A stretch of DNA of 64,000 nt from Antedon mediterranea. Its lineage: Eukaryota > Animalia > Echinodermata. This document shows, piece by piece, positions 1 through 64,000 of the stretch (positions are counted from its first letter, which is position 1; each line of letters starts with the position of its first letter). Below the pieces are notes generated by a model, which saw only the letters and a list, made by a program, of their open reading frames with translations, had not been told where the DNA came from and did no database searches. The DNA is taken from the NCBI RefSeq assembly GCF_964355755.1, contig NC_092675.1, forward strand, positions 8,055,812 through 8,119,811. The letters are read 5' to 3'. The position numbers were made by a program, and so were the translations under genes.

Positions 1-249
1 CGAAATAAGTAAGGTTCAATATTCCATTTGAGTTACGATTGTTTATTATAATAATTAATCTGCTATACATTTAACTCGTCTGAATATAGGTCTGGGTAGT
101 AGCTAATTATTAAGAAGGCAATACTAATCTACAGTATATTAACATTTCCAAGTTGTTTCAAAATTTCAGCTCTAAATTTGTGCCAATACAATTCTACAGG
201 CTGCTTTTTAAAATTCTATTTACGTTATAACTTATCAATTTTATTTTAG

Positions 250-3200
250 ATATAAATGATTGTGAACCGAACCCATGTCAAAATGGTGGAAAATGTATCG
301 ATGCCGTATCAGCTTACAAATGTATTTGTGCCAAAGGCTACGATGGAACACATTGCGAGAGAGGTGAGTTTCAAATACCAGTGCTAATGATAAAGACAGG
401 TTCTATACGAATTTGACATAGAGAGAGATACGGTACTGATTATCGGAAATATAATGCCTAAAAATGACTAGTTTTGTTTAAAAGCCATGTAAATATTCTC
501 ATAAACATGCATAGGTCTTTTAAAAATAAACAACCATTTTCGTTAATTCACTCAATTTATTAGGAAAAAAACCCAGGAAATCTCACTCTTCTTCGGAAAA
601 AACAATGTATTTTTTTATATAAGTTATTTAAGAAAAGAAAGAAAACACTGCTAGTAAGGTTGAACATTATTGCATTGTATTGGAAACAGAGAAAAGATAA
701 TCAAAGTAAAACATCTTTAATCAACAAAAAAATAATGTTATATCTTTGTTTTTGCCTTTATTTTAGACATTAATGAATGTATCGGTAATCGTTGTGAAAA
801 CGGAGCTACGTGCAAAGACGTTGTTTATGGATATGTCTGCTTTTGTGCATCAGGATATGCGGGTTTATTCTGTGAAGAAAGTGAGTAACTTTAACTGACA
901 ACAATGACCATTGACACGCGCGCTGGGTAATCTAGAGATTGAGACCCTTAGGCTTACTTTTGAATGAAGTGTTCTATATCTAGCCTATGTAGGTCTAACC
1001 ACTGGTTGATGTTTAACAATTCTGCCCATAAGAATCTAGATGTTGTTTAATATTAGGATTATTTACTGGTGCTTTAAATCCGCCTACCGGTACCGTATCC
1101 ATACTGATAACGTTTTGGTAGAGGAGTTACACACTCCAGCTTTTGCCAAATTAAGATAATTAAGACTCGTTTGATGCATTGGCTTACTTAATAAATTGTT
1201 ATAAATTATCTTTTAGATATAAATGATTGCGTGCCACAACCATGTCTGAATAATGGAAAGTGCCAAGATTTAATTAATGGATACAAGTGTTGGTGTGAGC
1301 CTGGCTACACTGGAGTAAACTGTGGAACAGGTAAAATTAAAAACCAAATTTCGTTTATTTTACGTTCTACCGTTTTAACAAAATTGTCACAAATGTAAAA
1401 CTAGAAAACGGTTGGTAACGTATTGGTCATGTCAGACAGAAATGTCAGTCTCTCTCCATCCATCTGCCAAATATTTTCAATCTGTCCCAGCATCATATTA
1501 TCGTCTAGAAATAATATAACCTTAATTCGTTTATTCGTTCCAATTTTAGACTATATAAGGCATACAATTAGATATTTTTATCATTTCAGATATTGATGAA
1601 TGCAACCCAGATCCTTGTTTGGCCGGCACATGCGTTGACGGTATAAATGGATACACATGCGACTGTTCGACTGGATTCAGAGGCGATATCTGTCAAATAA
1701 GTAAGTATGCCGGGTTGGTTTTTGTTTGTTTTTTCATGTTAAACTCATTCATTAATTACATCATAATAAGTTAAAAGTGTGTATATTTAGAATAATCGCA
1801 CCCTACTACTTGCACAGATCTTGGAAAACACAGCGCTTTGAAACCTTTGTCTCTTGCACTTTATAAATGTTATTTATTATTATTATTATTATTATATCAA
1901 CTCAATATTTAATTATCTATTTAGATGAAGACGACTGCAACCCAAATCCATGCGTATACGGATCATGCATTGATGGTGTCGGAGACTATTTCTGCGCATG
2001 TCAAGCAGGATTTGAAGGGAAAAATTGTGACATAAGTAAGTACAATTTTAAAGAAGTTGTATGAGAGAAGATAGCATTTATTCTTTTTTAACTATTTGGT
2101 TTGGTTGTATAATACTTCGTAAGGTGTAGTTTACACTATTATCTTATTCTTATTATCATAATCTAGACACGGATGATTGTAGCCCTACAGCGTGTATGAA
2201 TGGGGGAACGTGTCAAGATGGTGTCAATACTTACACCTGTATATGTCCACCTGGATACCAAGGACTAATCTGTGAAATCGGTAAGTTGCTTTTTAAAATT
2301 CATTCTGTAATTATGTATATTTAAGCAAATGTTGCAAACTTTGGATTGAAGAATTATTTAACAGTAATCGCAGCTTGTGTGGACATGCACAACAAACAGT
2401 AGAAGAAATAGACTTAGTGATTAACGTACTCTCAATTTCCAGGGTTCAATCCTGACCTAGTACCGGGGTTGTAACTCACGACTCTTTCAACTTCACACTC
2501 TAATCCTCGAGTGAGACTTAGTTTATAAGCACGATACATTCTAATATTTTAACCATTAATAATTGATGAGTTACTCGCTGTTTGATGCGTAAAAAAAAAA
2601 TCATATTTATAGAATGAAGCAGTTGAGTGAAATATAAAAGTTTCTTAGAAACAAAAGACAAACATTTCTTTATCTATTTTATTATTCTATGTTTTTGTAT
2701 GTTTCTTTATTTTCTATGAGATTATATCTTTATCGATAATGCTATAATTACAATGACATTATACAATGTTTATTTCTCTCAGATATTAACGAGTGTAACC
2801 CGGAACCTTGTCAAAATAAAGGAGTTTGTGTAAACAGTATCAATGCCTACTACTGCATATGTCCACCTGGGTATATCGGTATCAACTGCGAAATTAGTAA
2901 GAATAAAACTATTATTTATAATAAAACAAATCTTACCATATAAAGAAGTGTTGTCTAAAAATATTATTTACCTGATAAAACCGTAATGGAAAGAAAAAAT
3001 ATAGTCAACCGGAAACCGGAATCTTTATTTCTCATGTTTTTGTAGATAAAGAATTTTGTAATATCTCTGTTTTACCCTCTAATTGAATTGTATAATTGAA
3101 TATATGTTATATTTTAGATGTTGACGACTGTGTCGGAGATCCGTGTAAAAATGGCGCAACGTGTGTTGATCGTATTGGTGACTACAGATGTGAATGTCCA

Positions 3201-6200
3201 ACTGGCTACACAGGAAAAACTTGTGAAATTCGTAAGTGTAATATAATTTATTTTGTAAAGCTTGGTTCTCACTAGCACGCAACGCAAGGACGTAAAACGC
3301 AACGAAAGCGAATTGACCAATCAAACGCTAGGTTTTCTAACTGTTGCTTGCGATTGGTAAATTCGTTTGCGTTGCGGCATATTTCCTTGTGTTGCATCCT
3401 AGTGAGAACCAAGCTTAAGACAGTATGGGTTTTTAAAATACAAATATGATTCTTAATTCGTGGTAATTTGTAGGCGTATTATTCACATACTATCACATGG
3501 GTTATTTTCTTTATTAGCTATCAACGAATGCGCATCATACCCATGTCTGAATGGAGCAACGTGCTTTGATTTTATTGGCTATTATGAGTGTAAATGTAAT
3601 CCAGGATACACTGGTGTCAATTGCGACCAGAGTAAGTATTGCTTATTAATTACTGAATAATAACTGATTATCCTATGTCATCCCAGAAACGAGTATATAA
3701 TAATTTACAATTTGACTTGCGATTGTCAGTTAGAATCTGTTTGGTGACAGCTGCTGGCTGGCTGGCTTTGTGGTCATATTAATCTTCTGTAGTTGTTCGT
3801 TGTTGGCATATCTATCTATATTTCACCTATATTGTATCGCGTATGTTAATTATATTATCTGCTATAAGTTGAATTTATATTATTTTCAGATGTAAATGAA
3901 TGTGAACCAAACCCTTGCTTAAACGGAGGAATTTGTCTTGACAAAGTCAACGATTATAAATGTCTTTGTTTAAATGGTTACACAGGCAAGAACTGCGACA
4001 TCGGTACGTATTTTTTTTTTGTCAGGAAGACTTTAGGAGAGTTCAAGCCTGTTCTTTTAAAATGTTATAGCCTATAATTATTGTTGTATGGAGGAGAACG
4101 CCATTTCCCACTTCCTATCCACCTCTAGTGTCCGTTTCTGACATCCATGGGGTTTGTTTAAATTGATTGAAATCTATTTTATTTCAGATACAGACGAGTG
4201 CCGCTCAGACCCTTGTGAAAACGGCGGGACTTGCGCTCAGAGTCCAAACGGAGGCTACATATGTACATGCATTCCTGGCTACATTGGTGACAGATGTGAG
4301 ACTGGTAAGTTATCAATAAATATCTAAACAATAATATTACACATCCATATGACTAATCGAAAAATAGTGTTAGTAGTAAAACTATAATACATTGACAGAT
4401 ATTATTAATCTCACAGATATAAATGAGTGCGACAGCAACCCTTGCCAGAACGGAGCTACATGCATTAATTTGCTAAACATGTTTTGGTGCAACTGCGCCC
4501 CTGGTTACCAAGGATACACGTGTGACCAAGGTACGAACGCTGATTTCATTCACCCAAAATATGTTGTAATGTCGTAATCAGGCATCATGTTTAATTTTGA
4601 ATTAAAGTTATTTAGAATAAAGCTTTGTAAAATATATACTATCTTTAATTGATTGATTGATTAAGAAGCAGCATTTTGTATTATACCTATAAAACTGTGA
4701 ACAATCCTTTCAACTGTATAGTGTTTCTGAATCTAAACCATAGTCTACACAAGCAGACTTTAAGCTTGGTTCCCACTAGGACGCAACGCAAGGACGTAAG
4801 CGCAACGCAAGTGAGTTGACCAATCACAAGAGAAAATTCGGAAAATCCATCGCTTTGTGATTGGTTAAATTGCTTACGTCGCACTTACGTCGTTGCGTTA
4901 CGTCCTAGTGGGAACCAAGCTTTAGTTTGCAAACGCAAGTAACCTCGCAGTCAAAAGTTGTTTGGTGCAGACTAGGCTCTACTAGGAAACTTGATAAAAC
5001 TTGTGTTTACAAACTGCGAGTTTGTTCGTTTTATCCTTTACATCAAGCGTGTGATAGGTTTAGATTTTTTTTCAAATGTCGTTATTTTATATTTTATTCA
5101 GAGATTGATGAGTGTTACAGCCTACCTTGCCAAAATGGTGCTACCTGTAAAGATGAAGTAAATTCTTACTCATGCATCTGTTTCCCTGGATACGAAGGAC
5201 CAAACTGTGAAATCTGTGAGTTTTTTAAACAAACACAGCATTAGGCCTATGTATTATCATTTAATAGCAATTCTTATAGTATAACACGTCATATATACTG
5301 ACACAAGGACCTTACGTAAACACAAGATAAACCAAACGTACAAAATACAAAAATCACAAAATAGGATAAGTTAATGAAAATTAAGAAGAAAAAAGTTATT
5401 AAATAGTTACACACATTTTAAAAATAAATATTACCTTAGGTTGCCTATATATTCCCTAATTTAATTGGGAAAACTTTTTAAATTCTATTTATTTAAAAAC
5501 GTATTTATACAGGATAAAACATATCAGGTATAGATATTGCACTTGTTTTAAATATAATCCTGTTTTTTTTTAGATCAGTAGATTTCAAACATTCATTAAA
5601 AGAATTTAAAACTTACTAATATCACTATAAAAGTCACTATACAAAGTAACGAATTATATATAATTGTTTTTATTTTAGCTGTAAATGAATGTGATAACAT
5701 ACCATGTCAACATGATGGAGTATGTCTTACGACTGGTCCTGGAACTTACAAGTGCGTGTGTCCCACTGAATGGTTCGGAGATAACTGCCAATATCGTAAG
5801 TACTGTATTTAAAGATTAATTGTCATTTTCCTGCTTATTAAACATGTGTTTATAATAAGTCAGATTTTTCGCGAAGAGTTCTTGATGTACTATGTTGTCA
5901 ATGAGAGACCATGAACAATTAGATAAATAAAGCTCGTAGGCCTACTTCTATTAATAGTGATTCAAATTGCTAATACGTTGTTGTCTTTATCTACTTAACA
6001 GACGAGGATATGTTCTGTGATCATAAGAAAGATGGTTTGTACAGTCACTGGGTGCTTTGTTCTACCTACATCACGTGTAGTAATTTCGTTACATACAAAG
6101 TTGAATGTCCAGAAGGTTTAGTTTTTAACGCTAAAGCAGGGTATTGCGACTGGCCATCAAGTGTTCCAGACTGTGATGTACCAACAGAATGTACTGGCCG

Positions 6201-8022
6201 TCCGGATGGTCTCTACAGCCATCCTTCTGATTGCAGTCAATATATCCATTGTGGCGGTGGAATTGAATACTTACGGCAGTGTCAAGTTGGACTAGTTTTT
6301 AACCAGGCAAAAATGAAATGTGACTATCCGTATAATGTTGTTGGATGTTCAAATCAGCAACAGGTTGATCCATTTTGTAACGGTAAACCCGATGGTAGCT
6401 ACAGACATCCTACGGATTGTACTAAGTATTATATTTGCTCTTATGGAAGCCTTCAAGTTGCCTCTTGTTTTTACAACCTGGTGTACAACGAGCTTCTCAA
6501 TAAGTGTGATTTCCCTACAAAGTTTCCAGAATGTAACCAAGCACAAACTGGTGACGTCTACTGCAATGGAAAAGATGACGGTAACTACGAATACCCAGGT
6601 GATTGTGGTAAATTTGTTCAATGTTCCGGTGGCGTAAGTACTGTCACAACATGTGTACCAGGTTTAGTCTACTCTGTTGAGAATGACGAGTGCGATTATC
6701 CATTAACAGTTGGACCATGTGCCCAGGCTGCTCAAGTTGGAGACTTCTGTTCTACAAAGAGTGCTGTCGGCTTATACAAGGATCCATCAAACTGTGGAAA
6801 GTTCTACCAATGTTCAAATGGCAAAACGTATCACCACAGTTGTCCAACTGGTTTAGTATATAACGAAGTAGTCGAAAAATGTGACCATCATTCCAATGTA
6901 CCCGGATGTGCAGAACCACAAATTAAATTCGATCCATTTTGCTGGGATAAAGATGATGGAGCATACGCAGATCCAAGAAACTGCAACATGTATTACTGGT
7001 GTGACGACCAGATAGCTTTTCATTATGCTTGTCTTGAAAACCAGGCTTATAATGCGTATCAGAATACTTGTAACAGAGAAAGTGGTTGCAACAGCTTAGA
7101 ACCTCAATACCAACAACTAGACGCAGAATGCGAAACTGCTAATGGTTACTTTCCAGACAACAATTACTGCAAAGGATACTACGTATGTATCCTAGGCTCT
7201 GCCCAACGCCTTGAATGTGATGGAAATCTGGTTTTCAATCCACAAACAAAGAAATGTGACTTTGTTTCCAATGTTCCAGAATGTCAACCTGAAGATCCTC
7301 TCTGTGTCGATAGACCCAATGGTAAATATCCTTACCCAGATTCATGTACCACGTATTTAGTATGTGAAAATGGATATTCTGACGTCAGAATATGCAGATC
7401 TGGTCTTGCATACAATGCGGACGCTCAAGAATGTAGAGCACCAGCAGACACACCATCCTGCTTTTGCGTCGGGAAGTTGGACGGAAGTTACACAGATACT
7501 TCCAGCTGCAATCGATACTATAGCTGTTCAAATGAGGTTACATCACGTCCTAACTGCTCACCCGCGTTAACATACAATGCTGCCATTGGAACCTGTGATT
7601 CATCGCCAAATACAGGAACACCAGCGTGCACATTCCAACAACAGTCACCAGATCCATTATGTTTAGGTAAACCAGATGGAATCTACGGATTCGATGACCG
7701 ATGCGATCTATATTACCAGTGTACCTGGGGAGTGTCACAAGTCAATATATGTGTAGCAGGAAAGGTTTACAATCCGGCTGTCAAGACGTGTTCAGAAGCA
7801 ACTAAAATAAACGGGCCTTGTGGAGTCCAAGCACAAGTAGATAACCAATTCTGTTTCGACAAGACTAATGGATATCACTACCATCCAACAGACTGTAATA
7901 GATTTTACCAATGTTACCAAGGTACAACATACCCTAAAACATGTCAGCCTGGACTTTTCTTCAATGGTGAAGTAACACCTGTAAGGTGTGACTATCCATC
8001 AAACGTACCTAGGTGTAATTAA
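250..8022 (+). CDS. Gene A (5' part outside window): multi-EGF (fibropellin/Notch-type, mostly calcium-binding EGF) protein with a C-terminal array of 11 chitin-binding type 2 domains
   Basis: 14 single-EGF exons of 111-117 bp, all phase 1-1 with AG/GT sites: 250-363, 767-880, 1217-1330, 1590-1700, 1925-2035, 2167-2280, 2783-2896, 3118-3231, 3518-3631, 3890-4003, 4188-4304, 4417-4530, 5102-5215, 5679-5795 (consensus DINECxxxPCxNGxxCxDxxxxYxCxCxxGYxGxxC). Terminal exon is 6002-8022. No transmembrane segment. Confidence 0.92.
2420..2530 (+). mobile_element. Degenerate tRNA-derived SINE fragment (same family as 27710-27860)
   Basis: B-box-like GGTTCAATCC followed by 'actctttcaact...gagacttagttt', shared with 27710-27860. 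Confidence 0.45.
3259..3415. mobile_element. PIF/Harbinger-type MITE in an intron
   Basis: TIRs AGCTTGGTTCTCACTAG...CTAGTGAGAACCAAGCT, flanked by a TAA duplication; near-palindromic body. Confidence 0.8.
4763..4921. mobile_element. PIF/Harbinger-type MITE (same family as 3259), nested in an older small TIR element (about 4737-4978)
   Basis: TIRs AGCTTGGTTCCCACTAGGACG...CGTCCTAGTGGGAACCAAGCT with a TTA duplication. Absent from the paralogous intron at about 15725-15760. Confidence 0.8.
6002..8022 (+). CDS. Terminal exon of gene A: 11 tandem ChtBD2/peritrophin-A (CBM14) domains
   Basis: The 670-aa ORF has 11 six-cysteine repeats of the form C-x4-DGxYxHPxDCxxYxxC...CxxGLVFNxxxxxCD...C. A phase-1 acceptor (ttaacag) sits at 6001 and the stop TAA at 8020-8022. 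AATAAA signals follow at about 8200 and 8303. Confidence 0.93.
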
Positions 8023-8229
8023 TTGTCTCAAATAATTATGTTTAAATTGCCAGTGGCATAGTAAATTTCAACAATGGATATTAAAATGTCCGATACTACG
8101 CTTTTAAGCTATTTATACTAGCTGATCCATATTTCATAATGATATATAATTTATCTAATTATTAGCTGGATAGTTTTTCTGTGGCGAAAGCCCTATAATA
8201 ATAAAGAAGTATAGATACATTAAGGTATT

Positions 8230-8565
8230 TTGTATTGTAAATTGTTAATTTGAATAATTTAAACTAAATTAATTTGTACAACCAAAGAATAACACTTTTT
8301 GAAATAAAGAGATGTTGATAATAAGGTGTTGCTTCTTATATGCTCTTCTATTAATAACTGGAAACAACCATCATATTTTAAAATGTTGTATTGTAAATTG
8401 TTCGATCTAATAATACCTCAATGTATGTTAATTTGAATAATTTAAACTGAATTAATTTGTACAACCAAAGATTTTTGAAATTAAAAGATGTTGATAATAA
8501 TAATGGTGTTGCTTCATTTTTTGCTGCTTTTCAATGACTAAATGGAAACAGCCATCACATTTTAA
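8230..8565 (+). repeat. Imperfect tandem duplication (about 150-180 bp, two copies) in the 3' UTR region of gene A
   Basis: 'tgtattgtaaattgtt...aatttgaataatttaaact.aattaatttgtacaaccaaaga...ggtgttgcttc...tggaaaca.ccatca' occurs twice. Confidence 0.7.
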
Positions 8566-11443
8566 AAAAGTTTTTAAATTTGCTAGCGGACGATGAGGCT
8601 ACTAAAACTACAACCAACTTATGGTATTGTTAAACTTTATAAATATATCAGTTTAGTGGGAAGGCAGTTTGTAACAATAATTTTCAGAGAATGTTTGGTG
8701 CACCAAATTTTACATTTATGTTCGTGTTTTTATTTCGGTAATATCTACATATTTGCATGCCATTGTTCATAACATTTCTGTAGGCCTAGATCAATTATAT
8801 CATACCTAAACAATATGTTAGTTCAATTGGTCCAATACATTCTGGTATATAGTATTCTTCAGCCAAGTTTCAAAGTTTGTATATATAACATGTTACTTTA
8901 TAACACGCATATTATGTTATGGTCATAATATATTCGCCTTCAATGTCTCGTATCAGTAAGATGGAGACAATTGTAGACCTACTGTATATGTATTACAAAA
9001 AAATTCTTTTTATTTGAGCACTGTTACCGAATAGTATATCCACATATTTGTGGCGCTGAATATTTGTTCAGAACGTCACATACAATATCACCTATAAAAT
9101 ATCACCTACTGTCTTGTACAATACCATAATTATTAATTACAGCTTACAACTGAATGCGTACTCTAATTGACAGTTGACACTGTGATTTATGTACTGAACT
9201 AAAATTAGCACCCTGGGAATTACTTCCGAAAGAGAAACTTGTCACAAAATGAGACCAATTGTTTAAGTCAAATTTAAACCAACTTAATTTGTGTTTTGTA
9301 TGTAACATTAGGGTTGAGGGATGGGAAAGAGGATGGGTGCAAAGAGGAACAATTTTTAAATATATTCTTTATCCATGTAGTAACGAAATATTAATTGTTT
9401 TCATGTTTTACAAATAATATACCACTAAACACAGTAAAACATTGCGATGTAATACTTTGTGAAATTATCACCGTCCTAGTCGATTGAAATAGTACAGTAC
9501 ATGTAACGATACATCACTACGACGTGTATAATATGTTTATATAATGTAAAACAATTTGTGAAAACCACCCCTATTCGTGGCAAATCATAAATTCGATTTA
9601 ATCGTCAATAAATATTAAATTATCTAACTCAACTTAATTAGTAGGCCTAATGGTTTTCAATTGTTTCTTAGAGCCAATTCATACTTAAGTTGGTTCCTAA
9701 CCCTACCCACCAAAGTTGTTCTGCGTTTAGGGCATGTGATGCACCGTAGGCCTATCCTCTAGGCCTACTGGCTTTACAACGCTACTCATGCCAGTGAGGG
9801 AAGGGTGATGATGTCACGTGGGTGGTTTAACTGCAATAATAAAGATTTGTACATAATAAATATACGGCGACTGAAAACGCTAGCTCATTATCCGTAAAAA
9901 AAAATCTATATCCAACCTCTGCAGCACAAAAAAAATGGATCGATTTTCTGTTATGAGTATACAGTACTTGCCTTTACGACGCCTGAGGGAATAGACACTT
10001 GTGGAACAGAGATTGGAATGTTCCATTCATTTCAAATCAATACATTTGCATAAACTTTTCTTTCTTTCTTTCTTGGAGATCCAAGAAACATTTATTATAT
10101 ATGGCCTTTGGCCCAAATAATATACAATGTAATACAATATTAAATAAATATCAGTTGAGTGCGTTTAAAAATTCTGTTCTACGTTTAAATGAAAAAAATA
10201 AATATTTTCCAAGTTTAACAATAAGATCAGTATTTGTGGCAGACATAAGATAAATATATTTTAATTTAGTTGGGTTGTTTGTATAAAAGGAAAACATATA
10301 TTTAGTTCTAATATCTGAATAAAATATATTAAATCTATCAAAATAGTATTTTTTAAAGAAAATCGGCCTGTCTTCAACATTATGATACTGTACTCGAGCT
10401 GTTCAACTGGTTTTCAGCTATTAAAAACAATTATCGTAGGAGGAGATAGGAAAATGCGAAGCCTCCTCGCATTTTTGTGGCGGGTATTTTTCAAGATGGA
10501 CATCCATTAGACAGTGTATACCACGATCGGAAAACACCCCTATTTGGGGCAAATCGTTGAACCTAAATTCGTTTTAATCGTCAATAACTAATTATCGAAC
10601 TCAATTTAATTAGTAAACAGGGTTACATCAGGTGGTTAAAATCAGTACCGAAAGTACGAACCAACTTTATATACCATCGAGTAAACATTCTAGAAGTTAC
10701 GCGCGATTTACCGAATTTTGCCCTTACGTAAATTTATATATAGATGTCCGTGTTTTTTTCTCATAGTGACATAGGTGGTTATTCACTTCAGAAGACGGAT
10801 TCTTACAAAAGATTCTAATGCTGTTATTCTTCCTATATTATTGTACAATAACCTTTTACCTATCAATGTATTTGTGAGATATTTGATAATAATATAGAAT
10901 CTATTCTTCTTTTGTCGCATTGCTGTCATATTTAGGTATCATACGGTAATTATTAGTTTTCCATATATTTTATTTGTACTCCTTTACCTGGAAACATAAT
11001 AAGAGGCCATTAACTCTTACTAAAAGACAAATCGTAGTTATATAAGGAGCCGATACTCTGGTTTCGCACAAATCTTTCCTGTTATTCTCTTGATTTAACA
11101 TAGAAGATATGTTCATGTTTGGTACTTACCGGTACTAATATTGTAAGCAATAATAATGCTAATCATAATATCACACGATAGGTTATTGACATGACATATA
11201 TTGTATAAAAATTGTTGGAACGTCTCCAAATAACTATTCATTACTATTCATTATATCTATGTATTGGTATGAAGATTTTTCCGTGATTTTGTCGTAATCT
11301 TTTACCTGGAAACCCATATTGTACCCAGATAGTTGGTCATTTACTTCAACACATATTTTTGAAGACGAATTCTTACCAAAGAACCTGATGCTGTTTTGTC
11401 TACCTTATTGTATAATTACCTTTTACCTACTGTAATAAACATA

Positions 11444-13047
11444 ACTAGACATGAAACTCGTCACTTTGACGAGTTAGTTATCCGCACCACGATAAACGCC
11501 ACGTGCACGTCATACGTTGGAATATTGCACACAGATAAAGATTATGGCATTATGACAAGAACTGAAGAATATGATATGCTGTTAGTGCTGAATTCTGTCA
11601 ATTTTGTGTCATATAGTATATACATGCAAACACTACAGTATAATCTGTATACATATTACATACAGTGTAGAATAGGTGAAATTACGGGACCCGCCATTTA
11701 TTCCAATTTTTAACATGGCGACGGTATCAAAATGAAACACTTAGATAGCAATTTCAGAAGGAAATTATCTTAGGAACAACATATTAACGTGTAGAAGAAA
11801 TTTGAATACGTAAAATATAGATGCGCACCCTTTTAAATGTGATGAACTATTACGCAAAATATGAAAATACGACTTTTTTTATTCAACTGGCCATATGATG
11901 ACGTCACAACATCCGATTGGCAAAATGTTTACATGAATTCGTATCTACAATCCAATAGCTTCCAGAAAACGTTTTAATCGTGATTATCACATTTTATTCT
12001 TACGAGCTATTACAGAATAAAATTTACTGTAAAGATGAAATTAATGACCCACGTAATTGAAATTCTTAGGCATGATGACGTCATAAAAATTAAAATATTT
12101 TTATCTCATGCTAAAGAAAGTTGATTGACCTACACAATATATAAATGTAGGAGAAAAAGGAATACAGATAAGCGTGATGCGCTCCATTGAATGTGATGAG
12201 CAATAACGAAAGAGACAAAAATCCTATATTTTACATTCGTGTGGCCATACGATGACGTCACAATGTTTTTTTAGCCTTATCGATGCATGATCCGTTATCT
12301 ACAACTCATCAACTTCTAGATTTTGTAATAAAAATAAACGGTTCACGGTTTACTTTAGAAACTATGACTGTTTAAAAAAAGACAACATTTTGACGATTTT
12401 TTAAGCTTTTTCATAAAAAACGCGCATGAAATGTTTAATTCAACGTGTTCGTATGGCGTTATTTAAATTGAAAAAGGTCTAAATTGTTTTCAAAATTACT
12501 AGGAAAGGCTTGAAAAATATAATTCAAGAGAAAAAAATATGTTTTTAACGCTACGTGCGCACCGCGTGCGTAAAAAATTGCGCGCCCGTGGGAATTTTTG
12601 ACATGTTCAAAATGACAAGAAACGCATAAAAAGTTGATTAGAAATTAATTTTGCGCATTTTGAAATTTTAAATGCGCGTGCGCGCGTAACTTCTTGTGAA
12701 ACATGCCATTTTTAATCCGTAGAAAGTTTGCCCCTGATATGACTTAAATTTTGTCAAAGTGTCAATACTAAATGACTTTTGGTTTTTAATCTATGATCAA
12801 TCATTGAAATTCATAAAATTGCGCGTAAGTCACGTTGCGCAACTATGACGTCATTCAAAAATAGGAGGTGCACAACTTCACGTAAATGCCCATATGTTGT
12901 CAAAGTTAAGAAATGTTATGTTTACACATTTTAGAGAAACGCGATCCACAAAAAGGAAGGATGGAAAGAAGAATAATACAGAAAAAAACTGTTGATCTCA
13001 TACAATCACAAGGAGTTATCCGCTTGGTATACCAAGCGGATAACTAA
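11444..13047. mobile_element. Non-autonomous Helentron/HINE (DINE-1-like) element
   Basis: Absent from the paralog (empty site near 22090) and no TSD. Begins ACTAGA...GTTATCCGC and ends in the hairpin GTTATCCGCTTGGTATACCAAGCGGATAAC-TAA, a subterminal IR plus stem-loop. Confidence 0.7.
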
Positions 13048-13115
13048 TTATTGACGCAAATAACGCAAGTAATATGTATAATTATACCATTAATAAAATC
13101 ATTCTTCACACTTAA

Positions 13116-13636
13116 AGATGTATTGTCCCTTGAAACACAAAAAATGAAGGTAAAAATATTTTTTATTTAAATTGGCCATAACAAGTAATATTGCCAAAAA
13201 CAACAAGTTTACGTGATTAACAGGTAAATTAATTTGATTACATTTTGTCTAGAAAATCGTCGTGAGCGAAAGTAAACAAAGATTTCAAACCACGAGTAGG
13301 CCTATGCATTATGCATGATGCTAATTAGGATTGTTTACAACTCGTCACGGTTGAGAAGGTGTTTTCACACAGATCGCAAGGAAGGTTTATGATTATTCAT
13401 ACAGAGTAACCAAACAAGTGCGTTGCATTATGAGATATGTTTTGATCGAAAACTTTGACTGGAAGTCAAAGTTATTTTTTGAACAATAAAAACGTCTGTA
13501 TTTCAGTTAAATGATTTTTTTTCGACTAATTTTTTGTGAAATTTAATAACTATTATGATACTTCAAAATGACCCACTTTTTTTTCGAAATCTATTATTTT
13601 TATTTTTTTTTAATTAGTCAAAGGGACAATACATCT
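13116..13636. mobile_element. TTAA-targeting MITE (Kolobok-like)
   Basis: TIRs AGATGTATTGTCCC...GGGACAATACATCT, with TTAA on both sides. The paralogous empty site (22162-22165) has a single TTAA. Related copies at about 17880-18183, 18266 and 62297. Confidence 0.85.
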
Positions 13637-13786
13637 TTAAATGATTTATTATACCGTTTCCAACAACGTGAATTCTTGCATATGTTACACGTCTATTATG
13701 TTGGTTTTTTTTTCCACATATTGTTGTTGTAATCCCTACCTGGAAACATAATAAGAGGCCATTCACTCTACTAAAAGACGAATGGT

Positions 13787-13793
13787 TATAAAA
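13787..13793 (+). promoter_or_regulatory. TATA box of gene B
   Basis: TATAAAA about 70 bp upstream of the signal-peptide ATG, conserved in the paralog at 22316-22322. Confidence 0.5.
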
Positions 13794-13857
13794 GGAGCCG
13801 TTACTTTGGTATATCGTACAAATTGATAAGTTTGATTCTCTACAACTTACAAACAAG

Positions 13858-16678
13858 ATGTTACTCCTCAAGAACAGCCTGTTCGTTCTATTTGTAGTTA
13901 TCGGAGTTGCTCATGTCCGAGCATTCCCTCAAACTCAAAGTAAGTTCTGCGTATTTATTTTTCATTATGATACCATACCGCTACAGTCCAGACTAAGTAT
14001 AGTTATGCCATTATTACAATGTTTGAAGTTTTAGTTTAGCTCCTTAGCAATAGTGCGATTTAAACTTGTAAAATTGCAATATCAATAGGAATTGCTCTAT
14101 GGTGGTATCAATTACGATAGTTGATTTATTTTAATCGTCTTTAAAATTTAATTTTAGTTTCTTGTTTGCTTATAAATATTATTTGTTTATAGTTTCTTGA
14201 CTTAAAGAGACAGTGAACCTCCATTCCCTTATTCCTGAACCATGAGTTCACTGTTGTTCGGGAAATGAAATAAATAAGTAAATACATTTTTATTTTTAAT
14301 TCATTACTTTTTGCGGTATTTTATGTAGCCATTTTTCATGTTTGTGGCCAATGAGTCCTCTACTACCAATTTAAAAAAAAAAGTTATAATGCAATAATTT
14401 AATACATTTTTATCATGTTATTATATATCGTTTTAGTATTATTTTTGCGAATGGTCGCATATCTGTATTTCTGGTGTTCAATTATATGTATTGTTTGTCT
14501 GGTAATGTCTTAAAGACGCGCAATTAAAATGCTATATTGCGAAAAATCATTCTAAACATTTTCGATTTTTTTACATAGCGCGCGCAATTTTGCGCACGCA
14601 GCTCATAAGCAACATAGAAAGGCCGTTTTTTTGGCAATCGATTTTTGCTTTTCATATAATCTGTAGCAGATTGCATTCATTTTGATGAACTTTAATTGCA
14701 AAATAACGGCGCAGGTACACGTTGTAGGCCTACTTGAATAATCGTGTGTTTAAAAATGGATAATTTACTGCAACCTGTTTTAAATTCAGAATATGACTGG
14801 TGTCCTCCAATTTTAGAAAACAATGTTATTGGAATCTGAGTCGTAGATATGAATTAATGTAAAATGTATACCTACCGGATGTTTTTGACTTGACCATATG
14901 ACCACGCGAAAATCAACGATTATAAATATAATGTCTTTGTTTAAATGGTTAAACAGGCAAGAACTGCGACATCGGTACGTAATTTTTTTTGTCAGGTAGA
15001 CTTTAGGAGAGTTCAAGCCTGCTTTTTAAAAAGTTATAGCCTACAATTGTTGTTGTCTGGAGGAGAACGCCATTTCTCATATCCTATCCGTTTCTGACAT
15101 CCATGGGGTTTGTTAACAACTCCCTGGTTTAAATTGACTGAAATCTATTTTATTTCAGATACAGACGAGTGCCGCTCTGACCCTTGTGAAAACGGCGGGA
15201 CTTGCGCTCAGAGTCGTCCAAACGGAGGCTACACATGTACATGTATTCCTGCCTACATTGGTGACAGATGTGAGACTGGTAAGTTATCAATAAATATCTA
15301 AACAATAATATTACACATCCATATGATTATAGTTGTGACTAATCGAAACATATTGTTAGTAGTAAAATAATACATTGACAGATATTATTAATCTTACAGA
15401 TATAAATGAGTGCGACAGCAACCCATGTCAGAACGGAGCTACATGCATTAATTTGCTAAACATGTTTTGGTGCAACTGCGCCCCTGGTTTCCAAGGATAC
15501 ACGTGTGATCAAGGTACTAACGCTGATTTCATTCACCCAAAATATTTTGTAATATCGTAATCAGGCATCATGTTTAATTTTGAATTCAAGTTATTTAGAA
15601 TAAAGCTTTGTAAAATATATACTATCTTTAATTGAGGATTAAGAAGCAGCATTTTGTATTATACCTATAAAACTGTGAACAATCCTTCATAACGGTGACT
15701 GTCTAGTGTTCCTGAATCTAAACCATAGACTTTAGCTCCCAAACGCAAGCAGACAATAGTTTGTAAACGTAAGTAACCTCGCAGTCAAAAGTTGTCTTGT
15801 GTAGACTAGGCTCTACTAGGAAACTTGATCAAACTTGTGTTTACAAACTGCGAGTTACCTTACATCAAGCGTGTAATAGGTTTACATTTTACATTACATT
15901 TCCAGAATGTAACCAAGCACAAACTGGTGACGTCTACTGCAATGGAAAAGATGACGGTAACTACGAATACCCAGGTGATTGTGGTAAATTTGTTCAATGT
16001 TCCGGTGGCGTAAGTTCTGTCACAACATGTGTACCAGGTTTAGTCTACTCTGTTGAGAATGACGAGTGCGATTATCCATTAACAGTTGGACCATGTGCCC
16101 AGGCTGCTCAAGTTGGAGACTTCTGTTCTACAAAGAGTGCTGTCGGCTTATACAAGGATCCATCAAACTGTGAAAAGTTCTACCAATGTTCAAATGGCAA
16201 AACGTATCACCACAGTTGTCCAACTGGTTTAGTATATAACGAAGTAGTCGAAAAATGTGACCATCATTCCAATGTACCCGGATGTGCAGAACCACAAATT
16301 AAATTCGATCCATTTTGCTGGGATAAAGATGATGGAGCATACGCAGATCCAAGAAACTGCAACATGTATTACTGGTGTGACGATCAGATAGCTTTTCATT
16401 ATGCTTGTCTTGAAAACCAGGCTTATAATGCGTATCAGAATACTTGTAACAGAGAAAGTGGTTGCCACAGCTTAGAACCTCAATACCAACAACTAGACGC
16501 AGAATGCGAAACTGCTAATGGTTACTTTCCAGACAACAATTACTGCAAAGGATACTACGTATGCATCCTAGGCTCTGCCCAACGTCTTGAATGTGATGGA
16601 AATCTGGTTTTCAATCCACAAACCAAGAAATGCGACTTTGTTTCCAATGTTCCAGAATGTCAACCTGAAGATCAGTAG
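13858..16678 (+). CDS. Gene B: predicted secreted protein of signal peptide + 2 EGF + 4 ChtBD2 (362 aa); deletion-derived paralog of gene A, possibly a pseudogene
   Basis: Exons 13858-13939 ([27 protein letters not shown]), 15159-15278, 15400-15513 and 15906-16678 splice in phase 1 into an uninterrupted 1089-nt ORF. 14912-16673 is nearly identical to parts of gene A, including a broken half-exon at about 14912-14974. Confidence 0.6.
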
Positions 16679-17526
16679 TTAAAAGGCGTTTACAGTCCAT
16701 TTATAGGCTGTTTTTACAAAATTGTAAATCAGTTGTACAAATTACTGAAAAACAAATTACTAGGAAGTATGAAACAATAGGTATTGTGTTTCGGGGTATA
16801 TAACAATAGAGGTATTACCGTAAATAATTTAAATTAGTTACATGCTATCATGTTGTGTTGGTAAAATTTAAAGTGGGTTAATTCAGTATGTTGCCTACTA
16901 TATGCTGTATAATTTAAATTGTACAACTTTTAGTCCAGTTTTACAAAGTACTGACAAGTTAATGACTACGGAAGTATAAAACAATAGGTGTTTTGATAGT
17001 ATAAAACAGGTGTGATGTTTCGGATATATAACAATATAGGTATTATTTAATTTGATTACTTGACATCATGTATGGTCGGAAATTTGAAAAGGAGATACTT
17101 ATGTATGCACGTGCATGAGTATTTTGATTAATTAAAAAATAAATAATAAGATCGTTAAAGGTGTCTTGATAGAACAGGCCGACATATAATTAATACTGGT
17201 ATTTTATAACAACGACAAAAATAAAAAGATAAGAATATAATGAGTATGTCTTGATTGAACTATACCGGAAATTATAACAATAGAGCTTCGCGATGCATGA
17301 ATTGTGTGACGTCAAGCAAGATGTTAGTTTCACTATTTTTCAAAAAAAGTAAAACAAATAATTATTATTTCTAACTTTAAATTAACTTTCATTTTCAGTT
17401 AAATGGTTTACGTTTTACATAGAGAATTTGTTGTTTCCTTTTAAAATAAAACAAAACGGAGGTAAAGAGGAACGCTACTGACATCATGCATAAATTATTT
17501 TAGTGTGTATGGTAAAGGATGACTAA

Positions 17527-17786
17527 ATAGAGGCACGTAAAAGTAATGAAATAGATTTTACTCGGACGCTAATCAAATCGGATCAGCGGCAGATGATTTC
17601 CCCATATTTTAAGTTTCCAGTACACAAAATATCGAGAGAAAATTTAGATTGTGATTACATTCAACTTCTTGATAAAAGCTCAGCTGATACTTTGTATAAA
17701 CAATGTGAGGAAGAGATTGATTATTTTAAGGTGATCTTGCAAAGGTGAAAGTGTTTGGTAGATGGTTTAATATACCTAGAAAACAG
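17527..17786 (+). pseudogene. ALKBH2: Orphan ALKBH2-like exon fragment with a 1-bp frameshift
   Basis: Translates as HKISRENLDCDYIQLLDKSSADTLYKQCEEEIDYF(fs)GDLAKVKVFGRWFNIPRKQ, then a GTTAGT donor. This resembles ALKBH2 from memory (LDCSY...EVEYFTGALARVQVFGKWHSVPRKQ). There is an in-frame stop at 17524 and no other exons were seen. Confidence 0.75.
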
Positions 17787-18384
17787 GTTAGTTTCTCTTT
17801 ATATTTCTTCATGATGTTAATATAGGCTACATACTATTACGTTTAAAATAATGCATGTTTACATTTTAATTACCGGCCTACCGCACTGTTTCCTCGCGAT
17901 CTGTGTGAAAACGCCTTCTTAACTGTTACAAGTTGTAAACAATCCTAATTAACATCATGCATAATGTATACTCATGGTTTGAAATCATTGTTTACTTTCG
18001 CTCGCAACTATTTTCCAGACGAAATGTAATACAATTAATTTAGCTGTTAATTACGTAAAATTGTTGTTTTTGGCTTGAATTTTCGACTTAAAGTGAATAA
18101 CTTTATTATTACTTTGATGTGGCCAATAAAAATTTAGTATATTTTGACCTTCATTTTTTTGTCTTTCAAGGGACAATACATCTTTAAATAATTGCTCTTA
18201 TTACTGTGGTTGTTAATACAGTATATATTCACAATAAATATCGAATAAAGTATGTTAACGTTTAAAGATGTATTGTATCCCCCTAAAAACGAATAATGTG
18301 TTTGTTTGAATATTTTAATGTCACATAATAGTTATTCATTCGCCTAAACAATATTATTTACCTGAAAAATGTAATTTAAAGCAA

Positions 18385-18560
18385 AACAAGGCCAACAGCC
18401 ATAAGTCGCGTGCTAAAACGTATAGTGATACCGGACCGACAGACAGACCGACAGACCAACCGACCGACATAGTGAACTATAGAGCCGCGTCTGTCGGTCT
18501 GTCGGTCGGTCCGGTATCACTATGCGTTTTAGCACGCGACTTATGGCTGTTGGCCTTGTT
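18385..18560. mobile_element. Palindromic fusion of two short HINE/DINE-1-like elements
   Basis: AACAAGGCCAACAGCCATAAGTCGCGTGCTAAAACG... at 18385 and its reverse complement ending at 18560; (GACA/GACC)n microsatellite inside. Confidence 0.7.
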
Positions 18561-19245
18561 ATCTATGGACGTGATTTACTTTATCAAACCAAAATGACCT
18601 ATATTATTCAGTGTTAATATATGTTTTGGTATCGGAAAATGTCATAGTTTACATGCATTAAATACACTCATTTTGATAGCTAAACGATTTATATTCAACT
18701 GTAACCTTTCAGAAGACCCACTGTATCTATATATAAATTATGGTTCATTCTGACATAGGCGAGCACAATGCAAAAACTTCGGCGGTACAAATATCCGCCT
18801 TGGATACCTACCTGATCTATCTCAGATGTACCGCGAAACGTAGATTTGATAACATTAGTTTTCACATCGACGCTATTGTTCCATATTTCTATCTTAGGAA
18901 GATATTATAAAGTTTTTAAACAAAATTTATGATTTCAACAGTAGATTTTCAACTCAATTTCCATTCTTCGCGGGTCAAAGTAATTTCCGGGTTCACCTTG
19001 CAACAACCTGGTTTCAACTATTTTCTCTCTTTTATAAACAAGGGAGCAGTTAAAATAATAGATTTGACCCTAAAGGTAACTGGAAACAGGCACTTTCCAT
19101 CAATCAATACACAGTGTCCCTAGGGACTCCCTTTGGAAGAAGGAAGAAAAAAACCGATAGTAAGGCTATGTTCAGACCCATGACGTTAGACCGTTTTAGC
19201 GTACAACGTTACTAGCAAGGTCACGTTACAAACCGCATGAGAGAA

Positions 19246-20084
19246 AACAAGGCCAACAGCCATTAAGTCGCGTGCTACAATGCATAGTGATACCGGACCG
19301 ACAGACAAACAGACCGACAGACAGACAGACAGACCGACAGACAGACGGACCGACCGACATAGTGAACTATACTGACCGAAATTACTGAACATGTTTAAAA
19401 ATGTTGAAATGTTTAAAAACATTTATATTTCTTTAATTTACACGTGCGTAGCCTGTCACTTTTGACGTGCTCGTATAACGTAATTTCGAGTTGAAAAGTA
19501 AGTCAAGAAAACAGAAATCGGGCAAAAAGAGTGCGCAATAACATTTAACGCGCAGTGCGCGCGCAAAAATCTGCGCACTCATGGCAATTTTGTAAACGCT
19601 TAAAATTGCCTGAAACGTACTCTTATTTCATCGAAAATAAATTTTGAACATTTTAAGCGCGCGTACGCATGCGTTACATGCGCTACGCACGTAATTGTAT
19701 TGCCATATGATGATTTATGCCCTGAAATTTATGAGTACCAAATTTTATTTAATTGTGATTCATGGTTGTTAAGATATGATTACAAACGTGATTTCGTTAA
19801 ATCGTGCGTAGACCGCGTAATTTTTTATTGCTTCACCGTGAAAACATAACCACATCGATTCCTGGCCATAAGGAATATACTGTGAAAAATTGACTTAGCC
19901 AGATTAAACTGATATCAAGATAAGGTCATAAAGGGATAAAACGCATAGTGATACCGGACCGACAGACAGACAGACAGACAGACCGACAGACAGACAGACC
20001 GACAGACAGACCGACAGACAGACAGACAGACAGACCGACCGACCGACATAGTGAACTATAGAGTCGCTTCCACGCGACTAAAAA
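19246..20084. mobile_element. HINE/DINE-1-like non-autonomous Helentron with (GACA)n microsatellites
   Basis: Same head as 18385, subterminal AGTCGCG, terminal hairpin AGTCGCTTCCACGCGACT followed by an A-run, no TSD. Confidence 0.75.
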
Positions 20085-22315
20085 TGATTGTGATTAGTCT
20101 ATCCAGTCCAGTCAAAGATATATATTCTTTGGTCCAGTCGGTTGAAAATAACCCTTAACTTGCTAATAAAAGGGACACAGCTCCCCTGGCCGCGATTTTT
20201 TTTTTCGTACATAAGTTGGGGACCCCCTCATGAAACGTCACAAAATAAACATGAATGTGCACCCAAGCGTATAGCAACAAGAAGTGATTACACAAGTGCG
20301 GTACGATTCTAGGCCTATCTCCGCGCTGTTGTTGCGGCGTGCGATTCCATAGAAGAATAGCGGCGTTTTGTGTGGATTGTCGAAATAATCAGCCTTTAGT
20401 TTATGATAGTGTTTTTAATATAATTTATTACTAAAGAATTACGTGTTAAAATTATAGTTTCTATTAATACTATTAGGCCTAGGCCTAATTATTAGTCTCT
20501 AAACATATGTCTATTCTAGTAGAGCTGTGTGTGTGTGTGTTATAGGTATGACACAATCCGAGTAATAAGTCAGCAAAATTAAACAATAAACATTACACAA
20601 AAATACATTTTTTATTCTCGTGGGTCTAATCTTCCCATCTCATGTGTTCATATACGCGCATTTTTAAAGTTCCTTTGAGTACATGCATTGTTTGATAATA
20701 AAATAGCAGAATTAAAAAAAATACAGTACACAAATTATACACATTCTTTATTCTTGTGGGTCTAAATATCGTTCTGATGATTAACGAAGGTGACCATATC
20801 CTAAAGTTTTCAACTTATTTGGTCACTTTCCTCACTCATCATACTTTTTTTAATATCTAAATATTTAAGTAAAATGTATATTGATATGTGTGGAAAACAA
20901 TTAATAAACAAACAAACAATGGTACAAAAAATGGCATTTGGTGAATGATGAATTATATGAAGATATTATAACCTTTCATCATTCACCAAATGCCATGACA
21001 GGAATCTATTTAGATGTTAGTATAATAATGAAAAGCTCACGTTATAGGTTATTGACATGATACACATAAAACCGACTCCTTATTGTGGAAACTTTTCAAA
21101 GAACCTAACAAATATATTGATGATTATATCCCTTTATTCAAATAAGTCTTCCGGTTTCATTTTTTTGTGTTAAACTTATTGAACCTTCCACTGCATTCAA
21201 ACGTGTATACTTGGTTCAAGTAATACACTATTTAGCAAATAGCTTGCAATAATTGTATTATAGATATAGTTATCATAAAATACATAAAAGGTTTAGTCTT
21301 GGTATTAAGCATTTAATCCTATTATATCCATTTTATTGGAAAGTTTTAAAAGATCCAAATATGACTATTCTTACTATTCATTTATTTGTATGATGTCCGT
21401 GTTTTTTACTCATAGTGACATAGGTTATTCACTTCAGAAGACGGATTCTTACAAAAGAGTCTAATGCTGTTATTCTTCCTATCTTATTGTACAATAACCT
21501 TTTACCTATCAATGTATTTGTGAGATATTTGATAATAATATAGAATCTATTATTCTTTTTTGTCGCATTGCTGTCATATTTAGGTATCATACGGTAATTA
21601 TTAGTTTTCCATATATTTTATTTGTACTCCTTTACCTGGAAACATAATAAGAGGCCATTAACTCTTACTAAAAGACAAATCATAGTTATATAAGGAGCCG
21701 ATAATCTGGTTTCGCACAAATCTTTCCTGTTATTCTCTTGATTTAACATAGAAGATATGTTCATGTTTGGTACTTACCGGTACTAATATTGTAAGCAATA
21801 ATAATGCTAATCATAATATCACACGATAGGTTATTGACATGACATATATTGTATAAAAATTGTTGGAAAGTTTCCAAATAACTATTCATTACTATTCATT
21901 ATATCTATGTGTTGGTATGAAGATTTTTCCGTGATTTTGTCGTAATATTTTACCTGGAAACCCATATTTTACCCAGATAGTTGGTCATTTACTTCAACAC
22001 ATATTTTGAAGACGAATTCTTACAAAAGAAGTTGATGCTGTTTTGTCTACCTTATTGTATAGTTACCTTTTACCTACTGTAATAAACATATTTAGTGACG
22101 CAAATAACGCAAGTAATATCTAGGCCTATAATAATACCATTAATAAAATCATTCTTCACACTTAAATGATTTATTATACCGTTTCTAAAAACGTAAATTC
22201 TTGCATATGTCACATGTCTATCATTTGGGTTTTATATTTTTGCCACATATTGTTGTTGTAATCCCTACCTGGAAACATAATAAGAGGCCATTCCCTCTAC
22301 TAAAAGACGTATGGT

Positions 22316-22322
22316 TATAAAA
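22316..22322 (+). promoter_or_regulatory. TATA box of gene C
   Basis: TATAAAA about 80 bp upstream of ATG 22398. Confidence 0.5.
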
Positions 22323-22397
22323 GGAGCCGTTACTCTGGTATCGTACAAATTGATAAGTTTGATTCTCTTGATAAGTGACATACAACTTACAAGCAAG

Positions 22398-25300
22398 ATG
22401 TTACTCCTCAAGAACAGCCTGTTCCTTCTATTCGTAGTTATCGGAGTTGCTCATGTCCGAGCATTCCCTCAAACTCAAAGTAAGTTCTGTGTATTTATTT
22501 TTCATTATGATACCATACCGCTACAGTCCAGACTAAGTATATTTATGCCATTATTACGATGTTTGGTGTTGTTTAAATTTAGTTCAGCTCATTAGCAATA
22601 TTGCGATTTAAACTTGTAAAATTGCAATATCAATAGGAAGGGCTCTATGGTATCAATTACGATAGTTGATTTTCTTTAGTCGTCTTTATTTTTAGTTCGT
22701 CTTGTTTGCTTATAAATATCATTTGTTTATAGTTCCATGACTTAAAGAGACAGTGAACCTATATAACTCACAATCTAAAGGTCACAGTAATCTAAATTAG
22801 CTTTCCTGTTATGTTTATAATATATAATATATAAACACAGCAGGCAAAGAACATTAATTATTAATCAATCACCCTGTGATATACTGAAACTTAATTAATT
22901 AATTTGAAACGATAAAGATGAGGAAATCTGTGAGAATGAGAAAAATTCGCTCCAACCGAGACTCGAACTCGGACCGTCTGCTTGATATGCAGTGGTATTG
23001 TTCAAACTCGATTGGATAGCGACTCTTTAACATTCTCGGCGTGGTACGGCGGTACGGCGGAACAGCACTAGTCCTCAGTTGTACGTACGCGCAACAGAGA
23101 TCAAATTGATACCCCCTCATATTTCAGTATTTTTATTTACGAGGCGGGATCTCCAAAAAGATACTTTTATATATATAAACACAGCAGGCAAAGAACATTA
23201 ATTCTAAACCGCCCGGTGATATACTGAAATTTAATTAATTAATTTGAAACGATAAAGATGAGGAAATCTGTAAGAATGAGAAAAGTCGCGCCAACCGAGA
23301 CTCGAACTCGGACCGTCTGCTTGATATGCAGTTGCCCTAACCATTAGACCATTAACATTCTCGGCGTGGTACGGCGGAACAGCACTAATCCTCAGTAGCA
23401 CGCACGCGCAACAGAGATCAAATTGATACCCTCTCATCTTTCATCTATATAATATATATATATATATATATATTTTTTTTTTTTTAGTCTGTGAACTAAA
23501 CCCATGTCAAAACGGTGGAAAATGCGAAGTTGGCGCAGTAGTAGGTTACAGATGTGTTTGTCTCAGCGGCTACAATGGTAGACATTGTGAGAAAAGTGAG
23601 TTTTAAATACTGTGGATGAAGGCAGCTTTAGAAATTTTAAATACCGAACATATTATACAAAAACATTTTGCTTGTTCAAAACTATTAAAAAAAATCGTAC
23701 ATAGAATTTCCTTATTAAGGCCCATTTACACTATGAGGATAACGATCGACGATAAATAGACAAATGTTCATTTTTCATACATAAAACAAAAGAAATATAA
23801 AAACTTTTCATTCTAGAACTATAGAATAACCATCTATGCTTCCCTTGATGAAAATGATATTTTCACACGTCCAATCAAATGACGTCATGATTAGTAATAT
23901 CGTGACAATACAACGATTTTATTGTTTTTATTTATCATGACGTCATTTGATTGGAATTTTAAAAATATTATTTTGATCAAAGAGAGCTTAAATGATTATC
24001 CTATAGTTCTAGAACGAAAACCTTTCTAATTTATTTTGTTTTATGTAAAAAAATGCATGTTTATATATTTATCGTCCTTCATTATCGTCCTAGTGTAAAT
24101 GGGCCTTTACACTGAACGTTTTTTTTCTTTTTGGTGGGGGTGTCCCACATTTATTCCCATATGCATAAATAGGCCAATACAGATTAAATAAATAGGGTTA
24201 TTACACTTAATGGGAAGCATTAAGACATGGCATACCAAATTAGCGTAGGTAGCCTATTTAAAAGCTTGCACTAATTCCCTGCTTTTTATATTTTCATTAC
24301 AGAGTGTAACTTGCTATTTTTTTCTTAATTCATTACTTTTTGTTTGTGGGTTAAGAGTCCTCTACTACCAATTTCTAAAAATGTATAATGCAATAATTTA
24401 TTAAATTTTAATCATGTTATTATATATTGTTTTAGTATTATTTTTTTAATAACTGCGAATTTTGGCATAACTTCATTTCTGGTGTATATAGTATTGTTTG
24501 TCTGGTAATGTCTTAAAGTGTATACTTATACTGAATGCTTTTTTGCATTTTTTTTCAATAGTAATATTATAATATTAGGCTTACTAAAATAAATAAAATA
24601 CTTCGTGAATTTCTGCGCGTTTCAGGTCATTCTAAACATTTTCGATTTTTTACGTTGCGCGCGCACTTTTGCGCACACAGCTCGTAAGCAGCATAGAAAA
24701 GCCGTTTTTGCAATTGATTTTTGCTTTTCACATCATCTGATAGAAGATTGCATTAATTTTGATGAACTTTAATTGCAAAATAACGGCGCAGGTACACGTT
24801 GAACTTGAATAATCGTGTGTTTAAAAATGGGTAATTTAATACAACCTGTTCAATCCAGAATATGGCTGGTGTCCTCCATTTTTTTAAAATTATTATGGAA
24901 GCTGATGAGTTGTAGATATGAATTAGGCCTAATGTAAAATGTGTACCTACCGGATGTTTTGACTTGATCACGCGAATTTTTAAAACAGGATTTTGTCTCT
25001 TTTGCACTATCTAATCCCATTTAATAGAGCACATAGCGCTCATGCGTACCTCATTTCTCCTAGATTTTAATATGATCTTGCTCAATCAATTCTCTTTTAC
25101 ATAAGTTGCAAACTTATTTAATTACGCAAGGTACTTAATTTCATCCATACAGTATATATTAATCTGTTATAGCTTCTCAGAATGAAAAATGATCCACATG
25201 ACTTTTAATGAAAGCTGTTGATTTGTAGATCAGAATTCATATAAAAATGTTGTCTATTAGATGTTGTGACGTCATCATATGGTCAGTGGAATTTAAAACG

Positions 25301-28300
25301 TCGGATTTACATCCTTTCGTAAAGATTTGTAGCGTTTAAAAGAGCGCACATATCGCTTTTACGTGCCCAACATTCTCCAAATTTTTATGAATGTAATTAT
25401 TTAGACAATTATCTTCTAAAATTGTTATCTTTATTTTTCATTTTGATGAGGTCATCATGTTAAAAATTTGAATAGAAAATGGATCTTGTAATTTATAATA
25501 TGTTAAACTGTATATAATATATTCAGTGTGTTCTGTAAAACTGTATACTGTATGACACAAAATAGACACAATTCATCACTGTGTAAACAGTTACTTCATA
25601 TAAAAGAAGTTGAATTAAAAATATCGGTATTATTTATCGCCTTTCTTTTTACCTTCAAAAATTCAATCTTACATTCAATTTATTCCTCTCTTATTCTTCC
25701 TTTTATTACCTATTGTAATATTGTCTGGGCCAATAATTTTAAATCAAATCTCGATCAAATGCATAAGAAAGGCCGTACGCATTATGTCTGGCTCGCCACC
25801 CTTTGCTCATTCTGATCCCCTCTTTTATAATTTAAATTTACTAACTGTTTATGACATAAATTACAACAATATTATCTTTGTTTACGAAGCTTTGAATTCT
25901 CTTCTTCCATCCAATTTATGCTTTTTCCTTAAAAACTCAGATGTTCATTCCTATTCTACTAGAACCTGCAAGAAACTTCACCTTCCTCAGCCCAAACTTA
26001 CGTTGCATCAACACAACGTCCGTTATAGTGGTTTTAAATTATATAATGACCTTCACTCCAGGACAATTTTCTCTCATAAAGCCACAAAAATGTCTTTTGT
26101 CAAAATATGATTTATAAAATTTGTTTATACCATCCTCAGCTTTTATATCACATGATTGTTTGTTCTTTTTTTTCGCTTTTTGCTTGCTCTGTCCTGTCTG
26201 TGTGTTTGTGTACATTAATGAATTTGTAATTTTCATTTATATCATTCATTTAGGGCTAGCTCACCTCAAGGTCTTTTGATTAATAGAATTTCTGTTTTTC
26301 ATCTGGCTTTACTTTCTGAGTTTTGCCCTCTTCCTTCATATCACATATATATTTATATTGGATATTTGTTCTTATTTTTATGTGGAAGAAATAAATGTTG
26401 ATTTGATTGATTGAGTGATGTCATAGGATGGCATAATCATTTTGGCGTTCATATTTTAACGTTATGTGCCATGTTGCGTTTGCGCGGAAAACCCGAACTC
26501 GTCACGGTGACGAGTTCAAATCCAGTTAGGCCTATTGTTCTTCTTTGTTTCTTTCTGTTCAAATTTTGTGTAACAAATATTTTTCAAATAAAAATAACTT
26601 AATCCTGTTAAGCTTTCCAACGTGATCACTCATCAGTGACGTCATTTATACGCCATTTTGTGAAATCACATTATCAGTCAAACTAACCCTGTAATATCCA
26701 CAAACTTCGATCTGAAACGCTAAATTTTGTCGTTGTAAAAGACAAAAATGGAACAATAGCGTAATACTGAAAACTAACGTTATCAAATCTACGTGTCGTG
26801 GTATATCAAGATAGATGAGGTATGTATCTAAGGCGGAGATCTTCCCCAAAGTTTGTTTATTGTGCTCGTCTGAATTAAGCATAATATATATATGTAGGCC
26901 TATACGCTTCGCTCGCGTACCATCTAGGGGTCCCCACAGATGGTTCTCGAATACAATAGAACCCACGGGGACATTTTTGGGACACTAAACAAAAATGGAA
27001 GTGTCCCTTTAATCGGGGTATTCGGAAATAAAGACAAAATGACGAATACTGGATACCACAAAGAACAATCAATTGATGTGAACTGGGGATTGGGCGGCAC
27101 GGGGGGGGGGGGGGGCTGGGTGGTGATGGAACCACGGTAATAACGTTGATTGTATTTATACACAGTATAAGAACCACACTAAATAAATACAGTAAGAAAT
27201 TCGGCGATCGGAAACGCTAGCTCTTATTTAGTAACAAATTAAACTGTAGTCTACCTCTTATTAAGGTAGGGATTTTCATACAGTTTACTAAATATTTAGG
27301 GCTAATCATCGATTGCGGTGTTAAAATGCCTGGAAACATTTGTGTGAACAAAACTGGATCGAATTTCTGTCATGAGTACTGATTTGACGCCTAAGGGATC
27401 TATCTAGACTTATTTTTCAAATAAATGTACGTACCTATCAGATACAATTGTCTTGTGTCGTATAACAAATAAGTACTGTAATAGTTACTGAAGTTAGTAT
27501 TACAACCTTGTCAATGAAAACAAAAATATGTATATGTTTATTCACTTATTTATGAAAATGCATACTATAAAGTTTCGTTTGTCTGTAAAATGATGTAATC
27601 AAGCTGTTTACATGAGTAATTAAAAACTAAAGTGTAGTTGGAGAAAAGAAACTACGAAGCATGTTTATGTTGTGTTGTGTGCCGTTATGTTTTCACCATT
27701 GACAGCCATTGGAGTGGAGCTGTATCATGGAAGTTGGTGTTTTCCTTCCAATCCCAAGGTCCGGGGTTCAATCCTGACTAAGTGCCATATATGGTTCAAT
27801 CACTCACACTCTTTCAACTGCACTCCCTAAGCCTCAAATGAGATTTAGTTTCTGCATGATGCCTATTATATACTCTACGATAATCATTTGATTTCATAAC
27901 TTTTTATTTGATGTTGTATGAGTAGGCCTAATAAAGTTTATTTTGTATTCTTGTTTATGTACGGAAACCATGCACACATCAGTAGGCCTAATTTATTCAC
28001 TGGTTGCAGATCGTTACTGAAAACGTGAGCTAGTTATAGCCGCAAAAAAAAAAGATGACCTAGTTTAGTTCTTATAAGCCTAACGACACTCCCAGTTTGA
28101 TGAATCTTTGTTTATCGGTCATGGATCTAAAATATCCGAAAGCCATTTTTAATGTTGATTAATTTTACTGTTCTGTATACAACACCCGACACTATTTTTA
28201 ATCTAAGCATTTGTCTAAATAATGCGCCCTCTATTTACCGAGCAATTTGAAGCTTCAAATACAGATTGGAATGTTCCAATGTTTTAATACATTTGTATAA

Positions 28301-29239
28301 ACGTATATTAAATCTGTCAAAATAGTATTTTTAAAGACAATCGGTCTGTCTTCAACATTATGATGCTGTATTCGAGCTGTTCAACTGGTTTTCAGCTATT
28401 AAAAATAATTATCGTAGGAAGCATCCTCGTATTATTGTGTGCGGGAATTTTTCAATCCCTTAGACAGTGTAAATCACGATCAGAAAACACCCTTACTTGG
28501 GAGTTTTATAATGTTTGCTGATGACATTAAACTGTATTTCTTGTTGATTCTTCTTTACATTTTTGGTAACATGTTGTTATATTGTTGAAGTGATAGACTT
28601 CTTAAATGTTATCGATGACGGCAAAGCCCTTATTACTATGTATGAACGTCGGTATTTGTTGCTTAGTTTTGTAGTATTTGATTCGCTTTCGGGAATTACA
28701 ATCTGCCAACTACAATGAGTTTTATTTCGTAAATTTGGTGAAGTTCCTAAGTTGCCTCTTCTTGCTGATAGAAGAAAGTTTGTGGCGTTTATTTGTCTTT
28801 AATTTCTCTACGAAATAACTTTTTAGTAACTAGTCTAATATTCTTTACTATACTTTCAGAGCTTGGAGATCTTCTGTGTGTCAATAAACCTGATGGTAAA
28901 CATCCTTACCCAGATTCACGTAAAAAGTATCTAGTATGTGAAAATGGATATTCTGATGTCAGAATCTGCAGAAATGGTCTCGCCTTCAATGATTGCGCCC
29001 AAGACTGTAGAGAACCAGACGTCACACTATCCTGCTTTTGCATCGGGAAGTTGGACGGGAGGTATACAGATCCTTCCAACTGCCATCGATACTATAGCTG
29101 TTCAAATGAGGCTACATCACATGATTACTGCGCTCCTGAACTAACGTACAATTCCTCTACTGGAACCTGTGATGAATTGCCAAAAACAGGACCACCAACG
29201 TGCTACAATGGCGTGGCGCCATTTTGGCTTGGTGGTTGA
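22398..29239 (+). CDS. Gene C: predicted small secreted protein of signal peptide + 1 EGF + 2 ChtBD2 (189 aa)
   Basis: Exons 22398-22479, 23488-23595 ([35 protein letters not shown]) and 28860-29239 join in phase 1 into an open 570-nt frame. The last exon is a diverged paralog of ChtBD2 domains 8-9 of gene A. Confidence 0.6.
22830..23450 (-). mobile_element. Tandem dimer (about 330-bp units) of a tRNA-derived element embedded in (TA)n
   Basis: Two copies. The minus strand has an A-box-like GGTCTAATGGTTAGG (second copy) and a B-box GAGTTCGAGTC, giving a tRNA-like head; bounded by TA microsatellite. Confidence 0.6.
23718..24106. mobile_element. PIF/Harbinger-type palindromic MITE
   Basis: TIRs AGGCCCATTTACACTA...TAGTGTAAATGGGCCT, TTA duplication, long internal dyad symmetry. 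Confidence 0.8.
24540..26527 (-). mobile_element. Helentron/HINE-type element related to 11444-13047, in the opposite orientation and interrupted by a LINE fragment
   Basis: The reverse complement begins AACTGGATTTGAACTCGTCACCGTGACGAGTT, compared with ACTAGACATGAAACTCGTCACTTTGACGAGTT at 11444. There is internal similarity, and a truncated copy lies at about 14520-14910. Confidence 0.55.
25640..26412 (+). mobile_element. 5'-truncated L2/Crack-type LINE 3' end
   Basis: Frameshifted RT C-terminus ([17 protein letters not shown]...KAVRIMS...HSYSTR...[10 protein letters not shown]), then AATAAA and a (TTGA)n tail. Confidence 0.75.
27710..27860 (+). mobile_element. Degenerate tRNA-derived SINE
   Basis: B-box GGTTCAATCC; body shared with 2420-2530. 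Confidence 0.45.
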
Positions 29240-32200
29240 CATGCTTGACAAGCATGATTTTCTCATCCTTTAATTGACTGTTGGGTGGTATAAACTAACA
29301 TTATGAATATAATAAAATTGGTATGTCATATACCGGTACTTAATCTATTGACTAACTAAATAAGAACAACATTTCCGATGAATGATAATTCTAATGGTGT
29401 TAATAATATATTCTTGTTAATATTTTAGGTTTAATAATATGACCTTTCTCTCCACTGGAGTAAATCCAAAACCAATGATAATATGTATTTTCATGTTTTT
29501 TTCTTTGTATTTTACTGTAGCAAGGTACCCAGGTTAATAATATATTTTTAAAAGAGATGCTATCAAAACATGCATTATTTCAATCTGTAAACTTGCAACA
29601 TTCGTATAATCTGTTTAATAAATGTCAATTATATATACTATTGGGATTGACTCACAGCTGTTCCCGCTATGCATAATTTTTCTGAAAAGTCCAGCGCCCT
29701 CAGACGGAGGAGAGTGGTAGCAGACGACGTTCACAGTGATTACGGAAACCGCGCGAGCCTTGAATTCTATTTACATTGTCAACGAAATCGGCGATTATGA
29801 TAACACTTTTATCGTCGAAGTGTAAACATCATATATAAACATTTTGATTAGCGTATTCATACATGTTATTATAAAATAATCATTCTACCTAAGATTTAGG
29901 GTGAAATATTAAATAAATTATTATAAAGTGTATTTTTTCTAAATAAATCAACGACTATATATACGGAAGTAAAACAATAACAACGATGAACAGCGCCACA
30001 TAGTTGTAAACAACGTAAGTTATTAAAATTATCCTTGAATCTGTACTTATTTTGTTTGCAATCCTAATTATTAAGTAATACTATATTTACTATGTGATAA
30101 ATCAATATTATATAAATAAATAGGTTTAGGTTTGGTAAAAAAGTGACGGTAAAAAAATTGAATAAATCGCCCGAATGTACACCTCTCTTTCCGAACGAAC
30201 TGTGTAACGGTTGGGTACACACGAATTAGAGGCGCGGGGATGACCGCGCCGAGCATACCTAATATGCTGGCCTAAACTCTAGGCCTAGGCATTGATTGTT
30301 AAGTTATTTTGTAGTCTACCTTGTCGAAAGTTGAAAGTGTTAATTTTCTGATATATCTATATGTTTATAAATTATTTTGTATGTTGCAAGTAGGCTGGTA
30401 TGGTAATATTTATTATACTGAGGTAGGCCTACATTTTGAATATGTACCATTGTATAGCCTATTACTGTAGGCCAAAGACTATATCAACATTTTTTTTGTT
30501 TTGCAGATCATGGAGTTTCACGAAAAGGCGCTGTCGTCAATATGTTTCTGTTGTGGGAAAAAAATTAAACGTAATGATGAAAGATATAATTTAGAAAATA
30601 TGAAAATCACACCACAATCATTTGACGTTGAAAATATTAATCTTCCCAAAGCACTATGTTCAACCTGCCATTCCAAATTTTGTAAGGGACATATTTTGAC
30701 ACCTTATCAGTTTCAATCGCATAGCGAAAATCATTGTGTAACCTGTTACTTGTATACAAATCAGCAAAGACCAGGCCCAAGACCGAAGCCTTCTAATCTA
30801 AGAAGCAAGAGTGGTATATTTTCAAAAGATATCACTCCACTTCCTGCAGTCAGTCGGCAGTTTGTTATTTTTAACCAAGTTGATGAAATCTATCAGTGCA
30901 ATATTTGCAACAACCTGTTGTCACTTGATAGCATCCAGACACCCTGTTCCCATTTCTTTTGTACCTTCTGTGTCAACAAATTATTTAATGCCCTTTCGAA
31001 ACCATCAATTCCTTGTTTTATTTGCGGCTTCAATTTTAACAAAGATAATTTGATCAAAATTCCAACAATTTTAGAACATTCATTATCTTCTGTTTCACTT
31101 AAATGTCGCATATGCAAGGAAGAGTTATGTTTAATGGGAACAGTAGGCCATAGTTGTAAGACCGACAAAGAACAGGCATTTACAGTATGACTATTCAAAA
31201 TGCTGTGCATCAAATTGAAGAAACTACAGCTGCAAGTAATGTGTACCCACAGAACTGACAAAATTGGCTCATAAACTGGTACACAAAGATGTGACAAATG
31301 GGCAAATGTCTTTAAAAACTCAAGGGCGGGTAAGATTTAAATTCTGTTTTAAAATCAAATGCATCTTATAATATTTTTACAAAAATTAATACACTAAATG
31401 TTACTACAGTATTTTCTTCTGTATATTAATTCATAATTTTTTAATAATAAACTAGCCACTCAAGATGGTTACTAAATCACAAGCCTCCACAACTGTAGTG
31501 ACAACAGAAATTAAACAACAACAAATGGATGGGATGAAATGTCTTGCAATTATGAATGCATGCAAGATTAATTGGTCTCAGCAAAGAGTATTACGGAGGT
31601 ACAGTACTGTGTGTTTACAAATAAAATTACCCAACTTTAATTATAGAAAGTTCAAAACCTATTTGTATACAGGCCGCAATCTGAAATGTGTGTTAAATAA
31701 ATCCTTTTGAACCAAAGTAGCTTTGAATTATGTAAAAAATAATTGTTACACATACTACTGTATATTAATATATTTTTAATTAGTAGCTGAATCACAATTT
31801 TAAACATTTTTCTATAAATATTTTAGATTTTGCCCAGGCTTGTTTGCATCTGAGAGGGAAATGAGGTCAATACAAGAAAAGATAGTTGGGGACTACTTAG
31901 TTAAATCTTTAGAGTATATGTTTGTGAAGAGAGAATGCGCAACTTCAATTGGAGGCCTGGTCCTGGAAGAGGTACCTGTTGTTAGGTTGACAAACATAAA
32001 ACAGTTGGTGTTAGACTACTTAAATCAGTATGACATGTAAGTTCAACTTTATTTCATTATTATTCTATTATGGTTAACAATTGTACTGTATTATATCTTT
32101 ATGTAACCTTTATACAATTTTAGATGCCAAATTTCTCACGTATACAATTATTTATTTAGGTCAGAACAACCGTTGATGGGGATATTTTTTTGAAATTTGG

Positions 32201-32427
32201 TGGGGACAAAGGTGGGAATTCAACGAAATTCGAGCTCCAACTTTGTTGTTTGGAGAAACCAAATGCTTTGTACAACATAATGGTTGTACTTGTCTTTGAG
32301 GCTCCAGACTTGACAGTCAATATCGAGAAGGGACTAGACCTTATATTAGATGAAATAATGGAGTTGGAAGGATGTCAGTGGACTTCCCCAACAACACAAC
32401 AGTAAGTTAATGCAATCATCAAACCAT

Positions 32428-32602
32428 CAGGGAATAATTTCGCCAGTGTAGCATAGCAAAAAGCTATACAAAACAACCTTTTTGCTACAGATTTTTAAAT
32501 TTATGTAGCAAAAAATACAATACAAAACTATGTTTCTCGACTCAAAAATCAGTTTGATTAGCAATATTGCTAAACAAAATTTAAAAATGAAATTTTCCCC
32601 TG
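32428..32602. mobile_element. Small TIR element in a transposase intron
   Basis: CAGGGAATAATTTC...GAAATTTTCCCCTG, flanked by an ACCAT direct repeat. Confidence 0.55.
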
Positions 32603-33420
32603 ACCATGATTTATATTTTTTTAAACCCTACTGTATAAAGAAGAATAAACTACTATCATGTAATTTGGCAATGATTTTAATGACAGATAGTTAATTTTGT
32701 GTCTAATATATAAAATTAATTTTTTTTCAGAACCCACAAAATCAGATTGTTCGTGTTTGGGGATTATGACTTCCTTTGCCGGTTATATGGATTGATTGGG
32801 CCAAATGGTGAGTACATTTTGTTTATGTTTTTTTTGTTTGTTATGTTTATTTCACCAAATTGTAATTTCAGAATTGTATTCCTTTCAGGAAAGTACAGTT
32901 GTATTTACTGCTATGCCAGCCAAGAGGACATAAAGCATAATAAGAAGCCAAGTGAAAACAGGTGCCTTAATTCCTATAATAAGGACTTCAAGTGCTTTGT
33001 GGACCATGGCAGTGACCCCAAGAAAAGTAAATTAATATCGCACAGCATCATCAGGCCCTACATGCTAGGTATTGAATTAGACAAAGTGAGTAAACAATCT
33101 TCACAATTATTGTAGGCGTCGACTTATTGTTATTAACATTTTTGGATTGATAAAGGTTACAAAAAAAATATTAAAATTTGCATTACATAATTATCTATTT
33201 ACAAACTACAGTATACTAAAAACCAATAAATACACTGATTATGTTATAATAACATCTAGTACGAAACTTACTCCAAATAATGAGTGAGTCATGATTCAAC
33301 ATTTCGGTCTTTATCAGGAATGATGATGATCCAAATAAAAATCGACTTCTCATTTAAATTTGGAATAAGCTTTATACTATGTAGTAAACAACAATCTAAC
33401 ATAAAAGTTAAACAGTTATA

Positions 33421-34206
33421 CAGTCGACTCCGCCTAAGTCGAATTCGCGTAAGTCGAAAAATCGCGAAAGTCGAATTTTTAGGAAAGTCCCAATTCTTTC
33501 CTATACATTACTGTGTAATTTTTATTTGTAAGTCGAATTTTTCTAAGTCGAAATTCGTCTAAGTCGACGTCTTTTTGCGGTCCGAATACACACATTCTTT
33601 AGTAATTTATATCGTATAAGTCGAAGTCACAAATTACGCGGCAACAACGCGCTAAAAAAGCCGATGAAACGTACGTAATTCGATAAACAAACAACAGAGG
33701 GGATAATGTGGGACCCTATCGGTTCTCTCAAGCAGGTTGTATAGTATAGGCGGCGTCCTACAACTCGCGCTAGTGTATGTGTATGAGTTGTTTTAGATCG
33801 AGTTGAGAACTTGAGCGGCGTTTTGTGGGTACCTAATTTGTGCTAGACAGATTGTAATAAACAATGGATACCGATTTCGAATAAAAACCGAAATGTATTT
33901 ATTATACGTTTTTGTATTGTTTCGGGCTTAAACCATAAAAGAAAATACAGTTTATCATTGCCGATAAAGAGGCTTAGCATTTATTAGGCCCAGCTAGCTA
34001 GCTAAGCAAACTCAATTCAAGAAGGCTCATCGCGTGGTGGGCCGCGATCGCGACAGGGCAGGGTCCACTAGGCCTAGCCATAGCGCGGCCAGCGAGTGAA
34101 CCTAGGCCTAGGCCTAGCATTTTTTTGACAAATCTGTAAGTCGAAGTTCGCGTAACTCGAATTTTTATACCGGTCCCATTAGATTCGACTTAGGCGGAGT
34201 CGACTG
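33421..34206. mobile_element. Tc1/mariner (pogo/Tigger-type) MITE in a transposase intron
   Basis: TIR CAGTCGACTCCGCCTAAGTCGAA at both ends, TA duplication, repeated subterminal TAAGTCGAA. Confidence 0.88.
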
Positions 34207-36437
34207 TATTATTATTATTAGTATCATAACATTAACATGTATTACCTTTATTCTCCATTATATAATTCCATGTATTACAAAATTAATATTTTCCAGGTAT
34301 CAATTCCAGCACTTCATATCTCGCTAGGTCTCTTTAAGAAGATGTATGATCAACTTGAAAAAGAAGTTCATAACTTAGATCTCATCATATTTAATATGAG
34401 ACAGGATGGTGCTATTCAGATTGGTAAAAACTTTTTTTTTCTAATGAAATGTTTACATTTTTCCAGAAAAATTTCCAATTCATGATCACTATAAATTAAC
34501 TTAATATCATTAGGTGGTAACCTGCCAGACTTTGAGAAGACAATTTTGCAAGCAGCATCAAAGCGAAGTTCATGTACACAAAAAATCAGTTCTGTAAATG
34601 AGGAGCTTGATGAACTGAGAAATACACTCTCTCTGTCACTAGTGAAGCACAATGATGCTAACGAAATTTCTGAAATCACCAACAAAATATATCTGAAAGA
34701 ACAGAGTGTTAAAGACTCGGTTAGTTAATTTTATTTGTTTAGTTTACTACACTATTCAATTAGAAATAATCACTAAAAGCAAAATATGTATTTGTGTTTC
34801 AGCAATCTACTATGAATGAAGAAATCAAATATGCAACCGGACCATTATGTACAGAAATGGACAACATTTTAACAGCAAACAAAATACCCCGACAACAATA
34901 TCACGGGAAAAGTTTTGTTGGCAATCATGTGTATAGAGCATGCAAAGTAAGTACTAAAATGGTCAAAGTCTCTTAATTAAAGAAATTATAAATATCTAAT
35001 TACAAATTAAATTGACATACAGATGAATAACTTTCTTGCATACGCATTGTCCAACACTCAAAAATACCATTCTTTTCTCAGTTTAACATTATAGACAAGT
35101 TAATGGATGGATTGGAAATTGTATTGAAGCAACAGATGCATCATTGCAAAGACAAACACACAACCATTCTAGCGACAAAACTGTCGAAGATAAGACAGTC
35201 ATTTACGCCACCATTTAAACTGTTTAGTCAAGTTCATGCATGCATCAACCATACACGATTCATTGATGATCCTGAAATTGATGCATATGGTAAGTCCAAA
35301 ATAATTTTTTTTTGCAAAATCATGTTTAAAATAATGAAAAGGGGCATTGCAACCATCAAGAATAACAGATATACATAAGAATAACTCTTAATAATTTTTA
35401 ATTTCTTCAATATAGAACATGCAATAAAGTCATTCTCTGTAGAGTACAGAAAGATTGCCCCTGGTGTGGTACAGCCGAAACTCCACATGTTGGAGCATCA
35501 CTCTGTACCATTTATGCGTCGATGGAAGGTGGGCATCGGCCTACTTGCAGAACAAGGTGGAGAATTAATCCACTCAGAGTTCAACAGACGGAAAAGGGCC
35601 GTTCATGGTATAAGAAATAATCTTGATCAGCTAATGTCTATAATGAAATCCCATCTGACATTTACCTCTCCAGAAATACAGCAGGTACAAATACCAATCA
35701 AGAAATCCAGAAAATCAGAAGACTGAATAAAGAATGAAAACATGGGGATTTGTAAAATATTGTACATACATATGTGATTAAACAAGAAAATAAAATTTAC
35801 CTCAGGGCTTTAATTTGATGATCTGGTATACACGCTCATCATACTTGGTACTGTTGGATTCAATTTGACTTCCTCTTTCACAAGTTCAGTTTCAAAACCC
35901 AAATGTGAAGAACAATTTAAAAAAAAACATTTAAAAACAAATTATACTACAGTATTTTATTCCAAATTTTCAATTTTATAGTTTGCCGTACTGTATGATG
36001 TAAGACAAAAAATGTCTTGATAAATTTCAATTCAATTTGTTGATTATTATTAAAATCAATATTTTTCATTTTTGCAATTAAATAGCCATTTAAAAAAAAA
36101 GGACAGAATTGGTTATGGTTTTATATATTAGTATACTTAAATTTAATGTGTGCTGTAAAACAATAAAGTGTTTTTTAATAGAAAAAATGACTTACCAAAC
36201 ACCAATTGTTTTTCACATTTCTAACAATAGCATACCATTTCTTCGTTTTCCGGTACTACTAGGGCCTAGGCCTAAACAAAAATAGTTATATTGTATCATT
36301 ATGTATTATGAATATATATGGACTGGTACATGGAATGTGAATATAATGTTACTACAGTGTAAATAAATTTGTTGTTGCATGGTTAATAAATGTTTCACTA
36401 GGCTAGCCTACTACTACTACTACCATAGTTTACTAAC

Positions 36438-37391
36438 GGTAGCCGATCACTCCGGCCGCGCTTCACTCCGGCCGCCGTATCAGTTTAGCGCGATGTTATG
36501 CACTCCGGCCGCTATTCAATTCGACTTCCTGTGCAAAGGGGCCGTTAGTATGGAGCGCCCATATCTACGTTTTCTATACTGTTCAGTGTTATAACAAATT
36601 CTTGGTGAATTTAAATGGAACTAGTTGAATATTTATTAGCAACAATTTTACTTGTTTCATTAACAATAACATTCAAAGAAGTTGGAACTGCTTTTTCTTT
36701 CAAACTAAACTTAACTTAATTAAATTCAATAATAAAATAATAATCAAATACCCGTCTAATTAATGCTTGAATAACAATATTTAATTTCTTTCTATGTACA
36801 TTTATTTTTATAGCTTTACATTTATTAACATTAAAAATTAGTTAAAACCCTTATTTTTATAACACTTTATCTTGCCAGTACCCATACTTACTAATTATAG
36901 TTAATAACAATATTTACAATATTAATTAATTTATTTCAAATAATCAAATATCCGTCTAATTAATGTTACCTGGAATTGTATCAAGAATTAATATATCATT
37001 TTTGTACAGTCCAATTTACAATGATTTTATATTTTAATTTATATATGATAAAAATAATATGACATATAGGGTACATTGCAATAAATTACATTAATTAATC
37101 ACATTACAATTAATATACTAGCCTATTACATTGGATAAAACACATAAATTATTTTGTTCTAGCATTAGACCTAATTTAAAACACTTGTGATGTTGTTGTG
37201 ATCCTGAAAGAGAAAAAATATACTGTATTATTACAAATGTTTATTTTGATTCTCTACAAAAAACGTGTCTCGGTTGTAAAAGACTCATTGGGCGCTCCAT
37301 AGCTGCGGCCGGAATGAATCGCGGCCGGAATGAATCGCGGCCGGATTTGAAGCGCGGCCGGAGTGAAGAGCGGCCGGAGTGATCTGTATTC
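36438..37391. mobile_element. Mutator/fold-back-like MITE
   Basis: 8-bp duplication TTACTAAC (36430-36437 and 37392-37399). TIRs are built from repeated CACTCCGGCCGC units plus ATGGAGCGCCCA; AT-rich interior. Confidence 0.8.
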
Positions 37392-38048
37392 TTACTAACT
37401 AGGCCTCCAAGCTTAGCCAGTAGTAGAATTAGGCCTGGAATTTAATCTCATCAAAATTTATTGTTTGTATGTGACTTGTAATTGTATTGTAAAATATAAA
37501 AATCCCTTACATCCACGACCAGTTAAACTATTCTCTCTACTCACTAAAACTAGGCCTAGCCACAGCTACACCGGGTAGGCCTAGTACTACTACAACAGTA
37601 GTAGAGTAGTACTACCCGGGGGCCTATAGACCGGCAGCCCAGAGACATTTGGTTAGATGAGCTAGGTACCAATATCTGACTATTTGAGTGTGTTGGGGGT
37701 CACTTGAAGTGAATGAAAATGGGAGTCTGCCGGGTACCCCCTGCTGCGTCTAGACCGGGGGGACCCCGAAACGTGCTAAAAAATCGGCACAGGTTAGATG
37801 AGAGAGATACCACCTAATTTTACCACCATGGGATGCCCATTGGCATCCTTATAACAGTATCACAAACGACAGACTTTTTCTCTGCTGCAAAAGGCCCGCC
37901 AGACCCCCCGAGGGAGGGCCTAAAATGGGGTTAGCATAGATGAGTGAGGTACCACTCAAAATCAATTCCAAACGAACAAGTTGTGTTCATACAATACTAA
38001 ATGGATAACAACAGACTAATTGTCTGCTGCACCGCAAGTGCGAGACAC

Positions 38049-38590
38049 CCTAAAGTTAGACTAGAGGCCCCCCTTCCCCCAACTAACCCAGCTTAGATAT
38101 TGTAGATACCACCAGCAACCAATGTTATATGATTTAGCACATGTAGGCAATACCAAATGACCTATTACAGACTATCTGTACACTGCCTTGGCCCTGGCAG
38201 ACCCCTCTAAAGTTAGACTAGAGACCCCTCTTTCCCCAACTAGCCCAGCTTAGATATTGTAGATACCACCAGCAACCAATGTTATATGATTTAGCACATT
38301 GTAAGCAATCACCAAATGACCTATTACAAACTATCTGTACACTGCCTTGGCCCTGGCAGACCCCTCTAAAGTTCGACTAGAGACTCCATTCCCCCAACTG
38401 GCCTAGCTTAGATCTTGTAGATACCACCAGCAACCAATGTTATAATTATGATTTAGCACATTGTAAGCAATACCAAATGACCTATAACAGACTATCTGTA
38501 CACTGCCTTGGCACTGGCAGACCCCTCTAAAGTTTCCCCATTTACCCCAAGTATATAGCTTACCTTAGATATTGTAGATACCACCAGCAG
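38049..38590. repeat. Tandem repeat of about 157 bp (about 3.5 copies), mirrored at about 42115-42662
   Basis: The anchor CTTAGAT.TTGTAGATACCACCAGCA recurs at 38092, 38249, 38407 and 38564; more diverged units lie upstream. Confidence 0.85.
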
Positions 38591-39144
38591 CAAAAAAAAA
38601 CCACCCAAAACAACATATTTAATTGAATAAAGTTTAACTTTAACCGAACTAACACAAAACAATTGAAAATATATCACATCAATGACGATAAAATGACCAT
38701 TACCATTTTAAAGGGAAAAATAGTTTAAGAGTTTCACTTCAAACTTAGGCCTATATAAGCCAAATATAAACAAGTACGGATTCGAGTAAATTTAGCATTC
38801 CTGTTAAGAATTGTGAGGATCTGGAATTCCTTGCCTTTGAATGTCAAAGATACATTCGTCTGTAACTCTTGCAACCTATTTTAAGAGAAAGCTTAGTAAT
38901 CACCTTAATCAAATTCAGGATTGTAGTAACTTAATCCAAAGTGATTTGATTAATTAATAGTTGGTAATTTTAAATGCTGTATATTATAATCTTAATCCTC
39001 TATATATATTTATATATATAAATCCAAAGGCAAATAACTGAAAAAATGACAATGCTGTGGGTATCAGTGGCTGAATCTCAATGGAGATACAAACAAAAAG
39101 TGAAAAGCTAAATCAAAAGGATAAAGTAAAACAGCCAGAAACGT

Positions 39145-39187
39145 TAGCAGAGCTTTCGGGCAACACTAGCCCTTCATCATTGCAAGT
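39145..39187 (-). ncRNA. Minimal type-I hammerhead ribozyme in the Penelope pseudo-LTR (sense copy, core C>A)
   Basis: Minus strand reads ACTTGCA-ATGATGA-A-GGGC-TAGTGTT-GCCC-GAAA-GCTC-TGC. Confidence 0.6.
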
Positions 39188-39334
39188 GAAGGATAAGAGC
39201 TGGCAAGTGCTGCCTGGGTGGACAGGAATAAAAGAAATACAACAAAAGGAGACAGGGTGGAGTCTGAATAAGAGTAGAAAACAAGGAAGGTAGCTTGGTA
39301 GAGATACAGTATAAACAATTTTGGAATGAAACTA

Positions 39335-39450
39335 AACATGGCCAACAGCTATAAGTCGCGTGCTAAAACGCATAGTGATACCGGACCGACAGACAGACCG
39401 ACAGACCGCCGACATAGTGAACTATAGAGTCGCGTCCACGCGACTAAAAA
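39335..39450. mobile_element. Short HINE/DINE-1-like element inside the Penelope 3' region
   Basis: Same head, microsatellite and AGTCGCGTCCACGCGACT hairpin as 19246-20084. Confidence 0.75.
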
Positions 39451-39484
39451 CAGCTTAAATGGTGGTTAATATTGAAACTTAAAT

Positions 39485-41330
39485 TTAGGTAGACAATGGA
39501 ATAATTTTACCAACCTGGGAGTATGTTTCTAATGTTAAGTACAAAAGGTTTTGTGGTTTTAAGTTGTAATTCCCAGTGGTTTTCCTTGTCTTTGCAAGTT
39601 TTGTCGCTCCATTTGACACATGGAATATTGCAATAACTCTGAAATTTGTTATCGAGTGACCAGATGAATTAAAATGTTCGGCTATAGGTTGAACAAGCTT
39701 TAATGTGTTGATAGCTGATCTGTGTTGTGTCATTCTCATACGGAGAGTGTTTTTTGTTTCTCCGACGTACTGTTTGCCACAAATATTACAGTATATGAGA
39801 TAAATGACGTTTTTGGTTAGACAATTAATTGATTGTCTTATCCGAAAAATGCGGCCAGTTTGGTTACTCTTACATTTTTCAGTAGAATCAACCAATGAAC
39901 AAGTTTTGCAAGATTTGCCGCAAAGGTGACTGCCCAAATTTTGACTGTCATGAGAGTTAATTTCACTCTTACATTTGGATCTGACTAATATATCACGAAG
40001 GTTGGGAGGTCTACGAAATGCAATAATGGGTGGTTCCGGAAAAACAGTCCTGAGACGTTCTGTGGACTGTAGAATGGGCATATGTTTCTCAATAAATTAA
40101 TAGCCCCGTAATGGAGGCAACCTAGGTTGATAGGTTTGTAATTTCTACTCCGGAGATGTCCGGTTAGTTCTTCGGTACGATTCTGAAAATCTAAATCTGA
40201 AGAACAGATACGTCTAATAGGTAATGCTTTACTGTTCGGTATGTTTTTAGTACAATGTTGGGGATGACAACTGCTAGGGAGCAGGTACATATTTTTATCA
40301 GTGGATTTACGGAATAGGTCAGTTTTGAGAGTACCATTTTCTATGGTCACTATAGTGTCCACAAAATCAACGCTACTAGTGGATTTGGTAACTGTAAATC
40401 TTAGGATCGATGGAGTGTTTTTTTTTACCATCACAGAAACAGATTTTGCCACCTTATCCGCAATTTCCGGGGTGGGTTCCGTTGTGAGTTTACGATATAT
40501 AATGAAGCTGTCTTAAGGATTCCTCTTAATAAAATTTGATGTCCATAGCAACAGTGGCAGGACCTTTATCAGCGGGTTTAATGATGATATCATTACACTG
40601 ACGCAATTTGGCAATGGCCTGCCTCTCTTGTTTTGAGATTGTCACGTTTATCTGGACTCGGGACGTAGTTTTGTACATCCTCCTCAATAGCCTGGATAAA
40701 TGTTTCTAAAGCTGGACAACGATTTTTAGGTGGATTCCAGGAACTTTTTGGTTTAAATTTGTTAACGTTGCCTTCGTTTTGTGTGGTGCTGCTGTCTGAA
40801 TCAGCAAAATATTCACGTAATCGTAATCTTCTAGAAAAAGACTCTATATCCAAAGATACTTGTTGTGCGCCGACCTGCCTTGGTTTTGGGCAGAATTTAA
40901 GTCCTCGGGAAGGAAGTTTTTTCTCTCCTTCGGAAAGTCGACAATTAATTTCAACAACTGAATCAGAGGTGTTGCTCTGATTCTTGTTATATGTCCCAAC
41001 GAACCTTCTGCAGGGTTTCCTAAAAGCCCTGAAGTCATCCGAAGGTAGAGTCATTTGTGTTGAAATGACCAAGTCTGCATGGTAGACCAAATTTGTGATG
41101 TTCCCTTCGGGCCATTACCGTTGATTGTTTACGGCAGTCATTGGCGATAATCCTGAATTTGTTTTGAAACTAGGATGCAGGAAGTTCTCTTTTCAACTTC
41201 TTAGTTCTAGAGTGAATTTCAACGTCAAACTCAGTGAGGATTTTGCGGCAATTGTCAATTTGGATCTCATTGAGATCTCTAATTTTGTTCAAATACCTTT
41301 TCAAATAGATACAGTACTACATATCTACAT
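39485..41330 (-). mobile_element. Penelope-like retroelement, internally deleted (RT core missing), with GIY-YIG endonuclease
   Basis: Fragments LSEGEKKLPSRGLKFCP, IIIKPADKG, RFT...VDFVDTIV...TDLFRKST...SSCHPQH...IRRICS, and NVIYLIYCNICGKQYVGET...RMTQHR (GIY-YIG). No YxDD segment between the fragments. Confidence 0.88.
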
Positions 41331-41542
41331 AAATAAAGTACATAAAATAAAATTATATATATTTATAATTTTTTTTTTTTATATTTTTTTCGATCGAGAT
41401 ACGGTAGTGTTCAGTCTATCTGAAGATCGTTTAACGTAAAACACCGTGTAATAGACGTCCGTGTTCCATCTACTTTATAAAAATATATATTCGCTCTTGA
41501 TTCCAATTGAGCACGTTTGCAGCCTCAACGCATCTATATAAG

Positions 41543-41585
41543 ACTTGCACTGATGAAGGGCTAGTGTTGCGCGAAAGCTCTGCTA
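41543..41585 (+). ncRNA. Minimal type-I hammerhead ribozyme (inverted copy, intact CUGAUGA core, one stem-II mismatch)
   Basis: ACTTGCA-CTGATGA-A-GGGC-TAGTGTT-GCGC-GAAA-GCTC-TGC. Stem I is GCA/TGC; the stem III region is the palindrome AGCT. Confidence 0.65.
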
Positions 41586-44194
41586 ACTTTTCTGGCTGTT
41601 TACTTTATCGTTTTGATTTAGCTTTTCGCTTTTTTTTTGTATCTCCATTGAGATCCAGCCACTGATACCCACAGCATTGTCATTTTTTCAGTAATTTGCC
41701 TTTGGATTTATAAATATATATATATACATATGAATACAGGATTAAGATTATAATATACAGCATTTAAAATTACCCACTATTAATTAATCAAATCACTTAA
41801 GATTAAGTTACTACAATCCTGAATTTGATTAGGGTGATTACTAAGCTTTCTCTCAAAATATGTCCAAGAGTTACAGACGGATGTATCTTTGACATCCAAA
41901 GGCAAGGAATGCTAAATTTACCCGAATCCATACTTGTTATATATATTTGGCTTATAATATATAAGTTTTAATTGAAACTCTTAAACTATTTTCCCCTTTA
42001 GAATGGTAATGGTCATTTTATCGTCATTGATGTGATATATTTTCAATTGTTTTGTGTTAGTTCGATTAAAGTTAAACTTTATTCAATTAAACATGTTGTT
42101 TTGGGTGGTTATTTTTTTGCTGCTGGTGGTATCTACAATATCTAAGGTAGGCTATATACTTGGGGTAAATGGGGGAACTTTAGAGGGGTCTGCCAGTGCC
42201 AAGGCAGTGTACAGATAGTCTGTTATAGGTCATTTTGTATTGCTTACAATGTGCTAAATCATAATTATAACATTGGTTGCTGGTGGTATCAACAATATCT
42301 AAGCTAGGCCAGTTGGGGGAATGGAGTCTCTAGTCGAACTTTAGAGGGGTCTGCCAGGGTCAAGGCAGTGTACAGATAGTTTGTAATAGGTCATTTGGTG
42401 ATTGCTTACAATGTGCTAAATCATATAACATTGGTTGCTGGTGGTATCTACAATATCTAAGCTGGGCTAGTTGGGGAAAGAGGGTCTCTAATCTAACTTT
42501 AGAGGGGTCTGCCAGGGCCAAGGCAGTGTTCAGATAGTCTGTAATAGGTCATTTGGTATTGCTTACAATGTGCTAAATCATATAACATTGGTTGCTGGTG
42601 GTATCTACAATATCTAAGCTGGGTTAGTTGGGGGAAGGGGGGCCTCTAGTCTAACTTTAGGGTGTCTCGCACTTGCGGTGCAGCAGACAATTAGTCTGTT
42701 GTTATCCATTTAGTATTGTATGAACACAACTTGTTCGTTTGGAATTGATTTTGAGTGGTACCTCACTCATCTATGCTAACCCCATTTTAGGCCCTCCCTC
42801 GGGGGGGGGGGGGAGTCTGGCGGGCCTTTTGCAGCAGAGAAAAAGTCTGTCGTTTGTGATACTGTTATAAGGATGCCAATGGGCATCCCATGGTGGTAAA
42901 ATTAGGTGGTATCTCTCTCATCTAACCTGTGCCGATTTTTTAGCACGTTTCGGGGTCCCCCCGGTCTAGACGCAGCAGGGGGTACCCGGCAGACTCCCAT
43001 TTTCATTCACTTCAAGTGACCCCCAACACACTCAAATAGTCAGATATTGGTACCTAGCTCATCTAACCAAATGTCTCTGGGCTGCCGGTCTACTATTTAG
43101 ACTAGGCCTAGCCCCCCCCCCCCCCCCCCTACCCTCCTAGTCAATTTATTAAACAACTGTGGTTAAATTTCCACAACGATTCTTATGATTGAATGGGCCT
43201 AGGCCTAGACCAGGTTCAATGTGCGAAATCGTAAGTCTCTAGACACAGTAGTTTCGAGACGTCCGCGTGAAGCTGAGGCTATACTAGTCAGCCAGCCACG
43301 GAATACACCAATCTCTAAAAAATGTTGTTATTCGTTTTTTTCAACGTCACCTTTTGATATCTCCCCTACCACAAGCTTCACAAATAACTAAGTTACCAAC
43401 TATTACTAAGGGTTTTCTATGAAAATTAGGTTTTAAAAAGATATACAAAAACACATTTACTTACATTTCTAATCGCGTCAGCTACATAAATAAGGTGCGA
43501 AATTGGGTTAATTTATGATTAAATGCCCGCCCTGAAGAACCATGTGATTAATTGTGAAAAACATCTCACAGCGTCATAAGGCTTTGTTTCTTCATGAATA
43601 TTCATGATTTCAATTATTTACTTCTCTGATTACGTTCTCATTGGCTATTTATGTTTACTAATTTTATGCACGATTGCTTCTCCTTGCCACACGTGTGATA
43701 GGTATTGCTTGTTTGTTTATATAACCACTCCACTAACGTTGGGGGCGCTTCGGTTTATGTCTGTGGACTGTACCGGACGCTAGAAAAGTAAAATAACATA
43801 CCCGAATGCAACTCATTGTTTTGTGGCGAGGCAAGCGACGTCATTTAGTAACTATAATTTAATAAAGGCTTAAAAGTCTGAAAATTAAAAAAAAAAGATA
43901 AGGAAAATAGAAAGAAAAAGAGAACAACAAAAATAAAATTATAAAATGAAAAACAGAAAATAAAAAAGAGAAGAAAAAAAATAGAAAACTAACAATTAAA
44001 AAAGAAGACCAAAAAGAGGAAAGAAAACACAGAAAAGAAGAATAAAAGAAAGAAATAAGAAAATAAAAAGTGCTTTATAGGTTATTAACGTCACACAAAA
44101 CAATAAGACTCGTATAATACTTTAATTCAACAGTTGGTCCACGTTTAATAGTTGCACGTTCTTCGCGAATACTGGGTATTCGATATTTGAATTT

Positions 44195-47040
44195 ATCATA
44201 TCATAATTATATCATATCATTTATTTCGCCAATATACAGAACAGTACAAAAAAAAAACAATACAAAAGTAAGTCAATGAGGCCGGATATTAACCTAAAAG
44301 TTACAAATAAAAATAACCGTCGAGAGGCTCTCCACATCGAAATACTTACATAAAATGAATAATACATGGATTCTATTAAAATTGAGATAAAACTATAAAA
44401 TTCAGCAACGTGTTTTTATAAAAAAATTGTTAATTTAAAAAGATAGAATTAAGAAAATATCTTTAAAATATACATATGTTCAGATTAAAACAGATTGTTA
44501 AAATATTTCTTAAGGCTATGCTTAAAACAGTTTATATTAATTAAAAGTTGATCGCAGAGATCCGCAGGCAGATCTCTAAAATGTCTAACAAAAAAATTAA
44601 AGACAGAGTTATGAAATAAATCAGTCCGGGCTATAAAATTATTGCGCAACTTAAGGTTATTAACATGTCTGCAATTAATAGATAAATATTTAAAAACATT
44701 AACATCATATAATTTGTACATACATTTGGTAACAAAATTAATACATAAATACCTAATACGATTCTTAATGGACATCAGATTAAGGCGTTTCAAACGTTCA
44801 GGGTAAGGGAGACTGGCTGATCTTGGGAAGCATGTACGGGTGACCCTCCTTTGGACAGCTTCAAGAGCAGCGATGTCTTTTTTAAGAAAGGGGATCCAGG
44901 CAGGTAAACCGTAAGCAATATATGGTCTAACTAACGATATATATAGTCGCAATATAATAGCTTTATCACGACATTTGACAATACGTCTCACAAAACCAAA
45001 CATGCGATTAGATTTGGATTTAACATATTGGACATGATCAGCCCAAGTGAGTTTGCGATTCAGGTGAATTCCAAGATATTTAATGGAATTCGTAACGGAC
45101 AATCTATCATCTCCAATAAAATAATCACATGCTTGTTCAAGGCGACTGTTAGATCTAGTTATGTGCATCACAAAACATTTGTCAGTATTTAGTAGCATTT
45201 TGTTCGTCACACACCAGTTGTTAATAGCATGAAGATCCAACTGCAAAATCATTTCATCATTATCATTATGGTTATCTTTATCTTTGTTTTTGTTTCCGAT
45301 GGCTCTGTATATGAGAGTATCATCAGCATATTGTTGTATCTGTGATTCAATGCAGGAGGGGAGATCGGATACAAAGAGATTAAAGAGGATTGGCCCAATC
45401 ACTGATCCATGAGGAACCCCAGATTTTAACAATATATTCTCGGAAGTGGAGCCCCTAAATGTAACTCTTTGAGATCTACAGGATAGGTAGGATTTAAACC
45501 AGTCCAGCATTTAATCACAGATACCAAAATTATGTAATTTACTTAACAGAATCTTATGGCTAATTTTATCAAAAGCTTTCCGCCAATCGAGAAAAATCGC
45601 ATCGATATGGGGGGCGGAGAACGCTCATCAAGTATTTTAGACCAATCAGTTATAACATCTGTAAGTAAGGTGGTACAAGACCTACCCCTCAAGAAGCGAT
45701 GTTGTTTCTCGGAGAGAAGTGTATTTTCTTCAAGAAAAGATAGTAACTTTTAACTAACAACTCTCTCAAGCAATTTACCAATTGTAGAACATAAGGAAAT
45801 CGGTCTATAATTAGAAACATCACTATAGTCACCTGACTTATGGATTGGAATGATGTTGGCTGCCTTCATTTCAATGGGAAACACACCAGTGCTGAGAGAT
45901 AGATTAAATATTTTACATAATGGTTCAGTTGTGTAAATAGCAGCAATTTTAATCATAGTTGTGGTTATTCCATCAGGTCCAGGAGATTTACCTGTTTTTA
46001 GTTTGTTAATAACAGATATTATCTCAGCACCAGTGGTTTGGATATCAGTGAATTTGGGGTAGCCAGCATGCAAAATACAAGAATTATTCAAAAGGTGGTC
46101 AGGGTCGTCTTGAGAAAAATTAGCTGAGAATCTTTTATTGAAGGCTCAGCTATGATCTTTGGGTTGTTGACACAATTATCCTCAATGACAAAGGTATCAG
46201 TGCCGGGTTTAGCTCTGGAGCTTCTAACGAAGGACCAGAACTGTTTACAATGGTCGTTTTTTAAGGAAAGGTTCTTTAGATAACTTTTATATGATTTTTT
46301 AATTTTAGATTTCAAGTCATTACGACTACGTTTGTATCTATCCCACTTGTCCTTATTTACAGACCTAATAGCTGCTTTATAAAATCTATTCTTTTTTCTA
46401 ATTAAACTAAGAATCTCCCTTGAGATCCAAGTTTTTTAGGGCATCTTTTGGCCGACCTTAGGGGTACAACATCATTAATAGCTGCAATAAATTTACATTT
46501 AAAGTTTAACCATAACTCATTCACGTCAGTGGTATCACAGTTCCAGTTAATATTTGCGAATTTGTCAATAAAACGTTGAGGACAAATTTTAGAATAATCA
46601 TAAAAAGTACCCGCTGGTCTTGAAATGTTCTCCTTTGAGATACGAAGTTTGAAGGACTCCTTCGTGATCACTGTCGACACCTGGGTGAGGTTGAATTTCA
46701 GCTACCATGTCAGTACTACTAGAGTAAACATGATCGATAATTGTATTAGCCAAATTCTTATTGTAATGCGTGTAAAAATTAACACATTGCCTTAGATTTA
46801 AGACGTCTATTGTGTTTTACATATTTCGTTGTTTCGTTGAAATTGTGCCAGTAGATTGAAAATTAATGTTAAGGTCACCTGCAATAATTATTAAACTGTA
46901 CAAATTGGCGTCCACTAACACTTGATCGACACATTCCTGGAGTTTTTCGAAGAAATCCACTCTACTACCCGGAGGTCTGTACAGTGTCCCTGCTAAAATA
47001 GTCCAGTTAGGCCATGGGCTGAACATCAAAATTGTTACTT
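44195..47040 (-). mobile_element. Degenerate CR1/L2-clade LINE (APE + RT)
   Basis: Frameshifted ORFs carry GTLYRPPG and IAGDLN (APE), and KSPGPDGI, NYRPISL, SGVPHGSVIGP and QYADD (RT). The 3' end has AATAAA plus an (ATATG)n-like tail near 44195-44225. Confidence 0.9.
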
Positions 47041-47783
47041 TTCGTGGTGCCCCCTCTGGCAACTACATATTCTTTACATAAAAAGTTTGAAAAAAATATT
47101 TACAACATTAATCATAAACTTGCCATCGCCAATAAGGCACTGTTTTTGTAAAAAATGAAAAATTAGGAACAAATTATGAATTGTTATAAATAAATTATAA
47201 GGAGAGTTTTATTAAATGTTGACCAATGAGAAGCCTTCTGATATAGCTATTCGGTACACTAGCTTGGTATCAACAAAAAAACACTAGACGGTCACACACA
47301 TGTTGTAGGCCTACTCTTTGTGACTTTTATGATAAAATATGCAGAATTAGTGTTGTATTGACGTATCTAACTCTTTGAAAAGTTTATAAAACTAGCAGCA
47401 TCAATACACGCTAAATTTTAAGAATGTTACGCATGGTGGAAGCTACCTACTAAATGTTATGCATTTTGACTTCACTCCACCACCAGCAGCAGAGAGAGAT
47501 AAAGGGCTAGCCTACTACTAGGCCTACTACTAGCTAAGCCTACCCTACTTGCTAGAGGGAGGCACCCTATTCGATTGGAAGATGGTTAACAAGCAGTACT
47601 CTATTTGCCTTCTACTAGGTAAGCCTACAAAAGAGGGTAATTTTGACAGCTATTTTATATAGGCCTATAGGCCTATTTGTTCATATTATTAATAAAATAC
47701 TGTATAATAATTAATATTATAATAATAATGTACTGTATATTATTTATAGGCCTACCTAACTAGCCTAGTAGGCCTAGGTAGTA

Positions 47784-50700
47784 GGGCCTGTAACGCCAAA
47801 AGAAGTGACATTGCCAAATGAGGTTCGCGTGGCCTGTATCGCACAAGGCTAGGTCACTTAATTTGGCAGCACGTTTCTGGCGAGCTAATCGTGTTATAAA
47901 TATTGATATTACTTATTTCCAAATAAACACAAACTGAAAATTATTAACCGGAGTATTTCTAACCTAATAACCTTTACTCATTGTATGAAATTAAACCATT
48001 ATAACTGAAACATACGACGAAAATTTACTATTTTAGTGTAAAAAACGAAAGGCACTGTTCATCGAAAAATCTAGAAAACTCGAAATGCATGATGGGAAGC
48101 CTCCGACCCCTTTCTAAGCAGCTGGAAAAGAAGACTACTCGTTTTAGCGCCAAAGGAAAGTGTCTGAAGTCACGTCTGCATGTTATGCGGACATGGTCTG
48201 GGACAATTTGCCTTTGGCGCTAAAGCGTTTAGTGTTTGAGTTATGGGACGCTATTGCTGCATTATTTTCTAGTAATATTTTGATTTGACGTTCCTTTCGT
48301 CGGTACATTATTCCCGTTATTATTTTGTTCGGTTTTATGAATTTCTATGTTTATGTTTTCAAATTAAAATGATTATTCGTTGAATATGAATGTATCCTGT
48401 TATTCTACTGATTATTATATATATTTTTTGTTTAACATTGCTTACTATTTAATCAATTCCGTTTTTTTAAATGTATATGACCAATGTTATTTAGGCCTAT
48501 GTTTTTTATTTATAAGTTCTTTGTCACTACAGTATAACACTATATTTACTTTGATGTCTGAAACATTAAAACATAAATTCGCAATACTATGGCGAACCTA
48601 AGTCGCAAATTGTTAGTTGGATATTCGTTATAATTTCATCATCTCATTTGTTACACATGTGTGTTTGACCTATAATAAATAAATAAGGGATGGTAGGCCT
48701 AAAGGTAGTCGAGGGGAAATTCATCAAATTGTTTCATCAAAACAATAACTCATAAGGTCGGAAACATTTAGATAATGGAACCAAATTTTGCAATAAAGAT
48801 GAGATATTGCCTTGTTCTCTTCTTTTGTTATCAATCTTTTCATGTCACGTACCGTAATAGAATGTAACAGTTGAACATGCATATCACAATAAATAAATAA
48901 TGGTACCTAATTAGTTCAGCATTTTCATAAAGTTTTAACAATATTTGATGTCGGAAACATTCCCAATAATTTAGACTAATTTTGCAATATGTTAGATATT
49001 TTATTCAGCTGGTACTTTTTACCTTGATGTCGGAAACATTTGAACATAAATTCGCAATAATGGATCATAATAATATGTGCAATGAAGTTGTCATCTCATT
49101 TGTTCATATCGATGTGAGAAACAGTTTGGATGGGAATGTGGTGAGCGAAATTCTAAGCAAGCTAAATACATGATACAGTTATTTTAAGGTTGGGAACACA
49201 ACGTGAATTCGCAAATAATTGAACGTAATTTTGCAATAAAGTCGTCATCTCGTTTGTTCATATTACGATGTGGGAAACAAGTTTGGATGGGAGGGGTGGT
49301 GAACGAAATTCTAAGTAAGTATTACTTCGAAGTCGGAAACAACCTTAAATTCGCAATAATGCAATGGAACCTAATTTTGCAATGAAAATATGTGTAGTTG
49401 GTCGCTTTCTTGTCGATGCTTTTATTGTAGAACGTAATTTATTTTTCTCTGTTCTGGGTTGACCAACTAGCATAGGTGTTTAGCACCTGTTTGGTCTTTC
49501 CGTGCCTCCTTTTTTGTTTTGTCTTTGTTTATTTATTTATTTACCAGATTTCTTAGCGCCCTTTTCATGAAAACTCATGCTCAAAGGCGCTTCACATCAT
49601 AAAGACAAACATCATAAGCAATAATTACAAATTGTAATTGTTATGTTTATGGCAGAAATTGAATAAATAAAAATAAAATAAATAAATACATTGTATAATC
49701 CGGGTTGTAAAATTAAAACAAACAATTGAAAATCTCACAAATTCTTTATGTGTAAAATATTTTAAAACGAAGAACATTAATGAAAATAGGAGCCAATACG
49801 GAATTCATAAATGTAAAAATGTTACTGATGAATTGTAACGACATTGGGAATTAACAAATGTGTTAAATAATATGATTTTATGTAATGACATGAGATAATA
49901 TATGAATGTGGATAAAAGTGGTGTTTGCGCCACAAAAGAGAAAAAAAAGCTATCGATGGAATGGTGGGTACGAAATCCATGATAATTTAGTTACTTATCT
50001 AAAATAAATTCGACGGGAACCTGATTTTACAAGAGGACCTCTTATATGAGTTTGTGAGGACTCCGTTTATAGAGGACATCTTAATATCTGTTCTAAAGAC
50101 TCCTTAATATCAGTTCTAGAATTAACCTTAATTCAATTCAAATTGATCAGTTCTTTTCTAATGAAGAATCTGGGCAATTTACAATCAAGCAACAACACCA
50201 CATAATTCTACGTGAATTCTGCTGTACGTGAGCTAGCCTTAATAATCCGCCTGATTACGGTATATAGGCCTACCGTATTATTAGCTTCAGAATAAATGAC
50301 GACGCATTCTACAGATATTAAAACAAAATGAAAATATTAAATTGGCTTCGTCGAAATGTTGTACCTTGATAGACAGACCCCCAAGCAGACAGCCCACATT
50401 ACTGTACAGACAATCTGCACTGCAGCACAATCTATTGGTTTTAACTGTACACGCGGTGATTCAACTAAAAGCAGTAAAAACATTTTGGCACACAAGGCGT
50501 ATCATATAATTTGCGGACCATGACCGAAGCACTTCCGCTTCGATCTATTCGACGAAAATAAAAAAAGGATAACTATTTTCTGCTTTATATTTAATTTAAT
50601 GTAATAGCTTGATCTAATAACAGGCGTAACAACACAGAATACATATTGTAGTTTAATACTGGCTTAAATATGTTTGTTTTATATAAACTGTATTTAAAAA

Positions 50701-50809
50701 AATTACAATAGAACTTCATTTTGCAATAGTACCTAATTTGGCGCCTTAGACGCCAAATTAAGTGCGGTACCTCATTTGGCAGTGGTACCTCATTTGGCGT
50801 GACAGGGCC
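47784..50809. mobile_element. Non-autonomous TA-targeting DNA element with GG...CC termini
   Basis: TA|GGGCCTGTAACGCCAAA...TTTGGCGTGACAGGGCC|TA, with a repeated subterminal GCCAAATGAGGT motif at both ends. No coding capacity seen. Confidence 0.7.
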
Positions 50810-51184
50810 TACTAGCATGGCATTATTGTGATTGATTCTAGGCCTTGGGTAGGTAGGCCTAGAATCAATCACAATAATGCCATGGTGTTAATAGTTATAA
50901 TACAGCTGAGTTGGTGGTCATCATGTCATTCAACATTGACTGACCATGGAGTATACCTCCATGCCATGGACTGACTGAGACAAGCTTTAGACCTCCAAGT
51001 CTACCCAGTGGCGTATCCAGGATTTTGAAGTTGGGGGGGGGGGGGGCAGGAATTGCCAATTTGCCGACAAAATTGGTGTCATTATCTGTACATACACGAC
51101 GTCTCTGATCAATATATGTTCTAGGATTACATAGTCATATTGTCTTATATGGGATAACGATGCAAAATTAAAATATATGATAAA

Positions 51185-54100
51185 ATGGCTAGGGATATTG
51201 ATTTGCCCGAAATACCCGGCGGTATGCCTAAAGATATGATGCTCGAATATTTTCGAATGAAGTTCGAGGCCGAAAACAAAAAGTTAGAATTACAATACCA
51301 ACAAGACCAATTAAAAGCAGATATAGAGCTAAGAAAAATTGAATTACAAGAAAGAGTGAAAATGATGGAATTAGAAAATAGGTCTAGCTACAGTAATGCT
51401 AGGAATATAGTAGATGAAATGAAGGTAAAGGTTCCTACTTTGAAGGAATCAGATGATATTGATATATATATTTTAGAACATTTGAACACTTGGCAGAAGC
51501 CACAGGTTGGGATAAGAATACGTGGTCCGCTAGGTTAGCACCTGAACTGTCTGGTAAAGCTAGGACAGCATATGCATCCTTAACCGTAAAAGAATGTGTG
51601 GATTATGATACCTTAAAGAAGGCAATCTTAGAAAAGTATGATGTGTCCACAGAGACTTACTGATTTAAATTTAGAAATTCAAATAGAGTTAAAGATATGT
51701 CCATCAGGGAATGGCTGAATGAGCTCTCCCATTATTTAAAATGTTGGATGAAATGTGCTAATGTAAAAGAAGATGATGCTGCAGGCATTATTGAAATGAT
51801 TATAATGGAATAGGCACTTGATAAAATGCCTGAAGATCTGAGGCTTTATCTTAGAGATAACCAAGTAAATAAGAGCTATGATATGGCTATGATAGCCGAT
51901 GATTATATAGCTAATAGAGGTGGCCGTGGCTATTGGAATGCCGTAAATTCTGAAAATAAGCCTACGTATTATAAGGGCCAAGAAAATAGTAAACCTAAGA
52001 ATAGTACGACTCAGAATAACCCTGGAGCTAGGCAGCAAGGATACAATAGGTATCGCGGAAGGGAAGGCAAATTCCATAACTATGGTAGAAATTTCCAACA
52101 GAGAGAACCTTCAAATGAATGGATTAATGGCCTAAGCTTTAATTGTAAGGAGAAGGGACATAAAATAGGGGATTGTCCTAAGATGGTAGCAAAAGGAAAG
52201 ACTAGTGACACTAAGAAGGGCCCGAATGTGAAAGATGGCTTAAGATGTGAAGGAATAAAATCAGATAGACCCCAAGTAGTTATGGATAGTGTAGAAAATA
52301 AAATGGAGAAGTGTACAATACCAGGAAAATTAGAAGGACAGGATATAACTATGCTAAGAGACTCGGGATGTACCCAGTCAGCTGTTAAGGAAAGTCTAGT
52401 GCCTAACAAATGTTACTTGCCAGGAAAATTGGTTACGTTAAGAGGTATAGGAGGCGATATTACCGTCCCCTTAGCTGAGGTAGCTATAGAAAGTAAGATA
52501 GTGACAGGAAAAGTGATTGTAGCCGTAATCGAAGGATTACAGAGGGACATGTTATTGGGTCATGATTTGGACCAGAATTGTGGGGAAACAATGGCTAAAG
52601 AAATGTTCGTCCTAACTAGGGAGCAAGCCAGAATAGAAAATGATGTTAGAATACAAGACGAAATGACATTGTTAGGGAAAGATAATAACTTTAAGCCGAT
52701 AGAAGAGCCGCCTAAAGAAACTAATGTACAATTGTTGAAAACAGTAGTAAATGACAACAAAGTAAATAAAACTAAGTGTTTAGATGATATGAATGGAACA
52801 GAAATGAATAATTTGTTTGACGAAAATGAGGATAAAGCTAAAGATAAAACAGTCAAACGTAAAACTTATGAACAACAGCACAAGCTGAACCTAACTAAAC
52901 AAGAACTGATCAAATTGCAAACTAAGGATGACTCACTCAAAGGAGTGTTTGACAGGGTAGTCCCTATAGAAGAAATAGGTCAGGTTTCTTTATGAGACAA
53001 GGTATATTGATGAGAAATTGGAGTAGTATTAAAGATAAGAATAACCAAGTGGAACAGATTGTATTACCCACTCAGTGTAGACAGGGTGTATTACACTTAG
53101 GTCATATTGTGCCATTTGCAGGTCACATGGGTGTTGAGAAAACTAAAAGTAGGGTCCTGAACCAATTCTATTGGCCAGGTATATTTAAAGATGTGGTAGT
53201 CTATTGTAAAGTCTGTAAGGAATGCCAAAAGGTAGATAAGGGTAAAAGTAAAAGGAAACATACTTTGATACCATTACCGATTATAAGTACACCGTTTAAA
53301 CGTATAGCGATAGACATTGTTGGACCCTTATCTAGAACAAGCCGTAATAACAAATATATGCTTACTATAATTGACCATGCTACGAGATACCCGGATGCTA
53401 TCCCGTTACCCAATGTTAGAGCTGAAACAGTAGCCAGGGCTCTAATAGAAGTCTTTACTAGAGTATGATTACCCGAAGAGATTGTACATGATCAAGGAAC
53501 TAATTTCATGTCTTCAATTATGCAATCTATATGTAGTATGTTGGGGATTAATAAATTAAAGACTACAGTGTACCACCCCCAAAGCAATGGGCTTGTTGAA
53601 AGGTTTCACTGTACATTGAAAAATATGATAAGGACACTTACAGTTAAGCAAAGAAAAAATTGGGATAACTACATACCCCCCTTTCTGTTTGCATACAGAG
53701 AAGTTCCTAGTAAAGCGACGGGCCATTCACCTTTTAAATTGCTTTATGGTAGAGAGGTGAGGGGACCCTTGAGTTTACTCAAAAGTAATTGGGTAGAAGA
53801 TGAAGAAACATCTACTGATGTTATCAAATACATGTTAGACATAAGAGAAAAAATGGAGGAATTAATGAAAGATGCTAATGTAAACAAACTTGAACAACAA
53901 GAAATTATGTCCCACAATTATAACAAGAATGCTATTTATAGAGAATTTGTAGAAGGGGACAAAGTGTTGATATTCCTTCCAGTAGGAAATAGTAAGTTAG
54001 ACAGTAAATGGCAAGGCCCCTTCACTGTTACAAAAAAGGTCAATGATGTAAATTATGAAATATACATAGGAGGTAGAAGAAAAGAAAAACAAATTCTACA

Positions 54101-55647
54101 TGGATGTTATGGTATGATAAAGTAGAAATAAGTAAAGATGGTTATTATGTAGTAACAAATGTTCAGTCGATAGAAGAAGTAGACTTAAATGAAACAATCC
54201 ATGACAATGAGTTAGATAGTGAAATAGACATAGGATTGTCTTATCATCAATCACAAACATGGAGAGATGTTAACGTTAGTAGTAATTTAAATGATACACA
54301 AACTAAACAATTAACAGAATTGTTAAAGTACCAACAGAATGTATTCTCGGATGTACCAGGTAGAACTCACTTAGTGACACATGAAATTAAGACTAATGGT
54401 GAAATGCCTATAAGGCATAGGGCATATAGAACGCCCCAAGCATTAAAGGGTAAATTGAAAGAGGAATTAGATACTATGTTGGCTATGGGTATAATAGAAC
54501 CTACAGTTAGTGCCTATGCTGCACCTATTATTGCCGTGAAGAAAGGCCAGAATCAAATTAGAATGGTGACAGATTTTAGATCACTAAATAAGACGACACA
54601 ATTTGACCCTTATGTTATGCCTCGCATAGACGAAATGTTGGATGAGGTATCATCCGCAATATACATAACTACGTTAGATCTAACTAAAGGATTTTACCAG
54701 GTGCCTCTGGATCCTAAGACCAAAGACAAATCAGCATTTATTACACAATTTGGACAGTATTGTTACAATGTACTTCCATTTGGTATGCAAAATAGCTCTA
54801 GTACTTTCCAAAGATTAATGGATAAGGTATTACAAGGTACTGAGGGATATGCTAAGGCATATATAGATGACATATGTATTTATAGTCACTTTTTCATTTG
54901 AATGATGTATTAGAAAGATTAAGTAGTGCTGGATTGACAGCAAAGCCTTTGAAATGTAAAATTGCCTATGCACAGGTAGAATTTCTGGGGCATAAGATTG
55001 GTAATGGAGAAATTAGACCCATGATTGATAAGGTTGAGGCTGTGGAAAAGTTCCCCAGACCTTTGTCTAAGAAACAAGTCCGATCATTTCTCGGATTAAC
55101 TGGCTATTACAGAAAATTTGTACAGAACTATGCCGATATTGCTAAGCCATTGATTGATTTAACTTCAAAGAGTAAAAGTAATACCGTTAAGTGGAATGAA
55201 CAATGTGAAAATGCCTTTGTAACTTTAAAGAAACGACTTACTGATGATAATGTATTAAAAGCCCCAAATTTTGATAAGATGTTTATATTGCAAACCGATG
55301 CCTCAAATTATGGCATAGTTGCAGTGCTGAGCCAAATAGATGGTGAGGGTAATGATTATCCCATTGTGTACTTAAGTAGAAAGTTATCTGTACATGAGCA
55401 GAGATATTCTGTGCCAGAAAAAGAGTGCCTCTCTATTGTTTGGGCTATCAATAAACTTAAGTATTATCTGTATGGTTGTGAATTTCAAGTTCATACTGAC
55501 CACCAGGCATTGAGATGGATGGACTCAATGAAGGGTGCCAATGTTAGACTTATGAGATGGGCTCTGTTTTTACAAGGATATAAATTTAAAGTTATTTACA
55601 AGAAAGGATCATTAAATGGAAATGCAGATGGATTAAGCCGTGCATAA
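51185..55647 (+). pseudogene. Gypsy (Gmr1-like) gag-pol: gag/SCAN-like, zinc knuckle, protease, integrase, RT, RNase H; several stops and frameshifts
   Basis: Degenerate knuckle SFNCKEKGHKIGDC, protease LRDSGC, integrase HHCC with IAIDIVGP/HDQG/NGLVER, RT LDLTKGF...YIDD, RNase H QTDAS...EKEC...TDH...NADGLSR. Integrase precedes RT. Confidence 0.93.
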
Positions 55648-55748
55648 TAATATTATAGAGGTTTTATTTGTAGATAGTTTATAGTAAAATGGTTTTAAAT
55701 GTTAAATTTTTGGAAAGATTGACACAATCTTTTTCCCAAAAAGGGGAA

Positions 55749-56158
55749 TGTCATATTATTTATGTTCTGATTCCCTGTGTTTAGATTAGGATGCTTTAGA
55801 CCAGGTCCGCCTTATATTATTAGCCAATCAAAATCGTATAATTTTTGGAGGGAAAATGTTATCCTCCTCTGAAGCCTAAAATTTGCATGTCCAGTATAAA
55901 AGTGGAATGTAATAGATATTAGAAGGGAAGAGAGAATAAGATCAGAGTAGATAAACGGAAAGATGATAAAGAATATATTAAGGCTTGACTGGTAGTGGTA
56001 GAAAGATGTATTAATCGAATTACAAGGAATAAAAGTTCTAGTTGAGTTAAATATACTTTTTGTATGAGTTATCATTCAGTGACAGTGTACGTCGCGTGGA
56101 GTTATATATATACGCCTGAGAAAGCTCGGAACCAACTAAAATAATCACTAGGCCTACA
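55749..56158 (+). repeat. 3' LTR of the Gypsy element
   Basis: TG...CA ends, preceded by the polypurine tract AAAAAGGGGAA and followed by CCAGA (TSD). Nearly identical to the reverse complement of 59326-59728. Confidence 0.9.
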
Positions 56159-58709
56159 CCAGACAAAAAAAAAAAAATTCTGTTGCAATTTGTTCTAGGT
56201 TCACCCTATTTTTGACTTATCTTTACTTAGGCCGTGTGGCTTAGTTTTTGAGTTTCGTGGTGATCCTCTGGCAGCTACCTCATCTTTTTTAGAATTGTTC
56301 TACACATATATCTTATCATAAAAACCAAACTCGCCAGTGAAAAAAGTTGCACATTAATTAATTAGAACGATTTTAAGATTATTAATTAAAAACATGCGCC
56401 CTCTATTGCCAAAATGTAAAACTCACTTTTCTTTTGCATTATACAATATCTTTGTTTGCCAATAGAGGGCGCATTTTTATAAATTAAATAAGCTCACAAT
56501 ACTGTACATGTCTGTATAGCAAATACAGTAGTAAGACATAGCAGTACCACAGATACTGTATTATATTACATTGGAAGTTGTTGATTTTGTATCAAAACGT
56601 TATAAATTATTATAAAATAGAGTATGTATCAAAACGTTATAAATTATAAAATAGAGTGGAAACGTGATTGAAAAGGATTATTTTATATCAATTTTAAAGA
56701 ACAAACATAAAGATGATTTTTATGTCAATGTATTGTGTGTATAATAATTGTAAAATACTATAGACAACCTTTATTTATATACTCATCACATTTATTAGAG
56801 ACTTGGTAACATAAATACTATATACCAAGTTACAATTATCACAACATTAATACATTTTACTTGGATATTGCATATATTATTACAGGATATTACGAACAGT
56901 TTTTTAAAAACACCATCAAAAAGATATGTTATGTATAGCATGTTAATTTTTTATGATAATATATTTATTAATATTAATATTTATTTCTACACAAATAAAA
57001 GAACATTATTAGGTGAAAATCAATTTAACATGAGTTGCTAAAATGTATAAAGTAATCATAATTAGCATTGCATTACTTACAATATATTGGTAAAAATGGT
57101 GTTAGTAATATTAAAGTACAAGATGTATGGAAAAAAAATCAATAAGTAATAGATATAATATTATATATATTTTTTTTGTAATTTGTTAATGCTATAGAAT
57201 ATTTCCTAATTAAATTATTTTTCCCAGCAATCAAAGGCAGATTTAAACCATTAACTGACTGTTGATCTGAAATTTCTTCTTAGATTGGTAGATACAGTAC
57301 TTACACTCTAAAATAAAAGACAGAATGTTACGAATAAGATGACATGAGTTGTCTGTGATCAGCTGAATTGTGAACTTAACAAGTATAGTAACAGTCCACC
57401 CGATAACAAGGACTATAGTGATAATAATTTTTTATTTTGTATGACAAATATAAAGAAAACATATATGATAACGGAAGTACTGTAGATCATGTTTTTATGT
57501 GAACTGTATGTACTTACACTGTACAGTATATAATATAACTGCAAACTACTTTTTTTTGTCATTGTCACTGAATCTGTATTCAGTATTCTTCAGCTCTTTA
57601 AATTCAAGATGTTGTGGAATTCTTGTTGACTTTCTTAGAAAAAAAAAGAATAACGTTACAAAATAGAGGTAGACTCAGTGGCGTATCCAGTAGGGGGGGG
57701 GGGGGGGCCACTGATTTCGTTTCCGTCGGCACATCATCGCGGTCTATTTATTCTGACAATAATTGAACTGTAAACATAATTCTTTTGAGTGTTTGTTTAT
57801 TTACATATCATATCATCATTGATCCCTTCAGGTCAACTATTTTTTATTTTCATTACATCTAACGAAACACGTAAAAAATGTGTAGCACGTACGTACGGCC
57901 GTACGCGGTAGATTGTTTACTCAAAAGTCTTTGACCTTACCCTAAAACCTTGTTTTTGCATGCAGTTGAGCCTATCATGACCTGGGATTTGAGATTATAT
58001 AGTTCCACATGCCATGTGCTTTTTTGTCTAAGATATATTCATTATAAGTGCCAAAAACTCGTTTTTTTTCTCGATATGAGGCCTTTATTATTCAAATTTT
58101 TTTAAGAAAAAGCACATATACCATAAAAAATATCCATGTATTTCATTTTTGGAACAGAATATTCCGTGAGGCTCAACTACAAAACCACCATTTTGTGATA
58201 TGATGTCATCGTAAGCCAATCAAAGCCGAGATTTCTCGCGATTGGCATTGCTCACGGTTGAATGATTTAGGATTCTAGCTGATTTGATTGGTTGATGCGA
58301 ATCACCCGCAGCGGAATGTTGTGTGTACCATGAATCTCTCTGATCGTTACTACACAAAGTTAGAACAATGCATTTGTCCGAATTCCGTTAAGTAAACAAC
58401 TTTATATATTTTATAAGCATTTAATAACATGTTTTATTGATATTTCCAATGGTGATATATAAAATAAATTACTAAAAAACGTAATTATATGTAATTATTC
58501 TAACCAAAAATGGCGTAGTTAATAGAATTGTCGACTGAGGCCGCAAATTGTTTTACTTCTTTCGTGGCTAAAAACGATCATTTTCGGCGATGTTTTAGAC
58601 CCTATATTTCGAAAACTACAAATCAAATTTTCCTAATTCTTTCTTTATTGTAATATGAATACAACATACTAACAGATAATGTTGGTTTGGTTTCATTGAC
58701 TTGGTCAAC

Positions 58710-59728
58710 CTCTTCTTGGTCAACCATATCTTCCCTAGTATCTTTGTTTGACATAGTCTTATCTATATTTTTACCCGATCTTAAGGTTGTCATGCTAATA
58801 ACAATTTTACTAATGAAATGTGTAAACTTATGTATACAAAATATGTTATAAAAGTATTTGTATTACCTTGATTCCATTCAGATATGTAAAAATATGAAAT
58901 CCACATAAATTTTTAAATGCAATACAATATAAGACATTAATTTACTTCAAAGTCACAAACAACGTTCCAAGTTCGCTCCGTACAAAAACTTACTTTCGAA
59001 ATAAAAAATAGTTTACAAAGTCAGCTTTGCAAATCTTCTCAAAATTTACTGGGCTTCCTTCTGTTACTTCAATCTTCTTCTTTCAGATCTCGGTGAATAT
59101 ATATCTCCGATGAATATCCAGCAGCCTTGAGCTCAACAGTACTTCTTCTTCGTTGTAAAATCCAAACAACGCACGGTATAAAAACTGTCAGGAATCCAGA
59201 TCTTCGTAACCATTTAACTTTTTGGTTACTGATTTAACAGGCCCGTAGAGTAGGCACTGTCACTTCTTCTTCTTCTTGATACTTAAATCATGTATCTTAA
59301 ACAAAAATTTTCACCGCTGCCACCATGTAGTGATATTTTAGTTGGTTCCGAGCTTTCTCAGGCGTATATATATAACTCCACGCGACGTACACTGTCACTG
59401 AATGATAACTCATACAAAAAGTATATTTAACTCAACTAGAACTTTTATTCCTTGTAATTCGATTAATACATCTTTCTACCACTACCAGTCAAGCCTTAAT
59501 ATATTCTTTATCATCTTTCCGTTTATCTACTCTGATCTTATTCTCTCTTCCCTTCTAATATCTATTACGTTCCACTTTTATACTGGACATGCACATTTTA
59601 GGCTTCAGAGGAGGATAACATTTTCCCTCCAAAAATTATACGATTTTGATTGGCTAATAATATAAGGCGGACCTGGTCTAAAGCATCCTAATCTAAACAC
59701 AGGGAATCAGAACATAAATAATATGACA
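58710..59728 (-). mobile_element. Inverted 5' part of the same Gypsy: 5' LTR (59728-59326), tRNA-Leu-type PBS, 5' UTR and gag start
   Basis: The minus strand reads CCAGA|TGTCATATT...CACTACA|TGGTGGCAGCGGTG (PBS). The ATG at 58793 gives MTTLRSGKNIDKTMSNKD, then breaks near 58710. Confidence 0.85.
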
Positions 59729-60789
59729 TCTGGTAAATATGGTTCAAATGAATATCATATCCAAAGTTTACCAAAATCGGACATCGGGAAGTGGGTTAAT
59801 TAGCATAAATTCAAAATGGCCGCCATTTGCTATTTTGAAGCCTCATATCTCTCTAACGGTTGGATTTAGACCACATAAGTGCATTACGAGTAGATATAAA
59901 TGTGATATTAAACATTCTAATTAACATATTTAAATTTCCATCTGACGTACTTATGACGTCATATGGTAGTTGTGACGTCATATATTATGTTATAACTTTG
60001 TTTAAACGACATTATACTATTCGAGCAATTTAGAGAGAAAATGTGTCAATAAAGTGAATATAAAAACATATATTTAAAACATTTTGAGACCAAAATTAAT
60101 TATCTGTGACTAGTGGTTCTCGAGATATAGGGTAATTATGAAAAATGGCCGCCATTTTTAATTATGCAAATTAAGGGCTTAGATGGCCGAATTTCGCTTG
60201 GGATCCGCCATATTCGTAATCAGCGATGTCAAAATATCCTAAATCAAGTGGATCTCAGCTTCTACCCAAAAATGCTTCTTGATTCGTTTTCTAGGCCGTT
60301 TTTTGAGAAATGGAACCTGTCTAAGATCATAACTCCTTCATTCAATGAATAGACTAAGTTTAGTATTCAAATAGTGTGAGTAAATTCCAACATGCATTTA
60401 TTCTAGTAATATTCAGGCACTTATGATGTAATTGTGTAGGTAATTAATTAGGTATTTGTATACTCTAACAAAGTATACAGAGGCTGTTTAGTAGACGTGC
60501 CGTTTGATGTAATAGTCGCAGTCCTCAGAGAGAAACCTTTTTATTAGAGTCGCCTGTTAAGTTGAGGTCGTTACTAAGAATTAGCTTGTATTTTAGAATA
60601 TTATTTACTTTTGTTTCTCATTGTATTTATTTTGTGGTTTTCAGGACCATACTGATCTCTATTGTTATGCTAAGAACAAATTAAAACCAAATACACCACC
60701 GGACCGTGGTAAAAGTGAGAAAAGGCGTGTTTTTCCTTTTGTGTTGTTGTCCACATCCTTACATTAATATTAATGGAAGTGTAGTAGGC

Positions 60790-62290
60790 CTATATGGCAG
60801 TGTCATCAGCATACATAGAAACAGAGCATTTATTTACAGCATTAGGCAAGTCATTAACATAAAGGAGAAACATTAATGGTCCTAGGATGGACCCCTGAGG
60901 AATTCCACATATACTGTGACTTTCATCAGAAAAATCACCATTTACATTGGTTATTATGTACCTGATTATGTAGGTCGTTTTCAAACCACTTAATAACATT
61001 TGAATGAAAATTGAAAGATCTTAGTTTATTGATGAGAATACGGTGATTTACTGTATCGAAAGCCTTTTTCAAGTCTATCATTACTAGCCCAATATAATTT
61101 CCTGTGTCAGGTCTCTGTGATATTAAGCAATGCAGTCGTAGTTGAGTAACCTGGTCTAAACCCAGACTGATTTTCATATAGTATTTTGTTTAGATTTAGG
61201 AAATCATAGACTTGTTCAAATACAACTTTTTCAAGAACTTTCGATAATATTGTGAGAATTGAAATTGGCCTATAGTTATTACATTCGTTTTTATTTCCAC
61301 CTTTATGAAGAGGGCAGATCTTGGCCCTTTTCCATTGTTTTGGAAAAGTTAAATTTTTTAAAGATAAATTAATTATATATGTTATTGGATAAACAATTTC
61401 ATCGATAGCAATTTTTAGAAGATTAGCTGGTATTTCATCAGTTCCAGTTGCTTTTTTTGATGAAAGTGAGTTAAGAAGTTTATGTATGTCTTCTTTATTA
61501 ACATAAATTATTTTAAAATTTAATTTGTCGTTAGTATTATTTATATCATTAGTAAAGTTAGAGAGTTGATTAATAGATTGAATACTTTGAGCTAATGTTG
61601 GACCCACATTGGAAAAATACTTATTTAATACATTTGCAATATCTTTAGAATTAGTTACTTCATCATTTTCTTCATCATTTGTGGTTTTAATACTTGTTAT
61701 ATTCATGCTTTTAGTTTTGCCAGGAATAATTAATTTGATATTTTCCCATATCTTTTTCTGATCTTTTGTATTGAGTTGTTCAGAAAAAAATTTCTTCTTA
61801 CTTTTTCGATGTTCATAATTAACTTGATTTCTTAATTTTCTATATTCAGGCCAAAGCTGAGGCCTAATTTTCTTATTTATTTTTCTTTTTAATGCATCTC
61901 TTCTTCTGATGAGAAGTACAGTATTACATTTTTAGTTAGCCATAGACTGTTTTTTTGGCGAACTCTTTTACGTTTAATGGGTGCATTTTTATTTGCAATA
62001 TTAAGAAAGGTTTTTTGAAAGAAATCAACAGCATCATCAACATCAGTATACTTCTTAATTTCAGCCCAATTTGTATTAATTAAGTCAGTTTTAAATTTAT
62101 TTTCATTAGAATGTTTATAATGTTTTAAATCTATGGTTACTTTTCTCTTTGTATGCTTTTCCAAATTTGATGTAGATAGCGGAGTGGTCACTAAGACCAG
62201 TATGGAGTACACCACTGTTAGTTATTTTTTCTGGCGATGAAACATAAATATGATCAATTAAAGTACTAGAGTGATCTGTAATTCTTTTAA
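60790..62290 (-). mobile_element. Degenerate L2/CR1-type LINE (RT and APE C-terminus)
   Basis: KATGTDEIP, NYRPISIL, NQSGFRPGYST, IDLKKAFDTVNH, GIPQGSILGP and MYADD across frameshifted ORFs. Confidence 0.88.
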
Positions 62291-62296
62291 TTTTAA

Positions 62297-62530
62297 AGAT
62301 GTATTGTCCCTTTGACTAATACAATTTTTTTTTTTTACAATATTTCGAAAAAAAGTGGGTCATTTAGAAGTATCATAATAGTTTTTAACTTTCACCAAAA
62401 ATTAGTCAAGAAAAAATAATTTAACCGAAATACAGACGTTTTTTTGTTCAAAGTCAAAGTTTTCGATCAAAACATATATCATAATGCAACGCGCTTGTTT
62501 GGCTACTCTGTATGCATAATCATAATTATC
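62297..62530. mobile_element. One end of the TTAA MITE family (as 13116-13636), interrupted by a LINE
   Basis: TTAA|AGATGTATTGTCCCTTTGACTAAT..., matching the reverse complement of 13390-13636. Confidence 0.75.
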
Positions 62531-64000
62531 CCTCGGAAGCGAGGGAAAAGAGGAGGGAGAAAGCTCAGGAAAAAAATTGCGGTGAGAATAACAAATCGTG
62601 ACTGCGAAATGAGAGCTTTGAATCGTGGGGTTTTTAATAAGAACTTGATCAATGTTCAAGTAAAAAAGGCAAAGAATTTGAATAAAGGTTGTCCAAGATT
62701 GTTCTTAACCAATGCTCGTTCTATTAAAAATAAAATGGATGAATTTGAGGCCACATTATTAAAATACAAGATTGACATTGCTACGGTTACTGAAACTTGG
62801 TTAAATGATGAGATTGAACGTATTGCACACATTCCAAAATTTAAATGTTTGTTTAAGAACCGTAATCATCGGCGTGGAGGAGGTGTCGCTATTTTCGTGA
62901 ATGACAAGTTTAACGAACACGAAGTGAATGAGCATAATTTGTGCCAATTTGAATGTTTATGGACAAATATATCATATGTGAATAACAATAAAACCCATAA
63001 TATCTTTATTGGAGCTGTATATTACCCTCCTTCAGCCCCAGGTGCTGATGACATCATTGAACATATACTCAACACGGTTGACGAGATTCGTCTAACTAAC
63101 CCAGATTCACCGATGATAATCCTAGGCGACTTTAATTATTTGAACATTGATAGTCTAACAGAACAACTTGGGATGGTACAAATCGTTGATTTTCCAACTC
63201 GTGACGTTTCGCTACTTGACAAGGTTTTTATGACCCATCCAGAACTATATACAAAGCCTAAAAAATGTACACCCCTTGGGCGTAGTGACCATAGTAGTAT
63301 TATCATTCATCCTTGCCATGAGTTGCCGCCATCCAAATATATGCGTATGCAAGTTAGACCATACAGAGAGACGTCAGTAAGATCGTTTGGACAATGGATA
63401 ACCAACTATAACTGGAACTGGATGTTCGATCGTAACTTATGTATAAATGAGAAAGTAAATGGTTTTTTCAATGTCTTAAAAGGTGCATATAATCACAATT
63501 TCCCTGTCAAGCAAATAAGAAAAAGAATAGCTGATCGTCCTTGGATGACTCAAAACGTTCGTCGACTACTTGATGCAAGGCAACGAATGTATAACAACTG
63601 TACTAAAGCTGAATGGAGAGAAACACGCAATGCTGTCCAGAGAAGCATTCGTTCAGCAAAGAAATTTTTTTATGATAAATCAATGCGAGGCCTTAAAAAT
63701 AATGATCCGGCAACATGGCATCACAGTGTACGTAAACTGTGCAATCTAAAAAATCGAACCATGCTAAAATTCCCTGGCCACTCAAATCAAGATCTTGCAA
63801 ATGATATCAATAACCACTTTGCATCTGTGTGCCAACAGCTTCCCCCAGTTGATGTAAATGCTCTTCCTGCATATTTTCCTTCACCTGAACCCCCGCCAAA
63901 AATTTTTCCTGGACAAGTCAGACGATTGATTAATAAACTAAAGTCAAAGAAGTCTAGTCACCCTGATGACTTGCCAATTAAACTTATAAAAGAATTCGCC
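62531..64000 (+). mobile_element. Young LINE ORF (basic N-terminus, APE endonuclease, linker to RT) running off the window
   Basis: Apparently uninterrupted frame: PRKRGKRGG...LTNARSIKNKMDE...VTETWL...RGGGVAIF...VYYPP...ILGDFN...FPTR...LDKVF...GRSDH...KSSHPDDLP. Missing from the ORF track, probably because it has no stop in the window. Confidence 0.88.

What the first reader, a model, noticed from the sequence alone, without database searches (positions are those of the whole stretch)
29649..43769. RAG1-related transposon with RSS-like asymmetric bipartite ends
Seen: the only terminal inverted match is CACAG, the first 5 nt of the RSS heptamer CACAGTG, flanked by a 4-bp GACT duplication. Further in, both ends carry the same split motif AGCGCCC-N12-GAGTGGT in inverted orientation. 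It lies 35 bp from the left CACAG (29693-29718) but 11 bp from the right (43724-43749); the spacer sequences are not conserved. Known: Chapaev elements have CAC termini and 4-bp TSDs, and RAG/Transib/ProtoRAG ends use a terminal element plus a distal element with unequal spacers. Inference: this transposase may pair a long end with a short end, like the 12/23 rule, using a different distal signal. An ordinary TIR finder would miss this element.
Basis: partly seen in the sequence, partly recalled or inferred. Interest (0 to 1): 0.85.

Follow-up and report, generated by a model that had tools for sequence, protein, structure and literature searches.

The report
Broken Chapaev transposon, uneven ends
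This is a broken copy of a feather-star jumping gene distantly related to the antibody-gene cutter RAG1; the 35-versus-11 unevenness of its ends likely comes from a deletion in this one copy, but its sister copies and many relatives have ends that differ by about one turn of the DNA helix, which suggests that the long/short end design behind the 12/23 rule is more widespread than has been described.

Summary
The letters are exactly as reported, but the 35/11 architecture is not the family's. Contigs from four runs of one sample show sister copies whose right end is 15 bp longer and gives a perfect 12-bp terminal inverted repeat (CACAGCTGTTCC). The family spacing is 35/26, an offset of 9 bp. 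The element is a decayed Chapaev DNA transposon of a feather star (Chapa zinc finger, RING, DDE core, 4-bp duplication) with four nested insertions. In relatives from metagenome contigs, a 9-bp motif (GVCAYTTAG) lies about 18 bp from the 5' terminus and about 28 bp from the 3' terminus; 7 of 9 two-ended families pair short with long. Those relatives carry a domain that aligns with RAG1's nonamer-binding domain. The window's transposase lacks about 50 residues of that domain, and its ends lack that motif, so a RAG-style ruler is unlikely here. Its own offset motif is probably real (p about 0.001-0.06) but is altered in some copies. Uneven ends are published for Transib and RAG-like elements; I did not find them described for Chapaev in seven searches. 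The scan noted Chapaev long/short ends before on other DNA (e1-8149024). No pairing rule was tested.

The parts
29649..29652 (.). Left copy of the 4-bp target site duplication (GACT)
   Evidence: the unique left-flank contig ends at 29681 in 4 of 4 runs, placing the start of shared sequence at about 29652 (inferred from 31-mers)
29653..29664 (+). Left terminal inverted repeat, 12 bp (CACAGCTGTTCC)
   Evidence: Top score in the window for a TIR profile trained only on relatives (15.4; next best 14.9). Equals the reverse complement of the sister copies' right terminus
29693..29718 (+). Left subterminal split motif, starting 40 bp from the terminus (long end)
   Evidence: changed at 29696, 29698 and 29700 in one contig per run
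30510..35726 (+). Chapaev transposase gene, about 11 exons: Chapa zinc finger, RING, shortened NBD-like segment, DDE core (GGDKGG, FGDYDF, CIYC, LH, HMLEHH, EQGGE). Frameshifted in this copy after 31181 and 31245, with a deletion near 32173
   Evidence: The last exon is 100% identical to P0001 (Antedon mediterranea), 80% to P0002 and 57% to P0003. Contigs of other copies differ by indels at these places
31300..31602 (+). GR|P...CLAIMN segment, about 50 residues shorter than in most relatives; the missing part matches the helices that align with RAG1's nonamer-binding domain
32428..32602 (.). Nested 175-bp high-copy MITE (CAGGG...CCCTG) with a 5-bp duplication ACCAT; absent from sister copies
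   Evidence: Joint 32422-32603 in 4 of 4 runs, depth above 100,000 in X1; ends
33421..34206 (.). Nested MITE in an intron, CAGT...ACTG with TA duplication (Tc1/mariner-pogo type, label recalled)
   Evidence: 27-nt perfect inverted match
36445..37384 (.). Nested element with a 31-bp inverted repeat; duplication unclear
37627..43092 (.). Nested element with 1.55-kb inverted arms (94%), TAG...CTA termini and CTA duplication (Academ-like, label recalled), holding a decayed Penelope-like GIY-YIG fragment on the minus strand
43724..43749 (-). Right subterminal split motif: 16 bp from the terminus in this copy, 31 bp in sister copies
43750..43765 (-). Damaged right terminus: keeps CACAG but is 15 bp shorter than in sister copies, which have the full 12-bp TIR
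   Evidence: 18 loose letters behind 43762 in 4 of 4 runs; depth 78 vs 31 (X1) and 51 vs 23 (X3); this copy's end is confirmed exactly in X1 and X3
43766..43769 (.). Right copy of the target site duplication (GACT)
   Evidence: in X2 and X4 the flank contig begins exactly at 43766

Best explanation
This is a broken copy of a Chapaev cut-and-paste DNA transposon whose sister copies end in a 12-bp inverted repeat with a subterminal motif offset by 9 bp, and whose 24-bp offset in this copy likely comes from a 15-bp deletion just inside the right terminus. By analogy with RAG1 and Transib, an intact transposase dimer would bind the terminal 12 bp, cut next to CAC and insert with a 4-bp stagger (the duplication is shown; the chemistry is inferred). 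The AGCGCCC...GAGT site is probably an auxiliary binding site that makes the two ends unequal (about even odds). It is probably not read by a RAG-style nonamer-binding ruler, because this lineage has lost most of that domain together with the GVCAYTTAG motif that its relatives carry about 18 and 28 bp from their termini. The 12/23-like design is best seen in those relatives, not in this copy.
For: Family right end and TIR: (4 of 4 runs). Boundaries and several copies. Chapaev domains; the profile of relatives hits RAG1 at E 4.7e-12; folds of two relatives match RAG1 (Foldseek E 5e-13; Z 28.1, rmsd 3.6, 461 aligned). Hallmarks CAC...GTG and 3-4-bp TSD: PMC4079192 passage. Relatives: de novo motif at 17-19 in 13 of 20 5' ends and at 28-29 in 11 of 15 3' ends. 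Spacer identity 0.34 against 0.74 for the TIR and 0.80 for the motif across 9 long ends. NBD-like segment: 93-110 residues in 66 of 70 long relatives, about 49 in the window and in sea-urchin P0012; it aligns with RAG1 391-459. The window's ends score below 0 for the relatives' motif. Window-family offset of 9: p 0.012 (local score) and 0.0009 (17 of 26 identical) when offsets of 9-12 are fixed from the relatives.
Against: Sister copies are seen only as short contigs of one sample, so left and right ends cannot be paired by copy, and one letter (43759) is unknown. With offsets unrestricted, the family-type match has p 0.06, and the 26-bp window was chosen after the fact. Two of the first seven motif letters differ in one left-end variant. 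The long end is at the 5' side here but at the 3' side in most relatives; only two single ends (L020 left, L004 right) share the window's polarity. No empty site was seen. The folds are of relatives (P0036, P0048), not of the window's protein. The relatives' families come from a few assemblies and mostly one clade, so they are not independent.
Confidence: 0.75

Rival explanations
1. The family obeys a strict long/short pairing rule (40/31) through the AGCGCCC...GAGT site, read by a domain other than the NBD, such as the Chapa zinc finger, the C-terminal tail or a host factor.
For: The 9-bp offset equals the AanRAGL 4/13 offset (PMC9435367) and is close to the relatives' 10-12; p 0.001-0.012 with preset offsets. 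L020 and L004, on the window's side of the tree, show the same reversed polarity.
Against: The NBD helices that enforce 12/23 in RAG are missing. The motif is altered in some copies. Invertebrate RAGL enzymes are described as relying on the terminal 15-17 bp (PMC7204232).
Confidence: 0.2
2. The AGCGCCC...GAGT match is chance or a functionless remnant, and the family works through its 12-bp TIR alone.
For: p 0.06 when offsets are unrestricted; no match in the 79 loci; variants inside the motif; no NBD to read it.
Against: 17 of 26 identities at a one-turn offset is rare in shuffles, and the polarity fits the tree.
Confidence: 0.4
3. One reading: the family uses a CACAG terminus with 35- and 11-bp spacers. 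In a variant of this, this copy was cut at the inner CACAG that lies 11 bp inside the family's right terminus.
For: This copy's short end is real and carries a clean GACT duplication. An inner CACAG exists in the family end.
Against: The short end joins only this flank, and the commoner end has the full TIR. A cut at the inner CACAG would give a spacer of 15, not 11, so a second event would be needed.
Confidence: 0.05

Closest known systems
Chapaev DNA transposons, RING-bearing subgroups (Kapitonov and Jurka 2007, not read; described in PMC4411706 and PMC4079192, passages read)
   Same: Chapa domain followed by RING, DDE core with C(2)C, LH and H(4)H, CAC...GTG termini, 4-bp TSD.
   Different: About 11 exons; NBD-like segment about 50 residues short; subterminal motif offset by 9 bp. 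I found no description of long/short ends for Chapaev in searches; Repbase Reports could not be read.
Transib families with RSS12/RSS23-like ends (Transib5, Transib2_AG; PMC1131882 passages) and Subgroup I Transibs (PMC9435367 passages)
   Same: RAG1-like catalytic fold, CAC termini, terminal element plus offset distal element, no RAG2.
   Different: Those have 5-bp TSDs, a heptamer plus A-rich nonamer, and the short end at the 5' side. Here: 4-bp TSD, 12-bp TIR, GC-rich distal motif, long end at the 5' side, Chapa and RING present.
AanRAGL (13 bp + 4/13 spacer + 10 bp; PMC9435367), PflRAGL-A (10-bp asymmetry; bioRxiv 2023.08.20.553239) and ProtoRAG (27/31; PMC8289069 abstract)
   Same: Bipartite ends with unequal spacers; AanRAGL has the same 9-bp difference.
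   Different: Those carry RAG2L; AanRAGL and PflRAGL-A have 5-bp TSDs; PflRAGL-A and ProtoRAG have an NBD. Here no RAG2L was found, and relatives' cores are only about 11-16% identical to RAG1 in structural alignments.
Vertebrate RAG1/RAG2 and the 12/23 RSS
   Same: Domain order (Chapa-like N-terminus, RING, core); in relatives, a spacer of fixed length and free sequence, differing by about one turn.
   Different: No nonamer, no RAG2, and most of the NBD-like domain is absent in this element; no pairing rule has been tested.

Membership tests
Chapaev | CAC...GTG termini with terminal inverted repeats | tested here: met
   CACAG at both ends here; 12-bp perfect TIR in sister copies
Chapaev | 3-4-bp target site duplication | tested here: met
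   GACT on both sides; the empty site was not seen
Chapaev | N-terminal Chapa zinc finger, with RING in some subgroups | tested here: met
   Exon 1 has H-x3-L-x3-C-x2-C-G and the later C-x2-C motifs, matched by eye to PMC1131882, plus RING. PF12560 was hit by relatives P0012, P0038, P0041, P0063 and P0068, but not by the window's exon 1
Chapaev | DDE core with C(2)C, LH and H(4)H motifs | tested here: met
   DUF1280 E 2e-10
Chapaev | Groups with named Repbase Chapaev transposases in a tree | not testable with these tools
   No Repbase library; the tree has only relatives found here
Chapaev3 | 3-bp TWA duplication | tested here: not met
   4-bp GACT against PMC4079192
Transib / RAGL | 5-bp target site duplication | tested here: not met
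   4 bp here; 4 bp and never 5 bp in 11 of 14 paired relatives, which were partly chosen on TSD
RAGL transposon | RAG2-like kelch gene inside the element | tested here: inconclusive
   No kelch or PHD hit in 13 frames scanned and no ORF of 100 aa or more in the non-nested remainder; small exons are not excluded
12/23-like system | Terminal element plus distal element whose spacers differ by about one turn | tested here: inconclusive
   Offset of 9 in the family ends, p 0.001-0.06; clearly met in relatives
12/23-like system | Nonamer-binding domain to read the distal element | tested here: not met
   About 50 residues missing in the window gene, with no room for another exon; present in relatives
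12/23-like system | Cleavage requires one long and one short end | not testable with these tools
   Needs a cleavage or transposition assay

The most novel reading that the evidence does not exclude
Chapaev transposons are a RAG2-free 12/23-type system: an NBD-like domain reads a GVCAYTTAG 'nonamer' placed about 18 bp from one terminus and 28 bp from the other, and enforces long/short pairing. That would date the one-turn rule to the Chapaev-Transib-RAG ancestor. An echinoderm lineage, which includes this element, lost the NBD helices and that motif, yet kept one-turn asymmetric ends with a new distal signal in reversed polarity, read by another domain.
Probability: 0.3. Interest if true: 0.8.

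Novelty: new variant of a known kind. Interest (0 to 1): 0.52.

Why it matters
How the 12/23 rule arose, and whether RAG2 is needed for it, is an open question in RAG evolution. Single-protein Chapaev transposases with an NBD-like domain and natural short/long ends give a direct test, and the NBD-less echinoderm lineage is a natural control. Some relatives are very young: the L066 family copies are 99.8% identical or more. The window's own copy is a poor substrate, and its most striking feature (35/11) is damage.

Tried and rejected
Empty site: no contig joins 29652 to 43770, and the left-flank contig runs into the element in 4 of 4 runs. The right-flank contig starts exactly at the first TSD base in X2 and X4, which an empty allele would cause, but this is only a hint; 561 loose-end rows were not shown. 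The CACAGTG at 29732-38 was rejected as a second terminus: a variant contig reads other letters across 29729-29820. The viral contigs scan gave 0 relatives among 37 pattern matches, and the genome contigs scan gave 0 loci. The window motif had no match in 79 of 79 loci. Exon 1 found no longer relatives among 550 candidates. P0003 alone matched no solved structure. A direct BLAST of exon 2 against P0048 was uninformative. IQ-TREE stopped on an option clash, so the tree is FastTree only (29 of 79 loci, 22 proteins and the window). A Fisher test of polarity by side (p 3e-5) overstates the case because the families are related. In L034 and L062 the 5' motif was not found at the short position. Earlier-findings look-ups by sequence, by place and by a second word set returned nothing. 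Yuan and Wessler 2011 was not held.
Full report
Observation. Every letter reported is present: the GACT duplication, the CACAG termini, and AGCGCCC-N12-GAGTGGT at 35 bp from the left CACAG and 11 bp from the right. The motif occurs only at these 2 places in the window at up to 3 mismatches, and a comparable double match arose in 6 of 3000 shuffles and 20 of 3000 random window pairs.

What lies inside. A gene of about 11 exons (30510-35726, plus strand) encodes a Chapa-type zinc finger, a RING finger and a DDE core. Its last exon is identical to a protein annotated in the feather star Antedon mediterranea, 80% identical to one from Anneissia japonica and 57% to one from Asterias rubens. A profile of 60 relatives hits RAG1 at E 4.7e-12, mostly over the N-terminal region. 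Predicted folds of two relatives match RAG1, ProtoRAG and HzTransib. Chapa plus RING, CAC...GTG and a 4-bp duplication define RING-bearing Chapaev elements (PMC4411706 and PMC4079192, passages). This copy has frameshifts where contigs of other copies differ by indels, and four nested insertions; without them it is about 6.7 kb. It sits about 410 bp downstream of a chitin-binding-domain exon of a host gene.

Sister copies. No genome was held, so I laid contigs of 4 runs of one sample on both ends. Depth rises several-fold inside the element at both boundaries; the tool warns that this is not a copy number. At the right end, 4 of 4 runs hold a contig that follows the window to 43762 and continues for 18 letters, ending in the reverse complement of the left terminal 12-mer. 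In X1 and X3 it is 2.2-2.5 times as deep as the contig with this copy's end. The family therefore has a perfect 12-bp TIR and a right spacer of 26. This copy is 15 bp shorter, most simply through one deletion (inferred). The offset is 9 bp, not 24. A TIR profile trained only on relatives ranks 29653 first in the window (15.4, next 14.9) and scores this copy's right end at -7.9. Against strict conservation of the motif, the contig over 43726 reads GAGTAGT, and a left-end variant changes two letters of AGCGCCC. The empty site was not seen.

Relatives. A metagenome scan kept the best 80 of 225 matches, giving 79 loci. Nine families had both ends; eight of the nine have 4-bp duplications, and one family has four copies with different flanks and four different duplications. 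In 7 of 9 families the best or tied-best subterminal match lies at +9 to +12; each alone is weak (p 0.005-0.94). I picked 35 non-redundant ends by TIR score, dropping same-family duplicates and most weaker candidates but keeping the two L020 ends; a few may not be true ends. Motif finding with free positions gave GVCAYTTAG at 17-19 in 13 of 20 5' ends and at 28-29 in 11 of 15 3' ends, one of them weak. Across 9 long ends the spacer is 34% identical, the TIR 74% and the motif 80%: fixed length and free sequence, as in an RSS. Two ends are reversed (L020 left at 28, L004 right at 18), and both lie on the window's side of the tree (FastTree support 0.94). These families come from few assemblies and are related, so the counts are not independent.

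The window's lineage differs. Its ends score below zero for the relatives' motif. The segment from GGQP/GRP to LSWSQ has 93-110 residues in 66 of 70 long relatives, and 96-107 in 17 of 19 loci with the motif. It has about 49 in the window and in the sea-urchin protein P0012, a member of the same clade. Two of the other short cases are N-terminally cut proteins and one has 85 residues. In the model of P0048 the segment forms three helices, and in several rows it aligns with RAG1 391-459, the nonamer-binding domain (rmsd 8-12 in those rows). The window's DNA has only a 125-bp intron there, and the listed indels of other copies show no large insertion. The family's own motif, at 40 and 31 bp from the termini, has p 0.06 with offsets free and p 0.012 or 0.0009 with offsets fixed at 9-12 from the relatives.

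How it likely works. Shown: ends, duplication, several copies, domains and the one-turn geometry in relatives. Inferred: a dimer binds the 12-bp TIR, cuts at CAC and inserts with a 4-bp stagger. In NBD-bearing relatives the NBD-like helices likely read GVCAYTTAG and may favour a short/long pair (my estimate about 50%). In this lineage the ruler is gone. The AGCGCCC...GAGT site is an auxiliary site at about even odds, and a strict pairing rule is unlikely (about 20%).

What is known. Unequal bipartite ends are in print for Transib5 and kin (PMC1131882, passages; PMC8355894, passages), for AanRAGL and Subgroup I Transibs (PMC9435367, passages), for PflRAGL-A (bioRxiv 2023.08.20.553239, passages) and for ProtoRAG (PMC8289069, abstract). 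The NBD enforces 12/23 in RAG, while invertebrate RAGL enzymes rely mainly on the terminal 15-17 bp (PMC7204232, passages). For Chapaev I found no such description in seven searches or in passages of PMC4079192, PMC3014272, PMC12730594 and bioRxiv 2026.08.26.747230. I read part 1 of 3 of the PMC4079192 supplement. Repbase Reports, Yuan and Wessler 2011 and bioRxiv supplements could not be read and may bear on novelty. The scan's note e1-8149024 already reported long/short Chapaev ends in another genome; my test on separately fetched loci agrees, though the loci may overlap with those it used. The labels Academ, pogo-type, hAT5, Penelope and Gmr1 are recalled, not tested.

Verdict. A real but damaged Chapaev copy. 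The headline 35/11 is damage. The durable results are the one-turn asymmetry of Chapaev ends, its link to an NBD-like domain, and an echinoderm lineage that lost both the domain and the standard motif. New variant of a known kind; interest 0.52.

Noticed in passing
window 37627-43092: Element with 1.55-kb inverted arms, each holding three 157-bp tandem units, TAG...CTA termini and a CTA duplication (Academ-like, recalled). It carries a decayed Penelope-like fragment with a GIY-YIG domain (39485-41114, minus strand) between the arms.
   Followed up: partly
window 32428-32602: 175-bp CAGGG...CCCTG MITE with a 5-bp duplication (hAT5-like, recalled); contig depth is thousands of times that of the flanks, and the empty site is shown by sister copies.
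   Followed up: partly
window 51814-55647: LTR retrotransposon pol with Gypsy-type domains in the order protease, integrase, reverse transcriptase, RNase H (Gmr1-like order, recalled), broken into several frames.
   Followed up: no
window 55748-59729: 396-bp inverted repeat, 99% complementary, with 3.2 kb between the arms.
   Followed up: no
window 1-29239: Host gene or genes with many EGF-like exons and chitin-binding (CBM_14) exons, one with 11 domains, and an internal duplication of about 10.6-11 kb.
   Followed up: no
window 44485-45510 and 61107-61931: Reverse transcriptase fragments on the minus strand.
   Followed up: no
L066:7711-12384, with L069, L070, L071: Very young Chapaev family (copies 99.8% identical or more), 4.7 kb, four copies each with a different 4-bp duplication, motif at 17 and 29; a good candidate for assays. 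Its reading frame was not checked.
   Followed up: partly
P0009: A second, distant Chapaev transposase (about 41% identical in the core) is annotated in the same species and is sister to this family in the tree.
   Followed up: no
L027, L029 ends: A second matching block (GGAAAC-like) lies about 16 bp beyond the distal motif at a 9-bp offset in L027, so a split distal signal also occurs in relatives.
   Followed up: no
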